DNA from: Sphagnum compactum
Taxonomy: Eukaryota
NCBI GenBank assembly: GCA_965153455.1
Contig: OZ234493.1
Coordinates: 9,910,213 to 9,974,212 of the forward strand
DNA length: 64,000 nt
Direction: 5' to 3'
Positions 1 to 64,000 of this stretch are shown piece by piece. The position numbers and the translations under genes are program-made. Position 1 is the stretch's first letter. Every line of letters starts with the position of its first letter. A model generated the notes under the pieces. The model saw only the letters and a program-made list of their open reading frames with translations. It made no database searches and had not been told where the DNA came from.

Positions 1-115
1 AAGACGATCGCTGCATTGAAGAAGAAGAAGAAGAAGATGGGAAAACAAGGGCCCAACACAAGCCCTATGTAGTGGCTCCCGCTGTCCTGCCCAACTGAGA
101 GACGAGATCCTCGTG
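1..115 (-). other. Inverted homologue of the PLATZ first (5'UTR) exon; probable 5' end of a paralogous gene running off the left edge
   Basis: Bases 1-115 (aagacgatcgctgcattgaagaagaag...caacacaagccctat...ctgcccaa...gagacgaga) align with the reverse complement of about 31160-31273. Confidence 0.7.
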
Positions 116-855
116 CAGCGCGCCCGTTGGATGGGCGTTAGATTGGCCATTTTCCCCTAGCCCATCCATCCACGGGGCCTGGGTTTTTCTATATAAAACT
201 ATACTAGTGTGCCCGGAGATGTTGAATTCTGTAGTTTATTGGCCTTGCCTACCAAGGCAGGAATATTGTGTTTAGATTCATTATAGAGTATCGTAGCTTA
301 AGGGATTTTGGCCCCTAGACAATAATAGGTCCATTTTTATTTGACAATTTTTGAAAGATGATATTTTGGCTTGTGTTGAAACTTGAGATTAGTTATAGAA
401 TAATAATAACTTGAAGGATTTTGGTTTCTTTTAGAGGCTTTTTTGAAGATTATATTTTTGCACTGTGAAATATTTGAGTTTCCATAATTCTTCTTTTGCC
501 TTAAGATACTTTTTAATGTAATTGGAAAGACCACAGTGTGACACACCCCTTGTTAATGTAGCTTGTGCCATTCGCTCTAGTGTGAACTGGTTATCCAACT
601 ATTTTTTCCTTCTGAAATCATTTTTTTAATTTACTTAAATTTCCAATGACAAAAACTATTCAAACTTCAATATCTCTCGCACCTGAGGTCTAAAACTTTC
701 AAAATCACATTCATTAAATCTTTACTCATTTAGGGTTTTCTAGCAATACCAAGAGTGCATCCAAATTCCTCTATGAATTTTAGTTTCGATTTACATGAAT
801 TTTCCATGAAAAATTTGTTCAATATTCAATCACCTCTCTACCATAGCTGAAAACA

Positions 856-965
856 TTATGAAATCAACTTGTTGTGCCCCTACTTAGGGAGGCCTTTCCA
901 ACAATACCAATTATGAAATCAACTTGGTGTGCCTTTACCTAGGGAGGCTTTTCCAACAATACCAA
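856..965. repeat. Two tandem copies of a ~54-bp unit
   Basis: attatgaaatcaacttg(t/g)tgtgcc..tac.tagggaggc.tttccaacaataccaa occurs twice. Confidence 0.85.
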
Positions 966-1922
966 GAGTGTGACAAGAGGTGTCATGGTTTGGGAGATCT
1001 CTAACAATCAAACAAACAAATTTACAAAAAAACTACCTTCCTTATAGATAGATGTCATTAAAAACATCCATTCAATTTCTTTCAATTGGAACTTTTTTAA
1101 TGGCAATTGGATAAATTGTAGTTGTGTGGAATTGTACTATGGACTTGGATAGTCCCACCCAAAGTATTTACAAGGGAAAATATTTTGACATTTGAATAAA
1201 AAAAGATAATTTAAACACATTATTACATATTTGAAGGATCTTTTGATGTTTAGGTGGAACAAGGTGATTATAGCCTAAGGTCAACTTCCACATTGAAAAA
1301 ATGAATAAATAATTTTTTTCAAAATTAATTTGTTCATATAAATTTGGAATTATTACTTTTTCATAATTTATTATGATATTGTCATATGAGGATTGAAATT
1401 ATTTATATTGTAACTTGTGATAATTATGATGGAATTCAACTTCATTTTCATATTTCAAAAAAATCATTTCATTATTTTGAACATTATACCACAAGGAATA
1501 TTAACCATACCAACCCATGTATTTGCAACTTGCATCCAAATCAACCATTTTTGCAATTACTAATATAATTATTTTTCATAACACCACATAAAAATGATTT
1601 GATGTCGCATATGCAAGTATAAAATGGTTTTAAGTTGCATATGGGTGAAAACATGATTAAAAGAGCTAGGGGCACCAAAGTAAAAGTCCTTTTCCAAGGA
1701 GTACACATGACACCTATTGTTTTTGTGTTGGTTTATAATTTTAAAATTTATTTGTTGGATACCCCTTTGACGTTGAATTTTAGATATAAATAAATTTTGA
1801 CTAAAAATTGATTTTATATCGTGTATATTATGCATTCATGCCCTTTATCACATTAACATGAACAACTTTTGTTAAAGGCACATTTTCGAAATCCATATTT
1901 TTTAAGGTCAATTTAGCATTTT

Positions 1923-4900
1923 CACTAGTAGAAATTGGCTAAAATGTAACCAATCTCTTTGCGACTACATGCGACTATCAGTTATTTGCAACTACATTTG
2001 GACATTTTTGCAACTATTTCTTGTGTTGATCATATTTGCAACTACAGTGCAACTAATTTGTAACTAGTTTGGTGTTCATCCTTCCATGTGAACAACATTT
2101 AGTTAAGTTTTCATCCAAGAAGAACAATTTATGTCCCATTAGTTGCAAATGTGACCAATTTAGTTGTAACCCTATAAGTATATAAAAGTATATTTTGTGA
2201 ATTTTAAAAAATATAGTTCGGTGTATTAGGATTTATAATGTATAATTTGAATGTATATGAACAACCATATTAGATGTGTATTCAAATATTATTATTATCA
2301 TAAATGGCCTTGATATTATGGTTACATTAAATGGTATATATTTTGAGTATATCAAAATTATACATAAGATATTTGTTAAATATATTGTGCCCATAGTATA
2401 AGTTTATCCAAACTATTTTATTATAATTCTTAAAATTATTAAAAATGACATTTATTATTATTTGTATTAATATTATATTATATATTAATATTAATTACAT
2501 GTAATAAAAACTAAATTTAAATATAATCTTTACCTAAACTTTAAAAACAGTAATATCTTGTTACATAATGATCATAATGATGATGATATTAGAATGATAA
2601 GAAAAATAAATCTATAATTATTGAAGTAATTATAAAAATTTTAATATATTATTAAATTATTTTCAAATGACTAATGTACTTATTACGAATTAATTTTTAT
2701 TTCTTAGAAAAATGAAAACTTAATTATAATAAATCATAATAGTATAACAAGTGACATATAATAATAATAATAATAGTAATAAAATAGCTAACCTAGGCTA
2801 ATGACAAATTACATTATTTTTATTATTATCATAAGTAATCAATTATGAAATATTATTAGATTAATATAATAATTATTAAAAAAACTTAATATATAGTTTT
2901 TAATTTTTTTATTTAAAATTTATAGTTGATATTTATTAATTATTAATAAGTCAATGATTATAATCATTTACTGATATATATTTCTAATTTTCAGTTCTAT
3001 TATTTTATATTTTATAATAATTACTGTATTAGTTAGAATGGAAATTTAATAAATTATTATACAAATTCAGAAATTATTTTCGAAGGAAAAATATAATTAT
3101 TAAAAATATATAATATTTATTGTAATATTTCATAAATCAATTAATGAGTGAATTAATAATAATAATAATAAAAAAATAGTTAACCTTGGCTACCAACTAG
3201 CTACAATAATAATTGAATTAATGATGTTTTTACTATTAAATATTTACATATATATTTACTATTAACTATATAAATGAAAATAATAATGGGAGTAATTATA
3301 ATAAAATAGTTAACCTAGGCTAGGTTTTAATTATATTATTAGATATAGAAAACCTAATAGTCAATATTTATAATTAATAGTTATTCATAATTAAATACTG
3401 AATATTTCAGTTATTATATTAATTTATTTGGTTACAAAACAATAATTTATTACTTAGCAATAATTAGTTAAATATTTCAATATTAGCCAATTACTAGTTA
3501 ATTAAATTGGTTGATAGATTATTATAGTTAATATAATATTATGGTTTATCTAACTAATAAATTAATTAATATTTAATAATAATATAATAAATTCAGTAAT
3601 AATAAGATATTGATTATTATTACTATAAATAATTAGTTTAGACTTGAACCTTCCTAAAGGAGGTGATGGGTTCAAATCTTCATATTTACAATCTATATTT
3701 CACTAATTAGGTTGCCTACCCACCTAACTAAGCCTATATTACGTGGGTACATAGGTTAAATAGTGGCACAAGTCAACCATTAATTGGATGAAAAATAATG
3801 AAATAAACCTATTTATCATTATTTGATGATGATTATAATTATATAATATGATTACATGTACATAATGATATTAAGATAAGAATTATTAATATGATAATAA
3901 ATAAATAAATATTTTATTAAAATATTATATATATAATGTTGTAGTGGTAAAAAATATTGGCCATTATGATTATAGTAGTCAAAGATTCAATGGTTATGGC
4001 ATTTGCAACTACGACCAAAACTACAACTAGTGGTTTTTGTGACAAGTCCAAATGCATTATAGTCATGGTTGTCATAAATGTCATTTATGACTACAAATGT
4101 AGTCATATTTTCCACATTTTGGCATAGTGAATGGTTTGAATTAATTTTTTAAGTTATCTAAAGTGAAACACCATTTCATTTAATAGTTATTTATAGATAA
4201 GGTTCTTGCACATTACATTTTGTGTATTTTATTTATTTGTTAATTTTATGTTGTAACCAAAATAAAACAACCTAAGCTAGAATAATTTAGAATAAATAAA
4301 AATATCCTAAAGTGGAATAACCTAAAATAACCAAGAATAGCCTAGGTTGGAATTATATACAATAACCTAAAATAGCCTAAGGTGGACTAAGGTAAAATAA
4401 TTGAAAATAGCCTTAAGTAGAATAGCCTAAAATAAACTAGGGTGGAATAGTGTAAAATAGCCAAGAATAACCTAAGGTGGAATAATGTCTAATATCAATA
4501 ATAGCCCAACCCATAGACATGTAATTAATTAATTAGATAGACTAGGTAATAGGTAGTATGTAGGTGGGTTAAGTAATAGGTAATAAGTAGTAGATAGGTA
4601 GGTGAAATAATAAGTATTTTATTGTGTGAAAATGTCATAGTGTTACACAATGAGTGTTGCAATGTTTCCATTTTACTACAATTTATCCCATATCCTTTGT
4701 TTACAAGTTGAATTTGTAAACTATATAATTAGGTGGAAAAAAAATTTATTCATGGTATGCAATATAGACATTCAAAGTGCATGTGCCATTTGGGATGAAC
4801 CAATAAAAAAGACTTGTGACCATAAACAAAAAAATCTAGGATTTTACCTACCAACTTAAGTTTATAACCTACGTCCATTTACCTATCCTAAACCTACCTA

Positions 4901-5249
4901 CTTACCTACCTCCAGATTATTCTAGGTTGCCTATTCTAGCCTAACCTAACCTGTGATTGTCAAATTGATTATTGTCACATGGATACATCCTTATTGCAAC
5001 ACTTCTTAATAATAAACCCGATCACAAATGGCCATGCCACATAGGTTGGATGTTAGTTGGATGAAAACTTAATATTAGTTGCACCTTGATGTGACTATCA
5101 TTTCCACTAGGTGCCATGTAATGTCTTTTGCAACTAAGATTTTATACAACTTGTCCAAGCTGACTAAACATTGTAGCAATCGCATGTGACATTTGCAATT
5201 AAAAAATTAGTCATAAAATTAATTGTTAATATGAAAATTCCTTATAATG
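1923..5249. mobile_element. Non-autonomous CACTA (En/Spm)-like element
   Basis: Starts CACTAGTAGAAATT and ends AATTCCTTATAATG (degenerate ...TAGTG), flanked by TTT on both sides. It has many subterminal GCAACT/GACTAC motifs and a very AT-rich core. The right end is homologous to 25860-26035. A second CACTA-type end (GGCATAGTG) lies at 4129. Confidence 0.65.
4260..4510. repeat. Degenerate minisatellite (aataacctaa / aatagcctaaggtgg units)
   Basis: Repeated ~10-nt and ~35-nt motifs are visible directly. Confidence 0.7.
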
Positions 5250-7706
5250 TTTATTTGCTGATGAAGCAAACCTTAGAATATAGTATGCAAGTTAGTGGGG
5301 ATGGTGAATCCTAAAATGCCATACTTTCATATTATTTAGTCTTTCCCAAGTGTTTGACAAAGAAAACTTTTGCCAAGGTCACAATTTGCTTGAGTGCTTC
5401 AAAAATACCATCCAACTTTGCAATTTTTGGGCAATAAATATATACACTATAATTTCACAAATGCATCAGGGTATCTTATGATCACTTTAATAGTTGGTTC
5501 AATTGTTGGGTAAAAACATAGTCAAAGGAACCATTGAAGTGAATGGACACTCCTTAAAATTGCATTTTTGTATGTTTGAAAGATCACAAATGAAGCATAA
5601 TAATTTGGATTGTTATAATGTTTTTTGGAATATTTTTCATTAGTTGCAAAGTTTACATGCTCAAAGTTTGATATAAATCAAAAATGTTTTTGCATGTTCA
5701 AAGCACTCAAACTTTGAGAGCGGACCATCCTTGTTTTTTTCAAATGTCTTTTTTTCTACCAAATGTGCGCCATTCCTTTTGAAAATTGGAGAAGATTTTA
5801 ATATTGATGATTAGAAGGGCAAAGGGACTTGAACTGATGAATGTTTTTTTTTATAACCCATTTGAGCACATTTGGTTCAAAAGTGCTTTTGACCTTGAAA
5901 ATTATGGATTTTGAAAATGTGCCTTTAACAAGAGTTATTCATATTTATGTGACAAAGGGCATGAATGCAAAAGATACATGATATAAAATCAATTTGTAGT
6001 CAAAATGTATTTATATAAAAAATGTAGTGTTAAATAGGGTACCCAAAATACAAAATTTAAAGTTATAAACTAACACAAAAACGACATGTGTCCCCATGTG
6101 TCATGTGCAGTCATTGGAAAAGGACTTTTACCTTGTTGCCCCTAGTTCCTTTGATCGTGTTTTCACCCTTTTATCATTACTTTCTTTCCACAACTCAATG
6201 TTGGGTCATACATAAGTTAGAACAACAACAATAATAGAATTGATTGATCCATTCCTAGTTAGCTTGCATTTTGTTGCCATTCATTCCATCCCACTTTCAT
6301 GCAAAAGTCAAATTTGGAAGAACTCAGAACCTTAAAAATGGTTGTCATAGCGATATATGACAAGTCTATAAAAACCTTTATCTTGGTTGTGGCAGATGGG
6401 TTAGAAGTTGGTGATACACAAGCTTTTTTTTTTTTACCTTAAGTTTTATGCATAGTATGTATAATTAGTAATCATGTATAACAGTAAAGTTGTTACAACT
6501 TACAATTTGGTTAAAAAAATTAGAAATGTAGTTTTTGGGGAACAATAGCTTATGATGAATTTTTCAAATGTGTTTGTAATCCCTATACCTAATGATGCAA
6601 TTGTTGATAGGCTCAACAAAATGCATATAAAAAAGATTGAAGGGAAAAACTTTGCCATAATCTTTGAAATATTGTGTAAACTTTTTGGTTTCTTTCTTAA
6701 TTTGCTTATAGAATTGGTACTTAAGGTTCACATATTTTAGGTGCAGGTTGTTGGGAAGTTGGTGATTACTATTACAATATTTTGGTCCAAAAACGTATGC
6801 ATAAAATGCCATATGATTTCTTTAACCAATTGAGATCATGTTTTCTTTGCTATGGTTACAAGTGCATGGTCCATCTTAAAACCCAAGGTCAGATTTCATC
6901 TAAGATAAATTAACACAATTATGATGAATATGATTGCATGTTGTGTGATCCTCGAATCAAATTTTTTTTATACACAAGCTTGTGAGTTTAAAAGATTTTA
7001 GAACAAAAAAAAGGTTTTTTCTTCATCTTTCCAAGGACAAGCCTAGGGGATGTTATTTTAGATTAAGTTGTATTAGAGAGGTCGTGGGAAAGAGATCAAA
7101 AGATGAAAAATCTAGAGGAATAGACATTGTTGATATGTCCAATACTATTTTTGTTTGAGGTTTTGAAAACATCACTATACATATTTACACGATAGACATA
7201 GTTTTAAATCTTGGCTTTTTTGGTGTATGTTTTTAGGATGGATCTTCAACATATTTTTTTTCCAATTTTGGATTATGATATGTACGTATTACTTGTGCAT
7301 ATTACTCTTATACGTTCCATGTAAATGAAAACAATTTGGTGTCATTGGTTCTTGGTATATAATGGATATTGGCTTTTGGTACTAATTTGTGAATTATAAA
7401 AGATAAACAAAAAACCAAAACAAAAATCAATAGTGAATTCAAGTAATTGTATCAAAATAAATCAACTATAGTATAAAATTAATTAAATATGTTGGAAATA
7501 AAATATAAATAATTCTCTTACTTCAAAACTTCTAGTGATTTAATAAAATTATGTATATTAAACTACATTCAAATTGTATAATTTGATCTAGAATTAAATC
7601 CAAAACAAACTTGTCTTATAATAATAAATGGATATTAATACAATTGGCTTGCAAAGAATCACCAACTTCAATTATGGTCTTGGTGATTACCTTTTTTAAG
7701 CAATAA

Positions 7707-8492
7707 AGGTGCAAACGAGATATAATGAGCCAATGGGATTATTGGCAAAAAAGACTACATGTTTTTTTTGCGAAAATGTTTTTTTTCATATGGATGAATT
7801 TTGGAACAATGTTTTTTGCAACTTGTTATAATAAATGCTTATAGTTGTCCAAGTACATGGCATGTTTTTTTCTTCATCATTTTTGAATAAATATGATTTT
7901 TTGAAAATGTCATGATTCCTTGTAAATTCAGAGTTTCGTCTTTAAAAATGATAATAATTTCAAATCATAACCAATTTTTTTTTTTACATTTTTATGTTTT
8001 CTTGCATGATAAACTACAACTTCTCTTAACACATCATGTACATTTTACCCCATTTATGTGTGGCAAAAGACTTTTGAATTTCTAAAATTATGGATCAATT
8101 TTGGAAAGTTCTTTGAATTTTTAAAACTTTACAATTCCACATATCTTAGGGTATGAGTGTGTTTTTAATGTGGTTAATAGGTCTTTATCCTCTTTATTTT
8201 TTTCCCATCAAATGTGATTTATTATATGAGTCCTTTTGATAATCCTTTACACAATTGACCCTTATCCAATGCGTTCTTGTTCACTTTTAGAGGTCCTAAA
8301 TCAAAACTTAAAACTTAAATTTTTCATCATATGGATTTTTGGTTTGAATTTAACATTCATATGAATGAAAATACAATAATTTGCCATGATTGCCATGGTT
8401 TTAAATGGAAAAACATAAATATTTATCAAATTTTGATTGTTTTTCTTTGTGGTTCAATGCCATTTTTGGCTTGTTGGATTGTGATTGCACCC
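7707..8492. mobile_element. ~790-bp MITE, copy A (termini GGGTGCAA...TTGCACCC)
   Basis: Has its own short TIR and aligns over its whole length with the reverse complement of 10905-11691. Confidence 0.85.
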
Positions 8493-8559
8493 ATGTCAAG
8501 TGTAAATGAAAGTCTAGTGATGGCCATGGTAGACAATGGAAAAGAAAACCATTGTAGTG

Positions 8560-10904
8560 AAAAACATTTGATGTCTCCAAATAAAACATTAATTCTTTTA
8601 AGCAATTTATGAAAACTATTCATCTTATGTTCATAATATCACACATATGTAATAAGATAATTTCCAATAAGATCTTTGTTGTTTAATTAATTATCATCAT
8701 TTGGTGCTATGTTTTCATCGAAATTTTGAATATGTAAATTTTTTAGTGTCATCACAAATACAACCCAATTATTAACACCCATAGTGAATATTACAAAAAA
8801 CATTGGAGGTCTAAATTGTCTAATCATTGCAAATTTTCATTTTTTAAAAAACAGTCTAAATAATTTGGGGATGTTTTTATACAACTTGATTTTCAATAAC
8901 CTAAATATGTTTTAATATTTTGTTTAAATTTACATTGGTTGACACATCACTAGCTATTAAAGTATAATTCAATAATTTTCTATTGAAATACAAATCCATG
9001 TAAAAGATCATATGAAATGATTCAATTTTTTTTTTTGAAAAATATGTTTGTTATGTGGACCACAGTATGTAAATTTTCTATTCACACTTTTTAATTTAGC
9101 TTGGACTATTTTTTGGTATGAAAAATTAAAAAATGGTCTTTATGTCCAAAGAATAATGTTGGAAAATTATATTCATCAAATGTTTGTCATGGAACAATGC
9201 AAGAGGTTGAAAACCTTCTCCAAGGGCAATCGTAATGATTACAATTATTTTCAACAATTTGTTTAGGTTTTAATATGTCTTTTATCAATGTGTCATCATA
9301 ATTTTCTTTTGTGACTTCTTCAAATGTGTTTAAAATTATTAAAATTGGAATCATTTTCAAAATTTTCATTTCCTTGACTTATATTCACAAGTTCCACTAA
9401 ACCAAGTTGCCAATTTGGTTTTATTGAAACATCTACATTCATATATAAGGGAGTTCTATAAATTTGTCATAATATTTTCATAATTATTTTTGGGTGAAAA
9501 AAATAAAAAAAAATAAAAAATATATATATATATATATATATTCTAATTTCCTTTTCAAAAAAAATGAAATTGAATAATCATCATATGGCATTTGTGGTAA
9601 CACATTTTGTATTAAGTTTAATTTTTTGGTACATTATGATGTTACCATGCATTCCATATTGTCCATATCTTCATAATTGGAATATTTGCACGAATGCAAA
9701 ACAAGGTGCAATTAAACATTCTTTTATTTTGTTTAATTGTAAAACAATTAAATTCCATGTTTGGTTTATTATTTACAATATGTTTTTGTAAAATTAAGTC
9801 TAGAAGCTTTTCAAGATCAATTTTCTTTCAACAAGATTCACACATTAATACACGATCATTAGATTTATGTTTTTAACTGGCACTATAGAGACGTTCAATG
9901 TATGATTGGGATGCATAACAAACTTGATGTTTAAAACATAATTTTTGACAACAATAACATACATGTTCCACTATGTTTTCAATATCAAACTTATATTGAA
10001 AAATGTGTTTGTCATGAATTGGTATTTGTCTTAATATTCATTTGCTTTGAATTCTTGTCTTTTTCTAAATTTGGGTTTGGAAATGTTATGTTTTATCATT
10101 CAAAACTTCATTATTTAGAATATTATGGTTTGTAAAATTTTATCAATATTGATTGGTACATACAATAGAACATTTGAAAAGTTTTGGTTATTTGTTTGAA
10201 TGATTGTTTCCTTGTTTTCATTCTCTTTCAATATGTCATTTTGAGAATTTTGCAATATGTCCACAATAATTATTTCATTTTCTTTTGATTTCAAAAATGT
10301 TGATTTTATTGGTGTTTTTGTTTGGGTGGGCTTCAAGATGCTTTAAATGTTGTTTGATTTGTGATGTGGATGAATTTTAATGCACTTTCTTATGGATTCC
10401 ACTTGGGATTTTATTTTTTCATTTTTAATAATGTATCATTTAATTTTCCAAGTGAACCTTTTTCATTTTTTATAAGTTTCATTTTAAAAATAATTATTGT
10501 CTGTTTATGTTTAATATCTCCAACTATTTCATTATATGCATTATGTTTAGAAATGGTTGGAACGTCAATAACATTAAATTACATTTGTGTGTGGGTTCAA
10601 AATCGTAATGCCATATTGATCGTTTACTTTTGCCATTATTCGCTTGTTATTCCAAACATGAATTGGGCGTTCCAAATTTCTTCATATCTAATACAGTGGT
10701 GAAATCACCCCACAATCCACCATTAAATATAGATATTGACATTTTTTGTATATAGGTTTGTTCGTTAATTATTTCATTTCTTAGTTCACATGTATGACAT
10801 TTTAATGTTTTTGGTGTTTAGAACATTAAACATTGTTGTAAATGAACTATACTATTTTTGTGGAGCTCTTCTGAATTTATTGAATATTTTAACAAATATG
10901 TTAT
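8560..10904 (-). pseudogene. Helitron Rep-helicase 5' relic (OTU-like protease, DUF6570-like region, Rep N-terminus), heavily degraded and lying in an inverted segment
   Basis: Minus-strand translation gives YIQKMSISIFNGGLWGDFT..LERPIHVW (OTU-like); VCYCCQKLCFKHQV; LNKIKECLIAPCFAFVQIFQL*RYGQYGMHGNII (DUF6570-like); IALGEGFQPLALFHDK; FAMIRQFRPPMFFVIFT..NNW (Helitron Rep motif); YYEHKMNSFHKLL..FGDI. Confidence 0.75.
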
Positions 10905-11691
10905 GGGTGCAATCACAATCACGAGCCAAAAAGGGGGTCGAACTGCAAAGAAAAACAATCAAAATTTGAATAAATATTTATGTTTTGCCATTTAAAGCCA
11001 TGGCAATCATGGCAAGTTTTTCTTTTTTCATTCATATGAATGTTAAGGAATTCAAACCAAAAATCCATTTAATGAAATTTTAAGTTTTAAGTTTTGATTT
11101 AGGATCTCTAAAAATGAACAGGAATGCATCGGACAGGGGTCAATTTTGCAAAGGACTATCAAACGGATTCATATAATAAATCACACTTGATGGGCAAAAA
11201 CTTGAAAGGATAAATCCATATTAATCACATTAAAAAAACACTCATACCCTAAGATATGTGGAATTGTAAAATTTTAAAAATTCAAAGAACTTTCCAAAAT
11301 TGATCTAGAATTTTAGAACTTCAAAAGTCTTTAACCACACATAATTGGGGTAAAATGTACATGATATGTTAAGAAAAGTTGTAGTTTATCATACAAGAAA
11401 ACATAAGAATGTAAAAAAATTAAAATTGGTTATGATTTGAAATTATTATCATTTTTAAAATCGAAACTCTGAATTTACAAAGAATCAGGACACTTTCAAA
11501 ATTCATATTTATTCAAAAATGATGAAGAAAAAAACATGTCATGTACTTGGAAAACTATAAGCATTTAATATAACAAGTTGCAAAAAAATTGTTCCAAAAT
11601 TCATTCATATGAAAAAGTTTTTTTTGGCAAAAAGGACATGTAGTCTTTTTTTCCAATAATCTCGATGACTCATTCTATCCCGTTTGCACCC
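10905..11691. mobile_element. ~790-bp MITE, copy B, inverted relative to copy A
   Basis: GGGTGCAA at 10905 and TTGCACCC ending at 11691; inverted homology to 7707-8492. Confidence 0.85.
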
Positions 11692-14349
11692 ACATGATCA
11701 CATGAGGATGAAAAAGAAATTAATTATGGTGAATAACCATAATTATTTGAATATCTATCTGCATAGTTTTTGAGAGAGCTCAAAATAACTCTTGTTGTTA
11801 GGATTACTAATAAACTATTGGATGGAAAGTCACAACAATTTTGGGAAAATTTAGAGTCTAAAGATTTGGGTTGGGTCCAACCACACTATAAGGAACCACA
11901 CGTGCCCCCATAGACCACTGCTTTTTTGTTGTTTTTTCTAACAATATTTTTAGAATCTTTTGATACGTCTTTCAAAAAAACATTAAATTTTTGAAAATTT
12001 TCTTGATACTATTATGTTAAGATGTATATTAAAAATATCCCAAACTATGTCAAAAAACAAAATTTTAAACTGTGCTTTTAGTGTTAAAACTACTTTTAAG
12101 TAATGGTTATAAGCATTTAAAAGTGTAATTTATGTATTTTTTACTCATTAGATTGATTCCAAATTTTTATGATATGTACATAATGTATTCACAATAACAT
12201 TTTATAGAAAATTACTCTATTTGTAATTTTTCCTTTTTCTTATAGTCCAAAATTCAAAAAATTAAGCAATGGTTACAATTACAAATGGTACATGTTAGTA
12301 TGACTACACCCATATCTAAAAGTCCTTTATTTTGTGAGGTTAACAACCATTTGATAAAGTATTCAAAAAATGAGGGCTTATTACTATGAGGTCATCAACT
12401 TTGTTGGCAACGTCATTGAGGTTGGTGGCTAGTAGTCTGATTTTCCCACCACATGTCTTTTCAAATGTACCCTCATCACTTCCACACCATCAGAGTATTT
12501 CTTAACAAGCATCCTTATTTGGAGTTCAACACACAATGCCAACTATTTGTACCTATAACCAAACCCTTGATGTGAACTAAAAGAATGCAAAATTAATACA
12601 TTACCATGGTTAAGATGAAGGAAAATATTCCAAAAAACATAATTGTGCATTGTACATTTTTGCATCCACTATAGTGTAAAAACAATCCACTTCTTCTCAT
12701 AGCAATGAATTAAAGTCATTGACCAATTGATTGCTTGGCCAATTCCCACTTACCTACATGGTTACGGTGATTTGGATCCAAAGGAGGAAACAATCTACCA
12801 ACATAATAAGTTATCCTCTAGATGCATAAAACATGATATTAAATCCTAAAACCATTACTAGTGGGTTGTAAGAACTTTTCAAAATTTTAATTCCTTGCCT
12901 CCCAAAAGCAAGTTCATTAACCCACATTTGAAGGTTCACATGAACATTTTTTAGCTCAAAAGTACTTGACATCAATTTTGAAAAATGCTAAGACGTTGCC
13001 TCTCTTTTATCAAAGAGCTTACATCAAGTTGGAAACTTAGGAAAAACAATAGCCTCATTATAAATGCTTGAAGCTTTATGTGCCCACTTCTTATACTAAC
13101 TACTAACCCACTTTTTGTATTGTAAATTCAATGACCGAAAAATCCACTTCACCCAATGTGAAACCAAGTTTTATAGGGGAAACCTCCCAAAAAAATTGAT
13201 GCAAGAGTCACTATCCCCTACAAGGGTTGGGCCTAACAAAACTAGACAACATAAGTTCAAAAGGACAAAAAGTTTTGCCAATTTGAAAATGAGGCAATAT
13301 AGCCCAACACATTGAGGAATAATATATTAATATGTCTCACCACCTAAGTTGATACAACCTCTAATTTCTTATATTATCTTAAGGTCTAGTGTTTACAAGA
13401 TGTAAATTTCCATGTGTAATAAATTTTCACCAACATGAATGTTGGGATCCAATTGTGCATGAACCACAATTTAACATTTTACTATATATTGATATATTTA
13501 TTTGGTTTTCAAAACTAAATGGCAATTACACTCACAAAACCTTTCATCAAGCTCTACTAGTTTGGGTGCACATATCAAGGAGCAATGAGAACTAAAATAA
13601 TGGTTCATTGTTCCATAAAAAAAATGAAAAGGTGTATGTCTTCCTAAGGGCAATACAAGTTACCTACTAGATGAAATTTGTTAGAATGATGTCTCTTGTT
13701 AGCAAGGAAAAGAAAAACAAAATTTTGAATATGTAAAGTCCATTTTGTTATAAAGGACAAATGAATGAAACCCATTTTAGGGTTAATAAAAGTTGTTGCA
13801 AATATATAGGCTCTTGCATTATTCAACAATAGTTATTCTTTTTTTTCATCAAGACCTTCAATTATTGTCTTTCAATAAGTTTGACAAATATTCAATGCTT
13901 GAAAAACTTGAATGAAATTAACACCAATAATGAATTACAACTACAATGGCACAAGAGCATGTAATTGGAAGACCATAAAAGGTTTAAAATGTTTGGATGA
14001 CACATATATTTGGGTGGAATTGTTGGGATTAAATTGCCCTACCAAATTACATTTATTTAATGTAATTACACATTGCAATTACCAAGTTTTCTAAGACTAG
14101 GTTGATCAAACTTTGAATTTCATTTGTAGGGCCAATTTCATAATTCTTCAAAGGTTTGATAGTATTTCAAACCAAAATGGCATTAATTTTGATGAAAGCA
14201 CACTCTTGATCAATAGCAATATCCAACAATAGAGCATCCTCCATTTTCTTTTCATAATTGATTTTTCCATACCTTTATTGGACATGATTCATGGGCTTCA
14301 TCAATCATGAATGATAATATTTTACATAATAAGAAAAATGATGTATGTG

Positions 14350-15050
14350 TGTGCCATCCAAACCTATCTCTTCCAAGCCCAACTACTTCAATATTTTCCC
14401 CTACCCACCTACATGGATATGAAAATGCAAATTAACATGTGCCTTGTTATTTATATTCTCCTTTCCCCTCTTCATCTGCATGGATATGAAAGGGAAAATT
14501 AACAAATGCACTTTCATGTGCATTTTATGTATATTAAAATAATTTATTAACCTACCTTTTTCAAGCATGTCTACTTAACACCTTTCCCTTGCAATTTTGA
14601 AATATGGAATTTAAATAAACATGAACTATTGGGATCCATATAGGAACATAATCTCAAAGAAAAAAAGGGGGGAGAAAGGGGAGGAAAATTTTGTTCAGTT
14701 TAGAACCTTGCCCTTTGGGCAAAGGCACTACACCCATCTATATGATTTAAAATAATGATGTGCATGTTAATGATCCATGTCAATCAAACCTACCTTTTGC
14801 AAGCCTAATTACTTCATTCCTTTCCTATATCCACATACATGGACATCAAAAGACACATTTAATTTGTCTTTTCATATCCATGTTATCTATATTAGATTTA
14901 ATAACTTGCCTCTTGCAAGCCAATATATTTATCCCTTTTCCCAACAATTTTGAAATATGGCATAAATAATGATAAACTATTGGGAATTACCATACGGGAA
15001 TTGTGTAGAAGAAAAAAAGGAGGGAAGGATTTTGCCTAGTTTGAACTACA
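14350..15050. repeat. Diverged direct repeat (about 14350-14710 and 14775-15050)
   Basis: Shared colinear blocks: caaaccta..caagcc.aa.tacttca, tacatgga, caattttgaaatatgg, aactattggga, and an A/G-rich tract. Confidence 0.6.
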
Positions 15051-18000
15051 TATGTACCTAATTAACTTTTAAATTATGTCGCACGATTGTAATCACTAAT
15101 TCACACATGGGTTCACATCACATCACCTTAACAGCCACTCATTAAAACAACACTTACTGTTGGCACCAAGCAATTATCATTGCTTGCATGATGTTGTTTG
15201 TGTGTGAATGTGTGAAGATTAACAATGATGATCAACAATAATTTGATCACTCCGTATTATGCACATAGTTATTGAAGATCAAAACAAATTTATGAATTTC
15301 ACAAATTCTTAAAAGATCAATAATTGTGTAAGGTACACACTCACACATCTAATTTGAATTCAAGGTGTCATATACTCATGATGTGTGGAGTTAAAGGAGT
15401 CCTTTAGGTATACGTAAAAATATTTTGAATCCCCACACATCGCATTGAATAAAACAAAATTAAAAATTGTTCGACAAGTTGTTTACATCATATAAATTCT
15501 TAATCTTGAAAAATTAGATTTAACATTATTAATTTTGAATTTTGCAATTCCTTGACATTCAAATTTTGAATCAAGCAAAATCAACATAGTTTTGAAGTTT
15601 GTAAAGTTGAAAATTAATTGGAATTTGACTATCATAGTTCCACACATGTGTAACAATTTTTGAAAGAATGTTCACCAATTTCCAAATTGGAATTTTCAAA
15701 AGAGTTGAATGTAACCAAATTTTAGTTATTAGGCTTCCAATTGTCTTCACATGAGCAATAATTTTTTTAAAATATTCATCATTTCCTCCATAAAGGACTT
15801 TTCTCAAACTTATATATGGAGTTTAAACACTTCACATATGTTTCAATCATGATGGTAAGATTCGAAGTAAATATTTTAATTATAGATTGAATACATCTTT
15901 ATTTTTTTAATTGTTGCACACAAGATATCAATGATCATGTTGGTGGGGCAATAGTTGGAAGGGCAAGCATATATATTTGGGCAACATTTCAAATACATTG
16001 TAAAATAAACAAAAGTAGAATGAAGAAAAAAAGCATATTGGGAATTTATACATGAAAGTAAAGACAATACCATGGATCTATGGAAACTCTGAAGTTTAAC
16101 TATTATATCAAGTTTTTATTCCTTGTGGTAAATTCATAATCACATTTTAAAGCAAGTTTCATTATTCAAATACCATGAATTTTAAATGAAATCACACATT
16201 TCAAGTCATTGTGTTTTACTATGTATGGCTAAGTTTTTAATATATCAAAATTTGAATGACAAATTTGCAACCTAGTTGAACTATAGCCAAGGGATATATG
16301 AAGAATGAAATTTGTCAAAAGGTTTCAATATTTCACTATATCATCACATATAATATTCATTTGGCAATCCTACATTGGAAAATCAATAATGACTCCATTG
16401 TGGATGATCAAATCAGATCTTGTGATTTTTTAATAAATGTTTTTTTTCAATGTCATGTACATTGTTCATGGTTACCTTTAATTGGTTTGTCATTTTGAAG
16501 TTGAAGGGAAAATTGAAGAGTTTTGCATTACTTTTTCAATAGAATACATTCCCAATAACTTTATTAGAAGTTCAAAATGCATTAATGCATTCAAACAATG
16601 TCAAGCATGTAAAAATCATTTAGCCAAAAATCAAACTTGCAAATTTAGGAAGCCCACAAATGTATTACGTTTATTTTGATATGGTTAAAATTTCACAGTT
16701 GGGGTTTAACTAGATCCAACTAGACAAAATCATGATAATGAACTAAAGTAATTAGTTAGGTTTCTTTTCATGGAATGGAGTAACATTAGTTGGCATTGGC
16801 AAGTTTGATGTTGACATAATGCTTTGGGCCCATCCAAACACATTTATCACATTGTAACGTCCATCAACTCACAACCCAATTTGATGTCTTTTTCAAGAAT
16901 TTTTATGTGTAGCCAAAGTGACAATCATCCATGAAAAGACATTTAAAAAATGATGGTCATCCCTAAAAAGATTTAGTCAAATCTAGCTAAAAACCAAATA
17001 TGAAATACAAATGTTCAATAATCCTTTGTAAGTTTTGGCTACACAATGAAAACCAAATATAAAGATTTAGTGATTTTACTTTTTATTTTCTTCATTTCTA
17101 GCTATTGAAAACCTCATAAATCACTTCATTTTTGAATTTTTTGAATTTGCAATTTCACTTGTCGTCAAAATTTCGACCATAAAAAAAAGGTTGCATACTA
17201 CAACAAGTTTAGGATTTAAAGTTGGCAAAATGTTAAAATTTCATCTATATATTACATTTTTTTACAAATGGCATTTAAGCCACCCAATTTGCAAGAATTG
17301 AAATATTAAAGGAATTTCCACTTTACAAAAGAATAACATGTCCCATCCCATGGTAAAAAGGATGGATTTTGAAGCAAGTGACATTGTAAATTTACCTTGC
17401 ATATTAAAAAATAAAATTGTAGATTTAAGTATTGCAAGCACTAAGTCACAACATTTGTAATCCTCACCTTTGTGTTGCATGGTGAAGGTGGGGGGTGTGA
17501 AAGTAAAGGGGAAGGCATCGTTAGTTTATCTTTGACATATTTCATAATTCACTTATAATAATCATCGTGAATAGCAGTGAAAAATTTGGTGTTGAACTAG
17601 CACTATTGTTTCATGGTAATGCACATTTTTATGGCAATGCATCTTGTCTATTGGTGTTCAATTGAACATATTAAAATGTCAATAAAATAAACCAAAAAAA
17701 TCAAAAAAGAAAAGCACACATTGGTGGTTATTTCACATGTAATTTCATTTTGTTAAGACCCCTAGACCAACCAAGGGTTTTTTATAAATTTGGGGCATGA
17801 CCTTTTTGCAAAATAAATTTCATTGAATTTCCTAATTGTTCACATTACACAAAAATTGATGAACTTGAAATGCTTTCAATCTCATTTAAGACCTCATGAT
17901 TTGAAATTCATTTTCATGATTTGAACATAATCATTTTTTCAAATGACATTTGGTCTTCAATATGCAAACAAGACTAACCTAGTCATTAAGAACAATACTT

Positions 18001-19529
18001 GAGGAAAAGAGGGGGAAGAGGAATACCTTACACAAAGACGGCAAGTCATGTCCTATTTGTAGAATCTATTTAGATGTATTGAAATTTCTTACTGTAAGGA
18101 TGACAAACATTTTGAAAGTGTAGTGGAGTCAAAAGGAATTCTAGGAAGAAGATGTTCATACATTTACTTAGGATATAGAAATGCAATGGAAGAGGTGACG
18201 CTAAAACGCAACCACAACCTAAAGAATCAACAATGTTATGGTGAACTTTAATGGTTAAATTGAGATGTAAAATGCCCATTTAGGTGAAGAGAAGGAAAAG
18301 AGGCATGTTCATCACTTTTACCTACAAAGGACTACATATGACATGTGCAAGTTTAAGCACAACACAAATGTGACTTGCAAAATCTTAAACATAACCACAA
18401 GATGAAGAGCCATGTTTTTGCCTTGGACCTAAATGAATTGTGTTCATATTAAGAGGATGAGGCCTTTAACAACAAAGAGAGCATGCAATTTTATCTTATG
18501 CATTATGGAAATGGATAGGAAAGCACCAGTTCCAAATGTGTGAAAGGAGGAAATTTTGTACATCGTAATTTTCTTGCCTCTATGGCTTTTGGACCTTAGT
18601 ACTGAATCCTCTTGACATTGTTGAAAGAAAAACATGATGGATAAGAAGAAATGAAAGGTAAGAAAAAACAATAAAATAAGAAAAGAACACAACAACTACT
18701 TATTAGGGTGAGGGCATGGAAAGGAAACAAAAGAAGATGGTATTTCAAAATTCAAAACTAAATTGAAATAATTTTGGACATAATCATAAAAAAATATATT
18801 CAATGCTTACTCTGCCATAGCTCATCCTAGCCTTCATGTACTTTAGAGATCCTTTTGTTGTAATTCTTGCCCATGTGACATTGGAATCCATGTTCCACAT
18901 GGAGAAAGAGGGTGGGTTTTGAAACAAGTGATATAAAACCTTACCTTAAATTTTTTTTGATATATATGAATATTGGAAGCATCAAACCATGACAATTGAG
19001 AAACCTCATCCTTGTCTCACATGGAGAAGGGGGCATGGGGTTTGAAAGAAGTGAAATAACCCCTAATTCATAGATATATAGATATCACAAATTGAAATAT
19101 TGCAAGCATTAAACCATGAAAAGGAAAACCCAACATGCCCTCCCTTGCACAATTGATATTAATAGATACAAGTGTTTAAACAAAAGCAAATTCAATAAAA
19201 AATCAATTGATTTCATTTGGAAGGTAGAGGTTGAACAAATTTTATGAATATTATACAAAATATATCCACATGTAAAACAAATAACTTACAATTGTCATGT
19301 TAACATTTATGGCTAATGGCATCTAGGGGGTTTTATTCAACATGCCCCATTATTCACCAAGGGCAAATTTGGTGTTATGATTGTTTGATAATAACAAAAA
19401 CTCCATTGTGTATATTAATGTATAATTGAACATATAAAAATGCTAATAAAATAATTGACAATATTTCACAAGAAAAAATCAAATCAAGTTATGTTTAAAA
19501 GACATATTGCATTTCCAACTTATTTTAAG

Positions 19530-19740
19530 TTTCTGAAATATGAAATAAAAACACATACCATTGATGTGCAAAGAAAAAAAATATGTTTCACATAATGTAT
19601 TATTTTAGGTTGTATTTAAGTCCATTTTCAAATTGGAGTTTTTGAAATATGAAATAAAAACACACACCATTAATGTGCAAAGCACAAAAGTATGTTTCAT
19701 GTGATGTATTATTCCTCTTTATTTTAGGTTGTATTTATGT
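19530..19740. repeat. Two tandem copies of a ~110-bp unit
   Basis: tgaaatatgaaataaaaacaca.accatt.atgtgcaaag...tatgtttca...atgtattatt...ttttaggttgtattta occurs twice. Confidence 0.8.
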
Positions 19741-22700
19741 TCCTCAACATGAATTTGATTTGCTAAAATTCAGTTTTGCATGGACCATGGGCAAAATCAT
19801 TTTATCAAGAGTTAATGGTGCAATGAATAACAACTATGGCACATTTTAAAGGGGAGAAAGACAATTTTACTTGTGCAAGTGGTATTGCAAACATGAACAC
19901 ATGTGAAATTTCAAACATCCTATCCAAAAAATCTATGAAATTAGGTTGAAACCAATCAATACCCTTGAAATACATTTAAAACATATTTATAATGGCAAAT
20001 GGTAGTAAAATCCAAATAGGTTTAAAGACTTTAAAAACATTTGTAAGAGTAACAAATCTAGACTATTGTGCATTGAATGTTTTTATATGAATAATAAAAA
20101 AAGGTAAGTTTTTTATTGTCATCCAATGATTTTCAAATTTTGCATTTTAGAAATTTACATTTTTAATAGGTTTTTAAGAATGCAAGTAGTCTATTTTATT
20201 TGTAACTTGTAGCATTCGTTTGAATTATGTATCGCTTGTGTGTTCTAAAAACAATACATGAATCTTAAGAATTGAAATGTAGTTTTATTTGGTGGACAAG
20301 GTTTCTATATGAATGAATATTCATTTCAATAAATTTTTGTGGAATTCCAAAATAAATTTCATTTTTCATTTATGGTTATAAGAACTTTGGTAAGTAGTTG
20401 TTGATGAGTTTTTAAAATTTCAAATGTCTTTTATTCTATGAAAAACTGAACCATTCATTTTCAAAATGCATGGAAGCCCATATAGTGATGATAATGAGGG
20501 CCTAAATCAAAAGAAACTTGAATTATGTTCTAATGTGATGATACATTGATGTATTTTGAACATGCTTAATTTTGAACCCTAAAACTACATAATTTGAAAA
20601 CCTTCCGTGAAAAAGTGTTATTTGTTATATAAAAAAAGGCTACTAGATTGCATTTTCGTGAAAATTGGATGTGTTATTATGCTTGTTTATATGTGTTATT
20701 GATATTTGATTTTGAATTGCATGGTTAATTATCAATTTGTGATATTTAATGTAGAATTTGGTACCATAAAAAATAGTTTATTAGTAAATACATGTTATTT
20801 GTTACTTCGACATTAATTTGCATAAACATTGAAACACACTATGCCAAATTGTGGTATGAAACATTGACATTTAATAACACTTTGGAATTAAAGGATTTAA
20901 ATGGATGACAAATATAGTATGAATATGTTTCCATCTAATTTCGAAGGAAACTTTGTTTAGTACATAGAAGCTAGATGAGACCTCTGTTATAAAAAACACT
21001 ATAGCCTTGACTTGGGTGGTTTCTTTTATTATATTTCGATGCAAGTGGGCCAATATAAAATACTTAGAAGATGTATTTCATATATGCACATCAAATTATT
21101 ATAGATTTTTTTATACAAATTAAATTGTTCTATCATAATAATTTTGTATAATATGTTTGAGATCTAATTACCTTCTACATGACAAGTATTTGGTGTTTCT
21201 TTAATACTACCAAAATACTATTTGAATTCATATGGATGGAAATATTTCAAAATTTTTGTGATGTGTTTGTTCCATATTACAAGATTATACTTTTACATTT
21301 TCATTATCACACATTTACCATTGTTGTATATGATTTTTTTACCATCAATGCTATTCTTTTCTTATTGGGGCCATCAACAAGTTCAGCCATAAACTTCAAA
21401 AAAAAAAACAAAAAATAAGTTGCTTGTTGTCTACTAAAATTGTTATTCAGGTATGCCCAAATGAACAAAACAGATTGAAAGATGACAAGTTAAACACTAA
21501 CTAAGTATAGAAGTTAGTTATCAAACACCTTGAATTAGATCACAAAAAACTTATAAAAACATGTAGTTTTATTTGTTATCCAAAAATAGAACAAAAACTT
21601 TTTGAAACATCAAAAGATAAAAAATAACAACATATTCAAAAATTTCAGCCCTTCCTATATTGTAGAATTAATGGCCTTGTTGACTACTTCTTAAAGTCAT
21701 TAAAACACATATTCAACTCCCAAAGGTCATAAGCTATTTAACTATTTGAACACATTTTTTATGATTGCTAAAAACATAACTCTCATTCAACTTGATAACT
21801 CCATTAATTGAACCAAGGAAACCACTAAAAATACATGAACACGTCGAAAACTTATAAGTACTTAAATTAAAAGGTGGTGCCTAAGCTTTAGAATCAAGAA
21901 GATGGCTTGGCTCATCACTGACAAAATATCTACTCCTTTGTCATACCCTGCAATGACATTAGCCAATTGTTTATGCAATTTTGGACTAGGCCTCAAAGCA
22001 ACAATCTTTATTAAAAAGATTACCTATAAATTTCCCACATATACAGAAACATTCTCAATCAATTCACAAGCCATCTTCTAGGTGGTTTCATTTATAGATA
22101 ATTGAAGAAGTTGAATTGATTAAAATAGGAGAAAAAACCCAAGTGATTAATAACCCATGTATTTCAATTATAGTGAAAATGTGTGTTCATTATAACTTGA
22201 TTCACTTTTTGAACTTTTGTAATCCATGGGAAATAAAATAACTTAATATGTTATTCTTGGACCCATTTCAAGCTTTGGTAGATTCTGAAATTTAGTTATG
22301 TCATTTCGCTCATTTAAAAAGCCACCACTCAATAGTATTTCTTCAAATGAAATTCACATTACACAATTAAATCAATGTAAACAAGCGTCAAGAAAAAACA
22401 CCAACAAATTTGTCAGTTTCAATATCCTAAATTTGGAATGAAGTGTACAAAAACATTGTTACTTTTAAATGAAAAATATCATACTTTGTAATTACATGAT
22501 GTAGAAATTCAAATTATAATAAACTTATGAACATGGGTTTAAGCACAAAAATTTCATTTCATGACTTCTTTGTAGAATTTAAACAAATAGATGAAATTTA
22601 CTTGCATTGCAATGTACACTATGTAAACCAACATTATTTTAAAGCATAAACTAAGTTATATATGTACAATTGTATTTAACATACATGTTGGGCTTCTATT

Positions 22701-24464
22701 TGAAGCAAATACAAATGCATAATTCACTTTAAACTGATATACTGATGTTGTTTATTACACTTTTCACTTAACAAAAGTAAATAAATTTGTTACACAAGAA
22801 ATATAATATTTATTACATGTATTATTACAAATGCAAAATTGAACAAACTAAAGCATGTAAAAGAATCAAAATGTTAGGAAATGCATTTCTTAATGCACAA
22901 TAAATGTTGATTCGACAAGTAGTATACATCATTATTCATCACACTTTATCATTCAATTTTTATTAGGCAATTAATCAAATAAATATAATTTAGTTATGAA
23001 TTTCCGAAGGTAATTAAGGAATGTGATTCCTGAAAGGGCCATCACTATTAGGAATAAAAAAATTTAAAAAATATATTTTTTATTCCAAAATAAACTATAG
23101 GCCATATGTTAATGCATGCAATGAATAAATATGAGAAAAAAAAATTATAGTGTGAAAGCATTTAAAAGAAAGGGCCCAAGAAAATGATTTGGCCATTTTT
23201 GGTTTCGTAACCTTTCTTTGAAGTGGTACCACCCAATGATGGGTTTGCCTAATAACAAACAAAGAATCATGGTAGATAACATCTTAGATAAAAAAACAAA
23301 GACTCATCAAAACCTTTGCATCTTTTTCTAACAAGAGGTGCATGCATAGGGAAAATATTCACGTTCATATGTATCATGCAAAACATGCTACAATATTATA
23401 TAATATAAATGTCAAATGTTAACCCTTTAAAATCTAGAATTATGAAATTAACATATATATACATGGAAAGTTGCATTCAACATCAATGGCACAACAATAT
23501 ATTCTACACTGGCCATTCTATTAAACAAAAATTACAATGGACTCAAAGCATTAAGTGATGAAAAATGAAACATTTAATAAAAACTTGTAATCAATTACAA
23601 ATGTTAATAATAATTGAAATATCTTTAGTAGGTAATAGAATGTTAACATTCATTGATTGTAGATTAGGTGATATAAAATAAACACCCAAGGAATTTATGG
23701 GTGTCCTTGATGTTATAATGAAAAGGGATTTTTACCAAACTTCACCAATCCAAGACTCATGGATTTTCAAATCAAGAACTAATGGACTTAATATCCTTGG
23801 AACAAATTTTTGGCAAGAAAACATAAAATGTTATGAACTAAAACAGGCCATGTGCCAAAATGATCTCGAATTCATTAACATTTTAAATAGGTTTTGAATA
23901 ACATCATAGACTTCTGACAATATCAATTTTATTAATAAAATTTGTTTGAAATCACCACCAATAGATAATGGTTTGCCACATTTATTTTACACAAATGTGA
24001 AAATAATTGAACATAACAAAACCATATTTCAAAACACATGTATTGGTTCAAACATCCACATTTCATGCCAAATAAATTCATATAAAAACATGTCATTTTC
24101 ATTTCAAATTGCCAATGATACTAAGCCAAACAACTAGCTTCCACCATTAATAAATAATTTTGAAAAATATGTTAGTCAAATTATGTGAAGGGAACTATGT
24201 AACATTAGATGATCTTGTAAATGTTGTAGACAAGATTTTTGAAGATTATACAATAACCCCTTCACAACCATTCATATGGATACATTTCCAAAATCTTCAA
24301 ATTGAAATCAACACAAAATTTGAAAATTCACAGACATACAATAAATTCTTTAGATTTGACAAAAATTGGACACCAATTGAACAAAAAACTATTGAAAGAC
24401 AAATAGGTAGCAATCTTTTCCATATCACCACAAAAATCCAATTCCCTATTCAAGTAGTTATAGG

Positions 24465-26227
24465 GGGCATATTCATAATTAGGGTACCCAAAAGGACGGT
24501 CTAACGAAAAAAAGACTACAAAGGACTATTTTGGATTTTTATTATAGTTATTATTTCATGATTATAGTGGATTGGTATATGACTACAATTAGAATGATGT
24601 CATGTTAATCTATTAAAAAAATCTAAAAAAAATTAGATATAATATAGATGTCATTTTGAATCTTTCTAAATAAATTAAATCCTTGTCTTAATTATAATTT
24701 TCATCTTAAAAGAATCAAAAAAAATGTATTAAACAATGCAATTGAATTCAATTTTCTTTCATGGATAAGTAATGCATACATCTATATTTGGCAATGTTCA
24801 TATAATGCATTTGATTAAATAATATACAATATAAGAATTTTGAAGGCTATAAAATCCATTTTGCAAAGGCAACAAAGAATTATTTGTGTAGTAGGGTTTG
24901 GTAGGTTTGTGAAACTTTAAAGGAACCATGGCAATTGGTAAATATGGACCATTATTTGGAATTTCCAACATTAAATTTTATCATATTGATATATCATAAT
25001 ATTTTTTAATTAGTTAATTAATTAGATAGGCTATGCAATTTTTCTATTTATAAATTAAACTAGATAATAGGTAATAATTAAGTAACATATATAGTAGGAA
25101 ATGTACATGGGTTAAGTAATAAATAGTAAGGGTAATTAATATGTGATAACTTTTTTGTATAAATTGATTACTTAATTATGTAAACTATGTAATTAATTTA
25201 GCTATTAGGTTAGGTAGTAGGTAGTAAGTACCTAGTAGTTCATATGTATATGGGTTAAATAATAGGTACTTTGTCATGTTGATATCTGATTTAGTTTATA
25301 TTTTTGAAACAACAAAAAAAAACTTGTGTACATTATTGGAAAAAAATTAAAATTAAACTTAAAATCTTGTCATTTGGACAAAATATCAATAGAATATCAA
25401 ATATCAAAAATGATGTTTTGTGTAATGTTTTGAATCAAGTAAATAAAATGCACATTTGTATATTGTCACAAAAAGTGAGGTGGTTTGGTAGTAAAGGAGT
25501 TGATATCCATCCTTGGGGTTCAAGGATCAATTTTTAAAAATGACATGGGTTGTGATCAATGGTGGTAAATTGACCAAATATTCCCTACCTACATAGCTTA
25601 CTAGGCAGATTAGGTGGCTTACATATAATTTAAACTAAACTTTTAGCCTAGCCTAAGTAATGACATGTGTTAACAATTTATAAGTTGAAATTAATGAAAT
25701 TATCAATAATATAATATATATTAAAATAATAATTATATTTTAAACATTTAAAAAATATTTATATGATAATGTGACAACATTGTTTAGTTGTAAAAGTAAT
25801 TGCAAAACAACAATGCCACGTAGGTTTGTTTGGATGGATGAAATGTTCATGTCAGTTACATTTTCATGCGATTGCCATTGCGATTTAGTGCCACATATTG
25901 TTCCATGTATTGTTTTTTGCCACTAAAATTCTATGTGTTGTGTAAGGCGACTGGAATAAATTGTAGTCACATGTGGCATCTACAACTGAAAAAAGTTGAA
26001 AAAACTAGTCATTAATATGCAAATTCCTTGTAGTGTGGCATTTCTAGTTTTTTACCAAAATAATTATGAATAATGCATGTGAAAAGTCACCACCACCATG
26101 AAAATTTGATTTATCCAATATTTTTCATTTAAATTTATTTCATTTAGATTCTGTATTTGAAAGATAACAAAAACAAAATCCTTGAGTCCTGTGCTCAAAA
26201 AGTGGTACCCTGATTGTGAATATGCCT
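24465..26227. mobile_element. TIR DNA transposon with a 4-bp TSD (TAGG), containing a truncated CACTA-like end
   Basis: TIR GGGCATATTCATAATTAGGGTACC / GGTACCCTGATTGTGAATATGCCT. TAGG at 24461-24464 and 26228-26231. Removing it restores the helicase frame QVVIGHIIHCVQGLT. A CACTA end (AAATTCCTTGTAGTG) lies at 26035. Confidence 0.85.
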
Positions 26228-26489
26228 TAGGACACATTATACATTGTGTACAAGGTTTGACTTTTAATTGTCTAGCATTTGATTCATTTGGTGTAACAAA
26301 ACATAGCTTCACATACTTAATGTTACTTCATATTTGTTGAAAGAACACTTAAATTTATTTTTCCCATTATCAATCAATATTTTTTATTTAGATTCCATCA
26401 TTCAACAAGAAAGGTTATGTTTAAAAACAACAACACAATATAAATTAACAATTCATGATTTGTAATCTTATCGAAAACAATTATACTCA

Positions 26490-27125
26490 TGCAATCCCTT
26501 AACACTTGTTTCTTAAATTTAAATTTCCAAAACATCCTTGTAGATCAAAACCTACTTGCATCACATATTTTCTGTTTAAATGAAATGTAAGAATACAAAA
26601 TGTTTGTACATACCAATAAATTCACAACACCATATTAAATAACAAATTTAACATCTTATCAAGTGTTACAATTGACATGGAACAATGATACTTTACAATG
26701 AAATGGTTTCTTTTGTCAAATACAACTTCAATAGCATATTCAAATGTAAAATTCATTGTCACAACCTTCCATGAAAATACACAAGGGGCTATAAATTTAA
26801 TTACAATTTATAGCCCGCCAAAAATGCAAGTACCTTATTTCATTTCCATTTAAAAAACCATTTTCCAAAAAATACCTATGGATTGTCCAACTATAATAAT
26901 TGGCAATTTTAATATAAACATGTTAACAAACACATTACAATCAATGGAGCTACAAAATTCTACGAATAAATATTGTTTACAACTTGTTTTCTTTTGTCAA
27001 CTACTACTTATAACACTCAAATTATCACATATGGACCAATGCACTAATACAACAATGCCATTTTGAATCTACTGAAGTTTATTGGACAAATCATAAACCC
27101 ATACACATTGCATTTAAATTACTAG
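26490..27125 (+). pseudogene. Exo/endo/phosphatase (APE-like) endonuclease domain of the Helitron
   Basis: QSLNT..., SHIFCLNE, TIYSPPK, PTIIIGNFNINML (GDFN), HIWTN and YWTNHKPI (SDH.P) occur in the expected order. Confidence 0.75.
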
Positions 27126-27410
27126 ACTATGCCTCAAAATTTACCCTCCCAAAGAATACAACATGACATCTGTCACATCCATAATTATTTGAAAATGTAT
27201 TATCAAGCTTCAAATTCGAAAATAATACATACAAATAAGTAATAAACAACACATAATTTATTTTTAAAATCCCAATCAAAGCAATAAATCGTAAATATCC
27301 CAAAACTCATTCGTTCAATGGGCAAGGCCTGCGGCTTGTTTTGTATCTGTCAAAAAAAAAGAATAAAGACCCAACAAGAGCAGGAAAACTGGGACGGAAT
27401 GTGAACAAGG

Positions 27411-27498
27411 CATGTAACAAAAATCGTGAAGTTCACAGGAAGATGGGTGAATTCATGTAACAAAAATTGTAAAGTTCACAGGAAGATGGGTGAATTCA
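27411..27498. repeat. 43-bp tandem duplication
   Basis: catgtaacaaaaat(c/t)gt(g/a)aagttcacaggaagatgggtgaatt occurs twice. Confidence 0.9.
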
Positions 27499-29490
27499 GC
27501 GACATTAGGCTTGTTCTAGACTATCTTGGGCAGGTAATGGGCTTTGCAGAAGGAGAAGGGGATAAGACAGGGAGGTTCATCAATGGCTTGGCAAAGGGCA
27601 TGATGAATGGGTGAAGTAAGGGGACGGTTTTGAACTTTAGTGATGAGTACAGGTTTTACAATTTCAGAGACTTATTGCATTATTGATTGGAAAGCACACA
27701 TGACATACCTAGCCTGCTGCAGATAGCAAACTTCAAAAATGTTCCATGTTGGTGGGTAAGGAAAGGGGGTGAAATAGTTATAAGGATGAGAGATAGTTAT
27801 TAGGAAAGGAGTGACATAATTACAATGATAAGATGTAATTATTAGGAAGGAAGTGAGATAATTAAGCTTGAAAATGAGGTTATTATATTTGGAAATGTCT
27901 CTGGAATTGTCTAGGGACGATCATACGGGATAATGCAAAATCAATAAGGAACTTACGCAAAATTATCAAAAACCACCCATGTACCAGTTTCTCAAAATTC
28001 TCGTCATTGGAATATATGTGCCCTTATGTGTTTTAGTGAAGGTGTGAATATAGTACAATGACCTTTTACACTATATTTTGGTTTATGTGTAGCAGTCAAA
28101 TAGTGTAAAACTCAGTTTGGGCATGTAAAACTGCCCTCCATACAGTGCCCACTGCCCTCCATGAGGGCCTGTAAAATGAAATAGATGGTTTTTATTGGCC
28201 AACTACAATGATTGGCCCAGGTGGTGATATTAAACTAGTCTCTGATTTTATGATGTCGACTTTTTATATTTATGGGGATGATGGAAAACTAACACTGTGT
28301 GTTGGATGTGGCAAACACTAATGGAGGCTCACATATGGGGCATGGGTGGCGATCTGTCCCTTTTCTTTTTGACAAAGATTTGTCAAAACCATACACACAC
28401 CCCAGAAAAAAATTCAAATATTTTGTTGCAAATTCCCCTTTTTATTACAAGAATTGTCAGTTTTTGCCAAATGTTTTTCTTTGGGGAGGGTGTCATCACA
28501 TTTCTCTCTACTAGTTACTATTTTAATGATCCTTTACAAACATGTCACCAATTAAGGCCAAATCTGTTTTGGGTTGCTCATCACTATGACTGCATCACAA
28601 AATCGAAAGAGAAGACAGGTGGAAATGAATTTCCACTTAAGATGGTTCAATTCCAAAAACTGGTAAAGTTGAGTCCAGAAACTGACTTATAATTTTAAAA
28701 GTACTTGAAAAAAATTCAACATCAAGAGGTTATCTGAATGAAACTGTTATTAATTCTAAACTCAGAAAAAAGAGTGGACACAAAGTTGGAATGGACATTG
28801 AATGGAGGTAGTGTGTACAAACAGTATGGAGCAAATTTTCAGGATCTGGTTTTCTCATATTGTAGTTTATATTGTTGATAAGTTTGACTAAAAAATCTTT
28901 GTTCGTATTAGAGGGATAATAGTAATCTTTGCTCATACATTACTAGAAAGCTTTGTTGTTTCACAAGCAAAATGTCACTTGTGTTGCAGCATATCTTGCC
29001 ATTTAAAGAGGATACCATAACATATGTCCTCACTCATTTTTGCACAAAATGTCAAGAGCTTAAGTTTTCAAATGGTTGAGATCAGAATTTTTAGGGCATA
29101 TTTTTGGAGTTGTATTTTATACACATGATGGGCGAATAGGGAGTGACTTTCTTTTTTAAAATCGTTCACTGTTGAATGATATACTAGACTCTGGAATGCT
29201 GGTACTTGTTGAGTATCCAAACTAAATCCTTTGTGATGTCAAAAACAACAGAGAATTGTGCAAGTTGACATATCTCATTTGCAGTCACATTGCTTTTGCC
29301 ACAATCTCATTGGACACGAAATCAGTATTATTGAAGAGAAATATCTAAATCACCACCATATCTTAAACCCAAAAAATTAATGAATGAGAAATATGGCCTG
29401 TGGGCCTGGCCTACTACCCTGGAGTCCAAACTCAATAAATTAGGGAGGTGGAAAGAAGGGATTAAAATTTTTCCGCTATAATCTATTTTG

Positions 29491-30955
29491 GTGAGACTCC
29501 TAAAATCGATTAAAGATCAAAGCCCAATTTCATGATCCTGGACAGAGCAAAGAAAAGTAGAGAAATAGTACTTGGCCCATACAATTCCACACCACTATAC
29601 ACCTCTCTGGCTGTCATCAAAATATGTTTCCAATTAAGACAAGAACAATAGGAGGAGCCAATGAAAATGTGAAATAATTAAGTTCAATTCCTGAGAGAGT
29701 CTAACTTTCCCAGGAAAATACCAGTCTCGGGCAAGTACCAAGCTGGAACACTGGTATATTTTTTTGTAAAATAAAAAAATAGATTCAGATTGAATTTGGT
29801 CATTAACAGGCTGAATTATTTTTAAACTTGCAAAATAAATACATTAACATTCAAGGGGGAGGGGGGGCAAACTTGAAAAACCATTGATTTTTGTGATAAA
29901 CTGAGTTTCACCTTGTCTATCATTTTTCCTTCACTGCTGCTACATACATTTTCATTGCTCCTACATGTACAACTACTATAATTAAGTAGAACCTTATGCA
30001 TTAAATGCTGAGTTTCAACATTTCATTCCCAGATTTAATAGAATTTTCGCACTTTATGAATACATTGAGAGAAGGGTTTGAGAGTGAAAGCAGGCCCAAA
30101 AACAAGATGACTTTATGAATAACTTTAATATATACACTTATCTGCCCCAAAACATTTACACATGACTGTGTAAGAGTAAAAAATTTGGACATGTAATTGT
30201 AAATGATCTAAACTTACACAGAATTTACATATCATATATACAGGCTATTGACACTTACACACACAACACTAATATATACAGTATGTCACATACCAGCCAA
30301 AATTAGTCTTGGACCCTAAAACCAACATCAGGCTGGTATAAAAGTTTTTTAATTGATCCCATGTACAACTACCAATCCAATTGGCATATGAAAGTTGAAA
30401 AAAAGATCCAATATCACCATTCCACCTTGCATGAGGGAAAAGAGTTTGTAAGTGGGAACATTGTATGTAGCTAACCACCATGTGATATCTTGGGCCTCAT
30501 CAAGTAAGTATAAAACCAAACAGTATATACTAGTTGCCAAACTTTCTTTGTTAACCAAGGTAACAAGTAACAACTCTCACATCATGGACCCTAAGGTGAA
30601 TCAACTAGTTCCTCTTCTACCTACACAAAACATCAAAAAAATAAGATAATTAGATCATGATTTTCCTTGAATGAATATTGTATTTGGTTAGAAATAGACT
30701 TCCTTCAAAAAGTGAAACTTTGTCTTTTTTTCACTCAAACAACTCAATTTCCCCTTATATAATTAAAAATTGTGTGAGAGTCTTAAAAAGAAATTGGGAT
30801 CAAAGCCCCATTTCATGATTCCTGAAAGAGCAAAAAAGACAAGAACAAGTGCTCAGGTACTGTACCTCCACGTCAATAATTGAACCTCTTCAGCTGTCAT
30901 CAAAATATTTTTTCCAATTAGGAAAACATTAAAATATTTTTCCAATTAGGAAAAC
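29491..30955. repeat. Diverged ~165-bp direct repeat pair (about 29491-29650 and 30774-30930) upstream of PLATZ
   Basis: gtgaga...gatcaaagccc.atttcatgat...agagcaaa...ctgtcatcaaaatat...ttccaatta is present in both copies. Confidence 0.65.
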
Positions 30956-31149
30956 AACACAATGAAGAACAAATAAAGTGACCCCCCCAACCCCCAAAAC
31001 AAAAAAAACAAAACCAAATTTCAATTCTTCGAATTTTCAGGAAAAACAATTTCAGTCCTGAGTGGATCCAGTCGAACACCCACACGTTATTACAGAACAA
31101 TCCAGACCCTTGGATGGGCGATGGGGATGCATGGGGGATTCCGGACCGT

Positions 31150-31960
31150 TGGGAGTCGAGGGTTTCTCGTCTCGCACACTTTGGGCAGCACTGCGCAGAA
31201 ATAGGGCCTGTGTTGCTCCCTTCCTTTCCTCTCTTCTTCTCTTCTTCTTCTTCTTCAGTGCAGCGATCGTCTTCGTCTTCATTCTACAGAGCTTCAGTGG
31301 AGTCTTGACCGGTAAGAGACAGTCCTGGGGTTGTGAAGACTTACATATACACTACAGTGCTTTGCTATAGAAGGATTTGAGCTGAGCTTGCATGATCACA
31401 TCGTTTCACAATTTCACAATTTGAAGGTTCTCTGTTTTGGGAGTGCTACTATTGTTGTGTCATCTGCATATTGTTTTCAGCTTGAGGAGTACATTGTAGT
31501 CTGTGTAGAAGAGAGAGAGGGTGTTGCAGGTCCATATAATGTGCGGTTTTTTGCAGGGGGTGTCACAAACGCTCTGTGATATCTTCATTGTGGCACCATG
31601 AGAATCTATTCCACTCGTGTTGTAACTACAGATTTCGTCAGGAGTAGTTCTTGGTGACGGAGACACGACAGACATAGAGCGTTTATTGTCCCGATCGAAC
31701 TTTCACAATTGTTTGTGGGTCCACGGTTTTGCAGGAAATAGACTCTTGCTGCTGCAGACGTCTGGGAGCTCCTGGTTGAGCGTCTTGCAACGGGTAAGAC
31801 AGATCATCGGAAAGGCAAGAAGATACTGTGTGCCATATACATATGTTGTCAAGAAATGAGTTGCGAAGAATTCGTGAAGAGTTCTGATCTGAAACATCGT
31901 GTATGCTAGTGCGCTTTGGTCATCATCTAATTATTCGTTTTCATCTCACATGGTGGTTAG
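31150..31960 (+). other. PLATZ 5'UTR exon(s) and intron(s)
   Basis: CT-rich first exon with a GTAAG donor at 31312; candidate internal exon 31735-31793 (ttttgcag|...|gtaag); acceptor TTAG at 31957-31960, 12 nt before the ATG. Confidence 0.55.
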
Positions 31961-31972
31961 GTGTTTTATACA

Positions 31973-32680
31973 ATGTCTAGTAGCGCGACAATGATTCTCC
32001 CCAGCTCACTGGAAGGTCGACGTGGACCAGAGTGGCTGTCGGATCTCTTCACCGCTAACCCAGCTTCGGGCGAATGCGACTGCGGTCGCAGCTGGAGCAG
32101 CCATGTGTTCTGCATCGACTGTCGACAGAGCTGTGTTTCGAAGAGCGACTTCCAGGAGAATCGACCTCATTTCGGGCACAAACTCCTGCGAATGCGCCAA
32201 TTCGACCACAAACCTGTGGTGGAGTCCAACGACTTGCAGACTCTCGCGGATATTTCCGGGATCCAGTCCTACTACAAATTCGGTTGCATACAATCCGCGA
32301 TCATGTTTCTATACAGCCAAGGGCCCCCTGCAGCAGCAGCAGGCAAGAAAAACTCATTCAAGAGAATTCAGAAAAAGAACAAGCGCGGACACTATACACC
32401 GCGCCGTGCAGCTTCAAGATCAACAAGCAGCCCCGAAAGATCGCTTGGGCCCTTCGGCAAGTGCGCGAAGTGCTCAAAAATTCTCAACACTGATCGCTGC
32501 ACGGTCTCGTTTTGCTCTGTGGAATGCAAGATGAAAGCTGTGGAGGACGATCCCACCGTAACCTTGTCCAATCCTAGGGTCTATACTCCGGAAGGGATTG
32601 AATTGTTAGCAACTCTCACTTACGCTGTGGCAAAAGCCAGTGGAGAAGAGTACGACATCTCCAAGTGGACTTCCACTTGA
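31973..32680 (+). CDS. PLATZ: PLATZ-family zinc-binding transcription factor-like protein (divergent, single coding exon)
   Basis: Intact, GC-richer ORF with PEWLSDLF, FCIDC, HFGHKLLRMR, DLQTLADISGIQSY, IMFL and CAKC...FCSVECK matching the PLATZ signature; basic NLS-like stretch KKNSFKRIQKKNKR. Confidence 0.85.
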   Translation: MSSSATMILPSSLEGRRGPEWLSDLFTANPASGECDCGRSWSSHVFCIDCRQSCVSKSDFQENRPHFGHKLLRMRQFDHKPVVESNDLQTLADISGIQSYYKFGCIQSAIMFLYSQGPPAAAAGKKNSFKRIQKKNKRGHYTPRRAASRSTSSPERSLGPFGKCAKCSKILNTDRCTVSFCSVECKMKAVEDDPTVTLSNPRVYTPEGIELLATLTYAVAKASGEEYDISKWTST

Positions 32681-34794
32681 TCTTCATTCTCATGCTGTGC
32701 AGTGTGGACATGAGAGGCAAACAAACAGCCAACCCCCAGCTTGGGAGCGTTTGAACTGGTTTTCTCCTCAACTAACTTCCACATTGTTTGTTGTCATGGC
32801 TGTTTTCTTGGTTCCCGGGATGGTGGTACTTGTGAAATGGGTGTGAAGTTGGTACCTGTGGATGCAGGAGATTTTTGTAGTCTACTTACTCTTCTGAGGA
32901 TGATCAGCAACAGACAGTAGCCTGACTTAAACTGTTTTTGGTATACTATACATACAGTTCTCTCTGCACAAACCCCAGTACCTAACCCTGGCTGTGTCTT
33001 CCAGCCAGTGTGGCGGCTTGTAGCTTAGGGCCCAGTTTATGAACACAATTTAGCCGACAGTTGTGTGCAACTTCCGGTTATAATTAAGTGCCATGATGTG
33101 ACCGGTGGGTCTCTAATATATGTATGCATCTCTGTCTGTTGTGTGGGTCATCAGAAAATGTTGCATATATCCTGCACACAAACTGCAAGCTTGTTTCTGA
33201 GTTTCAGGAGGTTCAGTGTTCAGATGTCCAAGTGAAGCATGAGTGCACCATAAGAGACATGCCAGCAGAGCTTGGCCTTCACATCATTGCTCTACGTGAC
33301 AGCATTCTTTCTCTTTGCAGAATGAACTTTGCATTTGTTCAATCGGTATTGATCTGCCAAAGGATTTATATAATCAAAATCTCTGAACATGTATGTTTTC
33401 TTCTTTTTTTTTCCTGTCTTACTGACTATGGAGTCCCATTGGGCTTTTGCCTTCATGGATTGGGAAGTTGTGGGAAAGTTAATATATGGTAATAGCATCA
33501 GTTGGCAGACCTTGAACTGGACAGCTCTACATGAAAGGCCCTTTAATTTCAGAATGCAGTTTGCTTTCTTGTAACGAATCCTGCAAAGGGATTTACAGTC
33601 CAGATGTTTGGATATGCATATTTCTTTGCTCTTGCTGACCACTTTGAATGTTTGTGTAAGGTCAAGAAGCACCATCAGACTTTGAACTTCATATTGTGAG
33701 TTGCATTGAATGCACACATGCCCAGTTTAGCTTGCTTGAATTAAGACTCTGCATTTAGGGATTTGCAGTCCAGGGGGTGTAAAACATCTGGTTTATGTTG
33801 AGCCTATCTATCTAGAGAACTTCAGTTGCAAGCCAGCCTCAGATTGGTGATGAAATACTCAGTGCTAGGATCTCCTCCCAAAGTGCAAAATCACAAACCA
33901 TTCCAATTACATACAGTTGACAAATGAAATAAAGAACTTTTAACCCTCAACACATCTAATTTGATCTGCAATCTACACCTAAGTTCTGAAGGTTTCCTCT
34001 ACAAAAAAGCCTTCATATGAAATGAAGGTACCAGGTAATCTACTCATCTGACATTGGCATTGAAGATGCAACACTAGTGCACATTCTGCAGACTTGGAGA
34101 GCTCATGAGGGCTGGTGATTCTTCGTAAGGAAGTAGGCTTGAATGCTACAACCGCATCACTGTAAAACCTTAAAGATTTAGTCAGCTAATTTTATGCACT
34201 GCAATCCTCAAAAACTAGTGTCAGTTCAATCCCAATTCTATTACTTTCCAATTGCCTGGGCAACTTTGTTGATTTCAAGTACTTATCGCAAAACCTACCT
34301 GTTCAAAATCCCCATAGTACAATAGATCTACTTTACAACACCAAGTTCAAACAGTTTTGTATTATCGTTGGGTGCAAAGTTCTATAATTTATAGATATAA
34401 TCTAGGTAGTCACAAGCGAGGGAAATTTTATGCAACTCCAAGAAATCGTAGTTTGTTATACACACCTATTGCTTGCACAACAACAAACTAGAATTTAGTT
34501 TGGGATGAATTTGAAACATTTTATGTTTTGATCACTTCTTCGCAACAGTTACAGAGTTACGCATTAAAAACATATCCTGACTTGTCCTACTTCACTTGTA
34601 GGGCTAGATAGGACACCCCCAACGTGTTGGAGGTTGAGACCAGGGGTATCTAAGTCATGATGATCAATGTGCCTTGTAGGAGGCGAACTAAACTATAGGA
34701 CCAACCAAGCCAAAAGCAGGAGAATTTTCCACCATCTTCTAGCAAGAATCAGCAAAAAAACAAAGAAATGTTAATAGATGCAATCCTCTAATCA

Positions 34795-35900
34795 CTAGAG
34801 GCAAATGGGCCAGGGAACAATTGGAGGAGGCCATGGATGTAGTGGAAAATGGGACAATATTTTTGAAGAAGACAAGTAGGCAGTGGAACATACCTCTAAC
34901 TTCACTCTTTGATCACTTGTATGGTTAAACAAGGATAAGGAACCTGGACCTATAGGCACATTAACACTAGAGGAAGATCAAGTTGTGGTTGTTTGGGTTT
35001 TGTCTATGTAGGAAGTTGGGCTATCAATTAGCTTGCAACAATTAAAAATGAAAATGACAGCTCTAACACAGACAAGGCCAACACCTTTTCGAGGAGAAGT
35101 ACTAGGGAACCCTTGGTGGTATTGGTTCAAAAAGAGGCATCCTAAGTTCAACATTCGTCAAGCTAAAGGACTAGATGGAAGCCGAGCACAAGGATTGACA
35201 ATTCAATCATGCCAAAACTTCTACCAAAACTTATAATCCTTTTACAATAAGCATTATTATGCTACAGATGACATTTGGAATTATGATGAAACAAGCATCC
35301 AAGCATGAAGACAATCAAGAACAAGGGTTTTGGCAAAACGAAGTTCATAACAAGTCTACAGCACTATACCAAAATCTAGGAAATGGTTAATTATTAATTG
35401 TGTTGTTAATGTTGCAAGAACAACATTGCTAGGATTTACATATTCAGAAGAGAGAGGATACGTGATGACTACATAGTTCTACAAACCAGGAACTTGTATG
35501 GCTATGCAATAAAAAACATGGATGATTAACTTTATTTTCAAAAAGTTTTTGTCTTTTTTCAAGGTATCTTGGATGGGCATGGATCCCATGTCACCCTTGA
35601 AGCAATTGAACAAACAAAAAAGTTTAGGCCCAACATGATTACTTTACCTTCACATACATCTCATGCACTTCAGCCTCTGGATGTGGCTTATTTCAAGCTT
35701 TTCAAGACTACTTTCAGGAAGTAAGAAACATAACAATGGTTAGGAAGAACTATACAAAACCAAACAAGATAACATTGGCAGGTTGTGTAAACAAAGCCCT
35801 GGACCAAACACTTACAAGAAAAATGTCATGTCAAGGTTCAAAGGTACACGGATTTGGCCATTGTACCCTAAGGCCATGGATGCAAAAAATAACCTTAGTA
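34795..35900 (+). pseudogene. pogo/Tigger-like (Tc1-mariner superfamily) transposase relic: HTH_psq, CENP-B HTH and DDE_1
   Basis: QLEEAMDVVENG..RQWNIPLTSLFDHLYG; LTLEEDQVVVVWV; WWYWFKKRHPKFNIR; IWNYDETSI; LDGHGSHVTLEAI; LPSHTSHALQPLDV. Multiple stops and frameshifts. Confidence 0.85.
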
Positions 35901-36789
35901 CTATATACACATTGCAGAATTAGGTTAGGGAGGAAGAAGAGTCAGAGCAAGAGGATGGTGAAAAGGAATGGACAGAACATATAGCGGCAAAAGAGCTCAT
36001 CAACATAGGTTCCAAAACAGGACTTACAACGATTAGTCTATCTAAAGATCAACCTAGGTATTATGTGAACATGCTTAAAATTCCTATAGTCATTAACCAT
36101 GCATTTGAAAACATGGTGGAAAATTTGGAGCAGCCTTCATTGGATGAAGCTACATAATTTTAAAATCCTAAAAATTCAACTCAAGTGGCATTGGCAAAAG
36201 GCTCTCACGGTTTGCTGTCATTGCCACATTTGCTTGTAAGAAGGACCAATTGAAGAAAACCATTAATAGATTATTCTCAAAGTCATGTTGTGATTTCAGA
36301 AGAATATTTGAGGATTATACAACAAAAGGCAATGGATAGGGAGGCAATAGAACAAATTAAAGAAAGCAGAAAGAAAGAAAGACAAGAAAAGCAAGCAAGA
36401 AAACACTTACAGTGTTGATTATAACTAAAAAACTAGCTAAAAAGGAACTTGCAAAACAATAAAGAGCAAATTTCATTGCAACTTGGTCATCCTCAATAAT
36501 GAAAGAAGTAGGAGATAGATTTCACTACAATTTCAAGGTGGGTCTACAAGCTCACCCTTGTGGATATAGGGGTGTGAATCTTGGTTCAACAACCCAAGTG
36601 TAGAAACAAGCTCAACAATGAGCCATGGCTCAAATGCGAATTAGAAGGGGAGTTGCACCATCCTTACAACAACTTCAAACATACAACTAAAGTTAGAATG
36701 GGTGGGGAGGGGAGGGGTCTGCTACACAATGAGATAGAACAAGTAAAATAAGGTGATAATGAAAAGTATGGGTTTGGATTGAACATGAA

Positions 36790-38770
36790 TAATAGGATCA
36801 GGAGGAGCACCCATTATTGAAGGTGAATAAAGGGAGGAATAAGTGTTGAGGATCAGGAAGAAGGGAACAATAGCTATTGAAGATGAACAAGGGGAAGAGA
36901 ATATTGTTGAGGATCAAGAATAAGAGAGCATCAACTATTGGGGATGAATAATGGGAGGAGAGCTACTGCTCAAGATGGAAAAAAAAACAATATGAAGAAG
37001 AAGAAAATAGTTGTACTATTGGGAATGAACAAGGGGAGGTGAACTATTGCTGAGGATCAAGAAAAAGAAAGCATTCACAACAGCAGCTGTTGGGAATGAA
37101 AAAGAAAAAAAGTATTGCTTAGGATAAAGAAGAAGAGAATTTAATAATTAGTAGGGATGAACAAGAACAAGAGTTACTATTGAGGATGAAAAAGAAGAGA
37201 ATAGCTGCAGTAATAGTTGCTAAGGATGAACAAGGAAAAAAACTAATGTTGAAGATGAAGAAAAAAGAACAATTGCGGTAATGAAGTTATTGTGAATGAG
37301 AAGAAAATGAGCTACTACTGATGATCAAAAAGAAGAAAGTAGCTGCAACAACAACAACAACTACTAAGGATGAACCACAAAAAAAAAACTTTTGAAGATG
37401 AAGGAAAAAAAAGCAGTTGTAGCTGTTGCGAATGAAGAAGAAAAAGAATTATTACTAAGGATCAACAAGAAGAGAGTAACTATAGCAGCAGCAGCTACAA
37501 ATGAACAAGAAAAGGAGCTATTGCTAAGGATCAAGAAGAAGAGAGCTACTGTGGATGAACAAGAAAAGTAGTTATTGTTGGGGATAAAAAAGAAGAGAAA
37601 TTAACAGTTGATGCAGCTGTTGGGGATGAAAAAAAGGAGGAACAATTGTTGATGGGATCGACAAAAAGAGAACAACTATTTGGGATGATGAAAGGGAAGA
37701 ACAATTGTTGCTACTAAGGATCAATAAGAGGAGAAAAATAATTGTTGCAGAGAAATAATAAGGAAATCAAGAGGAGGGTGAAAGCACACTAAGGGTGAAT
37801 CACTTTTGTTCAAAAAAGGTGATGTAACAAGTATTATAGTACACAATAAGCTAAAATCTTGATCGCATTCTTTGGCTAACCTAAACATAAGCAAAAAAAT
37901 TTAGAATTTACATAATAACATTTTGGAACTCAAAATTCACTTTGAGTCAAAATTAGTCTTGATCCAACAGTTAGAAGAGGAGGATTAAATAAAATCAATG
38001 TACACAGAGTATATACTTATAGTTTTTCAACGGCCCTAGGGCCTCATATTTGTGATTCATGAAACATTACCAAATAAAAAGAAATTGAAAAAATAATGCA
38101 ATGCCCATGTATAAAATCTCCTCTTCTTTGATATGGTAGTGGTTTTTTTTTAAACGAAGATATTATTATTCATTCATTGCTAAAAAAATGCAAATAAATA
38201 ATTTTTTTGAATTGAATTTCATCCAAAAGTTTTAAATTTCTAAATTGTTATAAATTTAATTAATGTATATCAATATCATGCACCATAAAAATTTCACCCA
38301 AGAATTCCATCCACAACCTTACTTTTTAAGTACATATTCAAATTTCAAACTCTATGACGAACATTATTTGGTTATAAATATATTCCACACATTCAAATTC
38401 TTCAATGTTTGTTGAAATTTTCGAAATAATTTATTAGATTAAGTCTAAATCTAATCTAATATACTTTAAAGAAGTAAAAATAATCCAAGATGTGATGTCC
38501 ATATGTTACCAAAAAAATTAATTACAGAAAGATTATACTTATGATTACAATTTGGGGGGGGCTTAGTGTGCTTTCACCCAAAACGAGAGTAGTTATTGCT
38601 AAGCAGTAACAAGAATATTAAGAAGAAAGAAAAAACAACTACTAGGAAATAACAAAATTAAGATGAATAGGAGGAGGAGAGCAACAACTGTTGTGAAATG
38701 ATAAGAAAAATAACAAGAGAAGGACATCAACAACTGTTGTTGAGGAGGAAGAAGAGGAAGGATAGTTGCT
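36790..38770 (+). repeat. Degenerate purine-rich tandem array (~30/60-bp units, gaggatcaagaagaagagagc..ctattg.ggatgaacaagg), interrupted by a MITE
   Basis: Recurring ggatca/ggatgaa, aagaagag and ctattg blocks over ~1 kb, resuming after 38580. Confidence 0.7.
37776..38579. mobile_element. 804-bp MITE with a perfect 18-bp TIR
   Basis: GGGTGAAAGCACACTAAG ... CTTAGTGTGCTTTCACCC; an AT-rich interior inserted into the purine-rich array. Confidence 0.9.
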
Positions 38771-41700
38771 AAAGAGTAGCATAAGAGGACCTTCGCACAA
38801 AGATGGTCAAGAGCTCAAAAATAATGCAAGAAGACAAGCACACAAATGGTCAAGAGTTCAAGAGCAATGCAAGAGGATAAGCACAAAGGGCGCTAAAATT
38901 GGGGATCAACGTCGTAAGAGGACATGTACAAAGGGGGTCAAAAACTAGAGAGCAAACGAAGCTCAAGAGTTGAAGAGCAATTAGCTAATCCAAATGTTGA
39001 GAGCATAATCACAAGTGCATAGGCACATCTACAAGGGGATAAAAGTGCAAGAGGCACAACAAGAGCATCACTAGCAACACTACAAGGAATACAAGTGCAA
39101 GAAACGCAACATTTTGACCAGAGCTAGGGAAATTACATGCAAGAAGCACAAGCCAAACATCACTAGCAACATTATGAAGGAACACAAGCATAAGAAGTGC
39201 AATGTCTCGACTAGAACAAATGCAAGATAATGTGGGGAAATCAAGCACATGTGTCTACATGAATTCACAAACTCAAGGGGTGCTTCGAGCTACACTACAC
39301 TTGCACATGCATGAAACACCTAGCATTAGAGATGGTCAAAAACAATGTACAAAACTGAAACACAAAGAAGCATGGGCATTGAAGGGGGGAGAGGAGCTAG
39401 CCGCCATTGCCAAAGGATCTTTGCGAGAGTGCCTCTAAGCCTACAAGTAGGAAACGAGAAAAAACGGGAATTATGGGCTTTTGATTGTGGAGAGAAGAGA
39501 GGGTAGGGGGAATTGATTTTAGGGTTTTAGAGTGGCTACTTAATTAGGGTTTCCTAAACCTTTAGGGTTTGATAACTAAACATTTTTTTGCCCTTTTTGA
39601 GGTTTCAATTTGAACCATTTATTAAAAAGGATTGGTTTTTTCAACATTTGTGATCAGTTTAAGAATGTGCATGTTTAGTGATAAAATAGATTTTTGACAA
39701 GTGCCAATGTTAGAATGTTTTGTTATAGGACGTGCATTGTTTGAAAGTAGGGAAGCTTGTTGTTTGATGACTCTTGATTTTTTTTCAATGAGGTTGAGAC
39801 CTTCCAAAGCCCATAACTTTTGCATTTTAAGTCCAAATTGGGCGATTTAAAGCGCACTAGGTGCACCAGACCTACTCTACAATCCATCTTTGGACATCAA
39901 ATCCAACCAAAGTTTCATGAGATCGCCAAGAGTCTCTGTGTTCTTAAGTGTGCTATGACCGGCCTTTCTACCTTAGTTGTCCACATTACTCAGTTGAATT
40001 TGAAAAGTACTTTTATTATTTTAAATTTTGTTGGAACAATAGTGTTATTTGGTATGTCACCCTCTGTTTTCACCCCCTATACCTTCTTTTCGCAAAGTAA
40101 TGAAATGTTAAAAAATCTCCGTATGAAATGTTGTTAATGCACAAGGTTCGAGAGTAATTGTAGTACTTGTATAGGTAGGAAAGTGAAAATATATGTAAAA
40201 GTAATGGAGGTGCTCAAGAAAAAGGAAACATAAGAAAAAACTTAGTTTACTACCAAAATTGGTGGAAAACTAGTTTTTCGGTCCCAGTTATTTCATTTTG
40301 TAAAACTTTCATTCCTAGTTACACGTTTGATGCCCTATTATGCTAAAATTGGACGATCTCGCCCCCTGACTTCAACTTTAATGGGTTCAAACAAAGATAG
40401 ATGTGGGGGCAACTAAGATAGACATGGCCCATGCCACATGGGTGCAACTTGTCATGTACTTATTTAACAATATAATATATGTCCTAGTCATAAAAGGGTA
40501 CATTGACACTTATCTTTGAAAATTATTAAACAAGCCAATGGTCTTAAATTCCGCCAGTACAAAAGTATGCCATGTCATGAAGATGTCAGAAAACATCCCC
40601 CTCCACCCCCCCACCCCCCGCCCCAACCAAACACTTTTTTGGTCATCCAAAGGCCAAAGTGAACCAACACCCACAACCAGGATACCATGCTGAATGGATG
40701 GTCCCAATATTATATGTGCACATAGCCTAGTTGTTATTGGATTGCTTCATTCTTTCCTTTTGTGACCTTGGCCTGATCCAACTTTTCCTCCAAAAAGATG
40801 GATGATGCCTTGCCACATTTTGGACCCATGTGTTATGCACGTTTTGGGCTTGTAAAACAAAACCCAAAGTGGGTATAAGCAGCATCAAGATTTGTCCTAG
40901 CACCAGACACATCTTGGACGAGCAAAAGGGCAATGAAGGGAAACAATTTTCTATTGGCTTCCAATTCCTTAGTTAACCATTGTGGTTAACTAGCTGTTTT
41001 TTAAACTACCTAGTGGGTTGTTACTAGGTAGTGAGTAGAAATAACCTTTTCATATGTATAAACCATCGCCTTACCTAGTAGTCCCATAATTTCCTACCTA
41101 ACTTATATAGGGGACCTACTCTTATAGAATGGGTTTACACCATGGTGAAACCATATATTATCTTCTGTTGAGGTTCATGGGAAAATGAGGCATAACAAGC
41201 ATCTAGTGTATGGTGTGCTAGTGGGTGCTTGTTCATTCTACCCAAAAGACCCCTATTACTTGTTTGTGGCACAAATCGTAACAAGGCATACCATGCCACC
41301 CTCACCTTCCCATGCAATGACATGCCATCATGTTGTGCTACAACCCCCATATGTAACCTCCAGCAAGTTCAAAATCTCTCGCTCCTTATTGCCTACCTAC
41401 AAGGTTAAAAAGTGACCCTACTAAGCAAAAAAAACTACTTAGACATCTTTGGTTGTAATAGTAATCTTGGTGTTCAAGCACATGTTGTTATAAGCTCCAC
41501 ATTCTATATAGCAACATTGTTCAACAAGGAACTACTTTGTTAAAATTGTAAGATGTTTGCAAAGATTTGTGAGGATATTTCAACTTGCCACAAAGCTTGC
41601 ATTCATTTTGTCAACAATGATGTGTTAAGAAGTGTGCCCCAACCTTCTCTACGTTTTTAATCTTTAAACCATTTAGGTGTTGTTGGAAATGAGGCTTACT

Positions 41701-44700
41701 CTATCTTACTCATGCAACATTGTAGAATTTTAAAATTGTAATATAGTATTCTTCTTCAAAGACTTCTAACATGATAGTCTATCGTCACATAACTTGTTAT
41801 TCAAATTACATGTTCATGACAAAGTCATTTGTTAGAATATCTTGTGTAATCAAAAAAATGCCATTATCATGTATTATGGAATACAATAATAACACATTCT
41901 CATTTATTCTCCTTAACCAAATACCCTCATTACATATTGAATGTGAGAAGGAAACCCTTAAACATACTACCCAACTTTAAATGTTTATGGCAATTGTCAT
42001 TTTATGCAAGTTGTATTGGTCCATGCTTTTGTGACAAGTTATTGATATTGAGTATATTGGGAATTTGTTTTTAATAACTCACAAGTCTTCCATGTAACAA
42101 TCAAATAATAGTAGGCATATTTCTCATATGTATGTGCCAATTCTTTGGGTATTATGTGTTTTAATAACAATCAATCATAATTTCTTATACCTTGTGATTA
42201 GTGTATAGGTAAGATGCTTTGTGTAATGTCAATGGATACTACATTTTCTAACGGGTCACATAGCAATGTAATCATTAGTTGTTCATGTTGAGTCTTTATT
42301 TGAACCTCATTTGACATTTTTTCTATTTTTAACATGTTCCATGCAAATGTGAGATCCCAAATGTATAGTGTTAATGTGTGCATTCACAATTGGGGTACCA
42401 CAAATGGAACCATGATGCCCTTTTGTCATGTGTTTTGAATCTTGAAACAAAGATTTAGTAAATGTTTTGAGATGGTAAACAATGAAAGGGGTATATGTAT
42501 GTTAGGCTTTCAACCAATAAGTGTTATAATGAATGATTCAAATCAATTGGACCAATTTTGAATGTCGTATTCAAGTATAAACCAAAAAAGAATGTAAAAC
42601 TACATGACATTTTTAGAAATGATATACTCTCATTTAGAGTGCTAAAACCTTATTAAAAACATTAAATAATGTCTTTTTTTTTGCACTTATGTCTCCTATA
42701 CTTCTTTTCAAACCTTTGGAATGTAATTTTGTACTTAACAAAATTAATTTGATTATCCTTATTAATGCAATCTTTTTTATGAAAAAAGTTCACAAAATTT
42801 GATGATTTATCATACTCAAAATTTATGCCATCATATAGAATATATTTTATTAAATCTATGGTTAAAATATGGAACAATTTGAATAAATATTGTCAGTCTT
42901 ATTAAGTCATTTTCAATAGTCCTTCATAGTGATACACGATTCCTAAACAATCTTTTAGGACACTTAAAGACATGTTCTAATCATCCAAATCACAAAAAAT
43001 CACCACCATTTTAATAAAGAAGTATGTGAATATCTAATGAAAAGAAATCTACCAAATAAATTATTTTGTAAATGTAATGGTCATTCAAAGTAGTGTCTTG
43101 AAATTGATTTTGGGGCGAGACATTCCTTTTGTGTACCCCAACCTTGAATGGATCCTAACATGTCTCATGGTCTCTTACTATCATTTGTTATTATGTGCTT
43201 GATAATTTGCATGCATTCTTAATTATTGTTCTGTCCCATTCACGTTGGTTACAATACATGTCTAATAAGTGAACTTTTGTTTTTGAAAATAGGGTACATG
43301 CATTGTTCAATGGCACAAGTGTGTGTAAGTGGAGCAACAAAAATATGTGAAGAAAAAGGAAGCATGAAAGCAAATGAATAGGAGAAGGAAAGTGAAGAGA
43401 AGAGAAGGACAATAGTAGTTAGGATGAAATGAAAGTTGGAAGGAATAAGATTGTCTATTTTTTTGTTGTTTAATTCATTGGGCCTTGACTTTGGTGGTCT
43501 AGTGTGTTGTTTCCACCTTAAGGACAAGGTGAATGATTCAAATCCAAGGAAGAATGAGGGGATAGTGGAAAAGTTCAAAAAAAACAAATTGACCAAATTT
43601 GAAATTTGGTTTTTTCTTTTCAATTACATTTGCGATGAAAATCCCAAGGTTACATTTATGGGTAACAACTAGCAACTTCACCATGTAATAGCACTTGGAA
43701 TTCTCCAAAATTAAAAAGTTATATTTATTATGGTGACAACCATTATGGAAGCATGTTACAAATAGATATATTGTATGACTTGGGAACCCAAAAATGGTGA
43801 ATTTTTTAATCGTTTGCTCTTAAATGCTTCTACATTTCCTAATGACCTCATGTGTCATTATGTGCTACAAATAAATTCCTTCTAACTAATATCAAATATA
43901 AATCCAACCTTAGGTTCTTTATAAATCATGTGGACATGAACATCTATATGCATGGACACTATATTGCACAATATTGAATGCACCAATAATTTTTTCGAAA
44001 CCATCAAAAGTTTTCATTTTAAGATATTCTAATTGTTCATCAATTTTAATCAAATGTTGTTAATCTTAATTCACACGTGGAATTTTGTGCCGCCTTTGCC
44101 TCCATTTACATGTTTCCATCACCTTAACAAATTGTTTTCCTTACTTATTGATGTGTGCAACAAGGTTACCACTATTGGAGAAATTTTTTTATAACAATTT
44201 TATTTCTTAGGTTAGTTAAATTAAATTACGGCATGAATATCTTATCTTCACTTAGGTCAGTTAAGTATGTTAGATTTCCAGTACATCGCAAACATTAGGA
44301 ATGGGGGGGACAAGATTTTCTACTAGAACTTGCACACCAAAGAAATATTTAAACTTGAAGTTGTTTGGCAACATTGGAGGAACCATGGCAAAAACTAGCA
44401 AGTGCATGTTAGCAAATGAAGACAATGCACACCAACAAGTGCAGACAGTGCACATGTTGCCAATAACAATGTGCAAATTCAATGTTTGATAATTTGAAAA
44501 TGTTTTTTGGTTTAGGACCAAAAAACTTACCGTAAGGTTTAAACACTTGAACAAATTGTTGATTCACCAGCAATTTGCGCAACTTGCAAATGCAAAATGC
44601 ACATTAGCAAGTGCACACTCGAAAATGCAAACAACAAAGTGCATAGTGCACATTACGAACTTGGTGAATTAAACCCTAACTTGAAAATGTTTTGTGGTTT

Positions 44701-44705
44701 AGGAC

Positions 44706-45509
44706 TGTCATGCCCATATGCATGGCCTTATACATGACGGCCGCTTACGGGCATGCCAATCATGCCTTTTAAGGTTAATGTATGCTCTTAGGGTTAATGT
44801 ACATTTTTAGGTTATTGTATGCTATTAGGTGTTTTAGGGTTTCAGCTTGTTGGCAGCTGTATAAAAGGCGAAGCTTTTCCCTATTCCAATTAGGTTTTCT
44901 AGAATTCTTTTGTCAAGGAGAGTTTCCTCCATAATCAAACTGGATTCTTAAATGTTCATGGCGGTTATTACCTGGCCATCGTTTACATACATTACGTTTT
45001 CTTTCCTTCTTTTCAATTTAATTCTAGGAAAATTGCTCTTTGTTGCTTAATGTTGAAAGCGGTAGATTTATTTTGGTTTTGAGTTTCTTGGGTTTCTTTT
45101 GCTACTGGTGTTGATGTTGTTGTTGTCGCTGCTACTTTTCCTTTCTTGTGTTCCTGTTGTAGCTGCAGTACAAGCGTAGAAAAAGAAGGAGAACTAGCAG
45201 CAGCGTATGCGCTGTCTGCTCTTCCACAATCAGAGCAACTCCAATAGCAAACTCGGCTGCTCCTCCTCTTGCCATGGCTCTAGCAAGGGTGAAGGTAGCG
45301 ACTAAGACGCTAAGCACCTTTTGGTCCTTATCCTCTTCCTGCAACTACAACTCCTTGCTGTTGGGTGAGTAAGCTCGGGAATTTGTTGAAGTCAGACTCT
45401 CGCATTGTTACTCGCGGGAGAGCTAATCCAGTGCTGCTGTTGCAGCTATGACAACGACAAGGATGTTTCAATGGATGCAGCGCTGAGACCGTAGCAACTG
45501 GTGACAACA
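44706..45509 (+). mobile_element. LTR-like segment (TG...CA), possibly the 5' LTR of the Gag-PR-DNMT element or a solo LTR
   Basis: Abrupt start TGTCATGCCC interrupts a local repeat; TATA-like GTATAAAAG at ~44859; ends GTGACAACA followed shortly by TGGTGCG (PBS-like). No second copy in the window. Confidence 0.4.
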
Positions 45510-46145
45510 TTTTGTTGGTGCGTTCTCCTCCTTCCTATGGCTGACCTTTTATCCCCTCTCTCGTGCGCTAGTGGACGTTATGTGGATCATCATCTGTTGT
45601 GCACAGGAGGAGGCAAAGGAAGCCTTGAAGACTCTCGAAGACCGCAAGGCCAAATGCAGTGTTAAGCAAGAAGAAGAAAAAAAAAATTTAAATCTTTTGC
45701 ACGCCATCGCTGCAAAACTCCTGGGTGATTTGTAGCGCGGCGTCCGTTGCGTCGTCGCCCGCCATCGCTACAGAGCCTTTGGGCGATCTGCAGCATTGCG
45801 AGTTGCAGCGCAACGTCCGTCGCATCACCGCCTGCCATCGCTGTAGAGCTCCCGAGCAATTTGCAACGGTACGTCCACAACAACGCATCTATCGAGTCGC
45901 TATCCTCGCATCGTCGGCCGTTGCAATCACCGGCCATCACAGTTGATGTCAATAAGACTTCCGTCCGACTTTCATTCGACATCTGTTCGTTCGGTTCCAT
46001 CCGTCCGACCCTTTCCATCCACCGATGTCCGTCCATCGCCGTTCATCCTCGTCAACGCACCGTATTCTTCAAACCGTACGTTGTGCTAGAACTTTATAGC
46101 TAGTGCTCTGTATTGTTACAATTTTTTGAGGCATGGGACAACACC

Positions 46146-47680
46146 ATGTCCTCGGATGATGAGAGCACTACTGCTCAGCCAGAGCCAAGGTATCAGCTAT
46201 GAAGCAACACACAATCATTCGAGCCGATTTCTTTGAGCTCATGATCTTCACGACAATACCATCAAACGTTTACAATGCCACCGTCATCCAGTACAACTCC
46301 TACCAGGAATTCAGGTTCAGGTTACACTACATCAACAGTATATCAGAGTCCATTTGGAGGGGTTAATCAATGGGGTACGCCTGTTGCCGCACCAACTTTC
46401 ACACCATCACTGTACATTTCGCTGCAAGCCATTACCTCTACACCCATATACACCATGGAGGTCAGGAGTTCTTTTGGGAGAATGGAGAAATTCAACAGAA
46501 ATCCAGGTACCATTTCTTTAAAGGCGTTCAAGGCAACTTTCTCAACTGTAATTTGTGAATTAGAAGCTCAAGTATGGTGCTAATTACACCGAGGCGTTCG
46601 CATTCAAACAATTAGCCCGTTATGTGCACTATGAGGCATTGGATGTCAACAAGCAACATTCTCCGAAGATTTTGGGTGTCACCCAGATCCCTAATCCAGC
46701 TTATGCCACAGCCATCGCCACCGCCTCTCAAGCTGCACTATAAATTGCCATTGCACATCATGGGACTATGCCCAATAATCTAGATCCAATACCTACTTTT
46801 GTAAACCTTTCTCTTCAACAATTCATTGTTGCCACCGCAAACATTCCTCCCGCCATCAATGCACCAACTTTTGCTGATCCAGTGGGGGAATTCTTTCGAG
46901 TTCTTGAGCTGGAATTTCCGGTTAAGAGTTCTGAAAAAATTCTACTACTCGCCACCTTCTCTCGGCAAAAGGATGAAAGCCTCAAGATGCTCTACAAGAG
47001 GCTTCTCAAGCTTAAAGAGGATACTCAGAGCATCACAGACCTGGAAGCTGCCCATCGGTATCTTCGTTTGTTGGAAGGTACTCCGACATTCCATGCGCAG
47101 GTTTTGCAATAAGTTTTTGCAAAATTTGGAGACTCATACACTTTGTTGGATGTGCATTTCTAAAAAGCTAGAACTGGCTCATGCACACTATGAAGCCAGT
47201 ACTATGAGGCCTCCATCACGTTCAAGGCTTCAGCCTCCACCAGTTATGCCAACTAAATCATTGCATTCTTCTTCAAGGGCTAAAACAGTGCACTCGGTTG
47301 CACCCATCCTACCTTCTTGCAACTACTGTGGCAATCCTGCCCACAAAGCTAGTGAGTGCAACATTCCTTCCAAGGACCTCTTTTGTGATTATTGTGGGAA
47401 AGAAGGACATTAGGAAGCTGTTTGTTTTGCCAAGTTCCCGGAACGGAAGCAACTCCGATTACCATGGCAAAATCTGCCAACATCTTCCGCTGCCCTTCAA
47501 CCAAAAGCCAAGGCACCTCAGCCTTCCACTCAGGCTTTCCCCACCAAAGGTAATTCCAGTAAGAACGCTAAGAAGAAGGAGCACAATGTTGACAAGAAGG
47601 AGGTGCTTCAAGCCCATGCCACTCAAATTCAAACTCTACAAAATGAACTTGAATCATTGAGGGCCCAACTGGCTAAGGCA
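46146..47680 (+). pseudogene. gag: Gag-like protein with two CCHC zinc knuckles
   Basis: FSRQKDESLKMLYKRLLKL (retrotransposon gag-like motif); CNYCGNPAHKASEC; CDYCGKEGH*EAVC. Several stops and frameshifts. Confidence 0.8.
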
Positions 47681-48293
47681 AGTCTTCCCAACCAACTAGT
47701 CATGCCCAACCTGTCAGGGTTCAGGATCATGGGAGGGACCTCTTAGGTCGTTCTATGGCCTCTCACATGATGCCATGGTTGAGGAGTATGTTCTTTCCAG
47801 TGCACACAATTCTAGTCTCACACCAGAATTTGCCACTTTTTTTTGCCCTTCCTACTTCACGGCATAAGAGGCTAGTGTGGCACCCAGAGTTTCTGAAACT
47901 AGGCAGGTAATTCAGATTGGTGGACTCGCATTTGGTTCAAGTCCTATTACCAGGGCTAGAGGAGCTCGAGCAGTCATGCCACAATCTTTTTATCTTCTCA
48001 ACACGGGAAAAAAACGCACCTTGTTGGCGAGGGGGGAAAAAACTATTACACCACAAGTTGCTAGGGCATCAAATTTTTGTGTCCCAAGAGTACATGTACA
48101 TCAGGAAAACACACAATTTTCCACTGATCAGCTTATGGAATGCCAACTCCATATGCGTGAAGTGCCACAAAAGCTTGTGAGTACACTGTTGTTTAGTTTT
48201 CAAGATTTGAAGCCAAGCACCAAGGACATAATTGCAATATGAAAGGATACCCTAAACACTACATCAAGTCCTCTACCAATCCCTAATCCACAT

Positions 48294-49235
48294 TGTCGCG
48301 CTCCCAAGTTCCGGGTAGACCCACTTGAGGGTCTAGGTATATGGCAATGCGGAAGGAGTTGGAACTTGGAGCACGATCCCGACTTCCAGCACTAGAGGGG
48401 GGGGTAAGAGGGGCGTGCTAGAAGTCCCGGGAAAGACTAGGAAGAGTTGACAAGCTTTACTCACTCACACGGGCCTGCATGAAACCACACAAAGTGGTTA
48501 GAATTCATTCTGGGTCCTTTTGGTGTTGGGACAACCACGGGTGAACTCGGACTCACTTTGACACACCACACCCCGGGCTCGGGAGTAAGCCACCACCTTA
48601 CTCCCTATAGTATACTCTGTGACTCGTCGCGGGGGTGGCATCCAAATGGCCTTTTTGTCCCGGGACTCCCGTGTGGGAGTCCCGAAATCGCGCAACTTTC
48701 GACTCTCGCAACTTTGAAGCCTCATAACTTTCGGAGCAGACCTCCGATTGAGTTGTCATTCAAAGCAAAGTTGTAGGTCTCGTCAAGACCTTTTGAACGG
48801 TATGTCGCACGTTTTCTGCAGCCAAGTATTTCGGGTCGATTCCCGACTTTTAGTGGTCGGGAGTCAAAACTGGCGGACTCCCGGGAGTTCGACTCCCGGG
48901 CCTTCTTTTGGCCATATCTTGTGTTTTAGATGTCCAAATGAGCAATGCGAGCCCATTTTAGACATCTACACTTCAAGAGCTTTCCATTGATATAATGAAC
49001 ACAACAAGCCATTGAGTTTTGACCCCTCAAAACGATCTCTGAAGTTTTGGGAGTCCTTTTGGGACTCCACTCTCACCAACTCCCAACATGGGAGTTCACT
49101 TGGGAGTGTGAGGGTTCACTCCCTCACACTCTTTGCACTCCCGGGAGCATGTGATATGACTCTCGGGTTTACTTATAGGCCCGCACACTTGCGACCCCCT
49201 TGCCTTGGTCGCGAGCCAAGGCTAGGGTTGCGACA
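48294..49235 (-). repeat. 3' LTR of the gypsy element
   Basis: Direct repeat of 54572-55513 with about 13 substitutions by manual comparison. Confidence 0.97.
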
Positions 49236-49247
49236 CTCTCCCCCACT
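49236..49247 (-). promoter_or_regulatory. Polypurine tract
   Basis: AGTGGGGGAGAG on minus, immediately before the 3' LTR. Confidence 0.9.
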
Positions 49248-50028
49248 AGAAGAAGAGGTCAATGTCCTCATTGACACTTAGAATTTATTTCTTCAATGCA
49301 ATTGCTTTTCTTTGGATCCTTGGCCATCAAATGCCGACTCCTTGCGGCTTGGACCTTATCTCAAGCTAACTTAGGCGTCCCCAAGCTTCCAACACTCTCT
49401 TGACAAGTCCAAGAGGGTCTCATAAAAAACCCTCTTCCAATGCTTCGTCAAAAGACCTAAACTAGCCTAATTGACGAAGCCCTCATTTGGGAAGCACTTT
49501 CCATCCTTCCCCTCATGAGGAACTCAAGTCAAGTCTAATCTTGACCTAAGCTACTTGACATGACTCCTTTCCCAATCTCGCACCTCGGTCACAACAACCA
49601 AGCCTTAACAAAAAGGTATGCCTATCAAGGTACGAGAAGCAACGTTTAGGCTTTGCAAAGGCCTAAGTCCCAAGCTACGCGATTATAGTACGCGAACGGG
49701 GTCATGACTTCCCACGTTGGCCGCCACTACCAACCAACCCTTCGGGATGCACTTTGGGCATGTGCACGTCCCCGCAAGCTCACCTTGCTTGCCTCCTCTT
49801 TTGGGACCAAGATTTCTCTTAGCCCCCAAGTAGGAGTCCGATTTTGATTTGGGCTTACGCAAGAAAGTTCCATTTGTCCATGCCATTTGACAACCCCTTT
49901 TCTATCATACTCACTTATGTTTGTGATGCAATCTCTTAGAAGTTTTAAAATTTAGCCTTTATTTCACTTGCAACTTGATGTGGTACATTTATGTAACTTT
50001 CCGCCCCACTAAAAGAAAGGTGATGTCC

Positions 50029-53000
50029 TCATCTCGCTCTATGTTTCCTTTGCCTCTTTGCCGGTCTATTGTGGAATTCTTCTATGGCTTCTTGGGCATG
50101 TTCCATATCGGACTCATTCACCCAAGATGCCTCTATGGGATGGTAACCTTTCCACTTGACCAAGTACTCCCGCTCTCGCCCCCTTAATTGCCTTGACTTG
50201 AGCACGGCTTCCACTTCAAACTCGGGTTCATTGTGAACCAAGTCCGAAGGGGGCCTTGAGTTGTGCTCTCGATCGGGCCTTGAGGCATCACGGGCGACCG
50301 GCTTCAAAAGCGAAACATGAAATATGGGATGAACCTTAAGATTTTCCGGTAGTTCTAATTTGTAAGTGTCGGGAAATTTCTTTTCCAACACTTTGAATGG
50401 ACCCGCATATGGGCCCAAGAACTTATGGCTCAATCCTTCGGGCAACCGAAAGTTCTTGATGTTCAACCATACTTCATCCCCTTCTTCAAAATTCACCTTT
50501 CGACGGGACTTGTCCGCAAAACTCTTGTACCTTTTATGCGCCTTCTCAAGATTGGCCTTGGCCATCTCCCACAAGCGCCGCCTTTCTTCATCAAGTTGTG
50601 TGACCATGGGCACTTCCTCACTTGCATCACTTGGGGGTTGCCCAACCCAAGTTGTGGGCACAATTGGTGACTTGCCCGTCACCATTTGAAATGGGGTGGC
50701 CCCCGTTGCCGAATGCTCCGAATTGTTGTAACAAAATTCGGCCAACTCCAAATGGTCCACCCAATCTTGTTGATTCGCCGCCACATAATTCCTTAGGAAT
50801 TGTTGGATCACCAAGTTCACCCTCTCGGTTTGTCCATCCGTTTGGGGCCGAAAGGAAGTGCTCATCTTGAGCTCAGACCCCATGCGTTTCCACAAGGCTC
50901 TCCAAAACTTGCTTGTGAACTTGGGGTCTCGGTCCGACACAATGTCCTTTGGGAGGCCATGATGCTTGAACACGTGGGTGAAGAACAACCTTCCCGTCTC
51001 TTGGGCCGTGGCACTATCCTTGGTAGGAATGAAATGTGCCATCTTGCTAAACCGATCCACCACCACCATGATCGCATCAAACCCCTTTGATGGTGGCAAA
51101 CTCACCATGAAATCCATGGAGACACTTTCCCACGGCCCTTCCAGAATGGGTAATGGTCGTAACAATCCCGCTTGCTTTTTATTGAGTGCCCGGTTTTGTT
51201 GGCAAGTCAAGCAAGTCTTCACGTATTCCTCCGCATCCTCCTTCAAGTTGGGCCAATAATAGGACTTCTTGAGGAATGTGGTGGTGCGCTTTGCACCACC
51301 GTGACCCGCAAGGGGCCCATCATGGCATTCCTTCAAAAGCACATCTCTTAGCCTCCCTTTTGGAACATAGAGCCGACTTTGCTTATACCACAAAAGTCCA
51401 TCTCGCAAGTGGAAGTGGGACTTGATCCCCTTTGAATGTCTTGCTTCCTTTCCTTGGCAAATTCATCCCGGCGGCTCCCAAGTCGAACATCCTTTTGGAA
51501 CTTTGTTTCCCCCACATACACCACTTTGAGTTGGTGTTTCCGACTCAATGCATCCGACACCACATTTTCCTTCTCGGGCTTATGCCGAATGTCCACATTG
51601 AACAAAGCCAATGTGTCTTGCCATCTCACTTGCTTTGATGACAACTTTGGTTGAGTTACAAAGTACTTCAAGGTGACATTGTCGGTCCACACAACCACGT
51701 CCTTGGAGCCTATGTAATGGCCCCAAGTCTTGAGACAATGGATGACGGCCCACATTTCCTTCTCATGGGTTGGCCACCTTCGCTCCGTCTCACTTAGCTT
51801 CTTGCTTTCAAAGGCCACCGGCCTTCCATCTTGCACTAGGACTCCTCCTATGGCAAAGTCGGACGCATCGGAATGGATCTCAAAGTCCTTGTCAAAATTC
51901 GGCAACTTCAACACGGGCGCCTTCACCAAAATGCCCTTAAAGGTTTCAAAGGCCTCATTGCATGCCTCTTCCCATTCATAAGTTCCGGATGACTTCTTCA
52001 AAAGGTTTGTCAAAGGTGCGACTATCTTTGCAAAGTTCTTGATGAACTTGCGATAATAGGATGCCAATCTTAAAAAGGACCTTAAGGCGGGAACCGACCT
52101 AGGCGGTTCCCAATCCAAGATTGCCTTCACCTTATGGTCATCCATTTTCAAACCTTCTTGGGTGATCCTATGCCCAAGGAAGTCCACCTCCGAGACTCCA
52201 AACTCGCACTTCTCAAACTTAGCATACAACTTGTTTTCTCTCAACCTTTGGAACACCTTTCGAAGGTGTTCCGCATGCTCCTCCATGGAGTTGCTATAAA
52301 CCAAAATGTCATCTATGTAGACGACCACAAAGTCATCCAGCCACTCTCGGAAAATGTCATTCATGAGGGTGCAAAATGTGGCGGGTGCGTTGGTGAGCCC
52401 AAAAGGCATCACCAAGAACTCGTAGGAACCATACCTCGTGCGGCAAGCGGTTTTCTCTTCATCTCCTTGTGCAATTCGAATTTGGTAATACCCGGAACGT
52501 AGGTCAATCCTACTAAACACTTTGGATCCCGAAAGCCGATCAAACAAGTCATCAATCCGAGGCAATGGATACCGATTCTTCACCGTCACCTTGTTGAGGG
52601 CTCTATAATCTACGCACATCCTCAAAGTCCCGTCCTTCTTGTGGACAAAAAGGACGGGCGCCCCATATGGTGACTTGCTAGGCTTGATGTATCCCTTCGC
52701 GAGGAGTTCTTCGAGTTGAACCTTGAGCTCTTTTAACTCCCCATGACTCATTCGATACGGGGCCTTGGCGGGAGGTGCCGCTCCCGGGACCACCTCAATG
52801 GCATGGTCCACTTGTCTTCTTGGGGGCAACTCATCAGGCAACTCTTCGGGCATCACATCCGGGAATTCCTCTAACACTTGCTTGATGCACTTGTGGGGGC
52901 TCACCACCTTGGTGGCTTCCTTTGGTTCAAACTCATCCAACACCCGCATCACACATAACATGCTATGGCCTCCCCCACATTCTTTTTCCAAGTTCTTTCC

Positions 53001-54521
53001 CAACATCAAGTGGATGGTGGTCCCACCCACACTAGGCACTTCATGTGCCTTCACTCGCACAATCCCATTCTTGGATGGGATCCTAATTAACCTATTGTGC
53101 CCTTCTATGAGCACATTGTTACGTGTGATGAACTCCATTCCCAAAATGCAATCCATGCCCCCTAAGGTGGAAACTAGCAAATCCACCTTGCCTCTCCAAT
53201 TCCCCAATTAGAGGGGCACATCTTTTGCTTGCAACTTGGTGGGATGGGGAATCCCATCCGCAAAGTGCACCTCTATGGGTGCCTTGAGCTCTTCCAACCG
53301 GAGCTCCATTCTTTGGGCACTTTCTTGGGTTATGAAATTGTGGGAAGCGCCTGTGTCCAAAAGACATAAAACTTCCCGCTTAGAAACTTTCCCTTTTAAG
53401 AAAATTAGGCGATTACATTCACCTTGGACTAAGTTGGCGGAAAGGGCACTTACCTTAGGAGCCCCATTCCCCGATTTGGGTTTAGGACAATCCTTGGAAT
53501 AATGCCCCGCTTCATTACAATTGAAGCATACTCCTTTTGGTTTCCCACTAGCATCTCCCTTGAGTTGGCTCCCTTTGAAAGGAGCCCCCTTCTTGATAAA
53601 ATTTCCTTTGGGTTTAAAACCCAAGCCTTGGAGTTGTTTAGGCTTTTCCCCCTTTGAGGTCTCTTGGCCTCGGTTCCATTCCCCTTCATGGCGTGCCTTC
53701 TTATGAGGGAACTTGCTATCCCTTTTGAATCCGGACTTCTCACCACGCCCAACATCCGAGAAGCCTTCCACTTTCATGATGGCTTCGGTTAATGAAACGG
53801 GCCAATTTTCCTCAAGCTTGCGCTTAGCCCAAGTGGGAAGTCCCATCACAAAGTGGCACACCCGGTCTAACTCATGCATATGCCGAATCTCAAGCATGAG
53901 TTCGGAGTAAGCCCTCACATATTGGCGCAAGTTGTCATTGCTCCCATTCTCAAGGTCACGAAGCTTGCATCTTGAAATGTAGTCGGAATTCTTGGGAATG
54001 AATTCCAACTCAATACGCTCCTTGAAGAATTCCCCTGTGTAGCCATGGGTCTTCCCCTCTTCTTGCCTTATCGTCCTCCACCATGTGGAGGCATAGCCCT
54101 TCAAATATGATTGGGCAAGTTCCACGGCCGAATGCCGACCAACCTTGGCGGCATGAAGGTAGTCCTCCATTTCCGCAAGCCAAGCGTCCACAACCTTTCG
54201 ATCCCGAGCCCCATCAAAGTTCCCGGGCCTAGCGGGCTTGAATCCCACACTTTTTGATGAACCTCCCTTGAGGGCCGCAACCAATTCGGTGAAATCGGGC
54301 CTATTCATTTTGAGTAGGACCTCTAATTGTTCCGGGGTGAAGAGGACTCCATTTGGTTGTTCCTCTTCATTCTCATGCTCCTCAAGGCTAGCACGCTCTT
54401 CCTCATCTTCGGAATGGTCTTGTTCCTCCTCCCTCATAGGTTCGAGAAGAACATCTAGGTCTTGGGTGGTTTCTTCCACCACAGTCTCTTGGACTAGCTT
54501 GCGGGTCTTCTTTGGTGCCAT
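50029..54521 (-). pseudogene. gag-pol: Gypsy gag-pol polyprotein with C-terminal chromodomain; two lesions
   Basis: Start MAPKK at 54521; [35 protein letters not shown]; RNase [10 protein letters not shown]; integrase HHCC, MDF..SDRD..E; GPY; chromodomain EFEVEAVLKSR..YLVKWKGY. In-frame TAA at 53208-53210 and a frameshift near 51430. Confidence 0.95.
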
Positions 54522-54557
54522 CGGGACTCTCCAAGAAGTGGATCGAGCTCTCCCCAA

Positions 54558-54569
54558 GCTCTAATACCA
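54558..54569 (-). promoter_or_regulatory. Primer-binding site (tRNA-iMet)
   Basis: TGGTATTAGAGC on minus, one mismatch from the canonical TGGTATCAGAGC, 2 nt from the LTR. Confidence 0.9.
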
Positions 54570-54571
54570 AA

Positions 54572-55513
54572 TGTCGCGCTCCCAGGTTTCGGGTAGACCC
54601 ACTTGAGGGTCTAGGTATATGGCAATGCGAAAGGAGTTGGAACTTGGAGCACGATCCCGACTTCCAGCACTAGAGGGGGGGGTAAGAGGGGCGTGCTAGA
54701 AGTCCCGGGAAAGACTAGGAAGAGTTGACAAGCTTTACTCACTAACACGGGCCTGCATGAAACCACACAAAGTGGTTAGAATTCATTCTGGGTCCTTTTG
54801 GTGTTGGGACAACCACGGGTGAACTCGGACTCACTTTGACACACCACACCCCGGGCTCGGGAGTAAGCCACCACCTTACTCCCTATAGTATACTCTGTGA
54901 CTCGTCGCGGGGGTGGCATCCAAATGGCCTTTTTGTCCCGGGACTCCCGCGTGGGAGTCCCGAAATCGCGCAACTTTCGACTCTCGCGACTTTGAAGCCT
55001 CATAACTTTCGGAGCAGACCTCCGATTGAGTTGTCATTTAAAGCAAAGTTGTAGGTCTCGTCAAGACCTTTTGAACGGTATGTCGCACGTTTTCTGCAGC
55101 CAAGTATTTCGGGTCGATTCCCGACTTTTAGTGGTCGGGAGTCAAAACTGGCGGACTCCCGGGAGTTCGACTCCCGGGCCTTCTTTTGGCCATATCTTGT
55201 GTTTTAGATGTCCAAATGAGCAATGCGAGCCCATTTTAGACATCTACACTTCAAGAGCTTTTCATTGATATAAAGAGCGCAACAAGCCATTGAGTTTTGA
55301 CCCCTCAAAACGCTCTCTGAAGTTTTGGGAGTCCTTTTGGGACTCCACTCTCACCAACTCCCAACATGGGAGTTCACTTGGGAGTGTGAGGGTTCACTCC
55401 CTCACACTCTTTGCACTCCCGGGAGCATGTGATATGACTCTCGGGTCTACTTATAGGCCCGCACACTTGCGACCCCCTTGCCTTGGTCGCGAGCCAAGGC
55501 TAGGGTTGCGACA
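54572..55513 (-). repeat. 5' LTR of the gypsy element
   Basis: Direct repeat of 48294-49235; adjacent to the PBS. Confidence 0.97.
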
Positions 55514-55826
55514 CACATGCTACAGGGGTCCCATCCAACATCTTGGAGAGACACTCGATTGGCTCACGTGTTATAGATGGCGTTTGTAATCTGGTCACTA
55601 GTTCTAGCATGGTTAAACTAGTGGGCTTTCTTACCTCTGATTCTACATTCACATATTAGAAGGGAGCTAAGAACACCTCACTTGTGGATTTGTTACTCAA
55701 CAAAGGCGTTGTGGATAGCTATTCTCTCCACAAAGTCTCTCACTCATTTTTTAAGGTGGTGCCTAATGAGAGAACTTCCATTGCCACTAGAGTTGCCATT
55801 GTCGATAATACTGAGTCAGCAATCCG

Positions 55827-56162
55827 ATGGGAGGACATACACCCAGAGTGGTACTTCTTGATATAGGTGCTCAACCAGTGATTCTTGGAGTTCAATTCGC
55901 CAAGAAAAGGGGCATGCTCGACTCCAAACTACGAAAATCTATGTGGCAAATTCGCAGCGCTAGTGGGAGCGTAGAGGAGGTACTTGGGGAGAGCTCGGAT
56001 TTGATTGCACTTAACTTCAATGAAGGTATAGATCAAGAGCTTTGCCTATGGGTTAGATGTTTAGTCACCAATGCCACCAATTACAATGTGTTCATTGGGC
56101 AAGAGGCCATGTTTCCACCAGGTTTCACAATTGACAACTGGTTCGAACATGCGTACTACTAA
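55827..56162 (+). pseudogene. Retropepsin-like aspartic protease
   Basis: VVLLDIGAQPVIL (DTGA with an ACA>ATA change), flap IRSASGS, C-terminal YNVFIGQEAM. Confidence 0.8.
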
Positions 56163-56522
56163 GTGGATTGGGAGACTGATGGCCACCACTTGGGATACAT
56201 ACCCCTTGATTTACATGGGAACCATAGTCCTATGGCTCACCATTGTATGCTCAAGGAAGCACACACCATTTCCTACATCCAACAAGCTAGCCACTAGTGG
56301 ATAGAGGGAGATGAAGAATAAACAGCTTACGCCCAAGCTACTGAAAGCTTGAGGGTGGTTCCTATTAACATTCAACATGGACCAGAGGTTTTACAGAGGT
56401 TCAAAGCAGCCCATGAGCCCTTGGTCAAAATTTTGTGTAATTTTGAGAACATGGAGAGCCATGGCGAACTAATTAAGCTAGTACTTCATTAGCTAATCAC
56501 CTAGACACCGCCTAAGGAGGGG

Positions 56523-57460
56523 ATTACATTACTAGAGTTTTTTGGTGGTATTGGTACAGGTCTCGAAGCCCCACTACAGTCAGGGATGGTGGTTCGAAAG
56601 TATTTCTACGTAGACATTGATCCTATTGCAAGGCAAGTGGCGGCATCGAGAATGATGGAGCTCATAGCAGATTTCCACAATAGTTTGCAACCACCACATG
56701 GAAGGCCAGTGTCACTTTCTTGCCTTTTGACATTCAATTAATTCAGAAGAAACATATGGAATTACTTGGCCTCGTGGACCTCATCATTTCAGGTTGGGAG
56801 TGTCAAGGATTTTCAACGGCTGGATCTGGAGAAGGCTTGAGTGACATAAGATCCGGTCTCTTCACAGACATGGTATGATTGATCACCTGGGCTCAATCCA
56901 TTTCTCTTACATTTGGTTATGTAATTGAAAACACCCCTTCTCAACTTGACCAGAGGGAGAAAGTCTAGGAGCATTACACGCTGGTCAAGCATTACCTTGG
57001 AGAGCCGTTCCTACTCGATGCAGCACAATGCGGTTCTTATACACACCGGCTACGCAACTGGTGGACCAACCTTGCACCACTCTCAATTTTGCAGTTGGCT
57101 CTGAGATACACCATCAAAGACCCCAGCCTACATGTTTCTCACATATTGGATGATCAGAACTCCTGCCAACCAGTTACAAGGCAAGAGAAACCTCCTTGGT
57201 TTCTTGCAAAAACAATAGGAAAACCAAGAGGTGCTTGGCCCACCTTTGTCTCCTTCCCAGGAGCACACGCCTTTCAGGGAGATGGACCAGGCCTGGTGTA
57301 TCGTCATGCTTCAGCCACTTGGGATGAACCAAACCCAGAAGAAAGAGAAAAGGCTATGGGGTTCCAAACTGGCACTACTAGTCACACTAAGGTGATTAGA
57401 TTGGAGCGTAACGCTCTACTAGGGAGAGGCATGGACCTGAATTCCCTTACATGGTTGTTG
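56523..57460 (+). pseudogene. C5 cytosine DNA methyltransferase domain (DNMT3-like), in frame with the protease
   Basis: Motif I LLEFFGGIGTG; II VDID; IV DLIISGWECQGFSTAG..GL.D.RSGLF; VI VIENT; VIII DAAQCGSYTHRLRNWWTN; IX/X EREKAMGFQTGTT..RNALLGRGMDL. One frameshift near 56670 and about three stops. Confidence 0.9.
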
Positions 57461-57922
57461 GTAACATGTGTACTCTTTCAAATGTACACAACACCAGCAC
57501 TAATTCAATCAGCTTGCAGTTCTGACGATGCGACTACATGGCACCCCGACCAAGTACACTTGCCTATCTTCAACATTCTACACTTCACTCTTAGTGTTGG
57601 GGAGGAGGAGCTACCATGTAATTTGACTCAAGTTGTTTTTGATACACCTGGAGGTACATCAGCTTCTGGAGAAACAATTACAAACTTCTACGAATCTACA
57701 CAGTTGGATAGTGGAGAACCCAATACACCAAGTTCTTGAGCTATTGACTTTTGAGCTCCAATGTCCAACATCTAGCCCTCCAAGTTCCAAGTTCAATGTC
57801 TCTCAAAGTTCAACGATTCCAACTTGCCGTCGCTTGCAACACTCATCATTGTTGACAACAAACTTCAAAGAGGAAAGAAAAGAAGATTTTTTGAAGATTA
57901 TGAAAGAATGAAAGTGCCAAGT

Positions 57923-58221
57923 TGTCAGCCCGCCTCCTTGTTGCACCCAAGGCCTAGACTCGAAACTCTCGAATGTGCATTGTGCACACTATAGTGTAGT
58001 AGAACTTAGAACTTAGCAAGGTGTCCAAGCAAGGCAAAACGGGATGTCAACCAAGCATTAGGGTTGTGAAATCAACGGACTACAAACCTGCAATCCGATG
58101 ACCCACATTAATCCTAGGTGAGGGTTTGGCTATCAGTCAGCTTCTCAAGGGCGATAGGGGGACAACACATGTCTACGTGTTGTCTTCGTCATGAGTTCTC
58201 AGGGGCGATAGGGGGATGACA
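57923..58221. mobile_element. Short TGTCA...TGACA-bounded segment (possible solo LTR fragment) with a ~54-bp tandem duplication at its right end
   Basis: Flanks CAAGT and CATGT match at 4 of 5 positions; ttctca.gggcgataggggga..acacatgtctac occurs twice (58142 and 58196). Confidence 0.4.
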
Positions 58222-59424
58222 CATGTCTACATGTCTTCATCATCACGACGCTGAAAAAACCCAGGGGTCCTTTGGCGAAATGGGGCAGGACCAAAAAAAA
58301 TTCGCTTTGTGGGATTTGTCAATCCTCATTTTGGGTTTAAAAAAAGCGAAATTTTGCTCCAAAAAAACACTGAACCTAACCAATGTTCATCCAAGGAGTG
58401 GGGAGAATTTTGCTGATTCTGGCTTGTAACTTGCCCACGGCCCCTTCACACTACGCCCCAGAGCCTGATTTCATAAGTCCCAAGAAAAAGCGAAGTCCCA
58501 TGGAAATCAGGACCTTCAGTACATAAACAATTTTATTCTTGGGAGTTGGTGTGCCATAGTATGAAGGACTGGATCCCAAGCCCAAGTCCCATGAGGAGGG
58601 CAAAGTCGATCAATGTGTCATGAGAAAAACAGAACGAGAGACGTACAGAAGTCATAACTCAAGTCCTGAAATCATAATTGCTCTTCTGATATCGAACCAA
58701 TTTCTGCTGCTGCACTATCATTTGCTATAAGAGTTATTCATGAAGTCATCCTGTATTTGGGCCGTAGTTTGACCCTTTAATCCCTGTTTAATCCCCATTT
58801 TGAGCGTATCACATGGACTGCCTTTGTCCTCACTTCTAATTTTGTCCCCAGTTATTGGAAAACTGGTGCCCAGTAGCCCCAGTTTGGGGCATTTTACAGA
58901 TAATTCTAATATTGTTAGATCTGCAATTGAAGTTGTTTTGATCTCCTTTTGTTTAGGGGCTTGTGGGCCATTTTGCTTCAAATCTGGGGATACAGAAGAC
59001 TGGAAGTAGCTGTATCAAGTGTTTCTCCCACCCAGTAGTTCAGTCCAAGTACACCATTGCAAGTTTCACAAAGCACTCTGGATGTGATGTAGACTGGTCA
59101 CAAGTCACAAGTCACAACCTGGTGCAAGAGCATGGGGAGTGTGTGACTGGTTTAGCTCATAGTTTCAGCAAACAAATATTCAAGCATGGGACTGGCTTGT
59201 TGAAATTACCAGTTTACCACCCAATGGGTCACATGTTGAAGAGGCAAGAAATGTTGAGAAAAGCTTTGGTTGAAGCAAAAAATCAGGATTTATTGCATCC
59301 CCAATTGAAGCCACTGTGATTGCAGACTTACACACTGCAAAAACATGTCAAGTAACCCAACATGTGTTGCATCGGTTTAGCTGAAACCAAAAAAAATTTC
59401 AACAAGAACAAGGGTGGTTGTGAC

Positions 59425-59810
59425 CAGTATTGGGCAGTTATCTGGTTTTTATAATAACCTCCTGTTCCCGTTTTTTAAAAATAACATTGGAATTTGAAAA
59501 AACCTTTAGTCCTGTTTTTTTTTAAATCAGAATAAAAAACCCCTGATGCAGGCTTTTTTCAAAAAGCCTCAATTTGGTGGTTTTCATGAAATGATTGATT
59601 GGCAAAAGCAGTTTTATAGTTGGATATTTGATCAGTTCTTAGATCATTTGAAAACTATGGTTATATATCAGAGTTGATTCAGATATTTTTGAGAATTATG
59701 GTTATATGCTAGAACTGATTATTTGATTTTTTTCAATAGCACGGGCATATAGCTTTGAAGAACTGTTCTGAAAACCATCAGTTTTCATTTCTGATAATTG
59801 TCCAACATTG
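59425..59810. mobile_element. hAT-type non-autonomous element
   Basis: TIR CAGTATTGGGCAGTTATC / GATAATTGTCCAACATTG; degenerate 8-bp flanks GTTGTGAC and GTCATAAC. Confidence 0.6.
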
Positions 59811-60114
59811 GTCATAACTCATAATCTCAGAACAAGAGAATGTGACTTTTCTCACACGAAAGGCTCTGGCTTATGACACACCTGTGAGATAAACTATCAC
59901 AGTTTCATCCATAAAGTTTATGGCACATGTTACGTTTGTATGAGAAAAACCACATTTTGTTGTAGTGCCTTGTAAATATTAGATCCCCTATCTGATCATG
60001 AGCACCATAAGGAATTCCGGTGACTAACTGTCATTACTCCTCACAATCTTCATCAGCATGGAACATGTCCTTTAGGGCACACCACCTTGGTCACTTGTGC
60101 AAAGACATACTGTA

Positions 60115-60325
60115 GTACCTTGGCCATTTCAACACATGTCCGTTGAATAATTAATTGATTTTGAAAAGTTCATTTCAACAAATGAAATATTCCTAAATAT
60201 TAATTATTTTCTTTCAAAATATTCATTATTTTCTTTAACAATATTTTTTGATTTGGAAGAAATAGTTTTTGAAAATTTCAACATTTCTGACAATAATATA
60301 ATTAGTGTCAAATTGGCCAAGGTAC
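60115..60325. mobile_element. Tc1/mariner-type MITE with TA TSD
   Basis: TA|GTACCTTGGCCA...TGGCCAAGGTAC|TA; the TIR extends to ~21 bp with 3 mismatches. Confidence 0.75.
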
Positions 60326-60483
60326 TAGGGTAATAACCATAGCTGTAATAATCAAAATAGACATTCACAATAGGATCTAATAGTCCCTATTGTGATTAGA
60401 ACACTGAAAAGGCATCAGTACAAGGGCCAGGAAAATGCATTTGGATAGAGTTACTGTTGACAAATATGAAACTGAGTTTCGAC

Positions 60484-60732
60484 CAGTAATTATTTCTCTT
60501 GGGTGAATTTTCGCCATTTTTGAAATATGCTTTCAAAATAGATTATTCTGTTGTAACTTCCTTTTTTTTTTTTTTGAAAAAAAATCTGCCAAAAGTTGCC
60601 ACAATTTCTTACAATATGAGAGGGTGCTTCAGATTTCATACTTTCATATTTTGAATATCACCAAGTTTGGCTAAATAGACAAATGGATTATGTTGCTTGA
60701 GCAACATTAGGAAATTTTCCAAAAAAACACTG
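60484..60732. mobile_element. hAT-type MITE
   Basis: CAGT...AAAAAAACACTG termini; 8-bp TSD GTTTCGAC / GTTTGGAC (7 of 8). A related AAAAAAACACTG end lies at 58372. Confidence 0.7.
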
Positions 60733-62058
60733 GTTTGGACCTCCAAATATGCACTGCACAAAGGAGAAAAAATAAGTATGATTGATTTCGATTGGTTGGT
60801 CACAGTGATTGGTAGCTCATGTGGTGGATCGCATTCAATGGATCTTCTTCCTACATTGTCTAAGATTTCATGTTTAGGGCAGGGATGAGAAATACTTTAG
60901 GGTGGGGTTGGGAAAATAATTTGCACGTGTCATAAACTTGTAACTGCGTGTGGGTGGATTTACTCTACCTGCACCACCAAGATCCAAACTTCAAAAAGAG
61001 GGTGAACCTATAATTTGGTTTTTGTGAGAGTGAAGACTTGCTCCAAATTTTCATTTAAATTTTTTTCCTGTGATTGCTCATTTTGCTCCATGACACAGAA
61101 AGCTTGACTACAAATCTTGCATCAAAATGCACTTGAAATGGAGGACTTGAAACATCAACTTGGCAACCAAATCATGATTTTTTGAATAAAAATGTAGCCA
61201 AGTGATGACAGCAGTAACTTGCAAAGAAGACTCTACAGCTTCCACTAGCAAAGATTCCCATCAGAGAACAAAGGGAATATATTCAGTTGTTGACAAACAA
61301 TAAGAAGAAATGATGAAGTTTCTTGTAGAGTTTCTCTTGGATGATCGGCTCACATAAATCATCTCTCTCTTGGGTATGAGAGCTTATTTTGGTCCCATAC
61401 CCAAGCTCTCCATCCAACCCTTCCATATCCCTTCTCACAGCTTGGCTCCTTGTAATCAAAGCAAAAAGTTCCATTAGCTCTCTTTGGTGGGGCATCTAAG
61501 TGTCATTGTTGAAGGCACTGCATATTGGACCAGGAGAATTTGTTTACATTGTTACAAACATTAGTGCTTTGCTAGCAGAGCAGCTGTGTTGATTAGGATG
61601 TTGAGGAACTTGACAAATCGGCAATAAGATACGGAGAGCAAACACACTGCAGGTTTGAAATGTAGCCACTCACTGGAAGGGCTCAATCAGATGCAGTACA
61701 AAAAAGCTTGACAATATTGAGGCTTTGGAAACATTATCAACCTTCTCAGGAACTTGGAACATCCGGTATTCTCTTTGAGAATTGAAAAACACAAATGGAA
61801 AGAACTTGAAACTATCTTTGGTTCTAGGATTTGTAAGAAAAATTTGAAGCTCTTTGAAGCTCACTCTAAAAATGCTCAGAACCTAACCTCTTTGCTTGAA
61901 GCTGATCTCCAATATACTTAAACCCTAATCTGGAAAAGATCTGCTGTTGAAATAACTTGAAGAGAATGCCATAAAGCCTTCCAAAACCTGGAAGAAGGCA
62001 CTCATGAAAGTCAATACAAACTACTCATGTTTTGAGAGGGAGGTTTGGTGATCTAGGT

Positions 62059-62523
62059 TTAGTTCTTGATGTATAGCTGCTGTTTGATCCAAGCTCTGGC
62101 ACCACCAAACAAACTTTGGAATCCAATCTGTGTATTGTGGAAAGGAAATGCAAGTATCCGGAACAAAGAGGAGAAGCCTGAAGAAAGCATTGGAGATGGA
62201 CCACCATGCTGGTGAAGACTGTGAGAACTGCCTGTTGCAAGGTAGTATCGAGCAGCTTTCTCAACCAGTGGATTCTTCATGTGGACATTGTGGATGTCTT
62301 GCAAGGATTGGAAATTCATGAGACTAGAAGAAGACGACTGTTGACCCCGAAGCACAGGAGCAAGCAATCTAGTAGCACCCATGACATCAGACAATGATGT
62401 ATATGAGTGTGTGCGGTTTATATCCCGAAGCTCGGTTTCCCTTCTCAGTTGCAACCGGATGTGGCTGTAGGATCGCCATAGTTGGCCAACTGTCATTGCA
62501 TTCGGTTTCACAAGAGCTGCCAT
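62059..62523 (-). CDS. Small plant-specific uncharacterised protein (YTSLxD and KNxLVxxAAxxYL motifs)
   Basis: Intact 154-aa ORF with SYTSLSDVM and HMKNPLVEKAARYYL, motifs I recognise from an uncharacterised land-plant family. Upstream on minus: acceptor ttcctcAG at 62669, donors at ~63297/63312, acceptor at ~63462 and a GA-rich 5' region near 63700-63850. Confidence 0.7.
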   Translation of the reverse strand: MAALVKPNAMTVGQLWRSYSHIRLQLRRETELRDINRTHSYTSLSDVMGATRLLAPVLRGQQSSSSSLMNFQSLQDIHNVHMKNPLVEKAARYYLATGSSHSLHQHGGPSPMLSSGFSSLFRILAFPFHNTQIGFQSLFGGARAWIKQQLYIKN

Positions 62524-64000
62524 ATATTATTATCCTTTCTTCAGCGGCTGCTAACTTTGAATATCCAGATTACCGTATTTGAACTTCTTTCAGAAGTTTC
62601 TGGTTCAGCTGAAAAATCCCTTGTTCTCACAACCTCTTCTTCTCTCTCTTCTTTCAGAATTTGCTAACCTGAGGAAAAAATTAAATAAAATGAAACCATT
62701 AGACAATCGTTGTCAGGGATGAAGTCTCCAATGAGCAAGAGCAAAAAAATAGAAAGAAAACAAAATTCTGAAGGACTTGACACGCTTGGATAGTAAGAAC
62801 CCTACAAAAGAAAAAAACTCAATCCAAGCTTGCCAAGAAGCTAAACAGAAGCTCTCGGGTTTTACAGTTTCTTCAGATCTTTTGAGGCAGAAACCAGGTA
62901 TAATGCATTGAACATCCTTTGGTCACGTATTCAAACAGAGGAAGCATTTTGTTTGATCTCCCTTCTCCCCAGAACTAACACTCCTATAGAAGGATTGGCT
63001 AGGACGTTCTGCTACTTGGAGCTTTCCATCAGGAAATCTGACGTTCTTGAAGCCATGAGGACCCCATTCTTGCTACAGAAAAATACAGTTTCCAGATCCT
63101 TATAAAGCCATAAACTCCTGGCTCCATCATCTAACCCGGTGACCATCGGTACAACATTCAAGGAAATGCGAGAGCATTGTCTTCCTAAAACTTCAGATAC
63201 TGAAAAACGCGAAAAACTAGGTTTCCATTGAGCTCATGAATCCACAGAAGTCCTTGATATCAGTCAGTCTTGCAAAAAACAGAAATGCATAACTTACGTA
63301 CATAGATACATACCCCGGAATCGCCTTTCTTTTTCCTTCCTTGCTCTTCTCCTTCGCTCTCCTCGCTCGTTGGCGACTGATGATCACACGTTCTTTCGTC
63401 TGGAGACTCTTATTATACCGCCGTGCCAGATTCTCAAACTCCTTTGTTTCTTCCGCCGCCCCTGGAAAACAAAAAAAGACATTCCAAAACCTCAGAAACA
63501 GAGAGATATAACACAGAACCATACACAGCAATGACCAACGGAGCTTCTTCGTCCTCAGATCTACTACCATCCGATCTCCACGAAAAAAGAGACAACAAGA
63601 AGAAGAAAACATACAAGACAAAACAAACAAGAACAGACCCGAAACTTGAGCACTCGGCTTTGGATCTCAACCAAAAAAGTAGCAGCAGCAGCAACAACTT
63701 CAGTGATCAATGTTGATTGATACTTACAAAGGAGTGAGCTACAAAACCACGCCTGACGCCATCGCGATCTCTCGCAGATCTCTAGCGAGATCTCTCTCTC
63801 TTTCTGTCTCTCTCGTTTCCTTCTTCCTCTTCGTCTTCTTCTCGCTCCTCTGGAGCCTTCCTTTGCGGCGCTCTAGGAAGAACAGAAAGAGTATATACTT
63901 CGGTGGCAGAGGTTCAAACCTGTGCTGCCACTTTTGTGGCTTTCTTACTTAGCCATTATCAGCCCACTTTGTTTTCAGCCACGTTTTTGTTCACCTAATT

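Follow-up and report, generated by a model that had tools for sequence, protein, structure and literature searches.

A dead copy of a Ty3/gypsy-type retrotransposon family with a DNMT3-like domain in its polyprotein, in a probable moss genome

A retroelement split by a younger gypsy element

The window, the whole 64,000-nucleotide stretch of DNA analysed here, carries on its plus strand a decayed retroelement that was split by a later insertion. We read positions 44704-57737, with high confidence, as a dead copy, lacking its 3' part, from a multi-copy Ty3/gypsy-type family whose polyprotein runs Gag, aspartic protease (PR), a DNMT3-like cytosine methyltransferase (DNMT), reverse transcriptase (RT), RNase H (RH) and DDE integrase (IN). 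That confidence covers identity and anatomy; the methyltransferase action proposed below is much less certain. At least 558 relatives are encoded among 600 candidate metagenome stretches, and 80 loci with 77-89% protein identity were kept. All 80 align to the window in one piece over the site of the later insertion, with single HSPs of ~4.47 kb. A preliminary description had set the limits at 46146-57739; the element really starts at 44704 and stops matching other copies after 57737.

The outer element opens with terminal repeat A1 (44704-45022, plus strand), which begins TGTCATGCC and matches both the 5' A1 and the 3' A2 repeats of related loci. The match starts at window 44697-44721, and the A-end junction (..AAT followed by TCTAG..) is common to loci L001 and L006. 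Between A1 and the conserved body lies a variable leader (45023-46052, plus strand), low in copy number and subfamily-dependent, with few and partial matches among the 80 loci. Summed contig depth is low at 45484-45967 in every run, and window parts lacking contig cover are uninformative. The conserved leader and gag follow at 46053-48293 (plus strand), where homology to other copies begins at 45981-46110 (42 loci). Two CCHC knuckles lie on the plus strand at 47318-47359 and 47384-47425, the second broken by a stop at 47411-47413.

A nested Ty3/gypsy LTR retrotransposon occupies 48294-55513 on the minus strand. Its LTRs (48294-49235 and 54572-55513), read at their junctions, have TG..CA ends and are 98.1% identical over 962 columns. 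Long minus-strand ORFs (450, 619 and 477 aa) cover gag, RT-RH and integrase, and the RT and IN homology lies on the same strand. The target-site duplication CACAT stands on both sides (48289-48293 and 55514-55518). Contigs from three DNA runs (4, 9 and 5 contigs) join 48288 directly to 55514, skipping 7225 bases, with 5 bases at the joint that fit either side; copies of the outer element without the nested gypsy therefore exist. The nested gypsy is unrelated to the outer element and younger, and split this copy later.

The outer element resumes at 55519-56504 (plus strand) with a protease core (~55833-56231) and a linker to the DNMT. The protease site reads LLDIGAQ (55854-55874), in which DIG is a decayed form of the DTG found in 17 related loci. 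Protease matches include residues 1021-1150 of the natural protein P0012 (E 3e-13) and residues 800-923 of P0014 (E 4e-6). The window's own knuckle (E 0.21) and protease (E 0.085) fall under the Pfam cut-off; both are identified by their collinearity with relatives. The DNMT domain (56505-57500, plus strand) comes next, and then the start of a DNMT-RT linker (57501-57737, plus strand), which ends at the truncation point. The match to the window ends exactly at 57737 in 70 of the 80 loci and within 57686-57740 in all of them. When the missing 3' part was sought past 57737, nothing beyond 57745 matched the 80 loci. The outer element's RT, RNase H, integrase and 3' repeats (B1-A2-B2) are all absent from the window, and membership in the family rests on the relatives. 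Rfam gave no match anywhere in the window.

The window copy is dead: it carries many stops and frameshifts and is cut off in the DNMT-RT linker. P0162, an uninterrupted protein of 1214 aa, aligns from 46455 to 57301, with residues 1-616 on the leader and gag part (46455-48284) and residue 621 resuming at 55522; only residues 617-620, at the nested-insertion site, are unaligned. This alignment falls into seven frame-switching pieces, and the window copy is not an open frame. The plus-strand order of gag, PR and DNMT proposed in the preliminary description is upheld, as is its order of motifs, but not its single reading frame.

Relatives and the architecture of the family

The full architecture is read from relatives. 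In each of the 27 loci that leave 5 kb or more of room downstream, RT-RH-IN follows the DNMT on the same strand. P0014, a natural protein of 2188 aa, is ordered CCHC-PR-DNMT-RT-RH-IN and aligns in order to the window's gag (46876-47064, E 5e-4), PR and DNMT; relatives of this type carry a DDE integrase (rve, Integrase_H2C2). Both P0014 and the 27 loci thus show the pol order PR-RT-RH-IN with a DDE integrase. The content first proposed, Gag-PR-DNMT, was right as far as it went, but the architecture was incomplete: the family is Gag-PR-DNMT-RT-RH-IN.

In several relatives the DNMT domain lies within a polyprotein ORF. L001:9536-12076 is one ORF of 847 aa with PF00145, RVT_1 and RT_RNaseH, and P0318 extends over 1315 aa from the knuckle to RT by way of the DNMT, with 81% identity to the L001 ORF over 591 aa. 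PR and DNMT share one natural ORF in P0162 and in P0165 (1339 aa, PR and DNMT by Pfam). Together with the collinearity of all 80 relatives, these natural ORFs bear out the earlier claim of a retroelement with a DNMT3-like C5 methyltransferase in its polyprotein. No ORF in the 80 fetched loci reaches 1500 aa, and the DNMT stretch is interrupted by one or more stops (median 5) in each of the 75 aligned copies. We rejected a programmed stop between protease and DNMT: 51 of the 75 copies have TGG at that codon and 18 have TAG.

Whole relatives do not show the LTR-coding-LTR layout with two identical long terminal repeats. Instead, the four loci examined all have the layout A1-coding-B1-A2-B2, of which the window keeps only A1. 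Whole relatives have TG..CA ends. Among seven distinct complete insertions, four are flanked by perfect 4-bp target duplications and three by duplications with one mismatch, while shifted controls gave 0 of 36; L021 and L023 were set aside by eye from this count because their 3' match is B1 and not the true end. A run of G, a candidate polypurine tract, directly precedes B1 in L001, L006, L038, L077 and L056.

A second architecture, RT-RH-DNMT-IN(-PHD), accounts for 71 of 87 classifiable relatives, and the PR-DNMT-RT order for the other 16. Both have a homologous DNMT in gypsy-type polyproteins, but the former place it between RNase H and integrase, whereas the window family has PR-DNMT-RT. 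One branch of the DNMT tree (SH-aLRT 96) parts the two domain orders. The window family is abundant in a peat-moss-like plant, its copies numbering in the hundreds. Relatives with a named source come from Sphagnum compactum (74% identity), Marchantia, Calypogeia, Closterium and green algae. Among metatranscriptomes, runs with a moss or plant metagenome label share 5-7% of sampled words, and one such run holds contigs ~87% like the outer element; neither figure is a measure of transcription of this or another copy.

The methyltransferase domain and alternative readings

The read-through translation of the window's DNMT matches PF00145 at E 1.5e-7, its 31.6 bits lying above the gathering score of 22, as the preliminary description had led us to expect, and the natural copy L001 matches at E 2e-9. 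FGGIG (56541-56555) and VDID (56610-56621) lie in window frame 2; GWECQGFS (56792-56815), IENT (56924-56935), RLRNWWTN (57047-57070) and LLGRGMD (57416-57436) lie in frame 1. We take these to be motifs I, II, IV (Cys), VI (ENV Glu), VIII (RxR) and IX/X; motifs I, IV, VI and VIII stand in canonical order. A frameshift falls near 56690-56720 and stops at 56739, 56876 and 56966, with two more just upstream; against L001, the 1.1-kb stretch shows five stops and three frame-breaking deletions. Across 75 moss copies, pairwise dN/dS (Nei-Gojobori) is 0.40 in frame, little lower than one of the two out-of-frame controls (0.45 and 0.72); the ratio is swamped by transition bias and speaks neither for nor against selection.

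Comparisons by PDB ranking and predicted fold point to a DNMT3-like domain. In a single-sequence PDB search, all 15 matches were DNMT3A or DNMT3B. A family profile ranked DNMT3A first (5.5e-22), ahead of M.HhaI (6e-10, the best non-DNMT3 match) and plant DRM (7e-10). The AlphaFold model of a natural copy 88% identical to the window reached pLDDT 93.7 and pTM 0.91; every Foldseek match listed was DNMT3A, 3B or 3C, with a best E of 1.7e-18 and, among catalytic-domain chains, a target TM as high as 0.84. Searching the ESM Atlas with the DNMT ORF of the window gave best scores of 0.80-0.81 and nothing usable.

Could the DNMT stretch instead be the pseudogene of a host DNMT3, or have inserted separately beside a gag-protease fragment? 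The window copy taken alone, without RT or integrase and with its pieces in different frames, would permit this. However, Gag, PR and DNMT form one block in related loci, natural ORFs join PR to DNMT and DNMT to RT, and RT-RH-IN follows wherever there is room. The host plant genes PpDNMT3a/b, as set out in the main text of Yaari et al. 2019 (PMC6453930), are single-copy and combine the methyltransferase domain with DUF3444, which Pfam did not match in the window or its relatives. We consider such an origin vanishingly improbable, and the claim that the DNMT belongs to the retroelement stands. It is highly improbable, too, that the unit is a complete non-autonomous Gag-PR-DNMT element ending at 57737 by design. 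The window's ORF stop (57740-57742) does lie close to the end of homology, ORFs of 1330 and 1351 aa recur in a more distant family, and at least P0165 (1339 aa) is PR and DNMT by Pfam. Against this, the other loci go on past the window's divergence point, agree among themselves and continue into RT; no B1-A2-B2 repeats follow 57737 in the window; and none of the 80 loci ends at the same base with terminal repeats and a target duplication.

A truncated copy of a larger family is the reading we retain, and two further doubts concern its host and its enzyme. Most relatives come from metagenome contigs, and more distant ones are named from green algae; the family might then belong to a moss-associated alga or another microbe. 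This is very unlikely, since the window carries a PLATZ gene 12 kb upstream whose nearest Atlas clusters are Streptophyta, a 74% identical fragment occurs in a record named Sphagnum compactum, Marchantia polymorpha and Calypogeia fissa have annotated Gag-PR-DNMT proteins, and the stretch is present in six named organisms. The host is a land plant, probably a moss, as had been proposed. The other doubt is that the DNMT may be catalytically dead throughout the family and serve as a DNA- or chromatin-binding module. The usual motif IV pair is P-C, but the window and 27 of 60 relatives checked have E-C-Q, with Glu in place of Pro, and activity could therefore be altered. On the other side, four features are conserved among members whose mean column identity is ~16%: the catalytic Cys, the Glu of motif VI, RxR and the glycines of motif I. 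In 42 diverse relatives the first three are invariant or conserved to 90% or more, and the model superposes on active DNMT3 enzymes. We judge a family-wide loss of catalysis unlikely, though it deserves some weight.

Known systems and the proposed role of the methyltransferase

Retrotransposons carrying cytosine methyltransferases are known from dinoflagellates and the alga Klebsormidium (PMC5890265). De Mendoza et al. 2018 (PMC5890265) describe a charophyte element, KnitGypsy-Dnmt3 of Klebsormidium nitens, which combines a DIRS repeat structure, written A-coding-B-A-B, with Gypsy domains. Our family resembles it in kind, in line with the first suggestion: it is gypsy-type, has a non-rearranged Dnmt3-related domain inside the polyprotein and a streptophyte host, and its relatives show A-coding-B-A-B repeats with gypsy domains, a likeness drawn from the published description. 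The host here, however, is a moss-like land plant, and most of the copies sampled have decayed, while a Ka/Ks <0.2 is reported for the Klebsormidium elements (PMC5890265). SymbioDIRS-Dnmt3 of Symbiodinium, in the same paper, shares the captured Dnmt3-type domain and the A-coding-B-A-B layout but uses a tyrosine recombinase, while the relatives here have a DDE integrase, TG..CA ends and 4-bp duplications.

The EpiLTRs of Cymbomonas and Euglena are likewise LTR retrotransposons with a cytosine methyltransferase (bioRxiv 10.64898/2026.05.21.726589). As that main text describes them, their DNMTs are sister to DNMT4 and sit at the 3' end of pol with an adenine methyltransferase (DAM) and a chromodomain. 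The DNMT here is DNMT3-like, with protease before it and RT after it, and no DAM turned up. With the host PpDNMT3a/b, as described in print, our family shares a DNMT3-type catalytic domain in the ordinary motif order, but its DNMT is embedded in Gag-Pol and multi-copy. The relatives in Marchantia, Calypogeia and Sphagnum carry only hypothetical-protein annotation, and the main texts of the literature consulted gave no land-plant description of such a retrotransposon. By these texts, this kind of element has so far been described in print only from algae, and the family reported here is a land-plant member.

What might the methyltransferase have done? While the family was active, the DNMT would have been made within Gag-Pol and then freed by the element's own protease. 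The freed enzyme may have acted as a de novo methyltransferase, its targets being element cDNA, fresh insertions or host DNA close by. Methylation by the window copy itself, which the preliminary description had entertained, is excluded: being 3'-truncated and full of stops, it cannot methylate anything. It appears to be inert now, and its decay seems to consist mainly of C-to-T changes. Such decay is typical of host-methylated repeats. More tentatively, a Gypsy-DNMT3 lineage may persist through the bryophytes (peat mosses and liverworts), and some peat-moss populations may keep copies that are near-intact and possibly mobile, given the uninterrupted ORFs (1214-1315 aa) that cover the knuckle, protease, DNMT and start of RT.

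If this is true, a land plant harbours a transposon-encoded de novo methyltransferase beside the host DNMT3, DRM and CMT pathways. What does a transposon gain from such an enzyme? The question could be asked in a land-plant system with methylomes and genetics. The A/B repeat layout together with a DDE integrase would make the family a useful case for the replication of such elements. Finally, the finding raises the question of whether such elements fed into, or borrowed from, host DNMT3 genes.

Two retroelements, one nested in the other

The region contains two retroelements, one inserted within the other. The outer element lies on the + strand and encodes gag, an aspartic protease (PR) and a methyltransferase domain (DNMT). 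All the features that the preliminary description listed for it were recovered in place on that strand: two CCHC knuckles (47318-47359 and 47384-47425), the protease site LLDIGAQ (55854-55874) and, between 56541 and 57436, the methyltransferase motifs FGGIG, VDID, GWECQGFS, IENT, RLRNWWTN and LLGRGMD. A search against Pfam matched PF00145 (E 1.5e-7; 31.6 bits, cut-off 22); knuckle and protease of the window copy itself score under their cut-offs. P0014, a related database protein, is collinear with the window across gag (46876-47064), protease (55833-56204) and DNMT (56508-57496). P0162, a natural, uninterrupted protein of 1214 aa that is much nearer to the window than P0014, aligns over 46455-57301. 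This alignment is split into seven frame-changing pieces, and the window copy is therefore badly broken.

The proposal that a gypsy element splits a single + strand coding sequence holds. Residue 616 of P0162 ends at 48284 and residue 621 restarts at 55522, so the coding sequence is continuous but for the nested element. The joint from 48288 to 55514 is present in 4, 9 and 5 contigs from three DNA runs of three organisms. Comparing the two flanks by BLAST revealed repeats at 48276-49236 and 54554-55514 that are 98.1% identical over 962 columns. From the four junctions, the true LTRs were then delimited as 48294-49235 and 54572-55513; these start with TGTCGC, finish with GCGACA and are bordered by the target-site duplication CACAT (48289-48293 and 55514-55518). 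ORFs of 450, 619 and 477 aa on the minus strand correspond to gag, protease-RT-RNase H and integrase. With its LTRs 98.1% alike, the nested gypsy (48294-55513, minus strand) is almost intact. A candidate chromodomain, judged by eye, lies at the end of its integrase ORF, and the sequence adjoining its 5' LTR resembles an initiator-tRNA-Met primer site. Summed over all runs, read depth is higher on the nested gypsy than on the outer element.

The extent of the outer element required correction. Its start had been placed at 46146, but 44704-45022 corresponds by sequence to the family's terminal repeat, and the true start is therefore about 1.4 kb earlier, at 44704; a variable low-copy leader separates the terminal repeat from the former start. 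At the other end, homology to the window stops exactly at 57737 in 70 of the 80 related metagenome loci that we kept, and within 57686-57740 in all 80. Past this point the loci match one another and carry on, with reverse transcriptase (RT), RNase H (RH) and integrase (IN) downstream in all that leave 5 kb or more, which places the truncation of the window copy within the DNMT-RT linker. Beyond 57745 the window showed no match to the family. The window's DNMT stretch contains five stops and three frame-breaking deletions, and its protease site reads DIG versus DTG in 17 loci. The window copy is inert.

Several other sequences in the window were also recorded. In the bin directly past the truncation point (57584-58067), summed depth remains high, and a contig from a different organism aligns with 57746-58018 (~89% identity); the segment 57746-58067 shows no relation to the 80 loci and may be another repeat that adjoins the break. 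A host gene lies some 12 kb upstream of the outer element, an ORF with a PLATZ zinc-finger domain (PF04640; 31961-32680, + strand; Pfam E 1e-7, over the cut-off) whose closest Atlas clusters are from Streptophyta. Two long inverted-repeat pairs (7708-8474 with 10921-11690, and 1643-1911 with 5889-6168) have arms of up to 345 nt, 81-96% complementary, around 2.4-4.4 kb of AT-rich sequence, and may be foldback or terminal-inverted-repeat elements. The stretch 36800-38800 is purine-rich (GC skew 0.3, AT skew 0.3), with degenerate repeats of ~47-69 nt.

Relatives and domain orders

The gag-PR-DNMT arrangement is real and not a product of chance. An exhaustive HMMER protein search, with the DNMT read-through as query and X at its stops, returned 1032 proteins at E <=0.001 and 152 at E <=1e-30, many of them 1000-3400 aa long. 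Pfam scans of 13 long matches distinguished two architectures, CCHC-PR-DNMT(-RT-RH-IN), exemplified by P0014 (2188 aa), and RT-RH-DNMT-IN(-PHD). In a within-family tree of 88 DNMT domains, a single branch (SH-aLRT 96) has the 17 PR-DNMT-RT rows, among them the moss copy, on one side and the 71 RT-RH-DNMT-IN rows on the other.

Metagenome contigs scanned with a 256-aa ORF as query yielded at least 600 candidate stretches, at least 558 of which encode relatives, and from these we kept the 80 loci (77-89% identity). BLASTN of the outer element, freed of the nested insert, aligned most of them in one piece of ~4.47 kb (84-90% identity) that spans the join. RT, RNase H and integrase lie 3' of the DNMT on the same strand in all 27 loci whose contigs leave 5 kb or more downstream.

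Relatives also occur in named organisms. A 205-aa Sphagnum compactum fragment has 74% identity to the window's ORF; farther relatives come from Calypogeia fissa (43%), Marchantia polymorpha (37-39%), Closterium sp. NIES-53, Haematococcus lacustris, Monoraphidium neglectum, Sphagnum fallax and Chromochloris (eukprot label Chrzof1). The M. polymorpha proteins P0175 and P0182 match a Gag-PR-DNMT ORF over nearly their full length (E 3e-143, for P0175 with P0165, and 1e-130), and P0177 of M. polymorpha and P0174 of C. fissa cover its protease-to-DNMT part. These four proteins and P0195 of S. fallax, liverwort and moss proteins with an element-type DNMT, are annotated 'hypothetical' or 'unnamed', and we found no mention of the Marchantia identifiers of P0175, P0177 and P0182 in the main texts of the literature searched. 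The P0195 gene model also contains an integrase piece. A more distant family, comprising P0165-P0172 and the P0170 cluster, has 43-45% identity in the DNMT. In the P0170 cluster, ORFs of 1330 and 1351 aa recur on several contigs of 4-9 kb, and P0165 (1339 aa) has PR and DNMT by Pfam, which suggests that in this family the DNMT closes the first ORF and RT-RH-IN are read separately.

Whole elements and the preservation of copies

The family combines a DDE integrase with split direct repeats. In the metagenome locus L001 the repeats are A1 (5174-5465), B1 (13845-14029), A2 (14022-14313) and B2 (14314-14498); L006, L038 and L052 keep the same spacing between the B repeats (454-469 bp), with A2 in between. 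A run of G sits just 5' of B1. Whole elements measure 8.6-10.3 kb and end in TGTCATG...CACGACA. Target duplications of 4 bp flank seven distinct complete insertions (four perfect, three with one mismatch), compared with 0/36 in shifted controls; two further loci, whose 3' match is B1, were left out of this count by eye.

Every + strand ORF in the 80 loci is shorter than 1500 aa. The longest, of 847 aa (L001:9536-12076), holds PF00145, RVT_1 and RT_RNaseH together, and P0318 shares 81% identity with it along 591 aa that reach from DNMT motif I into RT. The protein collection does contain relatives with unbroken frames, 1214 aa and 1315 aa long, so some copies are much better preserved. Stops occur in the DNMT stretch of all 75 copies that were aligned (median 5 per copy), and nearly all of them derive from C-to-T or G-to-A changes, a pattern consistent with deamination of methylated cytosines, in which subfamily ancestry is not separated from recurrence. 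The same codons are hit in many of these copies (window 56480-57600 plus loci), in up to 22 of 75, almost always by a change of CAG/CAA to TAG/TAA or of TGG to TAG. In the aligned reads, two runs show C>T and G>A about twice as often as the reverse changes. Nei-Gojobori values for the DNMT stretch (0.40 in frame versus 0.45 and 0.72 out of frame) say nothing on selection either way.

A DNMT3-like domain and its possible action

What kind of methyltransferase does the family carry? A single-sequence search of the PDB matched DNMT3A/B in 15 of 15 cases (around E 2e-3). A 20-member profile ranked DNMT3A (5.5e-22) and DNMT3B/3C (~5e-20) highest, followed by M.HhaI (6e-10), plant DRM (7e-10) and DNMT2 (2e-5). 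Built with 42 aligned relatives, the AlphaFold model of the natural domain of L001 reached pLDDT 93.7 and pTM 0.91, and all listed Foldseek matches were DNMT3A, 3B or 3C (best E 1.7e-18; target TM up to 0.84, on catalytic-domain chains). The family as a whole retains the catalytic Cys, the Glu of motif VI and RxR. Of 60 relatives, 27 have E-C-Q at motif IV and 18 have P-C-Q or P-Y-Q. PDB ranking and predicted fold thus point to a DNMT3-like domain, and our tree covers the family's own DNMT domains only.

DNMT-carrying retrotransposons are already known as a kind, and the window family is a further member, of relevance to transposon and plant-epigenetics specialists. The closest known case, compared by its published description, is KnitGypsy-Dnmt3 of Klebsormidium, a gypsy element whose Pol ORF includes a Dnmt3-related domain and whose repeats are DIRS-like (PMC5890265). 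Later texts citing that paper refer to Gypsy-DNMT3 in 'streptophytes' and to DNMT3 in retrotransposons 'as previously reported in streptophytes'. We found no moss or liverwort account of such an element in the main-text literature; supplements, figures or other journals could hold one.

The domain order, the fusion of DNMT to RT in natural ORFs, the integrase-type ends with their duplications, the DNMT3-like predicted fold and the retained catalytic residues are seen in the family. We propose that the DNMT would be translated as part of Gag-Pol and cut free by the element's protease, and that the freed enzyme would carry out de novo methylation of element cDNA, fresh insertions or host DNA close by. 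For the element, the DNMT might serve self-restraint, imitation of host methylation or some other end, as de Mendoza et al. also note (PMC5890265).
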